Shown here: positions 1 through 64,000 of the stretch, piece after piece
Position numbering within the stretch: position 1 is the first letter of the stretch
Layout of the letters: each line of letters starts with the position of its first letter
Assembly (NCBI RefSeq): GCF_964194155.1
Contig: NC_135903.1
Location: 33,914,001 to 33,978,000 of the forward strand
DNA from: Cetorhinus maximus
Taxonomy: Eukaryota
Length of the DNA stretch: 64,000 bases
Reading direction: 5' to 3'
Notes under the pieces: model-generated
The model's input: only the letters and a program-made list of their open reading frames with translations
Told to the model about the DNA's origin: nothing
Database searches by the model: none
Position numbers and translations under genes: made by a program

Positions 1-604
1 ATCTCTTGGCTGTTCTCATGATTCTTTGTAAAAGAAGATAATGAAATGCTCAGTACAAATGTTTATTACATTTTGCAAATGAATCTGATAAAGGCACGTG
101 ACATTTTAACAGCTTAAATGAAAGAATGTATTGATCAAACTAGCAATGCCTGAAACCCTTATCCATTGGGAGGCATTGGATACCAATTTGGAACAATGAG
201 ATTGTGGAAATCTGTTATAACACTCCGCATAATAAATTTTGTGCTTTAATTACAGTTTTACTGGAAATATTTATCAGCCATGCTTGAAAAAAGTATTGTT
301 GGAACTGTGATGTAGAGTGCTCTCACAATCCAATCAGTACAATTAACTATTTGAACCTGACTACAGCTATTAAAATATTTTGAAATGCTGGACCAACTAA
401 AGATAGCACATATTAAATTACTGAATCCATCCATCACTGAACCAACTCCCTTACCTGAGTGTCCCTAAAATTACTGAAGCCAGATTTCAGGAATGTGTAG
501 TTGTTGTGAGGCACAAGATATTGCATTCTACACAGGCATTGTATGGACTGCCTAACATCTGTGGTGGGGAAACTTTTATAAACAATAACCTAAGACAAAA
601 TTGT

Positions 605-760
605 TACTTGAAGAAACATGAGATAATCAATGACAGCCAGCATGGATTATCTAAAAGCAATATGTGCCTGGCAAACTAGATTGAGTTCTTTGATGAACTA
701 ACAGAGAGGTAAGTGTGGTTCATGTGTACATGGACTTTCAAAAGGCATTTGATAAAGTAC
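605..760 (+). mobile_element. Short degenerate CR1-type LINE ORF2 (RT) fragment
   Basis: Decayed SQHG...LIEFFDEVT...VYMDFQKAFDKV motif, the same as in the CR1 at 2205-2300. Confidence 0.6.
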
Positions 761-1944
761 AACTTTTGATATTTCCCCACCACTATGCTCATTACAGAGT
801 GTGATGGAAAGAATTAGACAAATTACCACATGGATAATTCCAGGCCTCCCTCAGCCAATGACCCTGGAAAAGGATCTCCAGAATTTGAAGCCCTCAATAG
901 GATGGAGATTCAGAACACGCCGTATCAGATTTGAACATCAATGAGGAGCCTATTCAGAATTTGGAACCTAACCTATTTCAGGGAATTGAAAAAAAACATA
1001 AGTCTAAAGGAGAGCGGAGGTGGGATAAGGCTCAAATAGCTAAAGAACAGGTACCTTTGATTTTAGTAGGAACTCAGTTTGAGGAACCTTTCATTAACAG
1101 AACACCTCTGTCCAAAGCAGCAGGAAAAGATTCCCAAGAGGACTTTCTTGTGAAAAGAAGAGTTTCCCATGAGTATGGCAGATTTCAAACAGAAACAGCC
1201 TTATCACCCAACTTTTCAGAATGTGAAAACCCATGCGGTATTGTTTAATGAGTGACAGGTAGAAAGTAAATTAAAATAAAATTAAATTAAATTGTACAGT
1301 TGAGAATTTTTTTGTACATTGTGTCCACTGAGCATGAGGTAGAGGTAGAATAACCATTGATTCCGAAACTTTTTCCATGACTGATGTTAGACCTGACTCT
1401 TAAACACGTGATGGCACTCGGGGTAGAGCAACCCCAGGAAAACAATTAATGACAGTTTTTTGGCCAGGAATTGAATTGTAATTCCAGCCCAGAATGTCAA
1501 TTGTCAGGACCCAAACCACATCTCCATAGTTCCCCCTACCTATAATCAAAATAGATGCCCTGGACCTGATGGGACATTTGGTGCCAATGGATACCTACAC
1601 ATTCTAGTAATGGTTGATTATGAAACCAGGTATCCAGGGCACATTCCCTTATGGAACATGGCATGAAGATACATTGCCAATCAATTACTAAGAGTGTTTT
1701 CCAGGGTAGTAATTCCAAAAAAAGATTCTGACAGATCTGAGAACTCCATTTATATCCAAACTAATGGGAGGCCTATGTGCATTTTTAAAGATTAAAGCTC
1801 TATGAATTTGGCATATCACCCCAGATCAACGGGTTGGTAGAGAGTTTCAACAAACATTTGAGAAGTACACTAAGGAAAGTAGAGACAAGGATGGCAAGAG
1901 CTTGGTCATCTTCTTACCAGACTTAATGCTGCAATCCATTAAGT

Positions 1945-3305
1945 TGAACTTCCTCCTAGGGTCTTGAAAGAAGTGGCTAGTGAGATAGTTGATGCTTTGC
2001 TTTTAATTTTCCAAAACTCCCTGGATTTGGGGAAGGTTCCATTAGATTGGGAAATAGCAAATGTAACTCCTTTATTCAAAATGGGAGGGAGGCAGAAAGC
2101 AGGAAAATACAGGCCAGTTAGCTTAACATTTGTCATAGGGAAAATGTTATTGAAGATGTTATAGCAGGGCACTTAGAAAAATTCAAGGCAATCAGGCAGA
2201 TTTATTGGAGTTCTTTGAAGGAGCCACATGTGTTGTGGATAAAGGGAAACTGATGGATGTACTGTACTTAGATTTCCAGAAGACATTTGACAAGGTGCCA
2301 CATCAAAGGTTATTGTGGAAAATAAAAGCTTATGATGTAGTGGGTAATGTATTGGCATGGATAGAAGATCAGCTGGCTACCAGGAAACGGAGGGTAGCCA
2401 TAAATGGGTCTTCTTCTAGTTGGTGGGATATAACGAGTGGTGTGCCACAGGGATCATTGCTGTGGCCTCAACTGTTTACAATTTATATAAATGGCTTGGA
2501 TGAGGGTACTGAAGGGATGGCTGCTAAATTTGCTGATGGCACAAAGATAGGTAGGAAAGTAAGTTGTGAAGAGGATGTAAGGAAGTTACAAAGTGATATA
2601 GATAGGTTAAGTGAATGGGCAAAGATTGGGCAAATGGAGAATAATGTGGGCAAATGTGAAATAGCCCACTTTGGCAGGAAGAATAAAAAAGATGCATATT
2701 ATCTAAATGGTGAGAGTTGCAGAGCTCTGAGATTCAGAGGGATTTGAATATCCGAATGCAAGAATCACAAAAGGCTAATATGTAGGTACAGCAAGTAATC
2801 AGGAAAGCTAATAGAATGATATTTTTTATTGTGGGGGAATTGATTACAAAAGTAGAGAGATTATGATTCAGTTATACAGGGCATTGGTGAGACCATATCT
2901 GGAGAACTGTGTACAGTATTGATCTCCTTGTTTAAGGAAGGATGTAAAAATAGTGCAAGAAACAGTTCAGAGAAGGCTACTAAACCGATACCAGGAGTGG
3001 ATAGGTTGTCTTATGAGGAAAGGTTGGACAGGTTAGACTTGTATCCACCGGAGTTTAGAAGAATAAGAGGTGGCTTGACTGAAACCTTTAAGATCCTGAG
3101 GGCCCTTAACAGGGTGGATGTGGAGAGGATGTTTCCTCTTGTGGGAGAATCTAGAACAAGGGGTCATGGGAAACAAAGGGGTGAAAGGTTATCAGGAGTA
3201 GGCAGGTATGTGGAGGTTACACTCAGAGCAGCCATGATCTTATAGAATGGCTGAGCAGGCTTGAGGAGCTGAGTGGCCTACTCCTACCCCTAATTCATAT
3301 GTTTG
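1945..3305 (+). mobile_element. 5'-truncated CR1-clade LINE (RT C-terminal part plus 3' tail)
   Basis: ORFs 1964-2164 (DWEIANVTPLFK..YRPVSLT), 2205-2747 (YLDFQKTFDKVPH, SGVPQGS, KFADGTK) and 2919-3245 (LSYEERL..LDL). Ends in a CR1-type 3' tail (ggcctactcct...tatgtttgtatg). Confidence 0.9.
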
Positions 3306-3769
3306 TATGCACAGGCTTCCATTGGATTTTCACTTCCCAGCTTCTCTATGTGGACAACGCATGGGCTTCTAGATATTATTGGAGAAGAATGGGGGGAACG
3401 TTTAATGGAACACATCCTGAAAATGAGCCGGAGGATGGTGGCAGTCACTCCTATAATCAGATGGAAAATCCCCAAGTAAAATAATGGGCCCAATTTCCTA
3501 CAATAAGTAGGCCAGATTAAGGTGGTTCATCAGGGTGAAGGAGTTTCGCCTTTTATTGCCATGCATGGGATCAAACTAGTGGCTCAATGGTAGGGCCAAT
3601 CTAAGGCTGGGGAACAAGTAGGCCCGAAAACTACAAGGTTAGCCTGCCTTGGAGAAGATCCATCATATTGATCTGTTAAAGTCAAGGAGTGATCAAGCTG
3701 GAGCTTCTTTTAGAATCCAAGGCCTGAGCAATGGGGATTATTCACCTGGTACCAGTGGCACTTTTAAAA

Positions 3770-4100
3770 AAAATTGTTCATGGGTTGCGGGTGTCACTGA
3801 GTAGGCCAGCATTTATTGCCCATTCCTAATTGCGCTGTTTAGAGGGCATTTAAGGATCAGCCACATTGCTGTGGGCCTGGAGTCACATGTAGGCCAGACT
3901 AGCAGATCTCCTTCCCTATAGGGCATTAGTGAACCGGGTGGGTTTTTTTTACAACAATCGGCAATGGTGACGTGGCCATCATCCGGCTTTTAATTCCAGA
4001 TTTTTACTGAATTCAAATTTCACCATCTACCATGGTGGGATTTAAACCCGGGTCCCCACGGATTACTAGCCCAGCAACTATACCAATATGCCACCACCAC
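3770..4100 (-). mobile_element. tRNA-derived SINE (same family as the intron-2 SINE)
   Basis: The minus strand reads ggtggcatattgg (A-box-like) ... gggtttaaatccc (B-box-like). Its tail gcaattaggaatgggcaataaatgctggcc matches the tail at 11530-11590. Confidence 0.65.
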
Positions 4101-5699
4101 CACCCACATCATTGACTGAAACTGATAACATTGGTCAAAAATAACAGGGGTGTTTTTAACCTCATGGCTCAGAAAATCTCATGTTATTGAACACGGCACA
4201 TGATGCCTCTGTGAAACCATACTGGAACTGTGAGGTGAAGAGACAGGAGGTCTCCCAAGAAATCAAGGCAATGCTAGAGCTAGGATTAATGGAAGAATCT
4301 CAGAGTGAATGGTCAAACCCGATAGTTTTGTTACCATGCCCAATAGGTCGTGGAGATACTGCCACAATTTTCTAAAATTAAGTAATGCAGGTAGGTTCAA
4401 TACTTACTCTGTGCCAAAGGTGGACAAGCTTACAGAATCTCTGACAAATGCCAACCTCTTGCCTATCCTGGACCTTACCAAGGGGCATTGACAGGTACTA
4501 TTAAAAGAGTCTGAGTCTGGCACAGGCAAAATAGCCTTTGCAACACCTAAAGGTCTATGCCTGTACCCAGTCATGCGATTTGGGTTCAGGGGCTCTTACC
4601 ACCTTCCAGGGATCAGAATTTGAGGTTTCATGCACAGACCACCATAGGGACAGAGAGAGGGGGGGGGGGGACCATGTGTGAGACGCAGGGTTTTTTGAGG
4701 GCTTTGCATTGGTGATAGGCACACAATTTTAAGAAGTTATACATGTCAGAATAGCCAAGGCAAGGCCTTAATTGATTTCAGCCAAACCGGCTGCTAGCCT
4801 GGAAGGTTGACAGAGGAGGAAGTAGTTCAGTTGAGGGGAGGCGTTTGGAGAGGAAGGAATTGAAAGAGAGAACAGCAGCCTGGAAATAAATCCTGTTATT
4901 ACCTTATTCCTTAGTCCATTTAAAAACACAGCAGCCATAACTGAACATTGTTCTCAGCTCTAGTTTGCATGTCTAATTGACTTTCTGGGTCCTGGGCCTG
5001 CTTCAGCTTGTTATAAGATATCAACATTGACCTACCATTTTATTATAAACATCTCTATTATATCTGTTATATATAATTCATTACAGCTGTTTGATATTTA
5101 TAATTTTGTGTGCAGAGCAATTGAATTGTACAGGTCCATTTGTAACTATGTGAACAAGATTTATTAACCTTTGAAGTTCTTTTTAAGTCATTTCAATATT
5201 TAAAATTATTTATTTGTCCTGTTGTCCCTTTTTGCCTAGTCTCCCGGAGTCACGTACTTCGGATTCACAGGAGTCCCAAATAACTTAATATCAGGCCTAT
5301 GTGCCTGTCACTGTGTGACTGGACATTGGAATGTGTATCAAAATGGCCCGGTAGGGGTCTCTCTATTTCTCTCGCTCCTCTCTTTGTAATCACTGGGCTT
5401 TTTTAATCCAGCTTCTCCCTGTGTGGAAAAGCTTGACCTAAAGTTTTCCTCTCCCCAGTGCTGAACACAAATCAGGACTTACTGCCTTAGGGAAGTATAG
5501 GAATCTCACAGCGTGACATGACATACCCCTTTGATGATGATCGATACTCTCATTGTTTTCATCCGTTCCAGGTCAAGTTCTGCTTCTTGCCTTGAGTGAC
5601 AGAACAGGGGAGGACCCGATCCTCCCGTTCTCCAGCCAGTTCACCTTCACTCACTCTCAGTCCCTCCGTTCACCAACACCCTTCAATTTCCCCTGAGAA

Positions 5700-6684
5700 G
5701 GGGAAAATGAAAGCGCATGCGCTACCATCGAAATACACTTTCACTTTCGGTGTAATTAACACGAGGGGCCATTTCACTCCGAAATTGATAAGAAAATCAA
5801 CTCCGGGGGCGACCACCCGACGGTCGACAGGGGAAAACCAGCAACGCAGGCAAACAACGGGCTGAGGATCGATGAATATGAAACATTCAATACAAAATAA
5901 TCTCAGCCACGGATCATGTCGCGGCGCAGAAAACAACCGAGAAATGAGAAACTTCTCCCAGTTAAAGAGCAGATTGTGGGACAGGTCAATCGGAGCGGAG
6001 ACAGTCTCCATGAAGCGGTGTCCCTGGGCTGTGAGCCGAGCTCTCTGCAATGTCCAACCTGTGAAGTGTGAACAGGACAAGCGCCAGGTGAACACACCGC
6101 GGGGACACAGTGGATTTCAAAGGGAATCGCTCTTCATGGGGCCCAATGTCAGCACTAAAAGCCGCCGCACCGGATCACCGCTGTCGCTCTCTCTATAATC
6201 CGGATGATAAAATCCAGCCCCCGATACATGTTCACACTGCCCCCAATTCAGAGCTTCCCTCTACACCACCTTCGTGCCCCAGGTGAGCTGAAGCCACACA
6301 ACACTGAGCTGGAACCGAGCGCTGCCTGTGATTTTCAACCGGGGATTTTCCACTCGCTGCTTCCGGAATCTCCAGCTTTTACATTCCTGACCTCAGAAAG
6401 GAAACCGGACAAACTATTGATCTCCCGCAGCTCTTCCAAAAATCCTCGAGCCCGTTTTCACTTTTCGAATGTAATGCCACACATTAAAGCCGACAGCATG
6501 GCAGCGCCAGTGAGAGCACCGAGCAGACTCCACACTCACACTCACACCGTTCGGCAGCACAGGCGCTCGCTCCCGGATCACAAGCGGCTCCGATTCGACT
6601 TTCCCAGTTTAAATCCGCCGCGGAATCACGAAGCCGTCGGTTTCTCATCTTTCACATCAGTGTTTCACTCTGGGTCGCTTGATC
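5700..6684 (+). promoter_or_regulatory. IFN promoter A (copy 1) with IRF/ISRE-like and NF-kB motifs
   Basis: GAAAATGAAA 5703-5712; TTTCACTTTC 5739-5748; kB GGGATTTTCC 6342-6351; GAAAGGAAAC 6396-6405; GTTTTCACTTTTCG 6454-6467 (reverse complement CGAAAAGTGAAAAC, PRDI/IRF-like). AT-rich TTTAAAT ~75 nt before the ATG. Confidence 0.7.
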
Positions 6685-9600
6685 ATGGCTTTGGCGAGTA
6701 TCTGGAGATTCTGGATGGTGTTGCTCTTCTTGTCCGGGACCCTCAGTCTGGGATGTGACAGGCTGCAGTTACAGCAAGTTCTCAACACAGAGACTCTCAG
6801 CAAACTGAATGCAATGGTGAGTTGAACCCAAAACACCGAGTCGGTAATTATGTTGAGGGGAGAGAGGGAATCAGCCTCCAGGAGAGATTAAATCTGGATT
6901 TGGGTGAAGGAACAAATGGGATCTGAGAGGAAATTGGAAAGCAGACATTGAGGAGGAGGGCGCTCAATGACGGAAGAAGCGGAATGTGAACCTGAAGGGG
7001 GAGAGGGGGCAAATCAGAGACAGCCCATCAGTAACAACCATTCAGAATAATAGAGCGACTTTAAGGTCTCAAGGTGCCTCACGGGAATGTTATACAGCAA
7101 CATTTGTTGTGGTGGGCACAGCAAGATTTCAAACTTTGCAGATGATACAAATTTTGGAAATGTTGTCAACTGTGATGCGGATGGTGCTGAACTTAAAAAC
7201 GACATTGGCATGTTTGTGGATTGGGCAGACAAGTGGCAGATGAAGTTCAATGTAGAGAAATGTGAGGTGATACGTTTTGGGAGGCAAGATAAGGCGAGAC
7301 CTTATAAAATAAAGGGAGTGACTCTACAGGATGTGCAGGAACAGAGGGACCTCGGTGTATATGCGGATTGGTCATTGAAGATGGCAGGGCATATTGAGAG
7401 CAGTTAATAAAGAATATACTAGCATAGGCTTTATTAATTGTGGCGTTGAGTAGAAGAGAAAAGAGGTCATGTCGAACTTGTATAAGACACCAGTTAGGCA
7501 TCATCTGGAGTACTGTTCTGGGCACCATACTTGAGGAAGGATGTAAGGGTATTGTTGAGAGTACAGAGGAGGTTAACAAGAATCATTCCCAGGATAACGA
7601 ACTGTAGCTACGCGGGAGGATTGGAGAGGTTGTCACTGTTTTCCTTGGAGAAAAGAATGTGGAGATTAGGCTTAATTGAGGAACTCAAGGTACCCTGTGG
7701 GGTATGGACAGCGTTAATAATAAGAAACCGTCTCCACGAAAACGAACATCAAGAAATATAGGGCACAGGTTGAAAATAGTTGGCAAAGGGAGTAAATGTG
7801 ATATGAGGAGCAATTTTTGAACCCAGGGTGTGATTGGAGCAAACTTCACGCAGTGCTTTCAATATTTGAAAATGAGGGTGAGAATTTTAAAATGAAGGTA
7901 TTTCTTATCCAGGAGACTGACGCTGTGTTTTGTTTGATCTCCCTGAGGAGATGCATGTCGAACAGAAATAGAAAGGGACCTAAAATAGATTCTTGGGGAC
8001 ACAGAGGCTAAACGTTGGGGCTGGGTGGGTGATGGTGGGGAAGAGATGCCATTCTGGGCTTTTACAGTCTGCATTTAGACAGTGGGAGCCAGGCAGTGTA
8101 TCCCCAACCAGCAGGCCCATGGTGGAGAAAGTTGAATTCTGATGTTCATGTCGACTATGTCACAGGGCTAGAAGGAGGAGAATGTTTTACATATGTCACG
8201 GGCATGTTGAATGTAATTTATGAATTTGCCTATCACCTTATGGAGATCTTGTGATGCAATGGGTCGGACCTGCTTTCAGGCAGAGAACTCAAGAACAAGT
8301 ACAGCCTTATAATGAATCAATGTTACCAAATGCCCCTTCATTGCCCCCTTAATGCGAATCCGTTCAATTTGGAGGAAGCATGATAATGTTCCCAAAACAT
8401 TGTTAAAACTGTTGATCCAAATTATTAGAACTTTGAGCTGGAACCGAGCGCGGGTTGTGATTTTCTCTCGGGCATCTTCCAGTCACTGGTTCAGGAATCT
8501 CCAGATTTCAGATTCCTTACCTCAGACAGGGAGCAGACAAACTCTTCCTCTCCTGAAGTCCTTCCAAAACTCCCGCAACCAGATTTCACTTATAGAGTGT
8601 AATAGCAACATCGCCAGTCCCCCCTCTTCACAGCGACAGCTCCTCCCAGCACAATTCTCACACAAACATACACAAACAGGACTGGACATTCAGGCGGTCG
8701 CTCCGGCTTCACAAGCTGCAGCATTTCCACTCCTCGTGTTTCATTCGCTTCAAAGTAACAGACTTTCGGAGTTGATCCCAGATCCGGTCAGTGTCTGATC
8801 CTCAACTCGGGGTGTTTCACTCTGGGTCGCTTGATCATGGCTTTGGCGAGTATCTGGAGAATTTGGATGGTGTTGCTCTTCTTGTCCGGGACCCTCAGTC
8901 ATATTTCTTGATGTTCGCTTTCGTGGAAACGGTTTCTTATTATTTACGCTGTCCATACCCCACAGGCTATCTTGAGTTCCTCAATTAAGCCTAATCTCCA
9001 CATTCTTTTCTCCAAGGAAAACAGTGACAACCTCTCCAATCCTCCCGCGTAGTTACAGTTCACCTCCTCTGTACCTCTCAGGGCGGACCTTTTCCCCGAC
9101 ACTGTATAAGACAGAGACTCTCACTGAAAACCAAACCCTTGAACCTGGTGAAACTCTCGAAGGAATTAGAGGTGAGTAAACACTCGGTTCATTTGATTCA
9201 CACAGGGCTTATATACAAAGTAAGATCAACAACCGGATCGGAAACTTCCACATCAGGAATTTGGAATAGAGTGATTTGTACCCATTGTGAATGTAGGAGC
9301 AGTCTCACTTATTGTATTTCACTCACTATCTCACTCATGAACTATATCACTCTCTCTAACCGCACTCACTACTCCCTTATCTCCAACTCTCTCCCTCCCA
9401 GATATTATGTCCCTCCCTCTAACTACCTGCTCTAGGAACCATCCGACTGGATCTCCCATCTCCTTTTCCTGCAGGGTCTCTAGATTATTCCGTGCAGACC
9501 ACTGCCTGATGGGCCTGTTGTCAAAGGTGTTTCTCTGCCTGAACATTTCTACACGGGATAGGTGGTGAGTCAGGTTCCAAAGGCTTCGAGTGTTCCCGAC

Positions 9601-12223
9601 AACAAGGCCAGTCCCATCCTTTGCAACACCGGGGACAGGTTGAAAGTCAGCACTTGCAGTTTGCGTTCCAAGGGTCCACGCACAGCTTGATGCAGCAAGA
9701 CACAAATGTAGTCATCAGGATGAGGGCGATGTTGACTGCGTTTGGTCCTCTGATCATTGACTATGTGAAAACTTCTCAACTTTTCTCAACCTAACACCCT
9801 TTAATTTTCTCACCGCCTCTAACCACCTCACTTCCTCTAAACATCTTATTCCCTGTAACAATTTGCCTCCCTCGAAACATCTCACTCCTCAACTGCACTG
9901 AAAGACTTTGGGGCATGAACCACGCAGGCAGGTTAGGCCATAGGAACATAGAATGATCCTGTGCTGAAGGAGACCGATTGGGCAGAATGGCCTGTTTCTG
10001 TGCCACGTTTCCGATCAACTACCTGGTGGAAAAATACGTTAGTAGGTACGCACTAACCAGCATTCATATATTCAAGAAAAATCACCTTTCCCAAACTTGA
10101 TTGAGTTATGTGATAATGTAGCAGAGAGTGTTCATGAGGTTAGTGCGCTTAATCTTCTGATGATGTCATCATACCTCTGCAGCACTTTGAATGAACGATT
10201 CAAATTATTCCCGATCTCATCCCCCATTACAATGCAAAAATCTTCTCTGACTATTTATCCAATTCTCTCTTGAAAGTTATTATTGAATCTGCTTTTGCTG
10301 TTTTGAAAATCAATCCATACGCACAGTTTTAAAAGACTAATCATCAGAAGATCCAGCGCACAATCCTCATCAACGCTCTGCTACATTAACACATAACTCA
10401 ATCAAGCTTGGTAAAGATAATTTGATGGTAAAGATGTCTCCCCAGAGATCTCTGTGTCTGAAGGTTTCCCACCACCCAAAATGGTCTAACTGGCCTGTAT
10501 TTGTTGGGTTTATCCCTCTTCCATTTTTGAATGGGATGTAAGTATTTGAAATCTTCTGGTCCGCTGCCATCATGTCCCTCATATCTAAAGAGGACTGGAG
10601 GAATGCGGCCAGAAGTGTCATTTCAACCCATGCTTTCCTCAGCAATCTCAGCTGTATTCCGACCAGATCAGGTGACTTTCCTAACCTGAGTGCTGCCAAT
10701 ATTTTACGTACCTCCTCTTTATCTATTTTAATCCTACCCAATTTCTCTACTCGCTCCCCCTTCACTGTGACTTTTGAAGCATCTGCTTGTGAAGTGAAGA
10801 CAAATTCCAAGAACTGGTTTAGGTCCTCCGCCATGTCCTTTGTGTCCCACAAGAAGATTTATTTTTTGCTCACTAATCAACACAAACAAACATTTATTTA
10901 CATGCTTATTAAAAGTTATTAGCTTCCCTCTTATGTGACCTGCTCATCAATTCTCATGCATTCTGTTTATTCCTTATTTCTTTTGATAACTTTTCTCCAT
11001 ATTGGCTGCATTCAGCTTGGTTCCTCACTCAGCTAAGAGCCTAATGTTTCACATAAGGCTTCGTTTTCTGTTTTGTTTTAATGTCTACATCTTTTGGCGA
11101 TGAGGTCATTGACCTTGCCATGCCCTTCCTTTCTGCTTCATTGAAAGGAGTCCAGTCTGCAACCATAACATCTCCACTTAAAAAGAGCCTCAATTGCTAC
11201 TTTCCTCCTGAGGAAGCACTATTTAAGAGGAGTCAGTGGCTTAGTGGTAGATTCACAGGTTTAATAATTCATGGCCTAGGCTAATGCTCTGGGCACCTGA
11301 GTTCATGCCCCATCACACAGCTGGTGGAATTTTAATTCAATCAATAAACGTGGAATATAACACTAGTGTCAGTAATACTGACCATGCAACTATCATGGAT
11401 CTTTGTAAAACCCTTCTGATTCACTAATGCCTTTTAAGAAAGGAAATGTGACTTCTGCATCTGGACTGGATGACATGTCACTCTCAGCACATGGTCGAAT
11501 CTTCACTGTCCTTTCTAATATTCAGTTCAAGGGACATTAGGGATGGACATGTAATTCTGGCTTTGCCAGTGATGCACACATCCCATGAATGTCTAAAGGA
11601 AAATAGAATCCTTGATTCAAATACACCTGGGCCAGATCCCCTTTAAATGCACTAAAATTAATCCTCCCCCTTTTGCCCATTTTCAGCTGTATTTGTATTT
11701 TGTTCTTTAACATAGTCTGTTCTAAAATTAAAAGTGAACATGTCCTTTCTAATGTCATTCTCTACATTATACACAGATACAGGATAGGATCCAGATTGTC
11801 CATCAAACCCTGTGTCACATCAGAAAGATCTACAGCATGAACCTGGGTTCAGCCGCATGGGCCCAGGACAAGGTGGAAAACCTTCGGCTTCTCCTGGATC
11901 GGCAGCTCGGTGAGCTGGAAGAATGTGTCAGGAAACCAGGATCAGAGCACAAGATGAGGAGAAACTCCGCCATTCACAATTACTTTAGGAAACTGGAAAA
12001 GTTTCTCAAACAGGAGGTAGGTCAATTGATAAATGACAATGTGATTGCTGGCATGTAGTTCATTTCACCACATTTAAATCTGCTCATTCTCTAATCGGTT
12101 TCCCTGAATAATTTTCTTTTTCAGAAATTCAGTGACTGTGCCTGGGAAATAATGCGCAATGAGACCAGAGCCCGTTTACAACAGCTCCTTTTCATCATAG
12201 CACAAATCATCAGAAGAAACTGA
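6685..12223 (+). CDS. IFN1: Type I interferon, copy 1 (4 exons, 186 aa; requires exon 1A to splice to exon 2)
   Basis: Exons 6685-6816 (MALASIWRFWMVLLFLSGTLSLG-CDRLQLQQVLNTETLSKLNAM), 9082-9171 (GGPFPRHCIRQRLSLKTKPLNLVKLSKELE), 11777-12016 (IQDRIQIVHQTLCHIRK...EECVRK...YFRKLEKFLKQE), 12125-12223 (KFSDCAWEIMRNETRARLQQLLFIIAQIIRRN*). All introns are phase-0 GT-AG; CAWE motif present. The proximal exon 1B is broken. Confidence 0.8.
7085..7835 (+). mobile_element. CR1 LINE fragment between exon 1A and exon 1B (homologs ~38520-39270 and ~48010-48980)
   Basis: ORFs 7087-7407 (FADDT, WADKWQMKFNVEKCEV, QRDLGV) and 7531-7761 (RVQRRLTRIIP). Confidence 0.85.
8430..8900 (+). pseudogene. Promoter B plus truncated exon 1B of IFN copy 1
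   Basis: ATG at 8837 reads MALASIWRIWMVLLFLSGTLS and is then cut at ~8900 by an inverted CR1-derived insert, so the splice donor is lost. The IRF motif has decayed to TTTCACTTATAG at ~8584. Confidence 0.8.
9430..9745 (-). mobile_element. Tx1/L1-clade LINE ORF2 C-terminal fragment in intron 2 (present in all full units)
   Basis: The minus strand reads NIALILMTTFVSCCIKLCVDP...LSPVLQRMGLA...NTFDNRPIRQWSAR...EKEMGDPVGWF, which resembles fish Tx1-type ORF2 tails. Recognised from memory; not searched. Confidence 0.5.
10440..11080 (-). mobile_element. CR1 LINE fragment (pre-RT region) in intron 2 (homologs ~18000-18620, ~41950-42590, ~52590-53230; largely deleted in copy 4)
   Basis: ORF 10370-10852 on the minus strand: MAEDLNQFLEFVFT...KSPDLVGIQLRLLRK, equivalent to the CR1 MAE.LN.YF.SVFT / KSPGPDGIHPRVLK motifs. 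Confidence 0.75.
11230..11600 (+). mobile_element. tRNA-derived SINE just upstream of exon 3 (present in all 7 units)
   Basis: A-box TGGCTTAGTGG, B-box GAGTTCATGCC, and the tail ggacattagggatgg...ctggctttgccagtgatgc...catcccatgaatg. Confidence 0.65.
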
Positions 12224-12762
12224 GAAAGATGTTTAGCACAGACTGGGAGCAATGAATATTTATTTTAAAAACTTTTAACATAAAGCTATTTATATATATA
12301 TTTGTAACAAATTTTATATTTTATTGTACTGATGACAGAACAATGAGTGACATGATTGGATTATTTATTTATTTTATTTATTCATTTATTTATTGATATT
12401 TATTGCTATGATATTTTCCCCTGATATAATCCTAACCCTTTAGTGGATGGGGTGTGTGCTCTGGAATTTACTGGTAGGCTTTCAAGATATGGGTTTTCAG
12501 ACCTATAAACTCTGGGCTGCACTGACCTTTCCATTTCTCCTCTCCTAAGTGGCCAACTTTTCAATCTATTTCAGCCACTGTAATTTATTGATCTTTATTG
12601 TTGTGATGTCTTCATGTAATGAAATGTTACATGTAATTTAATGTGTAATGTGAATTTTTAATGATAATTTATTTATTGATATTTATTAAGTGTTGGCGAA
12701 CAGATAAATTTTTTTGTAACTGGAATATTTTATACACAATGAGAGCCTTTGGTACAAATAAA
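12224..12762 (+). promoter_or_regulatory. IFN 3'UTR with AU-rich elements and poly(A) signal (repeated after each exon 4)
   Basis: Overlapping ATTTA clusters at 12361-12404 and 12666-12686; AATAAA at 12757-12762. Typical cytokine ARE instability elements. Confidence 0.75.
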
Positions 12763-13339
12763 TTGTTTTCAATATTACGCATTGACTGGAATGATGTTCA
12801 TTTTTCAATTCTGTCGGTTGGCTTTCCATACTCAATACAAATGCTCTGGATTCTCCCACCTGCTGCCTCTTCCTGTCAGCCCTTCTCTGTTCGCCTCTTC
12901 TGTCTCCACAATCAGATTTTCCCTCACCCGTTGGAACTGTGAACCTATTGTGAACCGAACTGCCCTGATTTATCATCTTTTAGCCCTCTGCATCTCAACG
13001 CCACATTCCAGCTCCAAAGGAGAGAGGCCTGAGCTTGATGTTCAGGAGAAAAGTGGAAAATAGAGGTATAAATTAGAAATGGACAGATGGAGAAATGGAA
13101 TGGGTGGACATAGAAGATGACTGGAGTGTCAGCCTCTGCGAATATATGGGGACATCAGACAATGGGGTTGAGAATGACATCAGGTAATGAGTAGGAAGGA
13201 GAATGAGTGCAGAGTGGGAATGGAAATCTTTTGTTTCGCATGGTTGTTTACACCTTCTGAAAATCTGTATGATAAATACTGTCTGCATTACATTAGAACA
13301 GAAGAAAAAAGAGAAGTAGGCCATTTGGCCACTCAAGCC

Positions 13340-14050
13340 TGCTCCACCATTCAATAAGATTCCAACTGATTTGATTGTGGCCTTAAATCCACTCCCCTGC
13401 CTGCCACCTATAACCTTTGACTCCTTTGTTGATCAATCCCATCTAACTCATACTTGAATATATTCAATAACACAATCTCCAACTGTACTCTGAGGTGGAG
13501 ATTTAAAAGATTAATGACACTCAGCACAAAAGAAATCCACCTCATCTCCGTCTCATGTGCATATTGAAACTTTGGCCCCCAGTTAGAGACTCCCACAGAG
13601 AGGAAACACCTCAACATCTACACGGTCAAATCTCCTCACAATCTTAAATGATTCAATGACATCACCTCTCATTCTTCCAAACTCGAAGGAGTATAGGCTC
13701 AACCTGGTTATGATTGCTTCATAAACCAACTTCTCTTTCCAGGAATCAACCTGGTGAACCCTCTCTGAAGTGTCTCCAATGCAAGTTAATCCCTGCTTAA
13801 ATAAGGAGACCAAATCTGTACATAGTACTCCAGGTCTGGTCTCACAAATGGCCTGTAGAGTTGAAGCAAAACTTCCCTACTTCTATTCTTCATCCTCTTT
13901 GCAATAAAGGACCACATACCATTTACCTTTCCAATTAATTGCTCTACCTGTTTGCTAAATTTTAATTGCTCAGGTCCAAGGACACCCAGGTCCCTCTGCA
14001 CTGAAAGATTCTGTGTTCTTTCTCCATTTAAACAACATTCTGACTTTCTG
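13340..14050 (-). mobile_element. CR1 LINE 3' fragment downstream of each IFN unit
   Basis: Minus-strand ORFs 13786-14001 (QRDLGV..LYRPFVRPDLEY) and 13583-13813 (LYSFEFGRMRGDVIE); a 3' tail at ~13300-13350. Confidence 0.8.
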
Positions 14051-14519
14051 CTGGGCAGAGCAACGGCTAACTTGTGTCCTACATTACATCAGTCACTATA
14101 TATCTAAAGTACTTTATAAGCTGCTGAGTGCTTTGAGACACCTGTGGTCAGGAAGGGCACAATGTGAAAGGAAGCCTGTTTTGAAAAAAATATCATCGAG
14201 AAAGTTGGGCCTACACACAAAACTGACCTCACTCCAGGGTGAAATTATCAGCAGTGCAGTTGTTTACAGGCCTTCCAAAGGGCCCCAAAAAATAAACTGG
14301 ATGATTTGGGTTTGAGCACAGCAACAGACATGTGTTAAAAGATATGCAAAGCAACTTTATTAATTTACAAAGACAATAACTATTGCACTCCAATTCCAAA
14401 AAAGTGGGGATGAACCAATCCAATTTCCATCACCATTAATTTCTACAAAACAGAAAACCGACCCCAAAAGTGGTATCAAGTTGTGAACGTCAGTAAGTCT
14501 ACAACGCTCTAACCAACTT

Positions 14520-14915
14520 CAATATTTACTGTCCACCACCGACAAACACTGGGGTCAGTGTGTACCATGTACATGGTGAACTGCAGGATCTCACCAAAGC
14601 CCCTTCAACACCGCTTCCCAAACTGACGGCTTCTACAACCCAGAAGAACAAGGGTAGCAGGTGCAAGGGACCAGCAGAAAAGTTCGTTTCCCATTCAAGG
14701 GACAAGATACTGACTTGGAACTATTTCCCATTTTTTCACTGTTACAGGCTAACACTCCTGGAAAACCCTTCCCAACACCTCTGTAAATTCACCTACACCA
14801 CATGAATGGCAGCAGTTCACGGGTTGAAGGGGGCGGTTCATCACCACCTTCTGTCGGGTAATTAGGGAGGAGCAACAAATTCTGGCCTTTCCAGAGACGC
14901 CCACGTCCCATCAAG
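14520..14915 (+). mobile_element. Degenerate 3' end of a second LINE family sharing its tail with the SINE
   Basis: The sequence ...cctacaccacatgaatggcagcagttc...catcaccaccttct...taattagggaggagcaacaaattctggcc...cccacgtcccat ends in the same tail as the SINE at 11530-11590. Confidence 0.5.
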
Positions 14916-15359
14916 GAGAAAATGAAACCAAATTTTGCAAAAGGAGCTGTGAATGGGCCGCATATTTTAGTAATGTAAAAATGCACACGCTCCCGCAGGT
15001 CCTTCCTATTTCCTCCAATGTCACTCTCCAGTGCTTTTAATATTCTTCCTTCAGTTCCCTGACCCTCCTTCCGCCTCCGCCTTCAATAATTACAATTCCC
15101 ACTGTTTTATTCGCCAATAACAGCATTTTCGTAAGTTGTAGTTTCTCTCGTGTCTCCAGTTGGGGAATGTGGGATCCCGCTCCCACATCTACCCGGACGG
15201 TAGATTTTGGTGACACTTCCAGCTGAGAGGGATTTGGTGCCATTTCCTATGTAGCCGGGCATTTAGCGAATACCCCAAAGCAATTCCCAACTGCCCCTCA
15301 CCCCTCTCAGTCTGATCCACCCTCTTTACAAACCCTCCTCCCTTTCGGAAATGACAAAA

Positions 15360-16332
15360 CACGTCACTTTCCTTCAGGCACTTTCGCTTTTGGCTGAAAT
15401 GGACACCAGGTTAATTTCCAGAGAGAAAGTGACACAGACACTTTCCCGGGAGAGAGACAAGAAAGAAAGGATGAAATAAAAGAGAGCGGGATCACTTTCG
15501 GACTCAGAATCGGAGCAGATCAAATATTCTTTCAATCCGACTCTGAAAATGGCTCCAGAAAACAACCGAGAAATGAGAAACTTCTCCCAGTTAAAGAGCA
15601 GATTGTGGGACAGGTCAATCGGAGCGGAGTCTGTCCCCATGAAGCGGTGTCCCTGGGCTGTGAGCAGAGCTGTCTGCAATGTCCAACCTGTGAAGTGTGA
15701 ACAGGACAAGCGCCAGGTGAACACACCGCGGGGACACAGTGGATTTCAAAGGGAATCGCTCTTCATGGTGCCCAATGTCAGCACTAAAAGCCGCCGCACC
15801 GGATCACCGCTGTCGCTCTCTCTATAATCCGGATGATAAAATCCAGCCCCCGATACATGTTCACACTGCCCCCAATTCAGAGCCTCCCTCTACACCACCT
15901 TCGTGCCCCAGGTCAGCTGAAGCCACACAACACTGAGCTGGAACCGAGCGCTGCCTGTGATTTTCAACCGGGGATTTTCCACTCGCTGCTTTCGGAATCT
16001 CCAGCTTTTACATTCCTGACCTCAGAAAGGAAACCGGACAAACTATTGATCTCCCGCAGCTCTTCCAAAAATCCTCGAGCCCGTTTTCACTTTTCGAATG
16101 TAATGCCACACATTAAAGCCGACAGCATGGCAGCGCCAGTGAGAGCACCGAACATACTCCACACTCACACTCACACTGTTCGGCAGCACAGGCGCTCGCT
16201 CCCGGATCACAAGCGGCTCCGATTCGACTTTCCCAGTTTAAATCCGCTCGCAAGAACCATTTTCGCCGCGGAAACACGTAGCCGCCGGTTTCTCATCTTT
16301 CACATCGGTATTTCACTCTGGGTCGCTTGATC
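15360..16332 (+). promoter_or_regulatory. IFN promoter A (copy 2) with an upstream cluster of GAAAGTG/CACTTTC motifs
   Basis: Five CACTTTC/GAAAGTG motifs within 15365-15500; kB GGGATTTTCC 15971-15980; IRF-like GTTTTCACTTTTCG 16083-16096. Confidence 0.7.
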
Positions 16333-19300
16333 ATGGCTTTGGCGAGTATCTGGAGATTCTGGATGGTGTTGCTCTTCTTGTCCGGGACCCTCAGTCTCGG
16401 ATGTGACAGGCTGCAGCTACAGCAAGTTCTCAACACAGAGACTCTCAGCAAACTGAATGCAATGGTGAGTTGAACCTGCAGCCAGAGCAGGAGGTGAATC
16501 ACATTGTGTCCGCTTGCTGTGAAATGTCACATCAGGGGAAATGTTTTGCAATTTGTCATTTTGTGCAATGAATAGCCTGTGATTCTCCAGTATTTGAGTT
16601 TTTGGGGCTGATTGTAACAGTGATTGTTTTCCCCTCTCAGGGCGGACCCTTTCCCCGACACTGTATAAGACAGAGACTCTCACTGAAAACCAAACCCTTG
16701 AACCTGGTGAAACTCTCGAAGGAATTAGAGGTGAGTGAACACTCGGTTCATTTGATTCACACAGGGCTTTTATACAAAGTAAGATTAGCAACCGAATCGG
16801 AAACTTCCACATCAGGAATTTGGAATAGAGTGATTTGTACCCATTGTGAATGTAGGAGCAGTCTTACTTATTGAATTTCACTCACTATCTCACCCATGAA
16901 CTATATCACTCTCTCTAACTGCATTCACTACCGACTTATCTCCAACTATATCCCTCCCTGATATTATGTCCCTCCCTCTAACCACCTGCTCTGGGAGCCA
17001 TCCGACTGGATCGCCCATCTCCTTTTCCTGCAGGGCCTTTAGATTATTCTGTGCAGACCACTGCCTGCTGGGCATGTTGTCAAAGATGTTTCTCTGCCTA
17101 AGCATTTCTACACGGGATAGGTGGTGAGGCAATTACAAAGGCTTCGAGTGTTCACGACAGCAAGGCCACTCCCATCCTTTGCAACACTGGGGACAGGTTG
17201 AAACTCAGCACTTGCAGTTTGCGCTCCAAGGGTCCACGCACAGCTTGATGCAGCCAGACACAAATGTAGTCATCAGGATGAGGGCGATGTTGAGAGCATT
17301 TTGTCCTCTGATCATTGACTACGTGAAAACGTCTCAACTTCTCTCAACCTAACACCATTTAATTTTCTCCCTGCCTCTAACCACCTCACTTCCTCTAATC
17401 ATCTTATTCCCTGTAACAATTTGCCTCCCTCGAAACATCTCACTCCTCAGCTGCACTGAATGACTTTGGGGCATGAACCACGCAGGCAGGTTAGGCCATA
17501 GGATCATAGAATGATCCTGTGCTGAAAGAGACCGATTGGGCAGAATAGTCTGTTTCCTTGCCACGTTTCCGATCAAGTACCTGGTGGAAAAATACGTTAG
17601 TAGGTACGCACTAACCAGCATTCATATATTCAAGAAAAATCACCTTTCCCAAACTTGATTGAGTTAAGTGATAATGTAGCAGAGAGTGTTCATGAGGTTA
17701 GTGCGCTTAATCTTCTGATGATGTCATCATACCTCTGCAGCACTTTGAATGAACGATTCAAATTATTCCCGATCTCATCCCCCATTACAATGCAAAAATC
17801 TTCTCTGACTATTTATCCAATTCTCTCTAGAAAGTTATTATTGAATCTGCTTTTGCTGTTTTGTAAATCAATCCATACGCACACTTTTAAAAGACTAATC
17901 ATCAGAAGATCCAGCGCACAATCCTCATCAACGCTCTGCTACATTATCACATAACTCAATCAAGCTTGGTAAAGATAATTTGATGGTAAAGATGTCTCCC
18001 CAGAGATCACTGTGTCTGAAGTTTTCCCACCACCCAAAATAGTCTAACTGGCCTGTATTTGTTGGGTTTATCCCTCTTCCATTTTTGAATGGGATATAAG
18101 TATTTGAAATCTTCTGGTCCGCTGCCATCATGTCCTTCATATCTAAAGAGGACTGGAGGAATGCGGCCAGAAGTGTCATTTCAACCCATGCTTTCCTCAG
18201 CAATCTCAGCTGTATTCCGTCCAGATCAGGTGACTTTCCTAACCTGAGTGCTGCCAATATTTTACGTACCTCCTCTTTATCTAGTTTTATCCTACCCAAT
18301 TCCTCTACTCGCTCCCCCTGCACTGTGACTTTTGAAGCATCTGCTTGTGAAGTGAAGACAAATTCCAAGAACTGGTTTAGATCCTCCGCCATGTCCTTTG
18401 TGTCCCACAAGAAGATTTATTTTTTGCTCACTAATCAACATTTATTTACATGCTTATTAAAGGTTTTTAGCTTCCCTCTTACATGACCTGCTCATCAATT
18501 CTCATGCGTTCTGTTTATTCCTTATTTCTTTTGATAACTTTTCTCCATATTGGCTGCATTCAGCTTGGTTCCTCACTCAGCTAAGAGCCTAATGTTTCAC
18601 ATAAGGCTTCGTTTTCTGTTTTGTTTTAATGTCTACATCTTTTGGCGATGAGGTCATTGACCTTTCCATGCCCTTCCTTTCTGCTTCATTGAAAGGAGTC
18701 CAGTCTGCAACCATAACATCGCCACTTCAAAAGAGCCTCAATTGCTACTTTCCTCCTGAGGAAGCACTATTTAAGAGGAGTCGGTGGCTTAGTGGTAGAT
18801 TCACAGGGTTAATAATTCATGGCCTAGGCTAATGCTCTGGGTACCTGAGTTCATGCCCCATCACACAGCTGGTGGAATTTTAATTCAATCAATGAACGTG
18901 GAATATAACACTAGTGTCAGTAATACTGACCATGCAACTATCATGGATCTTTGTAAAACCCTTCTGATTCACTAATGCCTTTTAAGAAAGCAAACGTGTC
19001 TTCTGCACCTGGACTGGATGACATGTCACTCTCAGCACATGGTCGAATCTTCACTGTCCTTTCAAATATTCAGTTCAAGGGATATTAGGGAAGGACATCT
19101 AATGCTGGCTTTGCCAGTGATGCCCACATCCCATGAATGAATAAAGGAAAAAAGAATCCTTGATTCAAATACACCTGGGCCAGATCCCCTTTAAACAAAC
19201 TAAAATTAATCCTCCCCCTTTTGCCCATTTTTAGCTCTATTTGTATTTTGTTCTTTAACATAGTCTGTTCTAAAACTAAAGGTGTACATGTCCTCTCTAA

Positions 19301-19770
19301 TGTCATTCTCTTCATTATACACAGACACAGGACAGGATCCAGATTGTCCATCAAACCCTGCGTTACATCAGCAAGATCTACAGCATGAACCTGGGTTCAG
19401 CCACATGGGCCCAGGACAAGGTGGAAAACCTCCGGCTTCTCCTGGATCGGCAGCTCGGTGAGCTGGAAGAATGTGTCAGGAAAGCAGGATCAGAGCACAA
19501 GATGAGGAGAAACTCTGCCATTCACAATTACTTTAGGAAACTGGAAAAGTTTCTCAAACAGGAGGTAGGTCAATTGATAAATGACAATGTGATTGCTGGC
19601 ATGTAGTTCATTTCACCACATTTAAATCTGCTCATTCTCTAATCGGTTTCCCTGAATAATTTTCTTTTCAGAAATTCAGTGACTGTGCCTGGGAAATAAT
19701 CCGCAATGAGACCAGAGCCCGTTTACAACAGCTCCTTTTCATCATAGCACAAATCAGCCGAAGAAACTGA
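16333..19770 (+). CDS. IFN1: Type I interferon, copy 2 (4 exons, 186 aa)
   Basis: Exons 16333-16464, 16641-16730, 19325-19564, 19672-19770 (KFSDCAWEIIRNETRARLQQLLFIIAQISRRN*). Open frame, GT-AG phase-0 introns, 4 Cys. Confidence 0.92.
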
Positions 19771-22700
19771 GAAAGACATGTTTAGCACAGACTGGGAACA
19801 ATGAGTATTTATTTTAAAAACTTTTAACATAAAGCTAGTTATATATATATTTGTAACAAATTTTATATTTTATTGTACTGATGACAGAACAATGTGTGAC
19901 ATGATTGGATTATTTATTTATTTAATTTATTCACTTATTTATTGATATTTATTGCTATGATATTTTCCCCTGATATAATCCTAACCCTTTAGTGGGTGGG
20001 GTGTCTGCTCTGGAATTTACTGGTAGGCATTCAAGATATGGGTTTTCAGACCTATAAACTCTGGGCCGCACTGACCTTTCCATTTCTCCTCTCCTAAGTG
20101 GCCAACTTTTCAATCTATTTCAGCCACTGTAATTTATAGATCTTTATTGTTGTGTTGTCTTTATGTAATGAAATGTTACATGTAATTTAATGTGTAATGT
20201 GAATTTTTAATGATAATTTATTTATTGATATTTATTAAGTGTTGGCGAACCGATAAAATTTGTTTGTAACTGGAATATTTTATACACAATGAGAGACTTT
20301 GGTACAAATAAATTGTTTTCAATATTACGCATTGACATGAATGATGTTCATATTTCAATTCTGTCGGTTGGCTTTCCATAATCAGTATAAATGCTCTGGA
20401 TTCTCCCACCTGCTGCCTCTTCCTGTCAGCCCTTCTCTGTTCGCCTCTTCTGTCTCAACAATCAGATTTTCCCTCACCCGTTGGAAATGTGAACCTATTG
20501 TGAACCGAACTGCCCTGATTTATCATCTTTTACCCCTCTGCTTCTCTACACCACATTCCAGCTCCAAAGGAGAGAGGCCTGAGCTTGATGTTCAGGAGAA
20601 AAGTGGAAAATAGAGGTATAAATTAGAAATAGACAGATGGAGAAATGGAATGGGTGGACATAGAAGATGACTGGAGTATCAGCCTCTGTGAATATATGCG
20701 GACATCAGACCATGGGGTTGAGAGTGACATCAGGTAATGAGTAGGAAGGAAAATGAGTGGAGGGTGGGGATGGAAATCTTTTGTTTCGCATGGTTGTTTA
20801 CACCTTCTGAAAATCTGTATGATAAATACTGTCTGCATTACATTAGAACAGAAGAAAAAAGAGAAGTAGGCCATTTGGCCACTCAAGCCTGCTCCACTAT
20901 TCAATAAGATTCTGACTGATTTGATTGTGGCCTTAAATCCACTCCCCTGCCTGCCACCTATAACCTTTGACTCCTTTGTTGATCAATCCCATCTAACTCA
21001 TACTTGAATATATTCAATAACACAACCTCCACTGTTCTCTGAGGTGGAGATTTAAAAGATTAATGACACTTGGCACAAAAGAAATCCTCCTCATCTCCGT
21101 CTCACGTGCATATTGAAACTTTGGCCCCCAGTTACAGACTCCCACAGAGAGGAAACACCTCAACATCTACACGGTCAAATCTCCTCACAATCTTAAATGA
21201 TTCAATGACATCACATCTCATTCTTCAAAACTCAAAGGAGTGTTGGCTCAACCTGGTTAAGATTGCTTCATAAACCAACTTCTCTTTCCAGGAATCAACC
21301 TGGTCAACCCTCTCTGAAGTGTCTCTAATGCAAGTTAATCCCTGCTTAAATAAGGAGACCAATGCTGTACATAGTACTCCAGGTCTGGTCTCACAAATGG
21401 CCTGTAGAGTTGAAGCAAAACTTCCCTACTTCTATTCTTCATCCTCTTTGCAATAAAGGACAACGTACCATTTACCTTGCCAATTACTTGCTCTACCTGT
21501 TTGCTAAATTTTAATTGCTCAGTTCCAAGGTCACCCAGGTCCCTCTGCACTGAAAGATTCTGTGTTCTTTCTCCATTTAAACAACATTCTGACTTTCTGC
21601 TGGGCGCAGCAATGGCTAACTTGTGTCCTACATTACATCAGTCACTATATATCTAAAGTACTTTATAAGCTGCTGAGTGCTTTGAGACACCTGTGGTCAG
21701 GAAGAGCACAATGTGAATGCAAGCCTGTTTTGAAAAAAATATCATCGAGAAAGTTGGGCCTACACACAAAACTGCCCTCACTCCAGGGTGAATTTATCAG
21801 CAGTGCAGTTGTTTACAGTCCTTCCAAAGGGCCCCAAAAAATAAACTGGATGATTTGGGTTTGAGCACAGCAACAGACATGTGTTAAAAGATATGCAATG
21901 CAACTTTATTAATTTACAAAGACAATAACTATTGCACTCCAATTCCAAAAAAGTGGGGATGAACCAATCCAATTTCCATCACCATTAAATTCTACAAAAC
22001 AGAAAACCGACCCCAAAAGTGGTATCAAGTTGTGAACATCAGTAAGTCTACAACGCTCTAACCAACTTCAATATTTACTGTCCACCACCGACAAACACTG
22101 GGGTCAGTGTGTACCATGTACATGGTGAACTGCAGGATCTCACCAAAGCCCCTTCAACGCCGCTTCCCAAACTGACGACTTCTACCACCCAGATGATCAA
22201 GCGTAGCAGGTGCAAGGGACCAGCAGAAAAGTTCATTTCCCATTCAAGGGACAAGCATCCTGACTTGGAACTATTTCCAATTTTTTCACTGTTACAGGCT
22301 AACACTCCTGGAAAACCCTTCCCAACACCTTTGTAAATTCTCGTACACCACATGAATGGCAGCAGTTCACGGGTTAAAGGGGGCGGTTCATCATCACCTT
22401 CTGTTTTGTTTTAATCTCTACATTTTTGGCGATGACGTCATTGACCTTTCGATGCCCTCCCTTTGTACTTCATTGAAAGGAGTCCAGTCTGCAACCATTA
22501 CATCTACGGTTAAAAAGAACCTCAATTGCTCCTTTTCTACTGACAAAGCATTATTTAAGAGGAGATGGTCACTTAATGGTAGATAGTGGTGGTAGATAGT
22601 AGTGGTAGATTCACAGGTTTAATAATTCATGGCCTAGGCTAATGCTCTGGGCACCTGAGTTCATGTCCCATCACACAGATGGTGGAATTTTAATTCAATC

Positions 22701-23134
22701 AATAAACGTGGAATATAACACTAGTGTCAGTAATACTGACCATGCAACTATCATGGATCTTTGTAAAACCCTTCTGATTCACTAATGCCTTTTAAGAAAG
22801 GAAACGTGAATTCTGCACCTGGACTGGATGACATGTCACTCTCAGCACATGGTCGAATCTTCACTGTCCTTTCAAATATTCAGTTCAAGGGACATTAGGG
22901 ATGGGCATCTAATGCTGGCTTTGCCAGTGATGCCCACATCCCATGAATGAATAAAGGAAAAAAGAATCCTTGATTCAAATACACCTGGGCCAGATCCCCT
23001 TTAAACGCACTAAAATTAATCCTCCCCCTTTTGAACATTTTTATCTCTATTTATAATTTGTTCTTTAACATAGTCTGTTCTAAAATTAAAGGTGAACATG
23101 TCCTCTCTAATGTCATTCCTTACATTATACACAG

Positions 23135-23596
23135 ACACAGGACAGGATCCAGATTGTCCATCAAACGCTGTGTCACATCAGCAAGATCTACAGCATGAAC
23201 CTGGGTTCAGCCACATGGGCCCAGGACAAGGTGGAAAAGTTCCGGCTTCTCCTGGACCGGCAGCTCGGTGAGCTGGAAGAATGTGTCAGGAAAGCAGGAT
23301 CAGAGCACAAGATGAGGAGAAACTCCGCCATTCACAATTAATTTAGGAAACTGGAAAAGTTTCTCAAACAGGAGGTAGGTCAATTGATAAATGACAATGT
23401 GAATGCTGGCATGTAGTTCATTTCACCACATTGAAAACTGCTCATTCTCTAATCGGTTTCCCTGAATAATTTTCTTTTTCAGAAATTCAGTGACTGTGCC
23501 TGGGAAATAATCCGCAATGAGACCAGAGCCCGTTTACAACAACTCCTTTTCATCATAGCACAAATCAGCAGAAGAAACTTAGAAAGACATGTTTAG
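23135..23596 (+). pseudogene. Headless IFN half-copy 3 (exons 3-4 only, premature stop)
   Basis: Exon 3 at 23135-23374 has TAC>TAA at 23339-23341. Exon 4 starts at 23483, and its stop is mutated TGA>TTA, reading on to TAG at 23596. No exon 1 or 2 upstream (junction at 22399-22404). Confidence 0.88.
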
Positions 23597-26500
23597 CTGA
23601 GACTGGGAACAAAGATTATCTATTTAAAAACTTTTAACATAAAGCTATCTATATATATATTTGTAACAAATTTTATATTTTATTGTACTGATGACAGAAC
23701 AATGAGTGACATGAGGAGATTATTTATTTTATTTATTTATTTATTTATTGATATTTGATGCTATGTCATTTTCCTCTGATATAATCCTAACCCTTTAATG
23801 GGTGGGATGTCTGCTCTGGAATTTACTGGTAGGCTTTCAAGATATGGCTTTTCAGACCTATAAACCCTGGGCCGCACTGACCTTTCCATTTCTCCTCTCC
23901 TAAGTAGCCAACTTTTCAATCTATTTCAGCCACTGTAATTTATTGACCTTTATTGTTGTGATGTCTTCATGTAATGAAATGTTACATGTAATTTAATGTG
24001 CAATGTGAATTTTTAATGATAATTTATTTATTGATATTTATTAAGTGTTGGCGAACAGATAAATTTTTTTGTAACAGGCAAATTTTATACACAATGAGAG
24101 CCTTTGCTACAAATAAATTGTTTTCAATATTACGCATTGACTGGAATGATGTTCATTTTCCAATTCTGTCGGTTGGCTTTCCATATTCAGTATAAATGCT
24201 GTGGATTCTCCCACCTGCTGCCTCATCCTGTCAGCCCTTCTCTGTTCTCCTCTTCTTTCTCCACAATCAGATTTTCCCTCACCCTTTGGAACTGTGAAAC
24301 TATTGTGAACCGAACTGCCCTGATCTATCATCTTTTACCCCTCTGCTTCTCAACGCCACATTCCAGCTCCAAAGGAGAGAAGACTGAGCGTGATGTTCAG
24401 GAGACAAGTGGAAAATAGAGGTATAAATTAGAAATGGACAGATGGAGAAATGGAATGTGTGGTCATAGAAGATGACTGGAGTGTCAGACTCTATGAATAT
24501 ATGGGGACATCAGACAATGGGTTTGAGAATTACATCAGGCAATTAGTAGGAAGGAGAATGAGTGCAGAGTGGGGATGAAAATCTTATATTTTGCATTGTT
24601 GTTTACACCTTCTGAAAATCTGTATGATAAATACTGTCTGCATTACAATAGAACAGAAGGAAAAAGAGAAGTAGGCCATTTGGCCACTCAAGCCTGCTCC
24701 ACCATTCAATAAGATTCTGACTGATTTGATTGTGGCCTTAAATCCACTCCCCTGCCTGCCACCTATAACCTTTGACTCCTTTGTTGATCAATCCCATCTA
24801 ACTCAGACTTGAATATATTCAATAACACAACCTCCACTGTTCTCTGAGGTGATGAAATTAAAAGATTAATGACACTCGGCGCAAACGAAACCCTCCTCAT
24901 CTCCGTCTCAGGTGCAGTTGCCACATATTGAAACTTTGGCCCCCAGTTACAGACTCCTCCAGAGAGGAAACACCTCAACATCTACCCGATCAAATCTCCT
25001 CACAATCTTAAATGACTCAATGATATCACCTCTCATTCTTCAAAACTCGAAGGAGTAAAGGCTCAACCTGGTTAAGATTGCTTCATAAACCAACTTCTCT
25101 TTCCAGGAATCAACCTGGTCAACCCTCTCTGAAGTGTCTCCAATGCAAGTTAATCGCTGCTTAAATAAGGAGACCAAAGCTGTACAAAGTACTCCAGGCC
25201 TAGTCTCACAAATGGCCTGTAGAGTTGAAGCAAAACTTCACTACTTCTTTTCTTCATCCTCTTTGCAATAAAGGAGAACATACCATTTACCTTTCCAATT
25301 AATTGCACTACTGTTTGCTAAATTCTCATTGCTCAGTTCCTAGGACACCAAGGTCTCTCTGCACTGAAAGATTCTGTGTTCTTTCTCCATTTAAACAACA
25401 TTCTTACTTTCTGCTGGGCACAGTAAAGGCTAACTTGTGCCCTACATTACATCAGTCACTATATATCTAAAGTATTTTATAAGCTGCTGAGTGCTTTGAG
25501 ACACCTGTGGTCAGGAAGGGCACAATGTGAATGCAAGCCTGTTTTGATAAAAAGATCATAGAGAAATCGGGGCCTACACACAAAACTGACCTCACTCCAG
25601 GGTGAATTTATCAGCAGTGCAGTTGTTTACAGACATTCCAAAGGGCCCCAAAAAATAAACTGGATGATTTGGGTTTGAGCACAGCAACAGACATGTGTTA
25701 AAAGGTTTGCATAGCAACTTTATTAATTTACAAAGACAATAACTAATGCACTCCAATTCCAAAAAAGTGGGGATGAACCAATCCAATTTCCATCACCATT
25801 AATTTCTACAAAACAGAAAACCGACCCCAAAAGTGGTATCAAGTTGTGGACGACAGGAAGTCTACAACGCTCTAACCAACTTCAATATTTACTGTCCACC
25901 ACCGACACATACTGGGATCAGTGTGTACCATGTACATGGTGAACTGCAGGATCTCAGCAAAGCCCCTTCAACACCGATTCCCAAACTGACGACTTCTACC
26001 ACCTAGAAGAACAAGGGTAGCAGACGCAAGGGACCAGCACCAAAGTTCGCTTCCCATTCAAGGGACAAGCATACTGACTTGGAACTATTTCCCATTTCTT
26101 CACTGTTACAGGCTAACACTCCTGGTAAACCCTTCCCAACACCCCTGTAAATTCACCTACACCACATGAACGGCAGCAGTTCAGGGGTTAAAGGGGGCGG
26201 TTCATCACCACCTTCTGTCGGGTAATTAGGGAGGAGCAACAAATTCTGGCCTTTCCAGAGACGCCCACGTTCCATCAAGGAAGAAATGAACCCAAATTAT
26301 TCATAAGTAGCTGTGAATGGGCCGCAGATTTTTGTAAGTTAAAAATGCACACGCTCCCGCAGGTCCTTCCTATTTTCTCTAATGTCACTCGCCAGTGCTT
26401 TTATTATTCTTCCTTCAGTTCCCTGACCCTCCTTCCGCCTCCGCCTTCAAAAATTACAATTCCCACTGTTTTATTCGCCAATAACAGCATTGTTGTAAAT

Positions 26501-27697
26501 TGTAGTTTCTTGCGTGTCTCCAGTTGGGGAATGTGGGATCCCGCTCCCACATCCACCCTGACGGTAGATTTTGGTCACACTTCCAGCTGAGAGGGATTTG
26601 GTGACATTTCCTATGTACCCGGGCATTTACCGAATACCCCAATGCCTTTCCCAACTGCCCCTCACCCCTCTCAGTCTGATCCACCCTCTTTACAAACTCT
26701 CCTCCCTTTCGGAAATGACAAAACACGTCACTTTCCTTCAGGCACTTTCGCTTTGGGCTGAAATGGACACCAGGTTAATTTCCAGAGAGAAAGTGACACG
26801 GACACTTTCCTGGGAGAGAGACAAGAAAAAAAGGATGAAAGAAAAGAGAGCGGGATCACTTTCGGACTCAGAATCGGAGCAAATCAAATATTCTTTCAAT
26901 CCGACTCTGAAAATGGCTCCAGAAAACAACCGAGAAATGAGAAACTTCTCCCAGTTAAAGAGCAGATTGTGGGACAGGTCAATCGGAGCGGAGTCTGTCC
27001 CCATGAAGCGGTGTCCGTCCCCATGAAGCGGTGTCCCTGGGCTGTGAGCCGAGCTCTCTGCAATGTCCAACCTGTGAAGTGTGAACAGGACAAGCGCCAG
27101 GTGAACACACCGCGGGGACACAGTGGATTTCAAAGGGAATCGCTCTTCATGGGGCCCAATGTCAGCACTAAAAGCCGCCGCACCGGATCACCGCTGTCGC
27201 TCTCTCTATAATCCGGATGATAAAATCCAGCCCCCGATACATGTTCACACTGCCCCCAATTCAGAGCCTCCCTCTACACCACCTTCGTGCCCCAGGTGAG
27301 CTGAAGCCACACAACACTGAGCTGGAACCGAGCGCTGCCTGTGATTTTCAACCGGGAATTTTCCACTCGCTGCTTTCGGAATCTCCAGCTTTTACATTCC
27401 TGACCTCAGAAAGGAAACCGGACAAACTATTGATCTCCCGCAGCTCTTCCAAAAATCCTCGAGCCCGTTTTCACTTTTCGAATGTAATGCCACACATTAA
27501 AGCCGACAGCATGGCAGCGCCAGTGAGAGCACCGAGCAGACTCCACACTCACACAGACACCGTTCGGCAGCACAGGCGCTCGCTCCCGGATCACAAGCGG
27601 CTCCGATTCGACTTTCCCAGTTTAAATCCGCCGCGGAATCAAGAAGCCGCCGGTTTCTCATCTTTCACATCGGTGTTTCACTCTGGGTCGCTTGATC

Positions 27698-30248
27698 ATG
27701 GCTTTGGCGAGTATCTGGAGATTTTGGATGATGTTGCTCTTCTTGTCCGGGACCCTCAGTCTGGGATGTGACAGGCTGCAGTTACAGCAAGTTCTCAACA
27801 CAGAGACTCTCAGCAAACTGAATGCAATGGTGAGTTGAACCTGCAGCCAGAGCAGGAGGTGAATCACATTGTGTCCGCTTGCTGTGAAATGTCACATCAG
27901 GGGAAATGTTTTGCGATTTGTCATTTTGTGCAATGAATAGCCTGTGATTCTCCAGTATTTGAGTTTTTGGGGCTGATTGTAACAGTGATTGTTTTCCCCT
28001 CTCAGGGCGGACCCTTTCCCCGACACTGTATAAGACAGAGACTCTCACTGAAAACCAAACCCTTGAACCTGGTGAAACTCTCGAAGGAATTAGAGGTGAG
28101 TGAACACTCGGTTCATTTGATTCACACAGGGCTTTTATACAAAGTAAGATCAACAACCGGATCGGAAACTTCCATATCAGGAATTTGGAACAGAGTGATT
28201 TGTACCCATTGTGAATGTAAGAGCAGTCTTACTTAGTGAATTTCACTCACTATCTCACTCATGAACTATATCACTCTCTCTAACCGCACTCACTACCCCC
28301 TTATCTCCAACTATATCCCTCCCTGATATTATGTCCCTCCCTCTAACTACCTGCTCTGCGAGCCATCCGACTGGATCTCCCATCTCCTTTTCCTGCAGGG
28401 CCTATAGATTATTCTGGGCAGACCACTGCCTGATGGGCCTGTTGTCAAAGATGTTTCTCTGCCTAAGCATTTCTATACGGGAAAGGTGGTGAGGCAATTC
28501 CAAAGGCTTCGAGTGTTCACGACAGCAAGGCCACTCCCATCCTTTGCAACAACGGGGACTGGTTGAAACTCAGCACTTGCAGTTTGCGTTCCAAGGGTCC
28601 ACGCACAGCTTGATGCAGCAAGACACCAATGTAGTTATCAGGATGAGGGCGATGTTGAGAGCATTTTGTCCTCTGATCATTGACTACGTGAAAACTTCTC
28701 AACATTTCTCAACCTAACACCATTTAATTTTCTCCCTGCCTCTAACCACCTCACTTCCTCTAATCATCTTATTCCCTGTAACAATTTGCCTCGCTCGAAA
28801 CATCTCACTCCTGAGCTGCACTGAATGACTTTGGGGCATGAATCACGCAGGCAGGATAGGCCAAAGGATCATAGAATGAAGGTTTATTTTATTCTCACGA
28901 ATGATCAAAAACAAAAATTTAATTACATGCTTATTAAAGGTTTTTAGCTTCCCTCTTACGTGACCTACTCATCAATTCTCATGCATTCTGTTCACTCCTC
29001 ATTTCTCTTGATAACTTTTCTCCATATTGGCTGCATTCAGCTTGGTTCCTCACTCTGCTAAGAGCCTAATGTTTCACATAAGGCTTCGTTTTCTGTTTTG
29101 TTTTAATCTCTACATCTTTTGGCGATGACGTCATTGACCTTTCCATGCCCTTCCTTTCTGCTTCATTGAAAGGAGTCCAGTCTGCAACCATAACATCTCC
29201 ACTTAAAAAGAGCCTCAATTGCTACTTTCCTCCTGAGAAAGCACTACTTAAGAGGAGATGGTGGCTTAGTGGTAGATTCACAGGTTTAATAATTCATGGC
29301 CTAGGCTAATGCTCTGGGCACCTGAGTTCATGCCCCATCACACAGATGGTGGAATTTTAATTCAATCAATAAACGTGGAATATAACACTAGTGTCAGTAT
29401 TACTGACCATGCAACTGTCATGGATCTTTGTAAAACCCTTCTGATTCACTAATGCCTTTTAAGAAAGAAAACGTGACTTCTGCACCTGGACTGGATGACA
29501 TGTCACTCTCAGCACATGGTCGAATCTTCACTGTCCTTTCAAATATTCAGTTCAAGGGACATTAGGGATGGACATGTAATGCTGGCTTTGCCAGTGATGC
29601 CCACATCCCATGAATGAATGAAGGAAAAAAGAATCCTTGATTCAAATACACCTGGGCCAGATCCCTTTTAATTGAAACTAAAATTAATCGTCCCCCTTTG
29701 CCCATTTTTATCTCCATTTATAATTTGTTCTTTAACATAGTCAGTTCTAAAATTAAAGGTGAACATGTCCTCTCTAATGTCATTCTCTACATTATACACA
29801 GACACAGGACAGGATCCAGATTGTCCATCAAACCCTGCATCAAGTCAGCAAGATCTACAGCATGAACCTGGGTTCAGCCACATGGGCCCAGGACAAGGTG
29901 GAAAACCTTCGGCTTCTCCTGGATCGGCAGCTCGGTGAGCTGGAAGAATGTGTCAGGAAACCAGGATCAGAGCACAAGATGAGGAGAAACTCTGCCATTC
30001 ACAATTACTTTAGGAAACTGGAAAAGTTTCTCAAACAGGAGGTAGGTCAATTGATAAATGACAATGTGAATGGTGGCATGTAGTTCATTTCACCCCATTT
30101 AAATCTGCTCATTCTCTAATCGGTTTCCCTGAATAATTTTCTTTTTCAGAAATTCAGTGACTGTGCCTGGGAAATAATTCGCAATGAGACCAGAGCCTGT
30201 TTACAGCAGCTCCTTTTCATCATAGCACAAATCAGCAGAAGAAACTGA
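27698..30248 (+). CDS. IFN1: Type I interferon, copy 4 (4 exons, 186 aa; short intron 2)
   Basis: Exons 27698-27829, 28006-28095, 29802-30041, 30150-30248 (KFSDCAWEIIRNETRACLQQ...). Open frame. Promoter A upstream with kB-like GGGAATTTTCC at 27354-27364. Confidence 0.92.
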
Positions 30249-33200
30249 GAAAGATGTTTAGCACAGAATGGGACCAATGAATATTTATTTTAAAAACTTT
30301 TAACATAAGGCTATTTATATATATATTTGTAACAAATTTTATATTTTATGAGTCACAATGAGTGACATGATTGGATTATTTATTTATTTTATTTATTCAT
30401 TTATTTATTGATATTTATTGCTTTGAGATTTTCCCCTGATATAATCCTAACCCTTTAGTGGGTGGGGTGTGTGCTCTGGAATTTACTGGTAGGCTTTCAA
30501 GATATGGGTTTTCAGACCTATAAACCCTGGGCCGCACTGACCTTTCCATTTCTCCTCTCCTAAGTGGCCAACTTTTCAATCTATTTCAGCCACTGTAATT
30601 TATTGATCATTATTGTTGTGATGTCTTCATGTAATGAAATGTTACATGTTATTTAATGTGTAATGTGAATTTTTAATGATAATTTATTTATTGATATTTA
30701 TTAAGTGTTGGCGAACAGATAAATTTTTTTGTAACTGGCAATTTTATACACAATGAGAGCCTTTGCTACAAATAAATTGTTTTCAATATTACGCATTGAG
30801 TGGAATGATGTTCATTTTTCAATTCTGTCGTTTGGCTTTCCATACTCAGTGTAAATGCTCTGGATTCTCTCACCTGCTGACTCTTCCTGTCAGCCCTTCT
30901 CTGTTCTCCTCTTCTGTCTTCACAATCAGATTTTCCCTCACCCATTGGAAATGTGAACCTATTGTGAACCGAACTGCCCTGATTTATCATCTTTTAGCCC
31001 TCTGCTTCTCAACGCCACATTCCAGCTGCAAAGGAGAGAGGACTGAGCGTGACATTCAGGAGACAAGTGGAAAATAGAGGTATAAATTAGAAATGGACAG
31101 ATGGAGAACTGGAATGGGTGGACATATAAGATGACTGGAGTATCAGCCTCTGTGAATATATAGGGACATCAGACAATGGGGTTGAGAGTGACATCAGGTA
31201 ATGAGTAGGAAGGAGAATGAGTGGAGAGTGGGGATGGAAATCTTTAGATTCACATGGTTGTTTACACCTTCAGAAAATCTGTATGATAAATACTGTCTGC
31301 ATTACATTAGAACAGAAGAAAAAAGAGAAGTAGGCCATTTGGCCACTCAGGCCTGCTCCACCATGCAATAAGATTCCGACTGATTTGATTGTGGCCTTAA
31401 ATCCATTCCCCTGCCTGCCACCTATAACCTTTGACTCCTTTGTTGATTAAATCGCATCTAACTCAGACTTGAATATATTCAATAACACAACCTCCACTGT
31501 TCTCTGAGGTGGAGATTTAAAAGATTAATGACACTCGGCACAAAATAAATCCTCCTCATCTCCGTCTCACGTGCATATTGAAACTTTGGCCCCCAGTTAC
31601 AGACTCCCCCAGAGAGGAAACACCTCAACATCTACCCGGTCAAATTTCGTCACAATCTTTAATGATTCAATGACATCACCTCTCATTCTTCAAAACCCGA
31701 AGGACTATAGGCTCAAACTGGTTAAGATTGCTCAAAAATTCTCTTTCCAGGAATCAACCTGGTCAACCCTCTCTGAAGTGTCTCTAATGCAAGTTAATCC
31801 CTGCTTAAATAAGGAGACCAAAGCTGTACATAGTACTCCAGGCCTGGTCTCACAAATGGCCTGTAGAGTTGAATCAAAACTTCCCTACTTGTATTCTTCA
31901 TCCTCTTTGCAATAAAGGACAACATACCATTTAACTTTCCAATTAATTGCTCTACCTGTTTGCTAAATTTTAATTGCTCAAGTCCAAGGACAACCAGGTT
32001 CGTCTGCACTGAAAGATTCTGTGTTCTTTCTCCATTTAAACAACATTCTGACTTTCTGCTGGGCACAGCAACGGCTAACTTGTGTCCTACATTACTTCAG
32101 TCACTATATATCTAAATAACTTTATAAGCTGCTGAGTGCTTTGAGACACCTGTGGTCAGGAAGAGCACAATGTGAATGCAAGCCTGTTTTGAAAAAAATA
32201 TCATAGAGAAAGCTGGGCCTTCACACAAAACTGACCTCACTCCAGGGTGAATTTATCAGCAGTGCAGTTGTTTACAGTCCTTCCAAAGGGCCCCAAAAAA
32301 TAAACTGGATGATTTGGGTTTGAGCACAGCAACAGACATGTGTTAAAAGATTTGCAAAGCAACTTTATTAATTTACAAAGACAATAACTATTGCATTCCA
32401 ATTCCAAAAATGTGGGGATGAACCACTCCAATTTCCATCACCATTAATTTCTACAAAACAGAAAACCGACCCCAAAAGTGGTATCAAGTTGTGTACGTCA
32501 GGAAGTCTACAACGCTCTAACCAACTTCAATATTTACTGTCCACCACCAACAAACACTGGGGTCAGTGTGTATCATGTACATAGTGAACTGCAGGATCTC
32601 ACCAAAGCCCCTTCAATGCCGCTTTCCAAACTGACGACTTCTACCACCCAGAAGAACAAGGGTAGCAGGCGCAAGGGACCAGCAGAAAAGTTCGTTTCCC
32701 ATTCAAGGGACAAGCATAATGACTTGGAACTATTTCCCATTTCTTCCCTTTTGCTGGCTAACACTCCTGGAAAACCCTTCCCAACACCCCTGTAAATTCA
32801 CCTACACCACATGAACGGCAGCAGTTCAGGGGTTCAAGGGGGCGGTTTATCACCACCTTCTGTTTTGTTTTAATCTCTACATTTTTGGCTAATGACGTCA
32901 TTGACCTTTCGATGCCCTCCCTTTCTACTTCATTGAAAGGAGTCCAGTCTGCAACCATAACATCTCCACTTAAAAAGAGCCTCAATTGCTCCATTTCTCC
33001 CGAGGAAGCACTATTTAAGAGGAGATGGTGGCTTAGTGGTAGATTCCCAACTTTAATAAATCATGGCCTAGGCTAATGCTCTGGGCACCTGAGTTCATGC
33101 CCCATCACACAGCTGGTGGAATTTTAATTCAATCAATAAACGTGGAATATAACACTAGTGTCAGTAATACTGACCATGCAACTATCATGGATCTTTGTAA

Positions 33201-33561
33201 AGCCCCTCTGATTCATAATACCTTTTAAGAAGGGAATCGTGCCTTCTGCACCTGGCTTGGATGACATGTCACTCTCAGCACATGGTCGAATCTTCACTGT
33301 CCTTTCTAATATTCAGTTCAAGGGACATTAGGGATGGGCATCTAATGCTGCCAGTGATGCCCACATCCCATGAAAGAATAAAGGAAAAAAGAATCCTTGA
33401 TTCAAATACACCTGCGCCAGATCCCCTTTAAACACACTAAAATTAAACCTCCCCCTTCTGAACATTTTTAGCTCTATTTGTATTTTGTTCTTTAACATAG
33501 TCTTTTCTAAAACTAAAGGTGAGCATGTCCTCTCTAATGTCATTCTCTACATTATACACAG

Positions 33562-34008
33562 ACACAGGACAGGATCCAGATTGTCCATCAAACCCTGCGT
33601 CACATCAGTAAGATCTACAGCATGAACCTGGGTTCAGCCACATGGGCCCAGGACAAGCTGGAAAACTTCTGGCTTCTCCTGGATTGGCAGCTCGGTGAGC
33701 TGGAAGAATGTGTCAGGAAAGCAGGATCAGAGCACAAGATGAGGAGAAACTCCGCCATTCACAATTACTTCAGGAAACTGGAAAAGTTTCTCAAACAGGA
33801 GGTAGGTCAATTGATAAATGACAATGTGATTGCTGGCATTTAGTTCATTTCACCACATTTAAATCTGCTCATTCTCTAATCGGTTACCCTGAATAACTTT
33901 CTTTTTCAGAAATTCAGTGACTGTGCCTGGGAAATAATCCGCACCGAGACCAGAGCCCGTTTACAACAGCTCCTTTTCATCATAGGACAAATCAGCAGAA
34001 GAAAGTGA
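33562..34008 (+). pseudogene. Headless IFN half-copy 5 (exons 3-4, frame intact)
   Basis: Exon 3 at 33562-33801 and exon 4 at 33910-34008 (KFSDCAWEIIRTETRARLQQLLFIIGQISRRK*) are both open with intact splice sites. No own exon 1 or 2 (junction at 32858-32863). Confidence 0.75.
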
Positions 34009-37000
34009 GAAAGACATCTTTAGCACAGACTGGGAACAAAGATTATTTATTTTAATGGCTTTTAACATAAAGCTTTTTATATATATATTCGTAACATATT
34101 TTATATTTTATTGTACTGATGACAGAACAATGAGTGACATGATGGGATTATTTATTTTATTTGTTTATTTATTGATATTTATTGCTATGATATTTTCCCC
34201 TGATGTAATCCTAACACTTCAGTGGATGGGGTGTCTGCTCTGGAATTTACTGTCAGGCTTTCAAGATATGGGTTTGCAGACCTATAAACCCTGGGCCGCA
34301 CTGACCTTTCCATTTCTCCTCTCCTAAGTGGCCAACTTTTCAATCTATTTCAGCCACTGTAATTTATTGATCTTTATTGTTGTGATGTATTCATGTAATG
34401 AAATGTTACATGTTATTTAATGTGTAATGTGAATTTTTACTGATAATTTATTTATTGATATTTATGAACTGTTGGCAAACACATAAATTTATTTGTAACT
34501 GGAAAATTTTATACACAATGAGAGCCTTTGCTAAAATAAATTGTTTTCAATATTACGCATTGACTGGAATGATGTTCATTTTCCAATTCTGTCGGTTGGC
34601 TTTCCATACTCTGTATAAATGCTCTGGATTCTCCCACCTGCTGCCTCTTCCTGTCAGTCCTTCTCTGTTCTCCTGTCCTTTCTCCACAATCAGATTTTCC
34701 CTCACCCGTTGGAAATGTGAACCTATTGTGAACCGAACTGCCCTGATTTATCATCTTTTACCCCTCTGCTTCTCTACACCACATTCCAGTTCCAAAGGAG
34801 AGAGGCCTGAGCGTGATGTTCAGGAGACAAGGTGAAAAGAGAGGCATAAATTAGAAATGAACAGATGCAGAAATGGAATGGGTGGGCATAGAAGATGACT
34901 GGAGTGTCAGCCTCTGTGAATATATGGGGACATCAGACAGTTGGGTTGGGAGTGTCATCAGGCAATGAATAGGGAGGAGAATGAGTGGAAAGTGGGGATG
35001 GAAATCTTTTGTTTCGCATGGTTGTTTACACCTTCTGAAAATCTGTATGATAAATACTGTCTGCATTACATAAGTACAGAAGGAAAAAGAGATGTAGGCC
35101 ACTTGGCCTCTCAGGCCTGCTCCACCATTCAATAAGATTCTGACTGATTTGATTGTGGCCTTAAATCCACTCCCCTGCCTGCCACCTATAACCTTTGACT
35201 CCTTTGTTGATCAATCCCATCTAACTCAGACTTGAATATATTTAATAACCCGACATCCACTGTTCTCTGAGGTGGAGAATTTACAAGATTAATGACACTC
35301 GGCGCAAAAGAAATCCTCCTCATCTACGTCTCACACGCATTGGCCCTATTTTGAAACTGTGCTCCCCAGTTACAAATTCGCCCACAGTGGAAACGCCTCA
35401 ACATCCACCTGGACAAATCTCCTCACAATCTTAAATGATTCAATGACATCACCTCTCATTCTTCAAAACTCGAAAAGAGTATAGGCTCAAACTGCTAAGA
35501 TTGCTTCATAAACCAACTTCTCTTTCCAGGATTTAACCTGGTGAACCCTCTCTGAAGTGTCTCCAATGCAAGTTAATCCCTGCTGAAATAAGGAGAACAA
35601 AGCTGTACATAGTACTCCAGGCCTGGTCTCACAAATGGCCTGTAGAGTTGAAGCAAAACTTCCCTACTTGTATACTTCATCCTCTTTGCAATAAAGGACA
35701 ACATACCATTTACCTTTCCAATTACTTGCTCGACCTGTTTGCTAAATTTTCATTGCTCAGTTCCAAGGACACCCAGGTCCCTCTGCACTGAAAGATTCTG
35801 TGTTCTTTCTCCATTTAAACAACATTCTGATTTTCTGCTGTGCACAGCATAGGCTAACTTGTGTCCTACATTACATCAGTCACTATATATCTGAAGTATT
35901 TTATAAGCTGCTTAGTGCTTTGAGACACCTGTGGTCAGGAAGGGCACAATGTGAATGCAAGCCTGTTTTGATAAAAATATCATAGAGAAAGCTGGGCCTA
36001 CACACAAAACTGCCCTCACTCCAGGGTGAATTTATCAGCAGTGCAGTTGTTTACAGTCCTTCCAAAGGGCCCCAAAAAATAAACTGGATGATTTGGGTTT
36101 GAGCACAGCAACAGACATGTGTTAAAAGATTTGCAAAGCAACTTTATTAATTTACAAAGACAATAACTATTGCATTCCAATTCCAAAAAAGTGGGAATGA
36201 ACCAATCCAATTTCCATCACCATTAAATTCTTCAAAACAGAAAACCGACCCCAAAAGTGGTATCAAGTTGTGTACGTCAGGAAGTCTACAACGCTCCAAC
36301 CAACTTCAATATTTACTGTCCACCACCGACACACACTGGGATCAGTGTGTACCATGTACATGGTGAACTGCAGGATCTCAACAAAGCCCCTTCAACACGG
36401 CTTCCCAAACTGACGACTTCTACCACCCAGAAGAACAAGGGTAGCAGACGCAAGGGACCAGCACCAAAGTTTGCTTCCCATTCAAGGGACAAGCATACTG
36501 ACTTGGAACTATTTCCCATTTCTTCACTGTTACTGGCTAACACTCCTGGAAAACCCTTCCCAACACCTCTGTAAATTCACCTACAGCACATGAACGGCAG
36601 CAGTTCAGGGGTTAAAGGGGGCGGCTCATCACCACCTTCTGTCGGGTAATTAGGGAGGAGCAACAAATTCTGGCCCTTCCAGAGACGCCCACGTCCCTCA
36701 AGGAAGAAATGAAGCCTAATTATGCAAAAGTAGCTGTGAATGGGCCGCAGATTTTTGTAAGGTAAAAATGCACACGCTCCCGCAGGTCCTTCCTATTTCC
36801 CCTAATGTCACTCGCCAGTGCTTTTAATATTCTTCCTTCAGTTCCCTGACCCTCCTTCCGCCTCCGCTTTCAATAATTACAATTCCCACTGTTTTATTCG
36901 CCAATAACAGCATTGTTGTAAATTGTAGTTTCTCTCCAGTCTCCAGTTGGGGAATGTGGGATCCCGCTCCCACATCCACCCGGACGGTAGATTTTGGTCA

Positions 37001-38119
37001 CACTTCCAGCTGAGAGGGATTTGGTGACATTTCCTATGTAGCCGGGAATTTACCGAATACCCCAAAGGCTTTCCCAACTGCCCCTCACCCCTCTCAGTCT
37101 GATCCACCCTCTTTACATACCCTCCTCCCTTTCGGAAATGACAAAACACGTCACTTTCCTTCAGGCACTTTCGCTTTGGGATGAAATTGACAGCAGGTTA
37201 ATTTGCAGAAAGAAAGTGACACGGACACTTTCCCGGGACAGAGACAAGAAAGAAATGATGAAAGAAAAGAGAGCGGGATCACTTTTGGACTCAGAATCGG
37301 AGCAGATCAAATATTCTTTCAATCCGACTCTGAAAATGGCTCCAGAAAACAACCGAGAAATGAGAAACTTCTCCCAGTTAAAGAGCAGATTGTGGGACAG
37401 GTCAATCGGAGCGGAGTCTGTCCCTATGAAGCGGTGTCCCTGGGTTGTGAGCCGAGCTGTCTGCAATGTCCAACCTGTGAAGTGTGAACAGGACAAGCGC
37501 CAGGTGAACACACCGCGGGGACACAGTGGATTTCAAAGGGAATCGCTCTCCATGGGGCCCAATGTCAGCACTAAAAGCCGCCGCACCGGATCACCGCTGT
37601 CGCTCTCTCTATAATCCGGATGATAAAATCCAGCCCCCGATACATGTTCACACTGCCCCCAATTCAGAGCCTCCCTCTACACCACCTTCGTGCCCCAGGT
37701 GAGCTGAAGCCACACAACACTGAGCTGGAACCGAGCGCTGCCTGTGATTTTCAACCGGGGATTTTCCACTCGCTGCTTCTGGAATCTCCAGCTTTTACAT
37801 TCCTGACCTCAGAAAGGAAACCGGACAAACTATTGATCTCCCGCAGCTCTTCCAAAAATCCTCGAGCCCGTTTTCACTTTTCGAATGTAATGCCACACAT
37901 TAAAGCCGACAGCATGGCAGCGCCAGTGAGAGCACCGAGCAGACTCCACACTCACACTCACACCGTTCGGCAGCACAGGCGCTCGCTCCCGGATCACAAG
38001 CGGCTCAGATTCCACTTTCCGAGTTTTAACCCGCTCGCAAGAACCGTTTTCGCCGCGGAACCACGAAGCCGCCGGTTTCTCATCTTTCACATCGGTGTTT
38101 CACTCTGGGTCGCTTGATC

Positions 38120-38251
38120 ATGGCTTTGGCGAGTATCTGGAGATTTTGGATGGTGTTGCTCTTCTTGTCCGGGACCCTCAGTCTGGGATGTGAGAGGCTG
38201 CAATTACAGCAAGTTCTCAACACAGAGACTCTCAGCAAACTGAATGCAATG
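38120..38251 (+). CDS. Upstream duplicate first exon 1A of IFN copy 6 (signal peptide, intact GT donor)
   Basis: MALASIWRFWMVLLFLSGTLSLGCERLQLQQVLNTETLSKLNAM|gtgagt, behind promoter A (kB site 37757-37767). Confidence 0.7.
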
Positions 38252-39879
38252 GTGAGTTGAACCCAAAACACCGAGTCGGTAATTATGTTGAGGGGAGAGA
38301 GGGAATCAGCCTCCAGGAGAGATTAAATCTGAATTTGGGTGAAGGAACAAATGGGATCCGAGAGGAAACTGGAAAGCAGACATTGAGGAGGAGGGCGCTC
38401 AGTGACGGACGGAGCGGAATGTGACCCTGAAGGGGGAGAGGGGGCAAATCAGAGACAGCCCATCAGTAACAACCATTCAGAATAATAGAGCCACTTTAAG
38501 GTCTCAAGGTGCCTCACGGGAATGTTATACAGCAACATTTGTTGTGGTGGGCACAGCAAGATTTCAAACTTTGCAGATGATACGAAGTTGGAAATGCTGT
38601 CGACAGTGACGGGGATGGTGTTGAACTTAAAAAGGACATAGACATGTTGGTGGATTGGGCAGACAAGCGGCAGATGAAGTTTAGTGCAGAGAAGTGTGAG
38701 GTGATAAGTTTTGGGAAGCAAGATAAAGTGAGACGGCACAAAATAAAGGGAGTGACTCTACAGGAGGTGCAGGAACAGAGGGACCTCGGTGTATATGCGG
38801 ATTGGTCAGTGAAGATGGCTGGGCATATTGAGAGAGCAGTTAATAAAGCATATACTAGCTTAGGCTTTATTAATCGTGGCATTGAGTAGAACAGAAAAGA
38901 GGTCATGTCGAACTTGTATAAGACACTAGTTAGGCATCATCTGGAATACTGTTCTGGGCACCAGACTTGAGGAAAGATGTGAGGGTATTGGTGAAAGTAC
39001 AGAAGAGATGCACAAGAATGATTCCCAGGATAACGAACTGTATCTACGCGGGAGGATTGGAGAGGTTGTCAATGTTTTCCTTGGAGAAAAGAATGTGGAG
39101 ATTAGGTTTAATTGAGGAACTCAAGATCCTGTGGGGTATGGACAGGGTAAATAATGAGAAACTGTCTCCACTAAAGCGAACATCAAGAAATATAGGGCAA
39201 AGGTTCAAAATAGTTGGCAAAATGAGTAAATGTGATGTGAGGAGCAATTTTTGAACCCAGGATGTGATTGGAGCAAACTTCACACAGTGCTTTCAATATT
39301 TGAAAATGAGGATGAGAATTTTAAAATGAAGGTATTTCTTATCCAGGAGACTGACGCTGTGTTTTGTTTGATCTCCCTGAGGAGATGCATGTCGAACAGA
39401 AATAGAAAGGGACCAAAAATAGATTCTTGGGGACACAGGGGCTAAACGTTGGGGCTGGGTGGGTGATGGTTGAGAAGAGATGCCATTCTGGGGGTTTATA
39501 GGCTGCATTTAGACAGTGGGAGCCAGGCAGTGTATCCCCAACCAGCAGGCCCATGGTGGAGAAAGTTGAATTCTGATGTTCATGTCGAACATGTCAAAGG
39601 TTGCGGACAGGGCGAGAAGGAGGAGAACAGTTTACGTATGTCACGGGCATGTTGAATGTAATTTATGAATTTATCTATCATCTTATGGAGATCTTGTGAT
39701 GCAATGGGTCGGACCTGCTTTCAGGCAGAGAACTCAAGAACAACTACAGCCTTATAACCTATCAATGTAACCAAATGCCCCTTCATTGCCCCCTTGATGT
39801 GAATCAGTTCAATTTGGAGGAAACATTATAATTTTCCCAAAATATTGTTAATACTTTTGATCAAAATTATAGAACTTTG

Positions 39880-40284
39880 AGCTGGAACCGAGCGCGTGTT
39901 GTGATTTTCTCTCGGGCACCTTCCAGTCACTGGTTCAGGAATCTCCAGATTTCAGATTCCTTACCTCAGACAGGGAGCAGACAAACTCGTCCGCTCCTGA
40001 AGTCCTTCCAAAACTCCCGCAACCAGATTTCACTTTTCGAGTGTAATAGCAACATCGCCAGTCCCCCCTCTTCACAGCGACGGCAACTCCCAGCACAATT
40101 CTCACACAAACATACACACACACACAGGACTGGACATTCAGGCGGTCGCTCCGGCTTCACAAGCGGCAGCATTTCCACGCCTGGTGTTTCATTCGCTTCA
40201 AAGGAAGTGTCTTTCGGAGTTGATCCCGGATCCAGTCAGTGTCTGATCCTCAGCTCGGGGTGTTTCACTCTGGGTCTCTTGATC
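39880..40284 (+). promoter_or_regulatory. IFN promoter B (copy 6), a diverged paralog of promoter A
   Basis: Shares gagctggaaccgagcgc, ggaatctccag and cctcaga..acaaact with A. Keeps TTTCACTTTTCG at 40028-40039, but the kB site becomes GGGCACCTTCC and GAAAGGAAAC becomes GACAGGGAGC. Confidence 0.6.
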
Positions 40285-43200
40285 ATGGCTTTGGCGAGTA
40301 TCTGGAGATTCTGGATGGTGTTGCTCTTCTTGTCCGGGACCCTCAGTCTGGGATGTGGCAGGCTGCACTTACAGCAAGTTCTCAACACAGAGACTCTCAG
40401 CAAACTGAATGCAATGGTGAGTTGAACCTGCAGCCAGAGCAGGAGGTGAATCACATTGTGTCCGCTTGCTGTGAAATGTCACATCAGGGGAAATGTTTTG
40501 CGATTTGTCATTTTGTGCAATGAATAGTCGGTGATTCTTCAGTATTTGAATTTATGGGGCTGATTGTAACAGTGATTGTTTTCCCCTCTCAGGGCGGACC
40601 CTTTCCCCGACACTGTATAAGACAGAGACTCTCACTGAAAACCAAACCCTTGAACCTGGTGAAACTCTCGAAGGAATTAGAGGTGAGTAAACACTCGGTT
40701 CATTTGATTCACACAGGGCTTTTATACAAAGTAAGATCAACAACCGGATCGGAAACTTCCACATCAGGAATTTGGAATAGAGTGATTTGTACCCATTGTG
40801 AATGTAGGAGCAGTCTCACTTATTGTATTTCACTCACTATCTCACTCATGAACTATATCACTCTCTCTAACCGCACTCACTACCCCTTATCTCCAACTCT
40901 CTCCCTCCCTGATATTATGTCCCTCCCGCTAACTACCTGCTCTGGGAACCATCCGACTGGATCTCCCATCTCCTTTTCCTGCAGGGCCTCTAGATTATTC
41001 CGTGCAGACCACTGCCTGATGGGCCTGTTGTCAAAGATGTTTCTCTGCCTAAACATTTCTACACGGGATAGGTGGTGAGGCAAGTTCCAAAGGCTTCGAG
41101 TGTTCCCGACAACAAGGCCACTCCCATGCTTTACAACACCGGGGACAGGTTTAAACTCAACACTTGCAGTTTGCGTTCAAAGGGTCCACGCACAGCTTGA
41201 TGCAGCCAGACACAAATGTAGTCATCAGGATGAGGGCGATGTTGAGTGCGTTTTGTCCTCTGATCATTGACTTCGTGAAAACTTCTCAACTTTTCTCAAC
41301 CTAACACCCTTTAATTTTCTCACCGCCTCTAACCACCTCACTTCCTCTAAACATCTTATTCCCTGTAACAATTTGCCTCCCTCGAAACATCTCACTCCTG
41401 AGCTGCACTGAATGACTTTGGGGCATGAATCACGCAGGCAGGATAGGCCATAGGATCATAGAATGATCCTGTGCTGAAGGAGTCCGATTGGGCAGAATGG
41501 TCTGTTTCTGTGCCACGTTTCCGATCAACTACCTGGTGGATAAATACGTTAGTAGGTACGCACTAACCAGCATTCATATATTCAAGAAAAATCACCTTTC
41601 CCAAACTTGATTGAGTTATGTGATAATGTAGCAGAGCGTCTTCATGAGATTAGTGCGCTTAATCTTCTGATGATGTCATCATACCTCTGCAGCACTTTGA
41701 ATGAACGATTCAAATTAATCCCGCTTTCATCCCCCATTACAATGCAAAATTTTTCTCTGACTATTTATCCAATTCTCTCTTGAAAGTTATTATTGAATCT
41801 GCTTTTGCTGTTTTGTAAATCAATCCGTACGCACACTTTTAAAAGGCTAATCATCAGAAGATCCAGCGCACAATCCTCATCAACACTCTCTGCTACCTTA
41901 TCACTTAACACAATCAAGCTTGGTAAAGATAATTTGATGGTAAAGATGTCTCCCCAGAGATCATTGTGTCTGAAGGTTTCCCACCACCCAAAATGGACTA
42001 ACTGGCCTGGAGTTGTTGGATTTATCCCTCTTCCATTTTTGAATGGGATGTAAGTATTTGAAATCTTCTGGTCCGCTGCCATCATGTCCCTCATATCTAA
42101 AGAGGACTGGAGGAATGCGGCCAGAAGTGTTATTAAAACCCTTGCTTTCCTCAGCAATCTCAGCTGTATTCCGTCCAGACCAGGTGACTTTCCCAACCTG
42201 AGTGCTGCCAATATTTTACGTACCTCCTCTTTATCTATTTTTATCCTGCCCAATTTCTCTACTCGCTCCCCCTTCACTGTGACTTTTGAAGCATCTGCTT
42301 GTGAAGTGAAGACAAATTCCAAGAATTGGTTTAGAAAATCCGCCATGTCCTTTGTATCCCACAAGAAGATTTATTTTTTGCTCACTAATCATCACAAACA
42401 AACATTTATTTACATGCTTATTAAAGGTTTTTAGCTTCCCTCTTACGTGATCTGCTCATCAATTTTCATGCATTCTGTTTATTCCTCATTTCTTTTGATA
42501 ACCTTTCTCCATATTGGCTGCATTCAGCTTGGTTCCTCACTCTGCTAAGAGCCTAATGTTTCACATAAGGCTTCGTTTTCTGTTTTGTTTTAATCTCTAC
42601 ATCTTTTGGCGATGACGTCATTGACCTTTCAATGCCCTTCCTTTCTGCTTCATTGAAAGGAGTCCAGTCTGCAACCATAACATCTCCACTTAAAAAGAGC
42701 CTCAATTGCTACTTTCCTCCCGAGGATGCACTATTTAAGAGGAGATGGTGGCTTAGTGGTAGATTCACAGGTTTAATAATTCATGGCCTAGGCTAATGCT
42801 CTGGGCACCTGAGTTCATGCCCCATCACACAGATGGTGGAATTTTAATTCAATCAATAAACGTGGAATATAACACTAGTGTCAGTAATACTGACCATGCA
42901 ACTATCATGGATCTTTGTAAAACCCTTCTGATTCACTAATGCCTTTTAAGAAAGGAAACGTGAATTCTGCACCTGGATTGGATGACATGTCACTCTCAGC
43001 ACATGGTCGAATCTTCACTGTCCTTTCAAATATTCAGTTCAAGGGACATTAGGGATGGGCATCTAATGCTGGCTTTGCCAGTGTTGCCCACATCCCATGA
43101 ATGAATAAAGGAAAAAAGAATCCTTGATTCAAATACACCTGGGCCAGATCCCTTTTAAACGCACTAAAATTAATCCTCCCCTTTTTGACCGATTTTAGCT

Positions 43201-43735
43201 CTATTTGAATTTTGTTCTTTAACATAGTCTGTACTAAAACTAAAGGTGAACATGTCCTCTCTAATGTCATTCTCTACATTATACACAGACACAGGACAGG
43301 ATCCAGATTGTCCATCAAACCCTGCGTCACATCAGCAAGATCTACAGCATGAACCTGGGTTCAGCCACATGGGCCCAGGACAAGGTGGAAAACCTCCGGC
43401 TTCTCCTGGATCGGCAGCTCGCTGAGCTGGAAGAATGTGTCAGGAAAGCAGGATCAGAGCACAAGATGAGGAGAAACTCTGCCATTCACAATTACTTTAG
43501 GAAACTGGAAAAGTTTCTCAAACAGGAGGTAGGTCAATTGATAAATGACAATGTGATTGCTGGCATTTAGTTCATTTCACCACATTTAAATCTGCTCATT
43601 CTCTAATCGGTTTCCCTGAATAACTTTCTTTTTCAGAAATTCAGTGACTGTGCCTGGGAAATAATCCGCAATGAGACCAGAGCCCGTTTACAACAACTCC
43701 TTTTCATCATAGCACAAATCAGCAGAAGAAACTGA
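40285..43735 (+). CDS. IFN1: Type I interferon, copy 6 (exon 1B form, 4 exons, 186 aa)
   Basis: Exons 40285-40416 (..LGCGRLHLQQ..), 40593-40682, 43289-43528, 43637-43735. Open frame; CAWE motif. Confidence 0.92.
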
Positions 43736-46700
43736 GAAAGAGATGTTTAGCATAGACTGGGAGCAAAGATTATTTATTTTAATGGCTTTTAACATAAAGT
43801 TATTTATATATATATTTGTAACAAATTTTATATTTTATTGTACTGATGACAGAACAATGAGTGACATGATGGGATTATTTATTTTATTTATTTATTTATT
43901 TATTTATTGATATTTTTTGCTATGACATTTTCCTCTGATATAATCCTATCCTTTAGCGGGTGGGGTGTCTGCTCTGGAATTTACTGGTAGGCTTTCAAGA
44001 TATGGGTTTTCAGACCTATAAACCCTGGGCCGCACTGACCTTTCCATTTCTCCTCTCCTAGGTGGCCAACTTTTCAATCTATTTCAGCCACTGTAATTTA
44101 TTGATCTTTATTATTGTGATGTCTTCATGTAATGAAATGTTACATGTTATTTAATGTGTAATGTGAATTTTTAATGATAGTTTATTTATTGATATTTATC
44201 AAGAGTTGGAGAAGAGCTAAATATTTTTGTAACTGGTAAATTTTATACACAATGAAAGCCTTTGCTAAAATAAATTGTTTTCAATATTACGCATTGAGTG
44301 GAATGATGTTCATTTTTCAATTCTGTCGGTTGGCTTTCCATACTCAGTATAAATGCTCTGGATTTTCCCACCTGCTGCCTCGTCCTGTCAGCCCTTCTCT
44401 GTTCTGCTCTCCTTTCTGCACAATCAGGTTTTCCCTCACCCGTTGGAACTGTGAACGTATTGTGAACCGAACTGCCCTGATTTATCATCTTTTACCCCTC
44501 TGCTTCTCAACGCCACATTCCAGCTCCAAAGGAGAGAGCACTGAGCATGATGTTCAGGAGGCAAATGGAAAATAGAGGCATAAATTAGAAATGGCCAGAT
44601 GGAGAAATGGAATGGGTGGACATAGAAGATGACTGAAGTGTCAGCCTGTGTGAATATATGTGGACATCAGACAATGGGGTTGAGAGTGACATCAGGCAAT
44701 TAGTAGGAAGGAGAATGAGTGGAGAGTGGGGATGAAAATCTTTTATTTCGCACGGTTGTTTACACCTACTGAAAATCTGTATGATAAATACTGTCTGCAT
44801 TACATTAGAACAGAAGAAAAAAGGCCATCCAAGCTTGCTCCACCATTCAATAAGATAACGACTGATTTGATCGTGGCCTTAAATCCACTCCCCTGCCTGC
44901 CACCTATAACCTTTGACTTCTTTGTTGATCAATCCCATCTAACTCAGACTTGAATATATTCAATAACACAACCTCCACTGTTCTCTGAGGTGGAGATTTA
45001 AAAGATTAATGACACTCGGGGCAAAAGAAATCCTCCTCATCGCCGTCTCACGTGCAGTTGCTGCATATTGAAACCTTGGCCCTAGTTACAGCCTCCCCAA
45101 GAGAGGAACCACCTCAACATCCACCCGGTCAAATCTCCTCACAATCTTAAATGAGTTAATGACATCACCTCTCATTCTTCAAAACTCAAAGGAGTATAGG
45201 CTCAACCTGGTTAAGATTGCTTCATAAACCAACTTCTCTTTCCAGGAATCAACCTGGTGAACCCTCTCTGAAGTGTCTCCAATGCAAGTTAATCCCTGCT
45301 TAAATAAGGAGACCAAAGCTGTACATAGTACTCCAGGCCTGGTCTCACAAATGGCCTGTAGAGTTGAAGCAAAACTTCCCTACTTGTATTCTTCATCCTC
45401 TTTGCAATAAAGGACAACATACCATTTACTTTTCCAATTCTTTGCTCGACCTGTTTGCTAAATTTTCATTGCTCATTTCTAAGGACACCCAGGTCCCTCT
45501 GCACTGATAGATTCTGTGTTCTTTCTCCATTTAAAAAACATTCTGACATTCTGTTGGGCACAACAAAGGCTAACTTGTGTCCTACATTACCATAGTCACT
45601 TTATATCAAAAGTACTTTATAAGCTGCTGAGTGCTTTGAGACACCTGTGGTCAGGAAGGGCACAATGTGAATGCAAGCCTGTTTTGAAAAAAATATCATA
45701 GAGAAATCTGGACCGACACACAAAACTGCCCTCACTCCAGGGTGAATTTATCAGCAGTGCAGTTGTTTACAGGCCTTCCAAAGGGCCCCAAAAAATAAAC
45801 CGGATGATTTGGGTTTGAGCACAGCAACAGACATGTGTTAAAAGGTTTGCAAAGCAACTTTATTAAGTTACAAAGACAATAAATATTGCATTCCAATTCC
45901 AAAAAAGTGGGGATGAACCAACCTAATTTCCATCACCATTAATTTCTACAAAACAGCAAAGGTTGCTTCCCATTCAAGGGACAAGCATACTGACTTGGAA
46001 CTATTTACCATTTCTTCACTGTTACTGGCTAACACTCCTGGAAAACCCATCCCAACACCTCTGTAAATTCACCTACACCACATGAACGGCAGCAGTTCAG
46101 GGGTTAAAGGGGGCGGTTAATCGCCACCTTCTGTGGGGTAATTAGGGAGGAGCAACAAATTCTGGCCTTTCCAGAGACGCCCACGTTCCATCAAGGAAGA
46201 AATGAAGCCAAATTATGCAAAAGTAGCTGTGAATGGGCCGCAGATTTTTGTAAGGTAAAAATGCACACGCTCCCGTAGGTCCTTCCTATTTCCTCTAATG
46301 TCACTCGCCAGTGTTTTTAATATTCTTCCTTCAGTTCCCTGACTCTCCTTCCGCCTCCGCCTTCAATAATTACAATTCCCACTGTTCTATTCGCCAATAA
46401 CAGCATTGTTGTAAATTGTAGTTTCTCTCCAGTCTCCAGTTGGGGAATGTGGGATTCCGCTCCCACATCCACCCGGACGGTAGATTTTGGTGACACTTCC
46501 AGCTGAGAGGGATTTGGTGACATTTCCTATGTACCCGGACATTTACCGAATACCCTAAAGCTTTTCCCAACAGCCCCTCACCCCTCTCAGTCTGATTCAC
46601 CCTCTTTACAAACCCTCCTCCCTTTCGGAAATGACAAAACACGTCACTTTCCTTCAGGCACTTTCACTTTTGGCTGAAATTGACACCAGGTTAATTTGCA

Positions 46701-47612
46701 GAGAGAAAGTGACACGGACACTTTCCCGGGAGAGAGACAAGAAAGAAAGGATGAAAGAAAAGAGAGCGGGATCACTTTCGGACTCAGAATCGGAGCAGAT
46801 CAAATATTCTTTCAATCCGACTCTGAAAATGGCTCCAGAAAACAACCGAGAAATGAGAAACTTCTCCCAGTTAAAGAGCAGATTGTGGGACAGGTCACTC
46901 GGAGCGGAGTCTGTCTCCATGAAGCGGTGTCCCTGGGCTGTGAGCAGAGCTGTCTGCAATGTCCAACCTGTGAAGTGTGAACAGGACAAGCGCCAGGTGA
47001 ACACACCGCGGGGACACATTGGATTTCAAAGGGAATCGCTCTTCATGGGGCCCAATGTCAGCACTAAAAGTCGCCGCACCGGATCACCGCTGTCGCTCTC
47101 TCTATAATCCGGATGATAAAATCCAGCCCCCGATACATGTTCACACTGCCCCCAATTCAGAGCCTCCCTCTACACCACCTTCGTGCCCCAGGTGAGCTGA
47201 AGCCACACAACACTGAGCTGGAACCGAGCGCTGCCTGTGATTTTCAACCGGGGATTTTCCACTCGCTGCTTCCGGAATCTCCAGCTTTTACATTCCGGAC
47301 CTCAGAAAGGAAACCGGACAAACTATTGATCTCCCGCAGCTCTTCCAAAAATCCTCGAGCCCGTTTTCACTTTTCGAATGTAATTCCACACGTTAAAGCC
47401 GACAGCATGGCAGCGCCAGTGAGAGCACCGAGCAGACTCCACACTCACACTCACACCGTTCGGCAGCACAGGCGCTCGCTCCCGGATCACAAGCGGCTCC
47501 GATTCGACTTTCCCAGTTTAAATCCGCTCGCAAGAACCGTTTTCGCCGCGGAACCACGAAGCCGCCGGTTTCTCATCTTTCACATCGGTGTTTCACTCTG
47601 GGTCGCTTGATC

Positions 47613-47744
47613 ATGGCTTTGGCGAGTATCTGGAGATTTTGGATGATGTTGCTCTTCTTGTCCGGGACCCTCAGTCTGGGATGTGACAGGCTGCAGCTAC
47701 AGCAAGTTCTCAACACAGAGACTCTCAGCAAACTGAATGCAATG
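47613..47744 (+). CDS. Upstream duplicate first exon 1A of IFN copy 7
   Basis: MALASIWRFWMMLLFLSGTLSLGCDRLQLQQVLNTETLSKLNAM|gtgagt, behind promoter A (kB site 47251-47260). Confidence 0.7.
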
Positions 47745-48999
47745 GTGAGTTGAACCCAAAACACCGAGTCGGTAATTATGTTGAGGGGAGAGAGGGAATC
47801 AGCCTCCAGGAGAGATTAAATCTGAGTCTGGGCGAAGGTACAAATGGGATCTGAGAGGAAATTGGAAAGCAGACATTGAGGAGGAGGGCACTCAGTGACG
47901 GAAGAAGCGGAATGTGACCCTGAAAGGGGAGAGGGGGCAAATCAGAGGCAGCCCATCAGTGACAACCATTCAGAATGATAGAGCGACTTTAAGGTCTCAA
48001 GGTGCCTCACGGGAATGTTACACAGCAACATTTGTTGTGGTGGTCACAGCAAGATTTCAAACTTTTCAGATGATATGAAGTTGGAAATGTTGCCGACTGT
48101 GACGGGGATGGTGTTGAACTTAAAAAGGACATAGACATGTTGGTGGACTGGGCAGACAAGTGGCAGATGTAGTTCAATGCAGAGAACTGTGAGGTGATCC
48201 GTTTTGGCAGGAAAGGTAAGGAGGGACGGTATAAATTAAAGGGAGTGACTGTACAGTAGGTACTGGAACAGAGGAACTTCGGTGTATATACGGATTGGTC
48301 AATGAAAATGGCATGGCATGTTGAGAGAGCTGTTAAAAAGCATATAGTAGCTTAGGCTTTATTAATAAGGGCATTGAGTGCTAGAGAAAAGAGGTCATGT
48401 CGAACTTGTATGAGACTCTAGTTAGGCGTCATTTGGAGTACTGTGTCCAGTTCTTCGCACCATTCTTGAGGAAGGATGTGAAGGCATTGGTGAGAGTACA
48501 GTGGAGATTCACAAGAATGATTCCCTGGATAATAAACTGTAGCTATGCGGGTGGATTGGAGAGGTTGGCACTGTTTTCCTTGGAGAAGAGATGGTGGAGA
48601 TGACACTTGATTGAGGGACTCAAGTCGCTGGGGGGTATGGACAGGGTAAGTAATGAGAAACTGTTTCCACTAAAGCGAACATCAATAGTTAGAGGGCACA
48701 GGTTCAAAATAGTTGGCAAAAGGAGTAACTGTGATGTGAGGAAAAGTATTTGAACCCAGAAGGTGGTTGGAGTCTGGGGCAAACTTCCTGAAAGTGTGTT
48801 GGGGGCAGGTTCGATCGAGGCATTGAACAGGGAATTGGATTTCTTCCTGAAAAGAGAGAGAATGTGCAAGGTTACAAGGATAAGGCAGGGGAGCGCAACT
48901 ATGTTGAATGCTCTTTCAGAGAAGCAGTGCAGACTCGATGGGCCAAATGGCCTTCTTCTGCAATGTAAAGACATTGTGACACTGTGGACAATTGATGCC

Positions 49000-49320
49000 A
49001 AGTCACAGGAGAAGATATTAAAGCAGGTGACTAAAAGCTTGGTCAAAGAAGTTGATTTTAAGGAGCGTTTTAATGGCGAAATAGGGGGAAAGAGTCGGAG
49101 AGGTTTAGGTCAGAAATTACTGAGGTTGAGAGTTCGGCAGGCGAAGGGACCGCCCCCAATGGTGGAATAGTTAAAGTGGGGATTGTGGAGACGGTAGAAT
49201 TAGAGGAGAGCTGGTATCTCAGAAGGTTGAAAGGCTGGAGGTGATTACAGAGATAGGGAGTGTTTAGGGCCTGGAGTGATTTGAAAATGAGGATGAGGAT
49301 TTTAAAGTCAAGCATTTCTT
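49000..49320 (-). mobile_element. L2-type LINE 3' fragment (mostly deleted in copies 1 and 6)
   Basis: ORF 49070-49315 FKILILIFKSLQALNTPYLCNHLQPFN..R..LSSNS resembles the L2 ORF2 C-terminus (FKILxLxFKxLxGLAPxYL). Confidence 0.55.
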
Positions 49321-50258
49321 ATCCAGGAGACTGACGCTGTGTTTTGTTTGATCTCCCCGAGGGGCGGCGTGTTGATGAGAAATAGAAAGGGACCAAAGAT
49401 AGGTCCTTGGGCACACAGAGGCTAAAGGTTGGGGCTGGGTGGGTGATGGTGGAGAAGAGATGCTATTCTGGGGGTTTACAGTCTGCATTTAGACAGTGGG
49501 AGCCAGGCAGTGTATCCCCAACCAGCAGGCCCATGGTGGAGAAAGTTCAATTCTGATGGTCTCGTCGACCATGTCAAAGATTGCGGACAGGGCGAGAAGG
49601 AGGAGAATAGTTTACATATGTCACGGGCATATTGAATGTAATTTATTAATTTGACTATCACCTTATGGAGATCTTGTGATGCAATGGGTCGAACCTGCTT
49701 TCAGGCAGAGAACTCAAGAACACGAACAGCCTTATAATCTAACAATCTAACCAAAGGCCCCTTTATTGCCCCCTTAATGCGAATCCGTTCAATTTGGAGG
49801 AAACATTATATTTTTCCCAAAGCGTTATGAATTATATTGATCCAAATTGTTGGAACGTTGACCAGGAACCGAGCGCGGGTTGTGATTTCCTCTCGGCATC
49901 TTCCAGTCACTGGTTCAGGAATCTCCAGATTTCAGATTCCTTACCTCAGACAGGGAGCAGACAAACTCGTCCTCTCCTGAAATTCTTCCAAATCTCCCGC
50001 AACCAGATTTCGCTTTTCGAATGTAATAGCAACATCGCCAGTGCCCCCTCTTCACAACGACAGCTCCTCCCAGCACAATTCGCACACACACACACACACA
50101 GGACTGGATGTTCAGGCGGTCGCTCCGGCTTCACAAGCAGCAGCTTTCCCACTCCCGGTGTTTCATTCGCTTCAGAAGAACCGTTGTTCGAAGTTGAACC
50201 CAGATCTGGTCAGTGCATGATCCTCAGGTCGGAGCGATTCACTCTGGGTCGCTTGATC

Positions 50259-53200
50259 ATGGCTTTGGCGAGTATCTGGAGATTTTGGATGGTGTTGCTC
50301 TCCTTGTCCGGGACCCTCATTCTGGGATGTGACAGGCTGCAGTTACAGCAAGTTCTCAACACAGAGACTCTCAGAAAACTGAATGCAATGGTGAGTTGAA
50401 CCTGCAGCCAGAGCAGGAGGTGAATCACATTGTGTCCGCTTGCTGTGAAATGTCACATCAGGGGAAATGTTTTGCGATTTGTCATTTTGTGCAATGAATT
50501 GTCTGTGATTCTCCAGTATTTGAGTTTTTGGGGCTGATTGTAACAGTGATTGTTTTCCCCTCTCAGGGCGGACCCTTTCCCCGACACTGTATAAGACAGA
50601 GACTCTCACTGAAAACCAAACCCTTGAACCTGGTGAAACTCTCGAAGGAATTAGAGGTGAGTGAACACTCAGTTTATTTGATTCACACAGGGCTTTTATA
50701 CAAAGTAAGATCAACAACCGGATCGGAAACTTCCACATCAGGAATTTGGAATAGAGTGATTTGTACCCATTGTGAATGTAGGTGCAGTCTCACTTATTGT
50801 ATTTCACTCACTATCTCACTCATGAACTATATCACTCTCTCTAACCGCACTCACTACCCCCTTAACTCCAACTATCTCCCTCCCTGATATTATGTCCCTC
50901 CCTCGAACTACCTGTTCTGGGAACCACCGACTGAATCTCACATCTCCTTTTCCTGCAGGGCCTCTAGATTATTCCGTGCAGACCACTGCCTGCTGGGCCT
51001 GTTGTCAAAGGTGTTTCTCTGCTAAGCATTTCTACAGGGGATAGGTGGTGAGTCAGGTTCCAAAGGCTTCGAGTGTTCGCGACAACAAGGCCAGTCCCAT
51101 CCTTTGCAACACCGGGGACAGGTTGAAAGTCAGCACTTGCAGTTTGCGTTCCAAGGGTCCACGCACAGCTTGATGCAGCCGGACACAAATGTAGTCATCA
51201 GGATGAGGGCGATGTTGAGTGCGTTTTGTCCTCTGATCATTGACTTCGTGAAAACTTCTCAACTTTTCTCAACCTAACACCCTATAATTATCTTACTGCC
51301 TCTAACCACCTCACTTCCTCTAATCATCTTATTCCCTTTAACAATTTGCCTCCTCGAAACATCTCCCTCCTGGGCTGCACTGATTGAATTTGGGGCATTA
51401 ATCACGCAGGCAGGGTGATTCATAGAATCATAGAATGATCTTGTGCTGAAGGAGACCGATTGGGCCGAATGGCCTGTTTCTGTGCCACATTTCCTATCAA
51501 CTGCCTCGTGGAAAAAATTAGGTTAGTAGGTACGCACTAACCAACATTCATATATTGAAGAAAAATCACCTTTCCCAAACTTGATTGAGTTATGTGATAA
51601 TGTAGCCGAGAGTGTTGATACGAATAGTGCGCTGAAACTTCTGATGATGTCATCACACCTCTGCAGCTCTTTGAATGAATTATTCAAATTATTCCCGCTC
51701 TCATCCCCCATTACAATGCAAACTTTTCCTCCGACTATTTATCCAATTCTCTCTTGAAAGTTATTATTGAATCTGCTTTTGCTATTTTGTCAATAAATCC
51801 ATACGCACACTTTTAAAAGACTAATCATCACAAGATCCAGCGCACAATCCTCATCAACACTCTCGGCTACATTATCACATAACTCAATCAAGTTTGGGAA
51901 AGATGATTTTTCTTGAATATACGAATGCTGGCTAGTTCGTACCTACTAACATATTTTTTTCTAAGTGGCAGTTGATAGGAAATGTGGCACAGAAACAGTC
52001 CATTCGTCCCAATCGGTCCATGCCAGTGATTATGCTCCACTCGAGTCTCCTCACATTTACTCATCTAAATCTAGCATTGTAACCATTTATTTCCAGCACA
52101 GGAGGTTGAGGACACATTTGATAGATGTGCACAAGGTTATGACAGGTTTGAATAAACAAGACAGGAAAAAAATCTTCCTGTTACCTCGTGGTGCAGGGTC
52201 TAGGAGACACAGTTAGTGTCTCGCCCCTCTGCCACTTGTATTCAACTAGCAGCAGGCAGGGGAGTCACCTAGTGGGAATTCCGAAGAGCAATCCCTGTCA
52301 GATTTGCTTCCTGGTTGCCATTAAGGGGTTGAGGGGATGGTGCCCTTCGTTCAACAGCAGTCAGTGCCTGGTCAAGTAACCCAGCACCAGGAAGATGTCG
52401 GACTGTGGTGAAAGTCACAGGGATTTCCACCTACACCACCACAGCCCTCACCACCGCCCTCCACCCCCCACCCCCCACCCCAACCCACCCACCCTGGTAT
52501 CTTGCTCCTGGTAACCACTTAAGTGCCTAACTGGCACTGAATGCGGCTGGCCTACCATAAAGAAGGTGAAGCAAGGCTCTCCCTGCCTCTCCAGAGATTA
52601 CTGTGTCTGAAAGTTTCCCACATCCCAAAATAGATTATCTGGCCTGTAGTTACTGGGTTTATCCCTCATCCATTTTTGAATGGGATGTAATTACTAGAAA
52701 TCTTCTGCTCTCCTGCCATCATGTCCCTCATGTCTAAAGAGGACTGGAAGAATGAGGCCAGAAGCTCTGCTACCTCAATCCTTACTTCGCTCAGCAATCT
52801 CAGCTGTATTCCATCCAGACCAGGTGACTTTCCTACCCTGAGCGCTGCCAATATATTAAGTACCTCCTCTTCATCTCTTTTTATCCTACCCAATTTCTCT
52901 ACTCGCTCCCCCTTCACTGTGACTTTTGAAGCATCTGCTTGTGAAGTGAAGACAAATTCCAAGAATTGGTTTAGTTCCTCAGCCATGGCCTTTGAATCCC
53001 ACAAGAAGATTTCTATTTTGCTCACTAATCATCACAAACAAACATTTATTTACATGCTTATTAAAGGTTATTAGCTTCCCTCTTACGTGACCTGCTCATC
53101 AATTCTCATGCATTCTGTTTACTCCTCATTTCTTTTGGTAATTTTTCTCCATGTTGTCTGTATTCAGCTTGGATCCTCACTGTACTAAGAGCCTAATATT

Positions 53201-54377
53201 TAACATAAGGCTTCTTTTTCTGTTTTGTTTTAATCTCTACTTCTTTTGGCTATCGGGTCATTAACCTTTGGATGTCCTTCCCTTCTGCTGCATTGAAAGG
53301 AGTCCAGTGTGCAACCATAAGATCCCCACTTATAAAGAGCCTCAATTGCTCCTTTTCTCTTGACTTAGTAGCCTTATGGAGGAGATGGTGGCTTAGTGGT
53401 ACTTTCAGTTGGTTTAATAAATCATAGCTCAGGATAATGCTCTGGGGACATGAGTTCAAACCCCACCATAGAGGTGGTGGGATTTTAATTCAATCAATAA
53501 ATGTGGAATACAACACGAGCCTCAGTAATGTTGACCGTGTAATGATCATTGATCATTGTAAAAGCCCTTCTGATTCACTGATGCCCTTTAAGAAAGGAAA
53601 CCTGCTATCTATTCCTGGCCTGACTGACATGTCGCACTTGGCACATGTTCGACTTTCCACTGTCCTTTGAAATATTAAGTTCAAGGGAAATTAGGGATTG
53701 GCATCAAATGCTGGCTTTGCCAATGATGCCCACATCCCATGAAAGAATAAAGGAAAAAAGAATCTTTGATTCAAAAACACCTGAGCCAGATCCCCTTTAA
53801 ACTCACTAAAATTAATCTTCTCTCTTTTAAACATTTTTAGCTTGATTTGTCTTTTGTTCTTTAACATAATCTGTTCTAAAACGAAAGGAGAACATGTCCT
53901 CTCTAATGTCATTCTCTACATTTTACACAGGCACAGGACAGGATCCAGATTGTCCATCAAACCCTGCGTCGTATCAGCAAGATCTACAGCATGAACCTGG
54001 GTTCAGTTGCATGGGCCCGGGACGAGGTGGAGAATTTCCGGATTCTCCTGGATCGGCAGCTCAGCGAGCTGGAAGAATGTGTTAGGAAACCAGGATCAGA
54101 GCACAAGATGAGGAGAAACTTCGCCATTCACAATTACTTTAGGAAACTGGAAAAGTTTCTCAAGCAGGAGGTGGGTCAATTGATAATTGACAGTGTGATT
54201 GCTGGCATGTAGTTCATTTCACCACATTGAAAACTGTTCATTCTCTAATCAATTTCCCTGAATGATTTTCTTTTTCAGAAATTCAGTGACTGTGCCTGGG
54301 AAATAATCCGCACTGAGACCAGAGCCCGTTTACAACAGCTCCTTTTCATCATAGCACAAATCAGCAGAAGAAACTGA
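50259..54377 (+). CDS. IFN1: Type I interferon, copy 7 (exon 1B form; most diverged copy, 186 aa)
   Basis: Exons 50259-50390, 50567-50656, 53931-54170 (AQDRIQIVHQTLRRISK..VAWARDEVENFRIL..), 54279-54377 (KFSDCAWEIIRTETRARLQQLLFIIAQISRRN*). Open frame. Confidence 0.92.
51453..52020. repeat. Intronic inverted repeat (~200-bp arms in copy 7; ~80-bp arms in copies 1, 2 and 6)
   Basis: 51453-51650 (..ctgtgccacatttcctatcaactg..cccaaacttgattgagttatgtgataatgtagccgagagtgttgat..) is the reverse complement of 51822-52020 (..atcaacactctcggctacattatcacataactcaatcaagtttggg..cagttgataggaaatgtggcacag). Confidence 0.85.
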
Positions 54378-57257
54378 AAAATACATGCTTATTACAAACT
54401 GGGAGCAATGAATATTTATTTTAAAGACTTTCAATTTAAAGCTATTTCCATATATATTTGTAACAAATTTTATAGTTTATTGTACTGATCACAGAAGAAT
54501 GAGTGACATGATGGGATTATTTATCTCATTTATTTATTTATTGATATTTTTTGCTATGATATTTTCCCCTGATGTAATCCTAACACTTCCGTGGATGGGG
54601 TGTCTGCTCTGGAATTTACTGTCAGGCTTTCAAGATATGGGTTTTCAGACCTATAAACCCTGGGCCGCACTGACCTTTCCATTTCTCCTCTCCTAAGTGG
54701 CCAACTTTTCAATCTATTTCAGCCACTGTAATTTATTGATCTTTATTGTTGTGATGTCTTCATGTAATGAAATGTTACATGTTATTTAATGTGTAATATG
54801 AATTTTTACTGATAATTTATTTATTGATATTTATTAAGAGTTGGCGAACAGGCAATGTTTTTGTAACTGGAAAATTTTATACACAATGAGAGCCTTTACT
54901 GCAAATAAATTATTTTCAATATTACGCATTAACTGAAATGATGTTCATTTTTCAGTTGTGTCGATTGGTTTTCCATACTCAGCTCTGGGTTCTACTAACT
55001 GCTGCCTCTTCCGGTCAGTCCTTTCCTTTTCTCCTCTCCTTTCTCCACAATCGGATTTTCCCTCACCCGTTGGAACTCTGAACCTATTGTGAACCGAACT
55101 GCCCTGATTTATCATCTTTTACGCCTCTGCTTCTCAACGCCACATTCCAGCTCCAAAGGAGAGAGGACTGAGCGTGATGTTCAGGACAGACAAGTGGAAA
55201 ATGGAGGCATTAATTGGAAATGGACAGATGGAGAAATGGAATGGGTGGGATTAGAAGATGACTGGAGTGTCAGCATCTGTGAATATATGGGGACATCAGA
55301 CAATGGGGTTGAGAGTGACATCAGTCATTGAGTAGGAAGGAGAATGAGTGGAGGGTGGGGATGAAAATCTCTTATTTTGCATGGTGGTTTACACATTCTG
55401 AAAATCTGTATGATAAACACTGTCTGCATTACATGAGAAGAGAAAAAAAAGGAGCTGGAGTTGGCCATTTGTCCCCTCAAGCCTGTTCCACCATTCAATA
55501 AGATTCCGACTGATTTGATTGTGGCCTTAAATCCACTTGTCTACCAGCCACTTATAACCTTTGACTCCTTTGTTGATCAAATTCTAACGCAGACTTGAAT
55601 ATATTCAATGACATGACCTCTACTGTTCTCTGGGGTGAAGAATTTCAAAGATTAATGACACTCGGTGCAAAAGAAATCCTCCTCATCTCCATCTCACATG
55701 CAGTTGCCGTGCTTTGAATCTGTGACCCCCAACCACCGTTCCTGATTCCTCCAGAGAGGAAACACCTCAACATCTACCCGGTCAAATCTCCTCACAATCT
55801 TAAATGATTCAATGACATCACCTCTAATTCCTCTAAACTCGAAGGAGTATCGGCCCAACCTGGTCAAGATTGCTTCATTAACCAACTGCTCCTTCCAGGA
55901 ATCAACCTGGTGAACCCTTTCTGAATTGCCTCCAATGCAAGTTAATCCCTGTTTATTTAAGGAGTCCAAAGCTGTACATAGTACTCCAGGTCTGGTCTCA
56001 CAAATGGCCTGTAGAGTTGAAGCAAAACTTCCCTACTTGTATTCTTCATCCTCTTTGCAATAAAGGACAACATACCATTTACCTTTCCAATTGCTTGCCT
56101 TACCAGCTAGCTAAATTTTCATTGCTCACTTACAATGACACCCAGATCCCTTTACACTGCAAGGTTCTGCAGTGTTTTTCCATTTAAACAACATTCTGAT
56201 TTTCTGTTCCGTGTTATACAATTTATAAAGTGAGTATTTAACGAAAACTTATCCAATGATATTTAAACAAAGGCTAACTTTTATCCCACATGACAGCAGT
56301 CACTATACACCTAAAGTACTTTATAAGCTGTGGAGTGCTTTGAGATGCCTGTAGACAGGAGGGGCACTATGTGAACGCAAGTCTGTTTTGAAAAGAAATC
56401 AGAGAGAAAGCTGGTTCCACACACAAAACTGACCACATCCCAGGGTGAATTAATAAGTAGTGCAATTGTTTCCAGGCCTTCCAAAGAGCCCCAAAGATAA
56501 ACTTGGTCATTTGGGATTGAGGACTGTAACAGACATGTGTTAAAGGGTTTGCAATGCAGATTTTTTTAATTTACAAAGACAATAACTATTGCATTCCAAT
56601 ATAACCAGAAAATGGGCCTGTCTTCTTTTCAAGTAAGTTTCAGCATTTGAAAAGTATGTTACACACAGCAGGTGGATTGATACTGTTGTTAAAATCCTGA
56701 AGTTTTGGAATGAACACATTTTCTGTGTATTAATAGAATTGCACCCTTTAACATGCTTAAATATGTAAATGAATATTTCAAGACAGTTTTACAAATTCCA
56801 TTTTAAAATCTTGCCCAATTGTGCTGGTTCATGGTAGATGTCAGGTTTGGTGATTGGCGCATGCGTTTGAGTGGGAAGTCTAGGAAAAGAATCCCAGTTT
56901 TGCTGGGGGGATGGTGTGGGTGGGGGGTCAGACAGGGTGAAAAGTGCAGATGAACCAACCCAATTTCTAACATCATTAATTTCTACAAAACAGAAAACAG
57001 ACCCCAAAAGTGGTGTCAAGATGTGGACGTCAGGAAGTCTACAACCCTCCCACCAACTTCAATATTCAATGCCCACCACCGACGCACAATGGGATCAGTG
57101 TGTACCATGTACATGGTGAACTGCAGGAACTCACCAAAGCCCCTTCAACACCGCTTCCCAAACTCATGACTTCTACCACACAGAAGAAAAAGCGTAGCAG
57201 ACGCAAGGGAGCAGAACCAACCTTTGGTTCCCATTCAAGATACACAGCATCCTGCCT

Positions 57258-58610
57258 TAAGAACATAAGAACATAAAAACTAGAAGCAGGAGTAGGCAAT
57301 TAAGCCCCTCGAGCCTTCCCCACCATTCAATACAGTCATGGCTGATCGTGTTTCGGCCTCAATTCCAATTTCCCACCCTCTCCCCAAAACGTTTCAACCA
57401 GAAACTAATTAAAGATCTGTCTATCTCCTCCTTAAATCTATTCAGCGTCCCAGCATCCACTGCATTCTGAGGTAATTAATTCCACAGATTCATGACCTTT
57501 GAGAAAAGTAATTCCTCCTTATCTCTGATTTAAAACTACCACCCCTTAGCCTAAAGCTATGGCCTCTTGTTCTAGAATGCCCCACAAGGAGAAACCGCCA
57601 CTCCATGTCTATTTTGTCTATCCCCTTTAGCATCTTATATACCTCAATTAGATATCCTCTCATCCTTCTAAACTCTAGCGAGTATAGGCCTAAACTGTCC
57701 AATCCCTCCTCATAATACAAGCCCCACATCTCTGGAATCAATCTAGTGAACCTACTCTGAACTGCCTCCAGTGCAACTACATCTTCCTCAAGTAAGGAGA
57801 CCAAAATTGTGCACAGTACTCCAGGTGCGGGCTCACCAATGCATTTTACAGTTGCAACAACACTTCCCTATTTTTATACTCTATTCCTTTAGCAATAAAT
57901 GCCAAAATTCCATTTGCCTTCTGTATTATCTGCTTTACCTGTTTGCTAGCTTTCAGCGATTCATGCACGAGGACACCCAGATCCCTCTGCACTGAAGCAT
58001 TCTGAAGTTTCTCTCCATTTAAATACTAAGTCACCTTTTTATTCTTCTGACCAAGCTGGTTAACTTCACACTTATCCATGTTAAACTCCATCTGCCAAAT
58101 TTTGGCCCATTCACCTATCTTGTCTATATCCATTTGTAAATTTCTTATTTCTTCACAACAACTTATTTTCCCACCTATTTTGGTGTCATCTGCAAAGTTA
58201 GCTATGGTACCTTCTATCCCTGAATCAAAGTCAGTATTATAGATTGTAAATAGTTGGGGCCCAAGGACCGAACCCTCTGGCACCCCACTAGTTACAGCTT
58301 GCCATCCAGAAAAAGACCCATGTATACCAATTCTCTGCTTTCTGTTGTTTAGACAATCCTCTATCCAAGCTCATATATTACCCCTAACTCCGTGTGATCT
58401 TAAGACCATAAGACCATAAGACATAGGAGCAGAAATTAGGCCATTCGGCCCATCAAGTCTGCTCCACCATTCCATCATGGCTGATAAGTTTCTCAAGCCC
58501 ATTCTCCCGCGTTCTCCCCGTAACCTTTGATCCCCTTACCAATCAAGAACCTATCTTATCTTGTGTATTAACCTTTTGTGCGGCACCTTATCAAAGGTCT
58601 TCTTTGGAAT
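57258..58610 (-). mobile_element. CR1 LINE fragment with a nested second CR1/SINE 3' end
   Basis: Minus-strand ORFs 57490-57804 and 58026-58283 (PEGSVLGPQLF..FADDTK). Tail repeats (catAAGAA)n at 57260-57275 and (cataagac)n at 58341-58365. Confidence 0.85.
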
Positions 58611-59619
58611 CTTCTCCCAAAACGACACTTTCTCTCAGACGCCTTCGCTTCACGTTCAGGGTTTCGAACTCCTTCCGATATTCCTCTCCCCTGGGTCGCC
58701 ACATGCATTCAAACTGTCTTCTGTGCACTCTCTATCACCGACTCAGCCGTCAACAGTGCACACTGCTTCAAATGCCCATAGCAAAGACTTACAGCCCTTC
58801 AACCGTCTCTTTCGGCCTTCTTGTCTCTTGCAAGCTGTTTTTGACCCTGAAGTTAATCCAGGCTTGACTGCAACCATTTTACCTGAACTCCAATTCCAGA
58901 GTGGGAAAAGCTCCCTGCTTCACTGGACTCAAAGGTACATGAACTGCTAACTATTCTGCTTGTTTTAATATGTGTAGAAGTGCACAAATGTCTTTAATTG
59001 TATCTTTCTTGGGCATGTGTTGTGTGATTGATGTTGCAATACATCTTTCTGAGGTTTATGTGTGTGTACGAATAAATAATGCTTCTTGTTTACATCCATG
59101 AAAGTCTGCTGCTGGTGGCTTAAATTGACCGCACACTAATGGGAAAGGGGTATGGGGGTTTCAGTCTCTCCCACTCTCTCTTCTCAGTCTGTAACAAGAT
59201 GAATTTAGGTAATGTTTTGAAAGATGAGAGAGAAGTACAAAATTGTAGGCACTTAGTGGACAGATTGGGCTAAATGACCTGTTTCTGTGCCATATGCCCC
59301 ACGTAGGGGAGGTATTACTTGAACTGCTGCCTTCAGGGACCTGTGTACTTGTACGTCAAGATCTCTCACTTCATCTACCCCTCTTAGTATATTCCCATTT
59401 ATTGTGTAATCCCTGTAACTGTTTGACCTCCCTAAATGTGGTATTGTCACTGGACTAGTAATCTAGAGACCCAGGGTAATGCTGGGCAGAAGGTGGAATT
59501 TGAATTCAATACAAATCCGGAATTAAATGTCTAATGATGACCATGAAACCATTGTCGACTAATGTTCTTGTGGGAAGGAAATCTGCTTTGCCTGGTTAGG
59601 CCTACATGTGATTCCAGAC

Positions 59620-60835
59620 CCACAGGAACCATCATGTGGAAAGGCATGGACTAGTCAGGGATTGTCAGCATGGAATTGTTAAAGGAAGGTCTTGCCTCAC
59701 AAATTTGATTGGATTCTTTGAGGAAGTGACAAGAAGGACTGATGAAGGTAGTGCACTGGATGTTGCGTACATGGATTTTAGCAAGGCATTTGACAAGGTC
59801 CCACATGTCAGGTTGGTGAGGAAAGTAAAAGCCCATGGGATTCAGGGTAATATGGCAAAATGGAAAAAAGGTTGGCTTTGTAACAGGAAACAAAGGTAAT
59901 GGTCGATGGATGCCCTTACGAATGGAAAGATGTGTTAAGTGGTGTTCCACATGACTCGGTGTTGGGACCCTTGCTGTTTGTGTTATATATTAACGATTTG
60001 GACTTGAATGTGGGGGGCACGATTAGGAAATTTGCAGATGACACAAAGATTGGCTGAGTAGTGGATGTGTAGAGGATAGCCATAATCTCCAAAATGATAT
60101 AGATGGGTTGGTGGAGTTGGCGGTAAAGTGGCAGATGGATTTTAACATAGAGAAGTGTGAGCTCATACATTTAGGGAGGACAAGGTTGTAAAGAAGGCAT
60201 ATGGAATGCTCTCCTTCATTGGCAGAGATATAGAATATAAAAGTAAGGATATGATGTTGTAATTGTATAAAACACTGGTGAGGCCACAACTGGAGTATTG
60301 TGTGCAGTTTTGGCTACCACATTACAGGAAGGACATAATAGCTCTGGAGAGAATGCAGAGGAGGTTTACAAGAATGTTGCCAGTGTTAGAAAAGTTTAGC
60401 TATGAGGAGAGATTGGATAGGTTAGGGTTATTTTCCTTAGAATAAAGAAGGCTGAGAGGTGACTTGATTGAGGTGTACAAAATTATGAGGGGAATAGATA
60501 AAATGGACAGGATAAAATTGTTTCTCTTGATGGAGAATTCTAGAAACAGGGGACATAGATTCAAGATAAGTGGCAGAAGGTGTAGGGGATCATGAGGAAG
60601 ATCCTTTTTTCCGCAGAAGGTAGTGGGTGTCTGGAATTCGCTGCCCAAGTTGGTGGTAGAGGCAGAAACTTTTAACTCTTTTAAAAAGTACCTGAAAGTG
60701 CTGTAAGCTGCAAGGCTATGGGCCGAGTGCAGGATGGTGGGATTAGAAAGGGCACCTGGGTGTCCTCGGGCTGGCATGGACAAGATGGACCGAATGGCCT
60801 CCTTCTGTGCTGTAACTTTTCTATGGTTCTATGGT
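59620..60835 (+). mobile_element. CR1 LINE fragment (duplicated at ~61710-62850)
   Basis: ORFs 59636-59899 (CQHGIVKGRSCLTNL..YMDFSKAFDKVPH) and 60263-60445 ([16 protein letters not shown]); 3' tail ttctatggttctatgg. Confidence 0.88.
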
Positions 60836-61710
60836 CCTGGAAGTCCAGATGTACTACATCTACAGGATCCCCATTATCCACTTTGCTTGTCACATCTTCA
60901 AAGAACTCATTACTACTTCCTTAATAATGGATTCCAACAATTTCCCAATGACAGACGTTAAACTAATTGGTTTATAGTTTTCTGCTTTCTGCCTCCCTCC
61001 CTTTTTGAATAATGGCATTATATTAGCATTTTTCCAATCCATTGGATTCTTTGCAGAATCCAGGGAATTTTGGAATATTATTAACAATGCATGCACTATA
61101 TCCATTGCCACTTTCTTTAAGACCCTGGGATGTAGGCCATCAGGTCCTGGGGGCTTGTCACCCTTTAATCCCAATAGTTTTCACAGTACTTTTTCTCTTG
61201 TGATGGTGATTGTTCTAAGTTCCTCCTTCTCTATACCCTCTGCTCTTCTTGTTACTATTGGGGTGGTGCTAGTGTTCTCCACTGTGAAAATTGAGGCAAA
61301 ATGTTGATTAAGCGTCTCTGCCATTTCTGTGTTCCCCACTATTAACTCCCCAGTCTCATCCTCCAATGGACCAATGTACACTTTAGCTACACTCTTTCCT
61401 TTTTTATACTTGTAGAAGCTTTTGCTATCAATTTTTACATTTTGCGCTAGATTTCTTTCATAATTTACCTTTGCTTGTTTTATTGTTTTTTTAGTAACGC
61501 TTTGTTGATCTTTAAAAGTTTCGCAATCTTCCAGCCTGCCACTGACCTTTGCAATTTAGTATGCCTTAGTTTTTGCCTTTATGTTACCTTTAATTTCCTT
61601 GCTTAGCCATGGATGCTTTTTCCCCCTCTTACCATCTTTCTTCCTCTTTAGAATATATTTTACTTGGGAGGAATTGAATATCCCCTTAAATATCTGCCAT
61701 TGCTCATCAT
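60836..61710 (-). mobile_element. CR1 LINE fragment, endonuclease-RT linker region (duplicated at ~62850-64000)
   Basis: Minus-strand ORFs 60890-61174 (KPPGPDGLHPRVLK..DWKNANIMPLFKKG) and 61181-61381 (MAETLNQHFASIFT). Confidence 0.88.
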
Positions 61711-62850
61711 GGCAGATTGGTCAGGAAAGTAAAAGCCCATGGGATTCAGGGTAAAACTGGATAAAAGGTTGGCTTTGTAACAGGAAAGAAACGGTAATGG
61801 TCGATAGATGTCCTTGCAAATGGAAAGTTGTCTCAAGTGGTGTTCCACAGGGCTTGTTGTTGGGACCCTTGCTGTTTGTGTTATATATTAATGATTTGGA
61901 TGTGAACATAGGGGTCATGATTGGGAAATTTGCAGATGACACAAAGATTGAGTAGTGGATAGTGTAGAGGATAGCCATAATCTCCAAAACGATATAGATG
62001 GGTTGGTGGAGTGGTTGGTAAAGTGGCAGATGGATTTTAACATAGAGAAGTGTGAGCTCATACATTTAGAGAGGTCAAACAGTTACAGAGATTACACAAT
62101 AAAAGGGAATATACTAAGAGGGGTAGATGAAGTGAGAGATGTTGGCGTGCAAGTACACAGGTCCCGGAAGGCAGCAGTTCAAGTAAACAAGGTTGTAAAG
62201 AAGGCATATGGAATGCTCTCCTTCAATGGCAGAGGTATAGAATATACAAGTAAGGATATGATGTTGGAATTGCATAAAACACTGGTGAGACCACAACTGG
62301 AGTATTGTGTGCAGTTCTCATCACCACATTACAGGAAGGACGTAATAGCTCTGGAGAGAGTGCAGAGGAGGTTTACAAGAATGTTGCCTGTGTTAGAAAT
62401 GTGTAGCTATGAAGAGAGATTGAATAGGTTAAGGCTATTTTCCCTGAGAACAAAGAAGGCTGAGAGGTGACTTGATTGAGGTGTACAAAATTATGAGGGG
62501 AATAGATAGATGGACAGGATAAAATTGTTTCCCTTGATGGAGAATTCTAGAACCAGGGGACATAGATTCAAGATAAGTGGCAGAAGGTGTAGGGGGGACA
62601 TGAGGAAGAATTTTTTATGCAGAGGGTAGTGGGTGTCTGGAATTCACTGCCCAACTTGGTGGTGGAGGCAGAAACTTTAAACTCTTTTAAAAAGTACCTG
62701 GATCTGCACCTAAAATGCTGTAAGGTGCAAGACTATGGGCCGAGTGCAGGAACGTGGGATTAGAAAGGGTACCTGGGAGTCCCTGGGCTGGCATGGACAA
62801 GTTGGGCCGAATGGCCTCCTTCTGTGCTGTAACTTTTCTATGGTTCTACG
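61710..62850 (+). mobile_element. CR1 LINE fragment, second copy
   Basis: ORF 61955-62470 ([26 protein letters not shown]). Confidence 0.88.
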
Positions 62851-64000
62851 GATCTGGAAGTCCAGAAGTACTACAGATACAGGATCCCCATTGTCCACTT
62901 TGCTTGTCACATCTTCAAAGAACTCATTACTACTTCCTTACTAATGGATTTCAACAATTTCCCAATGACAGACATTAAACTAACTGCTTTATAATTTTCT
63001 ACTTTCTGCCTCCCCCCCCCCCACCTTTTTGAATAAGGGCATTATATTAGCATTTTTCCAATCCACTGGAATCTTTCCAGAATCCAGGGAATTTTGGAAT
63101 ATTATTACCAATGCACCCACTATCTCCATTTCCACTTCCTTTAACACCCTGTGATGTAGGCCATCAGGTCCTGGGGGCTTGTCACCCTTTAATCCCAATA
63201 GTTTTCTCAGTGCTTTTTCTCGAGAGATGGTGATGGTTCTAAGGTCCTCCATTTCTATACCCTCTGCACTACTTATTATTGGGGTGGTGCTAGTGTCCTC
63301 CACCATGAAAACTGAGGCAAAATATTGATTAAGCGTCTCTGCCATTTCTGCGTTCCCCCCTATTAACTCCCCAGTCTCATCCTCCAAGGGACCAACATTC
63401 AGTTTAGCTACTCTCTTTCCTTTTATATAATTGTAGAAGCTTTTGCTATCAGTTTTTACATTTTGCGCTAGTTTTCTTTCATAATTTACCTTTGCACGTT
63501 TTTTAATCATTTTTTAGTAACGCTTTGTTGATCTTTAAAAGTTTCCCAATCTTCCAGCCTGCCACTGACCTTTGCAATTTTGTATGCCTTAGATTTTACC
63601 CTTATGTTACTTTTAACTTCCTTGCTTAGCCATGGATGCTTTTTCCCCCTCTTACCATCTTCCTTCCTCAATAGAATATATTTTCCTTGGGAGGTATTGA
63701 ATATCCCCTTAAATATCTGCCATTGTTCATCAACTGTCCTACCTTGTAGTCTTCCTGCCCCAGTCCACTAGGCCCAAAACTGCTCTCATGCCTATGTAGT
63801 TCCCTTTGTTAAACTCCAGAACACTAGTGTGGGACTCAGGTTTCTTGCTCTCAAACTGAACTTGAAATTCTAGCATGCTATGATCACTCTTCCCTAGAGG
63901 ATCCTTTACTCAGAGATCATTAATTAATCCCATCTCATTACACAAAACAAAATCCATAACAGCCTGCTGCCTGGTTGGTTCCACAACATATTGCTCCAAG
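62851..64000 (-). mobile_element. CR1 LINE fragment, second copy, running off the window end
   Basis: Minus-strand ORF 62989-63510 (KTDSKSFYNYIKGKR..MAETLNQYFASVF..KPPGPDGLHHRVLKE). Confidence 0.88.

What the first reader, a model, noticed from the sequence alone, without database searches (positions are those of the whole stretch)
37620..40682. Interferon genes with two complete signal-peptide first exons behind two different promoters (A: NF-kB plus IRF; B: IRF only)
Seen: copies 6 and 7, and originally copy 1, each carry two near-identical 132-nt exons 1 (38120/40285, 47613/50259, 6685/8837). Both have an ATG, a full signal peptide and a phase-0 GT donor, upstream of a single exon 2. The promoters are old paralogs. 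A has GGGATTTTCC, GAAAGGAAAC and GTTTTCACTTTTCG; B keeps only the TTTCRCTTTTCG IRF motif. Known: mammalian IFN-beta uses kB plus IRF sites (early wave) and IFN-alpha uses IRF-only promoters (IRF7-driven late wave). Teleost alternative first exons typically give signal-less intracellular IFN, not a second secreted form. Inference: a single gene could make almost the same secreted IFN from an early and a late promoter, with small N-terminal differences (CERLQL vs CGRLHL in copy 6).
Basis: partly seen in the sequence, partly recalled or inferred. Interest (0 to 1): 0.85.

Follow-up and report, generated by a model that had tools for sequence, protein, structure and literature searches.

The report
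Shark interferon with duplicated first exon
Half the genes of a shark interferon array carry two near-identical signal-peptide first exons; RNA from related sharks joins an upstream-type first exon to exon 2 from a start far upstream, and the downstream copy is likely a leftover that gene conversion keeps intact rather than a late-wave promoter.

Summary
The window opens a tandem array of 22 four-exon type I interferon genes; 11 carry exon 1A, a spacer, 'promoter B', exon 1B and one exon 2. Spliced contigs of 5 of 5 RNA-type runs from relatives join the A region and exon 1 to exon 2 at GT..AG (38251/40593), and a relative's DNA holds the same double layout, so 1A is likely no orphan. The interpretation needs changing. 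Exon 1 is homogenised between old paralogs in six shark species, so 1A/1B identity needs no selection. B varies among copies like spacer DNA, never stands alone, and is deleted in 7 genes and broken in 2 whose frames stay open. B also keeps a kB-like site, so 'IRF only' is unsafe. Best reading: A is the working 5' end, B a drifting leftover (0.5); B inducible (0.35). Side finding: the leader matches an upstream exon that skate gene models splice to exon 2, giving signal-less interferon as in teleosts.

The parts
37166..37177 (+). Distal IRF-element-like site CACTTTCGCTTT, likely part of the promoter of the transcript seen
   Evidence: Pattern found in 21 of 22 A units, kept as a block in the diverged upstream of copy 1, about 30-40 nt before the RNA contig start
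37204..38119 (+). Long transcribed leader of exon 1A (916 nt, 13 ATGs)
   Evidence: One contig of run X3 covers 37204-38250 and joins exon 2; ATG count; matched by gene models of a catshark, an epaulette shark and skates
37138..37614 (+). Upstream ORF 1 (158 codons; length varies among copies); holds a candidate donor CAG|GTGAAC at 37503/37504 in phase with exon 2
   Evidence: donor with an open frame back to an ATG in 22 of 22 units; no such junction among the joints shown
37620..38117 (+). Upstream ORF 2 (165 codons; inner ATG in strong context at 37914), stops 2 nt before the interferon ATG; overlaps it out of frame in the 13 units with a 19-nt shorter leader
   Evidence: no Pfam match
37721..38119 (+).
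   Evidence: Motifs; covered by spliced contigs in 5 of 5 RNA-type runs
38120..38251 (+). Exon 1A, 44 codons with signal-peptide-like N terminus and GTGAGT donor
   Evidence: intact in 11 of 11 double units; joint 38251/40593
38264..39877 (+). Spacer, unrelated to intron 1; holds an old dispersed repeat at about 38541-39290
   Evidence: 51% identity to intron 1, equal to shuffles; repeat hits; 5' part unique to the 11 double units
39878..40284 (+). 'Promoter B': old paralog of 37721-38119 only, without the distal site and leader; kB-like 39938-39946, IRF site 40028-40038
40285..40416 (+). Exon 1B, near-identical to 1A
   Evidence: intact in 9 of 11 double units
40593..40682 (+). Exon 2 (B type)
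   Evidence: spliced joints on both sides
43289..43528 (+). Exon 3 (240 nt, fused third and fourth ancestral exons)
   Evidence: Pfam Interferon PF00143, E 1e-12
43637..43735 (+). Exon 4 coding part with stop; total 186 aa
6304..12223 (+). Double unit whose exon 1B is cut after 64 nt by an inverted copy of 7599-7759; exon 2 keeps a pyrimidine-rich AG and the frame through 1A is open
47213..54377 (+). Second intact double unit (1A 47613, 1B 50259), the most diverged B class
15933..30248 (+). Two single-exon-1 genes (16333, 27698): A region, exon 1, then the B intron, as expected from a crossover between 1A and 1B

Best explanation
The double unit is likely a hybrid gene, in which the 5' module of one old interferon paralog (distal IRF site, long leader, exon 1A) stands before a second paralog and would drive it by splicing 1A to exon 2 across B, while B and exon 1B are likely that second gene's own leftover start. 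Shown: the anatomy; the spliced A-region-to-exon-2 contigs in relatives; two old paralog types (B and C) across sharks. Inferred: gene conversion keeps 1A and 1B alike, donor included; B drifts and adds little or no transcript; crossovers between 1A and 1B remove B and give the single-exon-1 genes. Speculative: the many upstream ATGs hold back translation of the long transcript, and the kB/IRF sites at -360 to -240 give a shorter inducible transcript from 1A.
For: Joint 38251/40593 with GT..AG in X1-X4 and X3, X5: 5 of 5 RNA-type runs laid, 4 studies, 2 organism labels; the contigs carry A-type sequence and join across B. DNA run X12 of organism A covers A (45-64), spacer (40-49), B (44-53) and intron-exon 2 (45) alike, which roughly leaves no room for a single-exon-1 gene there (depth is not a copy number). 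All 22 genes begin with A, none with B alone. B is deleted in 7 and 1B broken in 2, all with open 186-codon frames. Variable sites among 5 unit classes: B 58 of 373, spacer 82 of 567 (p 0.64), A 14 of 354. A:B identity 68% equals the B:C paralog identity of intron 1 and exon 2, 71% each. Within 6 of 6 species pairs exon 1 of B and C types is 89-98% identical and exon 2 only 57-70%. B has no counterpart of the distal site or leader.
Against: No RNA of the window's own species was laid, and the state of the sampled animals is unknown; an inducible B would be silent at rest. B keeps its IRF site in 8 of 11, a kB-like site in 11 of 11, CpG o/e 0.65-0.79 against 0.37-0.52 in the spacer, and no upstream ATG within 420 nt in 7 of 11 (shuffle P about 0.05 for three classes, 0.19 and 0.58 for two). 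An epaulette shark gene model implies two exon 1 copies behind an A leader; so long a survival of an easily deleted segment would suggest use. A has 22 copies to convert with and B 11, which inflates the A:B contrast. 37204 may be a graph break, not a start site.
Confidence: 0.5

Rival explanations
1. Both starts work. A gives a resting long-leader transcript, and B is an inducible start whose ATG-free leader would be translated well, so one gene makes near-identical secreted interferon by two routes. The reader's early (kB plus IRF) versus late (IRF only) split is one form of this, about a third of it.
For: B keeps the IRF site in 8 of 11 and raised CpG; no upstream ATG in 7 of 11; 1B intact in 9 of 11; layout present in organism A DNA and implied in an epaulette shark model; teleost genes use a resting upstream and an inducible downstream start (PMC5127012, passages).
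Against: B varies like spacer; lost GGGATTTTCC and GAAAGGAAA in 11 of 11; dispensable in 9 genes; keeps a kB-like site, which blurs 'IRF only'; 1B has 8 amino-acid-changing and 3 silent variants, 1A 6 and 3, no sign of stronger constraint.
Confidence: 0.35
2. Exon 1A is an orphan stub of a truncated C-type gene. In double units B drives the gene, transcripts from A end in the spacer, and the spliced A-type RNA comes from single-exon-1 genes.
For: Partial duplicates are common here (7 extra exon 3-4 tails); conversion alone can keep 1A intact; the spacer has AATAAA at 38742 and 38842; no read-level marker ties the contig to a double unit.
Against: X12 depths fit about three double units plus one C gene and no single-exon-1 gene (rough); the transcript's Met12 occurs in 3 of 11 1A and 0 of 9 intact 1B copies, though also in one single-exon-1 gene; two units with 1B broken keep open frames.
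Confidence: 0.12
3. The duplication is an assembly artefact of a repetitive array.
For: The array has 69-kb higher-order repeats at 99.4% and 98.9% identity.
Against: A and B are 68% identical; five diverged unit classes; two DNA runs, one of another species at 92-97%, cover spacer and B.
Confidence: 0.02

Closest known systems
Teleost group I (IFNa / IFNphi1) two-start genes and intracellular interferon
   Same: An upstream start gives a long transcript; salmonid IFNa was first described with a long 5' UTR full of start codons and stops, and upstream exons give signal-less forms (PMC5127012, PMC3828176, passages). The shark A leader has the same character and matches an upstream exon of signal-less skate models.
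   Different: Here the coding first exon itself, signal peptide included, is duplicated with its proximal upstream region; the gene has four cysteines, while the 2013 paper reported such splicing only in the two-cysteine 'a' subgroup.
Variable-first-exon clusters (UGT1, GCNT2, protocadherins)
   Same: Tandemly duplicated first exons spliced to shared downstream exons (PMC1885805, listing and abstract start).
   Different: Only two copies, homogenised rather than diversified, so any gain would be regulatory; use of the second copy is not shown.
Cartilaginous-fish type I interferons
   Same: Four exons, three introns, tandem cluster (PMC5332411, passages); PF00143; 76-97% identity over exon 3 to galeomorph shark proteins of the top hits.
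   Different: A much larger array (22 genes plus a second cluster) than the three genes reported for elephant shark; double first exon not mentioned in the passages read.
Mammalian IFN-beta versus IFN-alpha promoters
   Same: kB-type and IRF-type motifs in A; fewer in B (PMC5127012, passage on control by IRFs).
   Different: Mammals use separate intronless genes; here the motifs lie inside the leader of the transcript seen, and B keeps a kB-like site.

Membership tests
Cartilaginous-fish type I interferon | Interferon alpha/beta domain | tested here: met
   PF00143, E 1.1e-12 on exon 3
Cartilaginous-fish type I interferon | Four exons, three phase-0 introns | tested here: met
   132/90/240/99 nt, 186 aa in 22 of 22 genes; introns 1 and 2 spliced in contigs
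Cartilaginous-fish type I interferon | N-terminal signal peptide and four cysteines | tested here: met
   By inspection and identity to annotated shark proteins; no signal-peptide predictor was run
Cartilaginous-fish type I interferon | Linkage to growth hormone and CD79B | tested here: inconclusive
   One weak PF00103 match, on another contig; CD79B not sought
Cartilaginous-fish type I interferon | Antiviral signalling through IFNAR | not testable with these tools
   Needs protein assay
Teleost two-start / intracellular interferon genes | Upstream start giving a long transcript | tested here: met
   Contig from 37204 to exon 2 in a relative; the exact start is only a weak hint
Teleost two-start / intracellular interferon genes | Upstream exon spliced to give a signal-less protein | tested here: inconclusive
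   In-frame donor at 37503 in 22 of 22; skate N terminus matches the leader, 0 of 300 shuffles; manta N terminus does not match; no such joint among those shown
Teleost two-start / intracellular interferon genes | Alternative first exon lacks the signal peptide | tested here: not met
   For 1A versus 1B both carry it
Teleost two-start / intracellular interferon genes | Proximal start induced by virus | not testable with these tools
   No run of known stimulation
Variable-first-exon clusters | Tandem first exons with paralogous upstream regions before shared exons | tested here: met
Variable-first-exon clusters | Each first exon is transcribed and spliced to the shared exons | tested here: inconclusive
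   A type seen in relatives; B type not among the joints shown
Variable-first-exon clusters | First exons diversify in protein sequence | tested here: not met
   97% identical, homogenised
IFN-beta-like versus IFN-alpha-like promoter pair | kB plus IRF sites in one, IRF only in the other | tested here: inconclusive
   Canonical kB only in A, but a kB-like 9-mer in 11 of 11 B and IRF site lost in 3 of 11
IFN-beta-like versus IFN-alpha-like promoter pair | Motifs lie upstream of the transcription start | tested here: not met
   For the transcript seen they are inside it; a second, inducible start is not excluded
IFN-beta-like versus IFN-alpha-like promoter pair | Early versus late kinetics, IRF3 versus IRF7 dependence | not testable with these tools
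   Needs stimulation time course

The most novel reading that the evidence does not exclude
Sharks keep an old multi-entry interferon gene: a distal IRF-driven start makes a resting mRNA locked by upstream ORFs and, through a donor in the leader, a signal-less intracellular form; two duplicated proximal modules (A and B) make secreted interferon on different signals. The layout predates the split of mackerel and carpet sharks, and the teleost intracellular-interferon arrangement goes back to the first jawed vertebrates.
Probability: 0.2. Interest if true: 0.78.

Novelty: new variant of a known kind. Interest (0 to 1): 0.5.

Why it matters
No interferon gene with two full signal-peptide first exons turned up in nine literature searches. 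If A alone works, the locus shows promoter capture between paralogs and exon-limited gene conversion shaping an immune gene array. The side results may matter more: a spliced shark interferon transcript with a long, ATG-rich leader, and homology of that leader to the upstream exon of signal-less skate models, make it testable whether the resting long transcript and intracellular interferon of teleosts are ancestral to jawed vertebrates.

Tried and rejected
No RNA holder listed as RNA on record; the runs laid are guessed RNA, and their GT..AG joints are the reason I treat them as RNA. No RNA run of organism C, which looks like the window's own species, was laid. Idea that the 19-nt shorter leader fuses the upstream ORF to interferon: rejected, it overlaps out of frame. 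Idea that the two long upstream ORFs are conserved proteins: two of 158 codons or more arose in 0 of 2000 shuffles, but lengths vary among copies, organisms A and B have a 1-nt deletion at 37816, and there is no Pfam match or homolog. Spacer as a diverged intron 1 or a tandem copy of A's upstream DNA: rejected. Manta upstream exon as a homolog of the leader: no match (P 0.89). Growth hormone linkage: inconclusive. Exon trees have too few columns to resolve most forks; I rely on pairwise identities. Earlier findings of this scan: none near. Supplements of the papers were not read.
Full report
What is there. The window is the start of a tandem array of type I interferon genes (Pfam PF00143; closest named proteins are basking shark and white shark interferons). 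With 400 kb of neighbouring assembly (coordinates beyond 64000 continue the window's count) the plus-strand array has 22 genes, each of four exons and an open 186-codon frame; one has a changed last acceptor. All 22 begin with the same 'A' region and exon 1. Eleven are double units (1A, spacer, B region, 1B, short intron, exon 2); in 2 of these 1B is cut by an inverted insertion. Seven are single-exon-1 genes with A joined to the B intron. Four have A before a diverged intron and exon 2 (C type). No gene starts with B alone. Much of the array is a 69-kb repeat at 99% identity, so the 11 double units reduce to about five classes.

Why 1A and 1B are alike. The regions upstream of 1A and 1B are 68% identical; B- and C-type intron 1 and exon 2 are each 71% identical; the tract from -26 to +12 around exon 1 is 97% identical. 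B- and C-type proteins both occur in catsharks, smooth-hound, horn shark and carpet sharks. In 6 of 6 within-species pairs exon 1 is 89-98% identical and exon 2 57-70%; between species exon 1 is 70-91% identical. So exon 1 is homogenised within shark genomes in general, which I read as gene conversion. An intact 1A or 1B, donor included, is then expected without selection. The equal depths of divergence suggest that A is the old 5' end of the C paralog and B that of the B paralog, and that the double unit is a C-type 5' end placed before a B gene (inference).

RNA. I laid 5 of the 7 small-share RNA-type runs and 2 of the 5 DNA-size runs listed. All five RNA-type runs (organisms A and B, 4 studies, about 96-97% identical to the window) hold a contig that runs through the A region and exon 1 and joins exon 2 at GT..AG, 38251/40593; three also join exon 2 to exon 3. 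The exon 2 side is B type. DNA run X12 of organism A covers A, both spacer ends, B and exon 2 at similar depth (40-64; one copy-specific piece at 15), so the double layout exists there, and the depths roughly fit three double units and one C gene, the set annotated for white shark. The tool warns that depth is no copy number, so this is a soft argument that the splice skips B in a double unit. The transcript carries Met12, found in 3 of 11 1A and 0 of 9 intact 1B copies here. The tables of joints were cut (9 and 28 rows not shown).

Where the transcript starts. In X3 one contig at depth 65 begins at 37204, against 2-7 upstream; in X4, another study, the contig begins about 37206 by its offset; the DNA run goes on. 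This is a weak hint of a start and could be a graph break, but the transcript reaches at least that far. An IRF-element-like site lies at 37166-37177 in 21 of 22 units and survives in the otherwise diverged upstream of copy 1. B has no counterpart of this site or of the first half of the leader. The proximal motifs may still drive a shorter inducible transcript, as in teleosts; that was not testable.

Is B alive? Against: variable sites among five unit classes are 58 of 373 in B and 82 of 567 in the spacer (p 0.64), but 14 of 354 in A; the canonical kB site and GAAAGGAAA are gone in 11 of 11, the IRF site in 3 of 11; B is deleted in 7 genes and 1B broken in 2 without loss of the frame. For: raised CpG, no upstream ATG in 7 of 11 (P about 0.05 at best), a kB-like GGAATCTCC in 11 of 11, and age. 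An epaulette shark gene model (P0075) has the A leader, then the start of exon 1 read in a shifted frame, then a second exon 1 and a B-type exon 2; 11 of 11 codons fit this reading, against 0 of 20000 random peptides reaching 10. It implies two exon 1 copies there, though a skipped whole gene would look the same. Lack of B cover in runs of unknown condition is not evidence.

A side finding. Skate and ray models, one from an unnamed Logan contig (P0117), and X1/X2 isoform pairs in two mantas, put a different, signal-less first exon on exon 2. The skate N terminus aligns to the A leader, ending near 37460 (score 65, shuffles 40.5 +/- 4.3, 0 of 300); the manta one does not. A catshark model does the same in another frame. 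Here a donor CAG|GTGAAC at 37503/37504 is in phase with exon 2 and has an open frame back to an ATG in 22 of 22 units. No such joint was shown in organisms A and B, and organism A has a weaker base before the GT. Such a protein would lack the first mature residues and first cysteine, so its activity is uncertain.

Comparison with print. Passages read: PMC5332411 (four-exon genes in cartilaginous fish), PMC5127012 (two starts and non-secreted forms in fish; IRF control), PMC3828176 (long ATG-rich 5' UTR, intracellular interferon), PMC6640115 (concerted evolution of type I genes; no mention of exons or promoters), PMC13176653 (one passage). Listing and abstract start only: PMC1885805. Searches found no report of a duplicated signal-peptide first exon, of shark interferon promoters, or of intracellular interferon in skates; the library lacks most subscription journals. 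Motif consensus patterns, the repeat class of the spacer insert and the roles of upstream ORFs are recalled, not from calls.

Verdict. 1A is likely the working start (about 0.8), B likely a leftover (0.5) or inducible (0.35); the early/late split about 0.12. Interest 0.5.

Noticed in passing
window 23135-23581 and 33562-34008; five more beyond the window: Seven extra exon 3-4 tails follow complete genes, with their acceptor; 3 carry a stop, 1 a broken donor, 3 are open and could serve as alternative last exons.
   Followed up: partly
G000:C26 about 34,170,000-34,296,000 (L050-L062): A second, mostly opposite-strand cluster of about 18 interferon genes of a third type, with exon 1 about 73% identical but exon 3 about 92%, and a GAAAGTGAAAG site some 260 nt before the ATG; no double first exon seen.
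   Followed up: partly
window 37503-37504: Candidate donor in the leader, in phase with exon 2 in 22 of 22 units; the leader matches the signal-less upstream exon of skate models.
   Followed up: partly
window 8901-9061 versus 7599-7759: Inverted 161-nt copy replaces half of exon 1B and most of the intron and supplies a new pyrimidine tract; the two arms could pair in the pre-mRNA and loop out B. Repeated unchanged at 77977-78137.
   Followed up: partly
window 5300-5927: The first gene of the array has a diverged upstream region with a perfect ISRE-like CACTTTCACTTTCG; identity to the other units starts abruptly at the place matching 37343.
   Followed up: partly
window 37914-38117: Upstream ORF with a strong start context ends 2 nt before the interferon ATG in 9 units and overlaps it out of frame in 13; its frame stays open in organism A by the variants listed.
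   Followed up: partly
window 5927-75000 and beyond: 69-kb higher-order repeat at 99.4% and 98.9% identity: a recent expansion of the array.
   Followed up: yes
window 39942 (run X12): Organism A has a 4-nt insertion that turns B's kB-like site into a full kB consensus on the minus strand.
   Followed up: no
proteins P0094, P0112, P0128: Ray and skate models with exons 2-3 repeated in tandem, suggesting partial duplications like those in this array.
   Followed up: no
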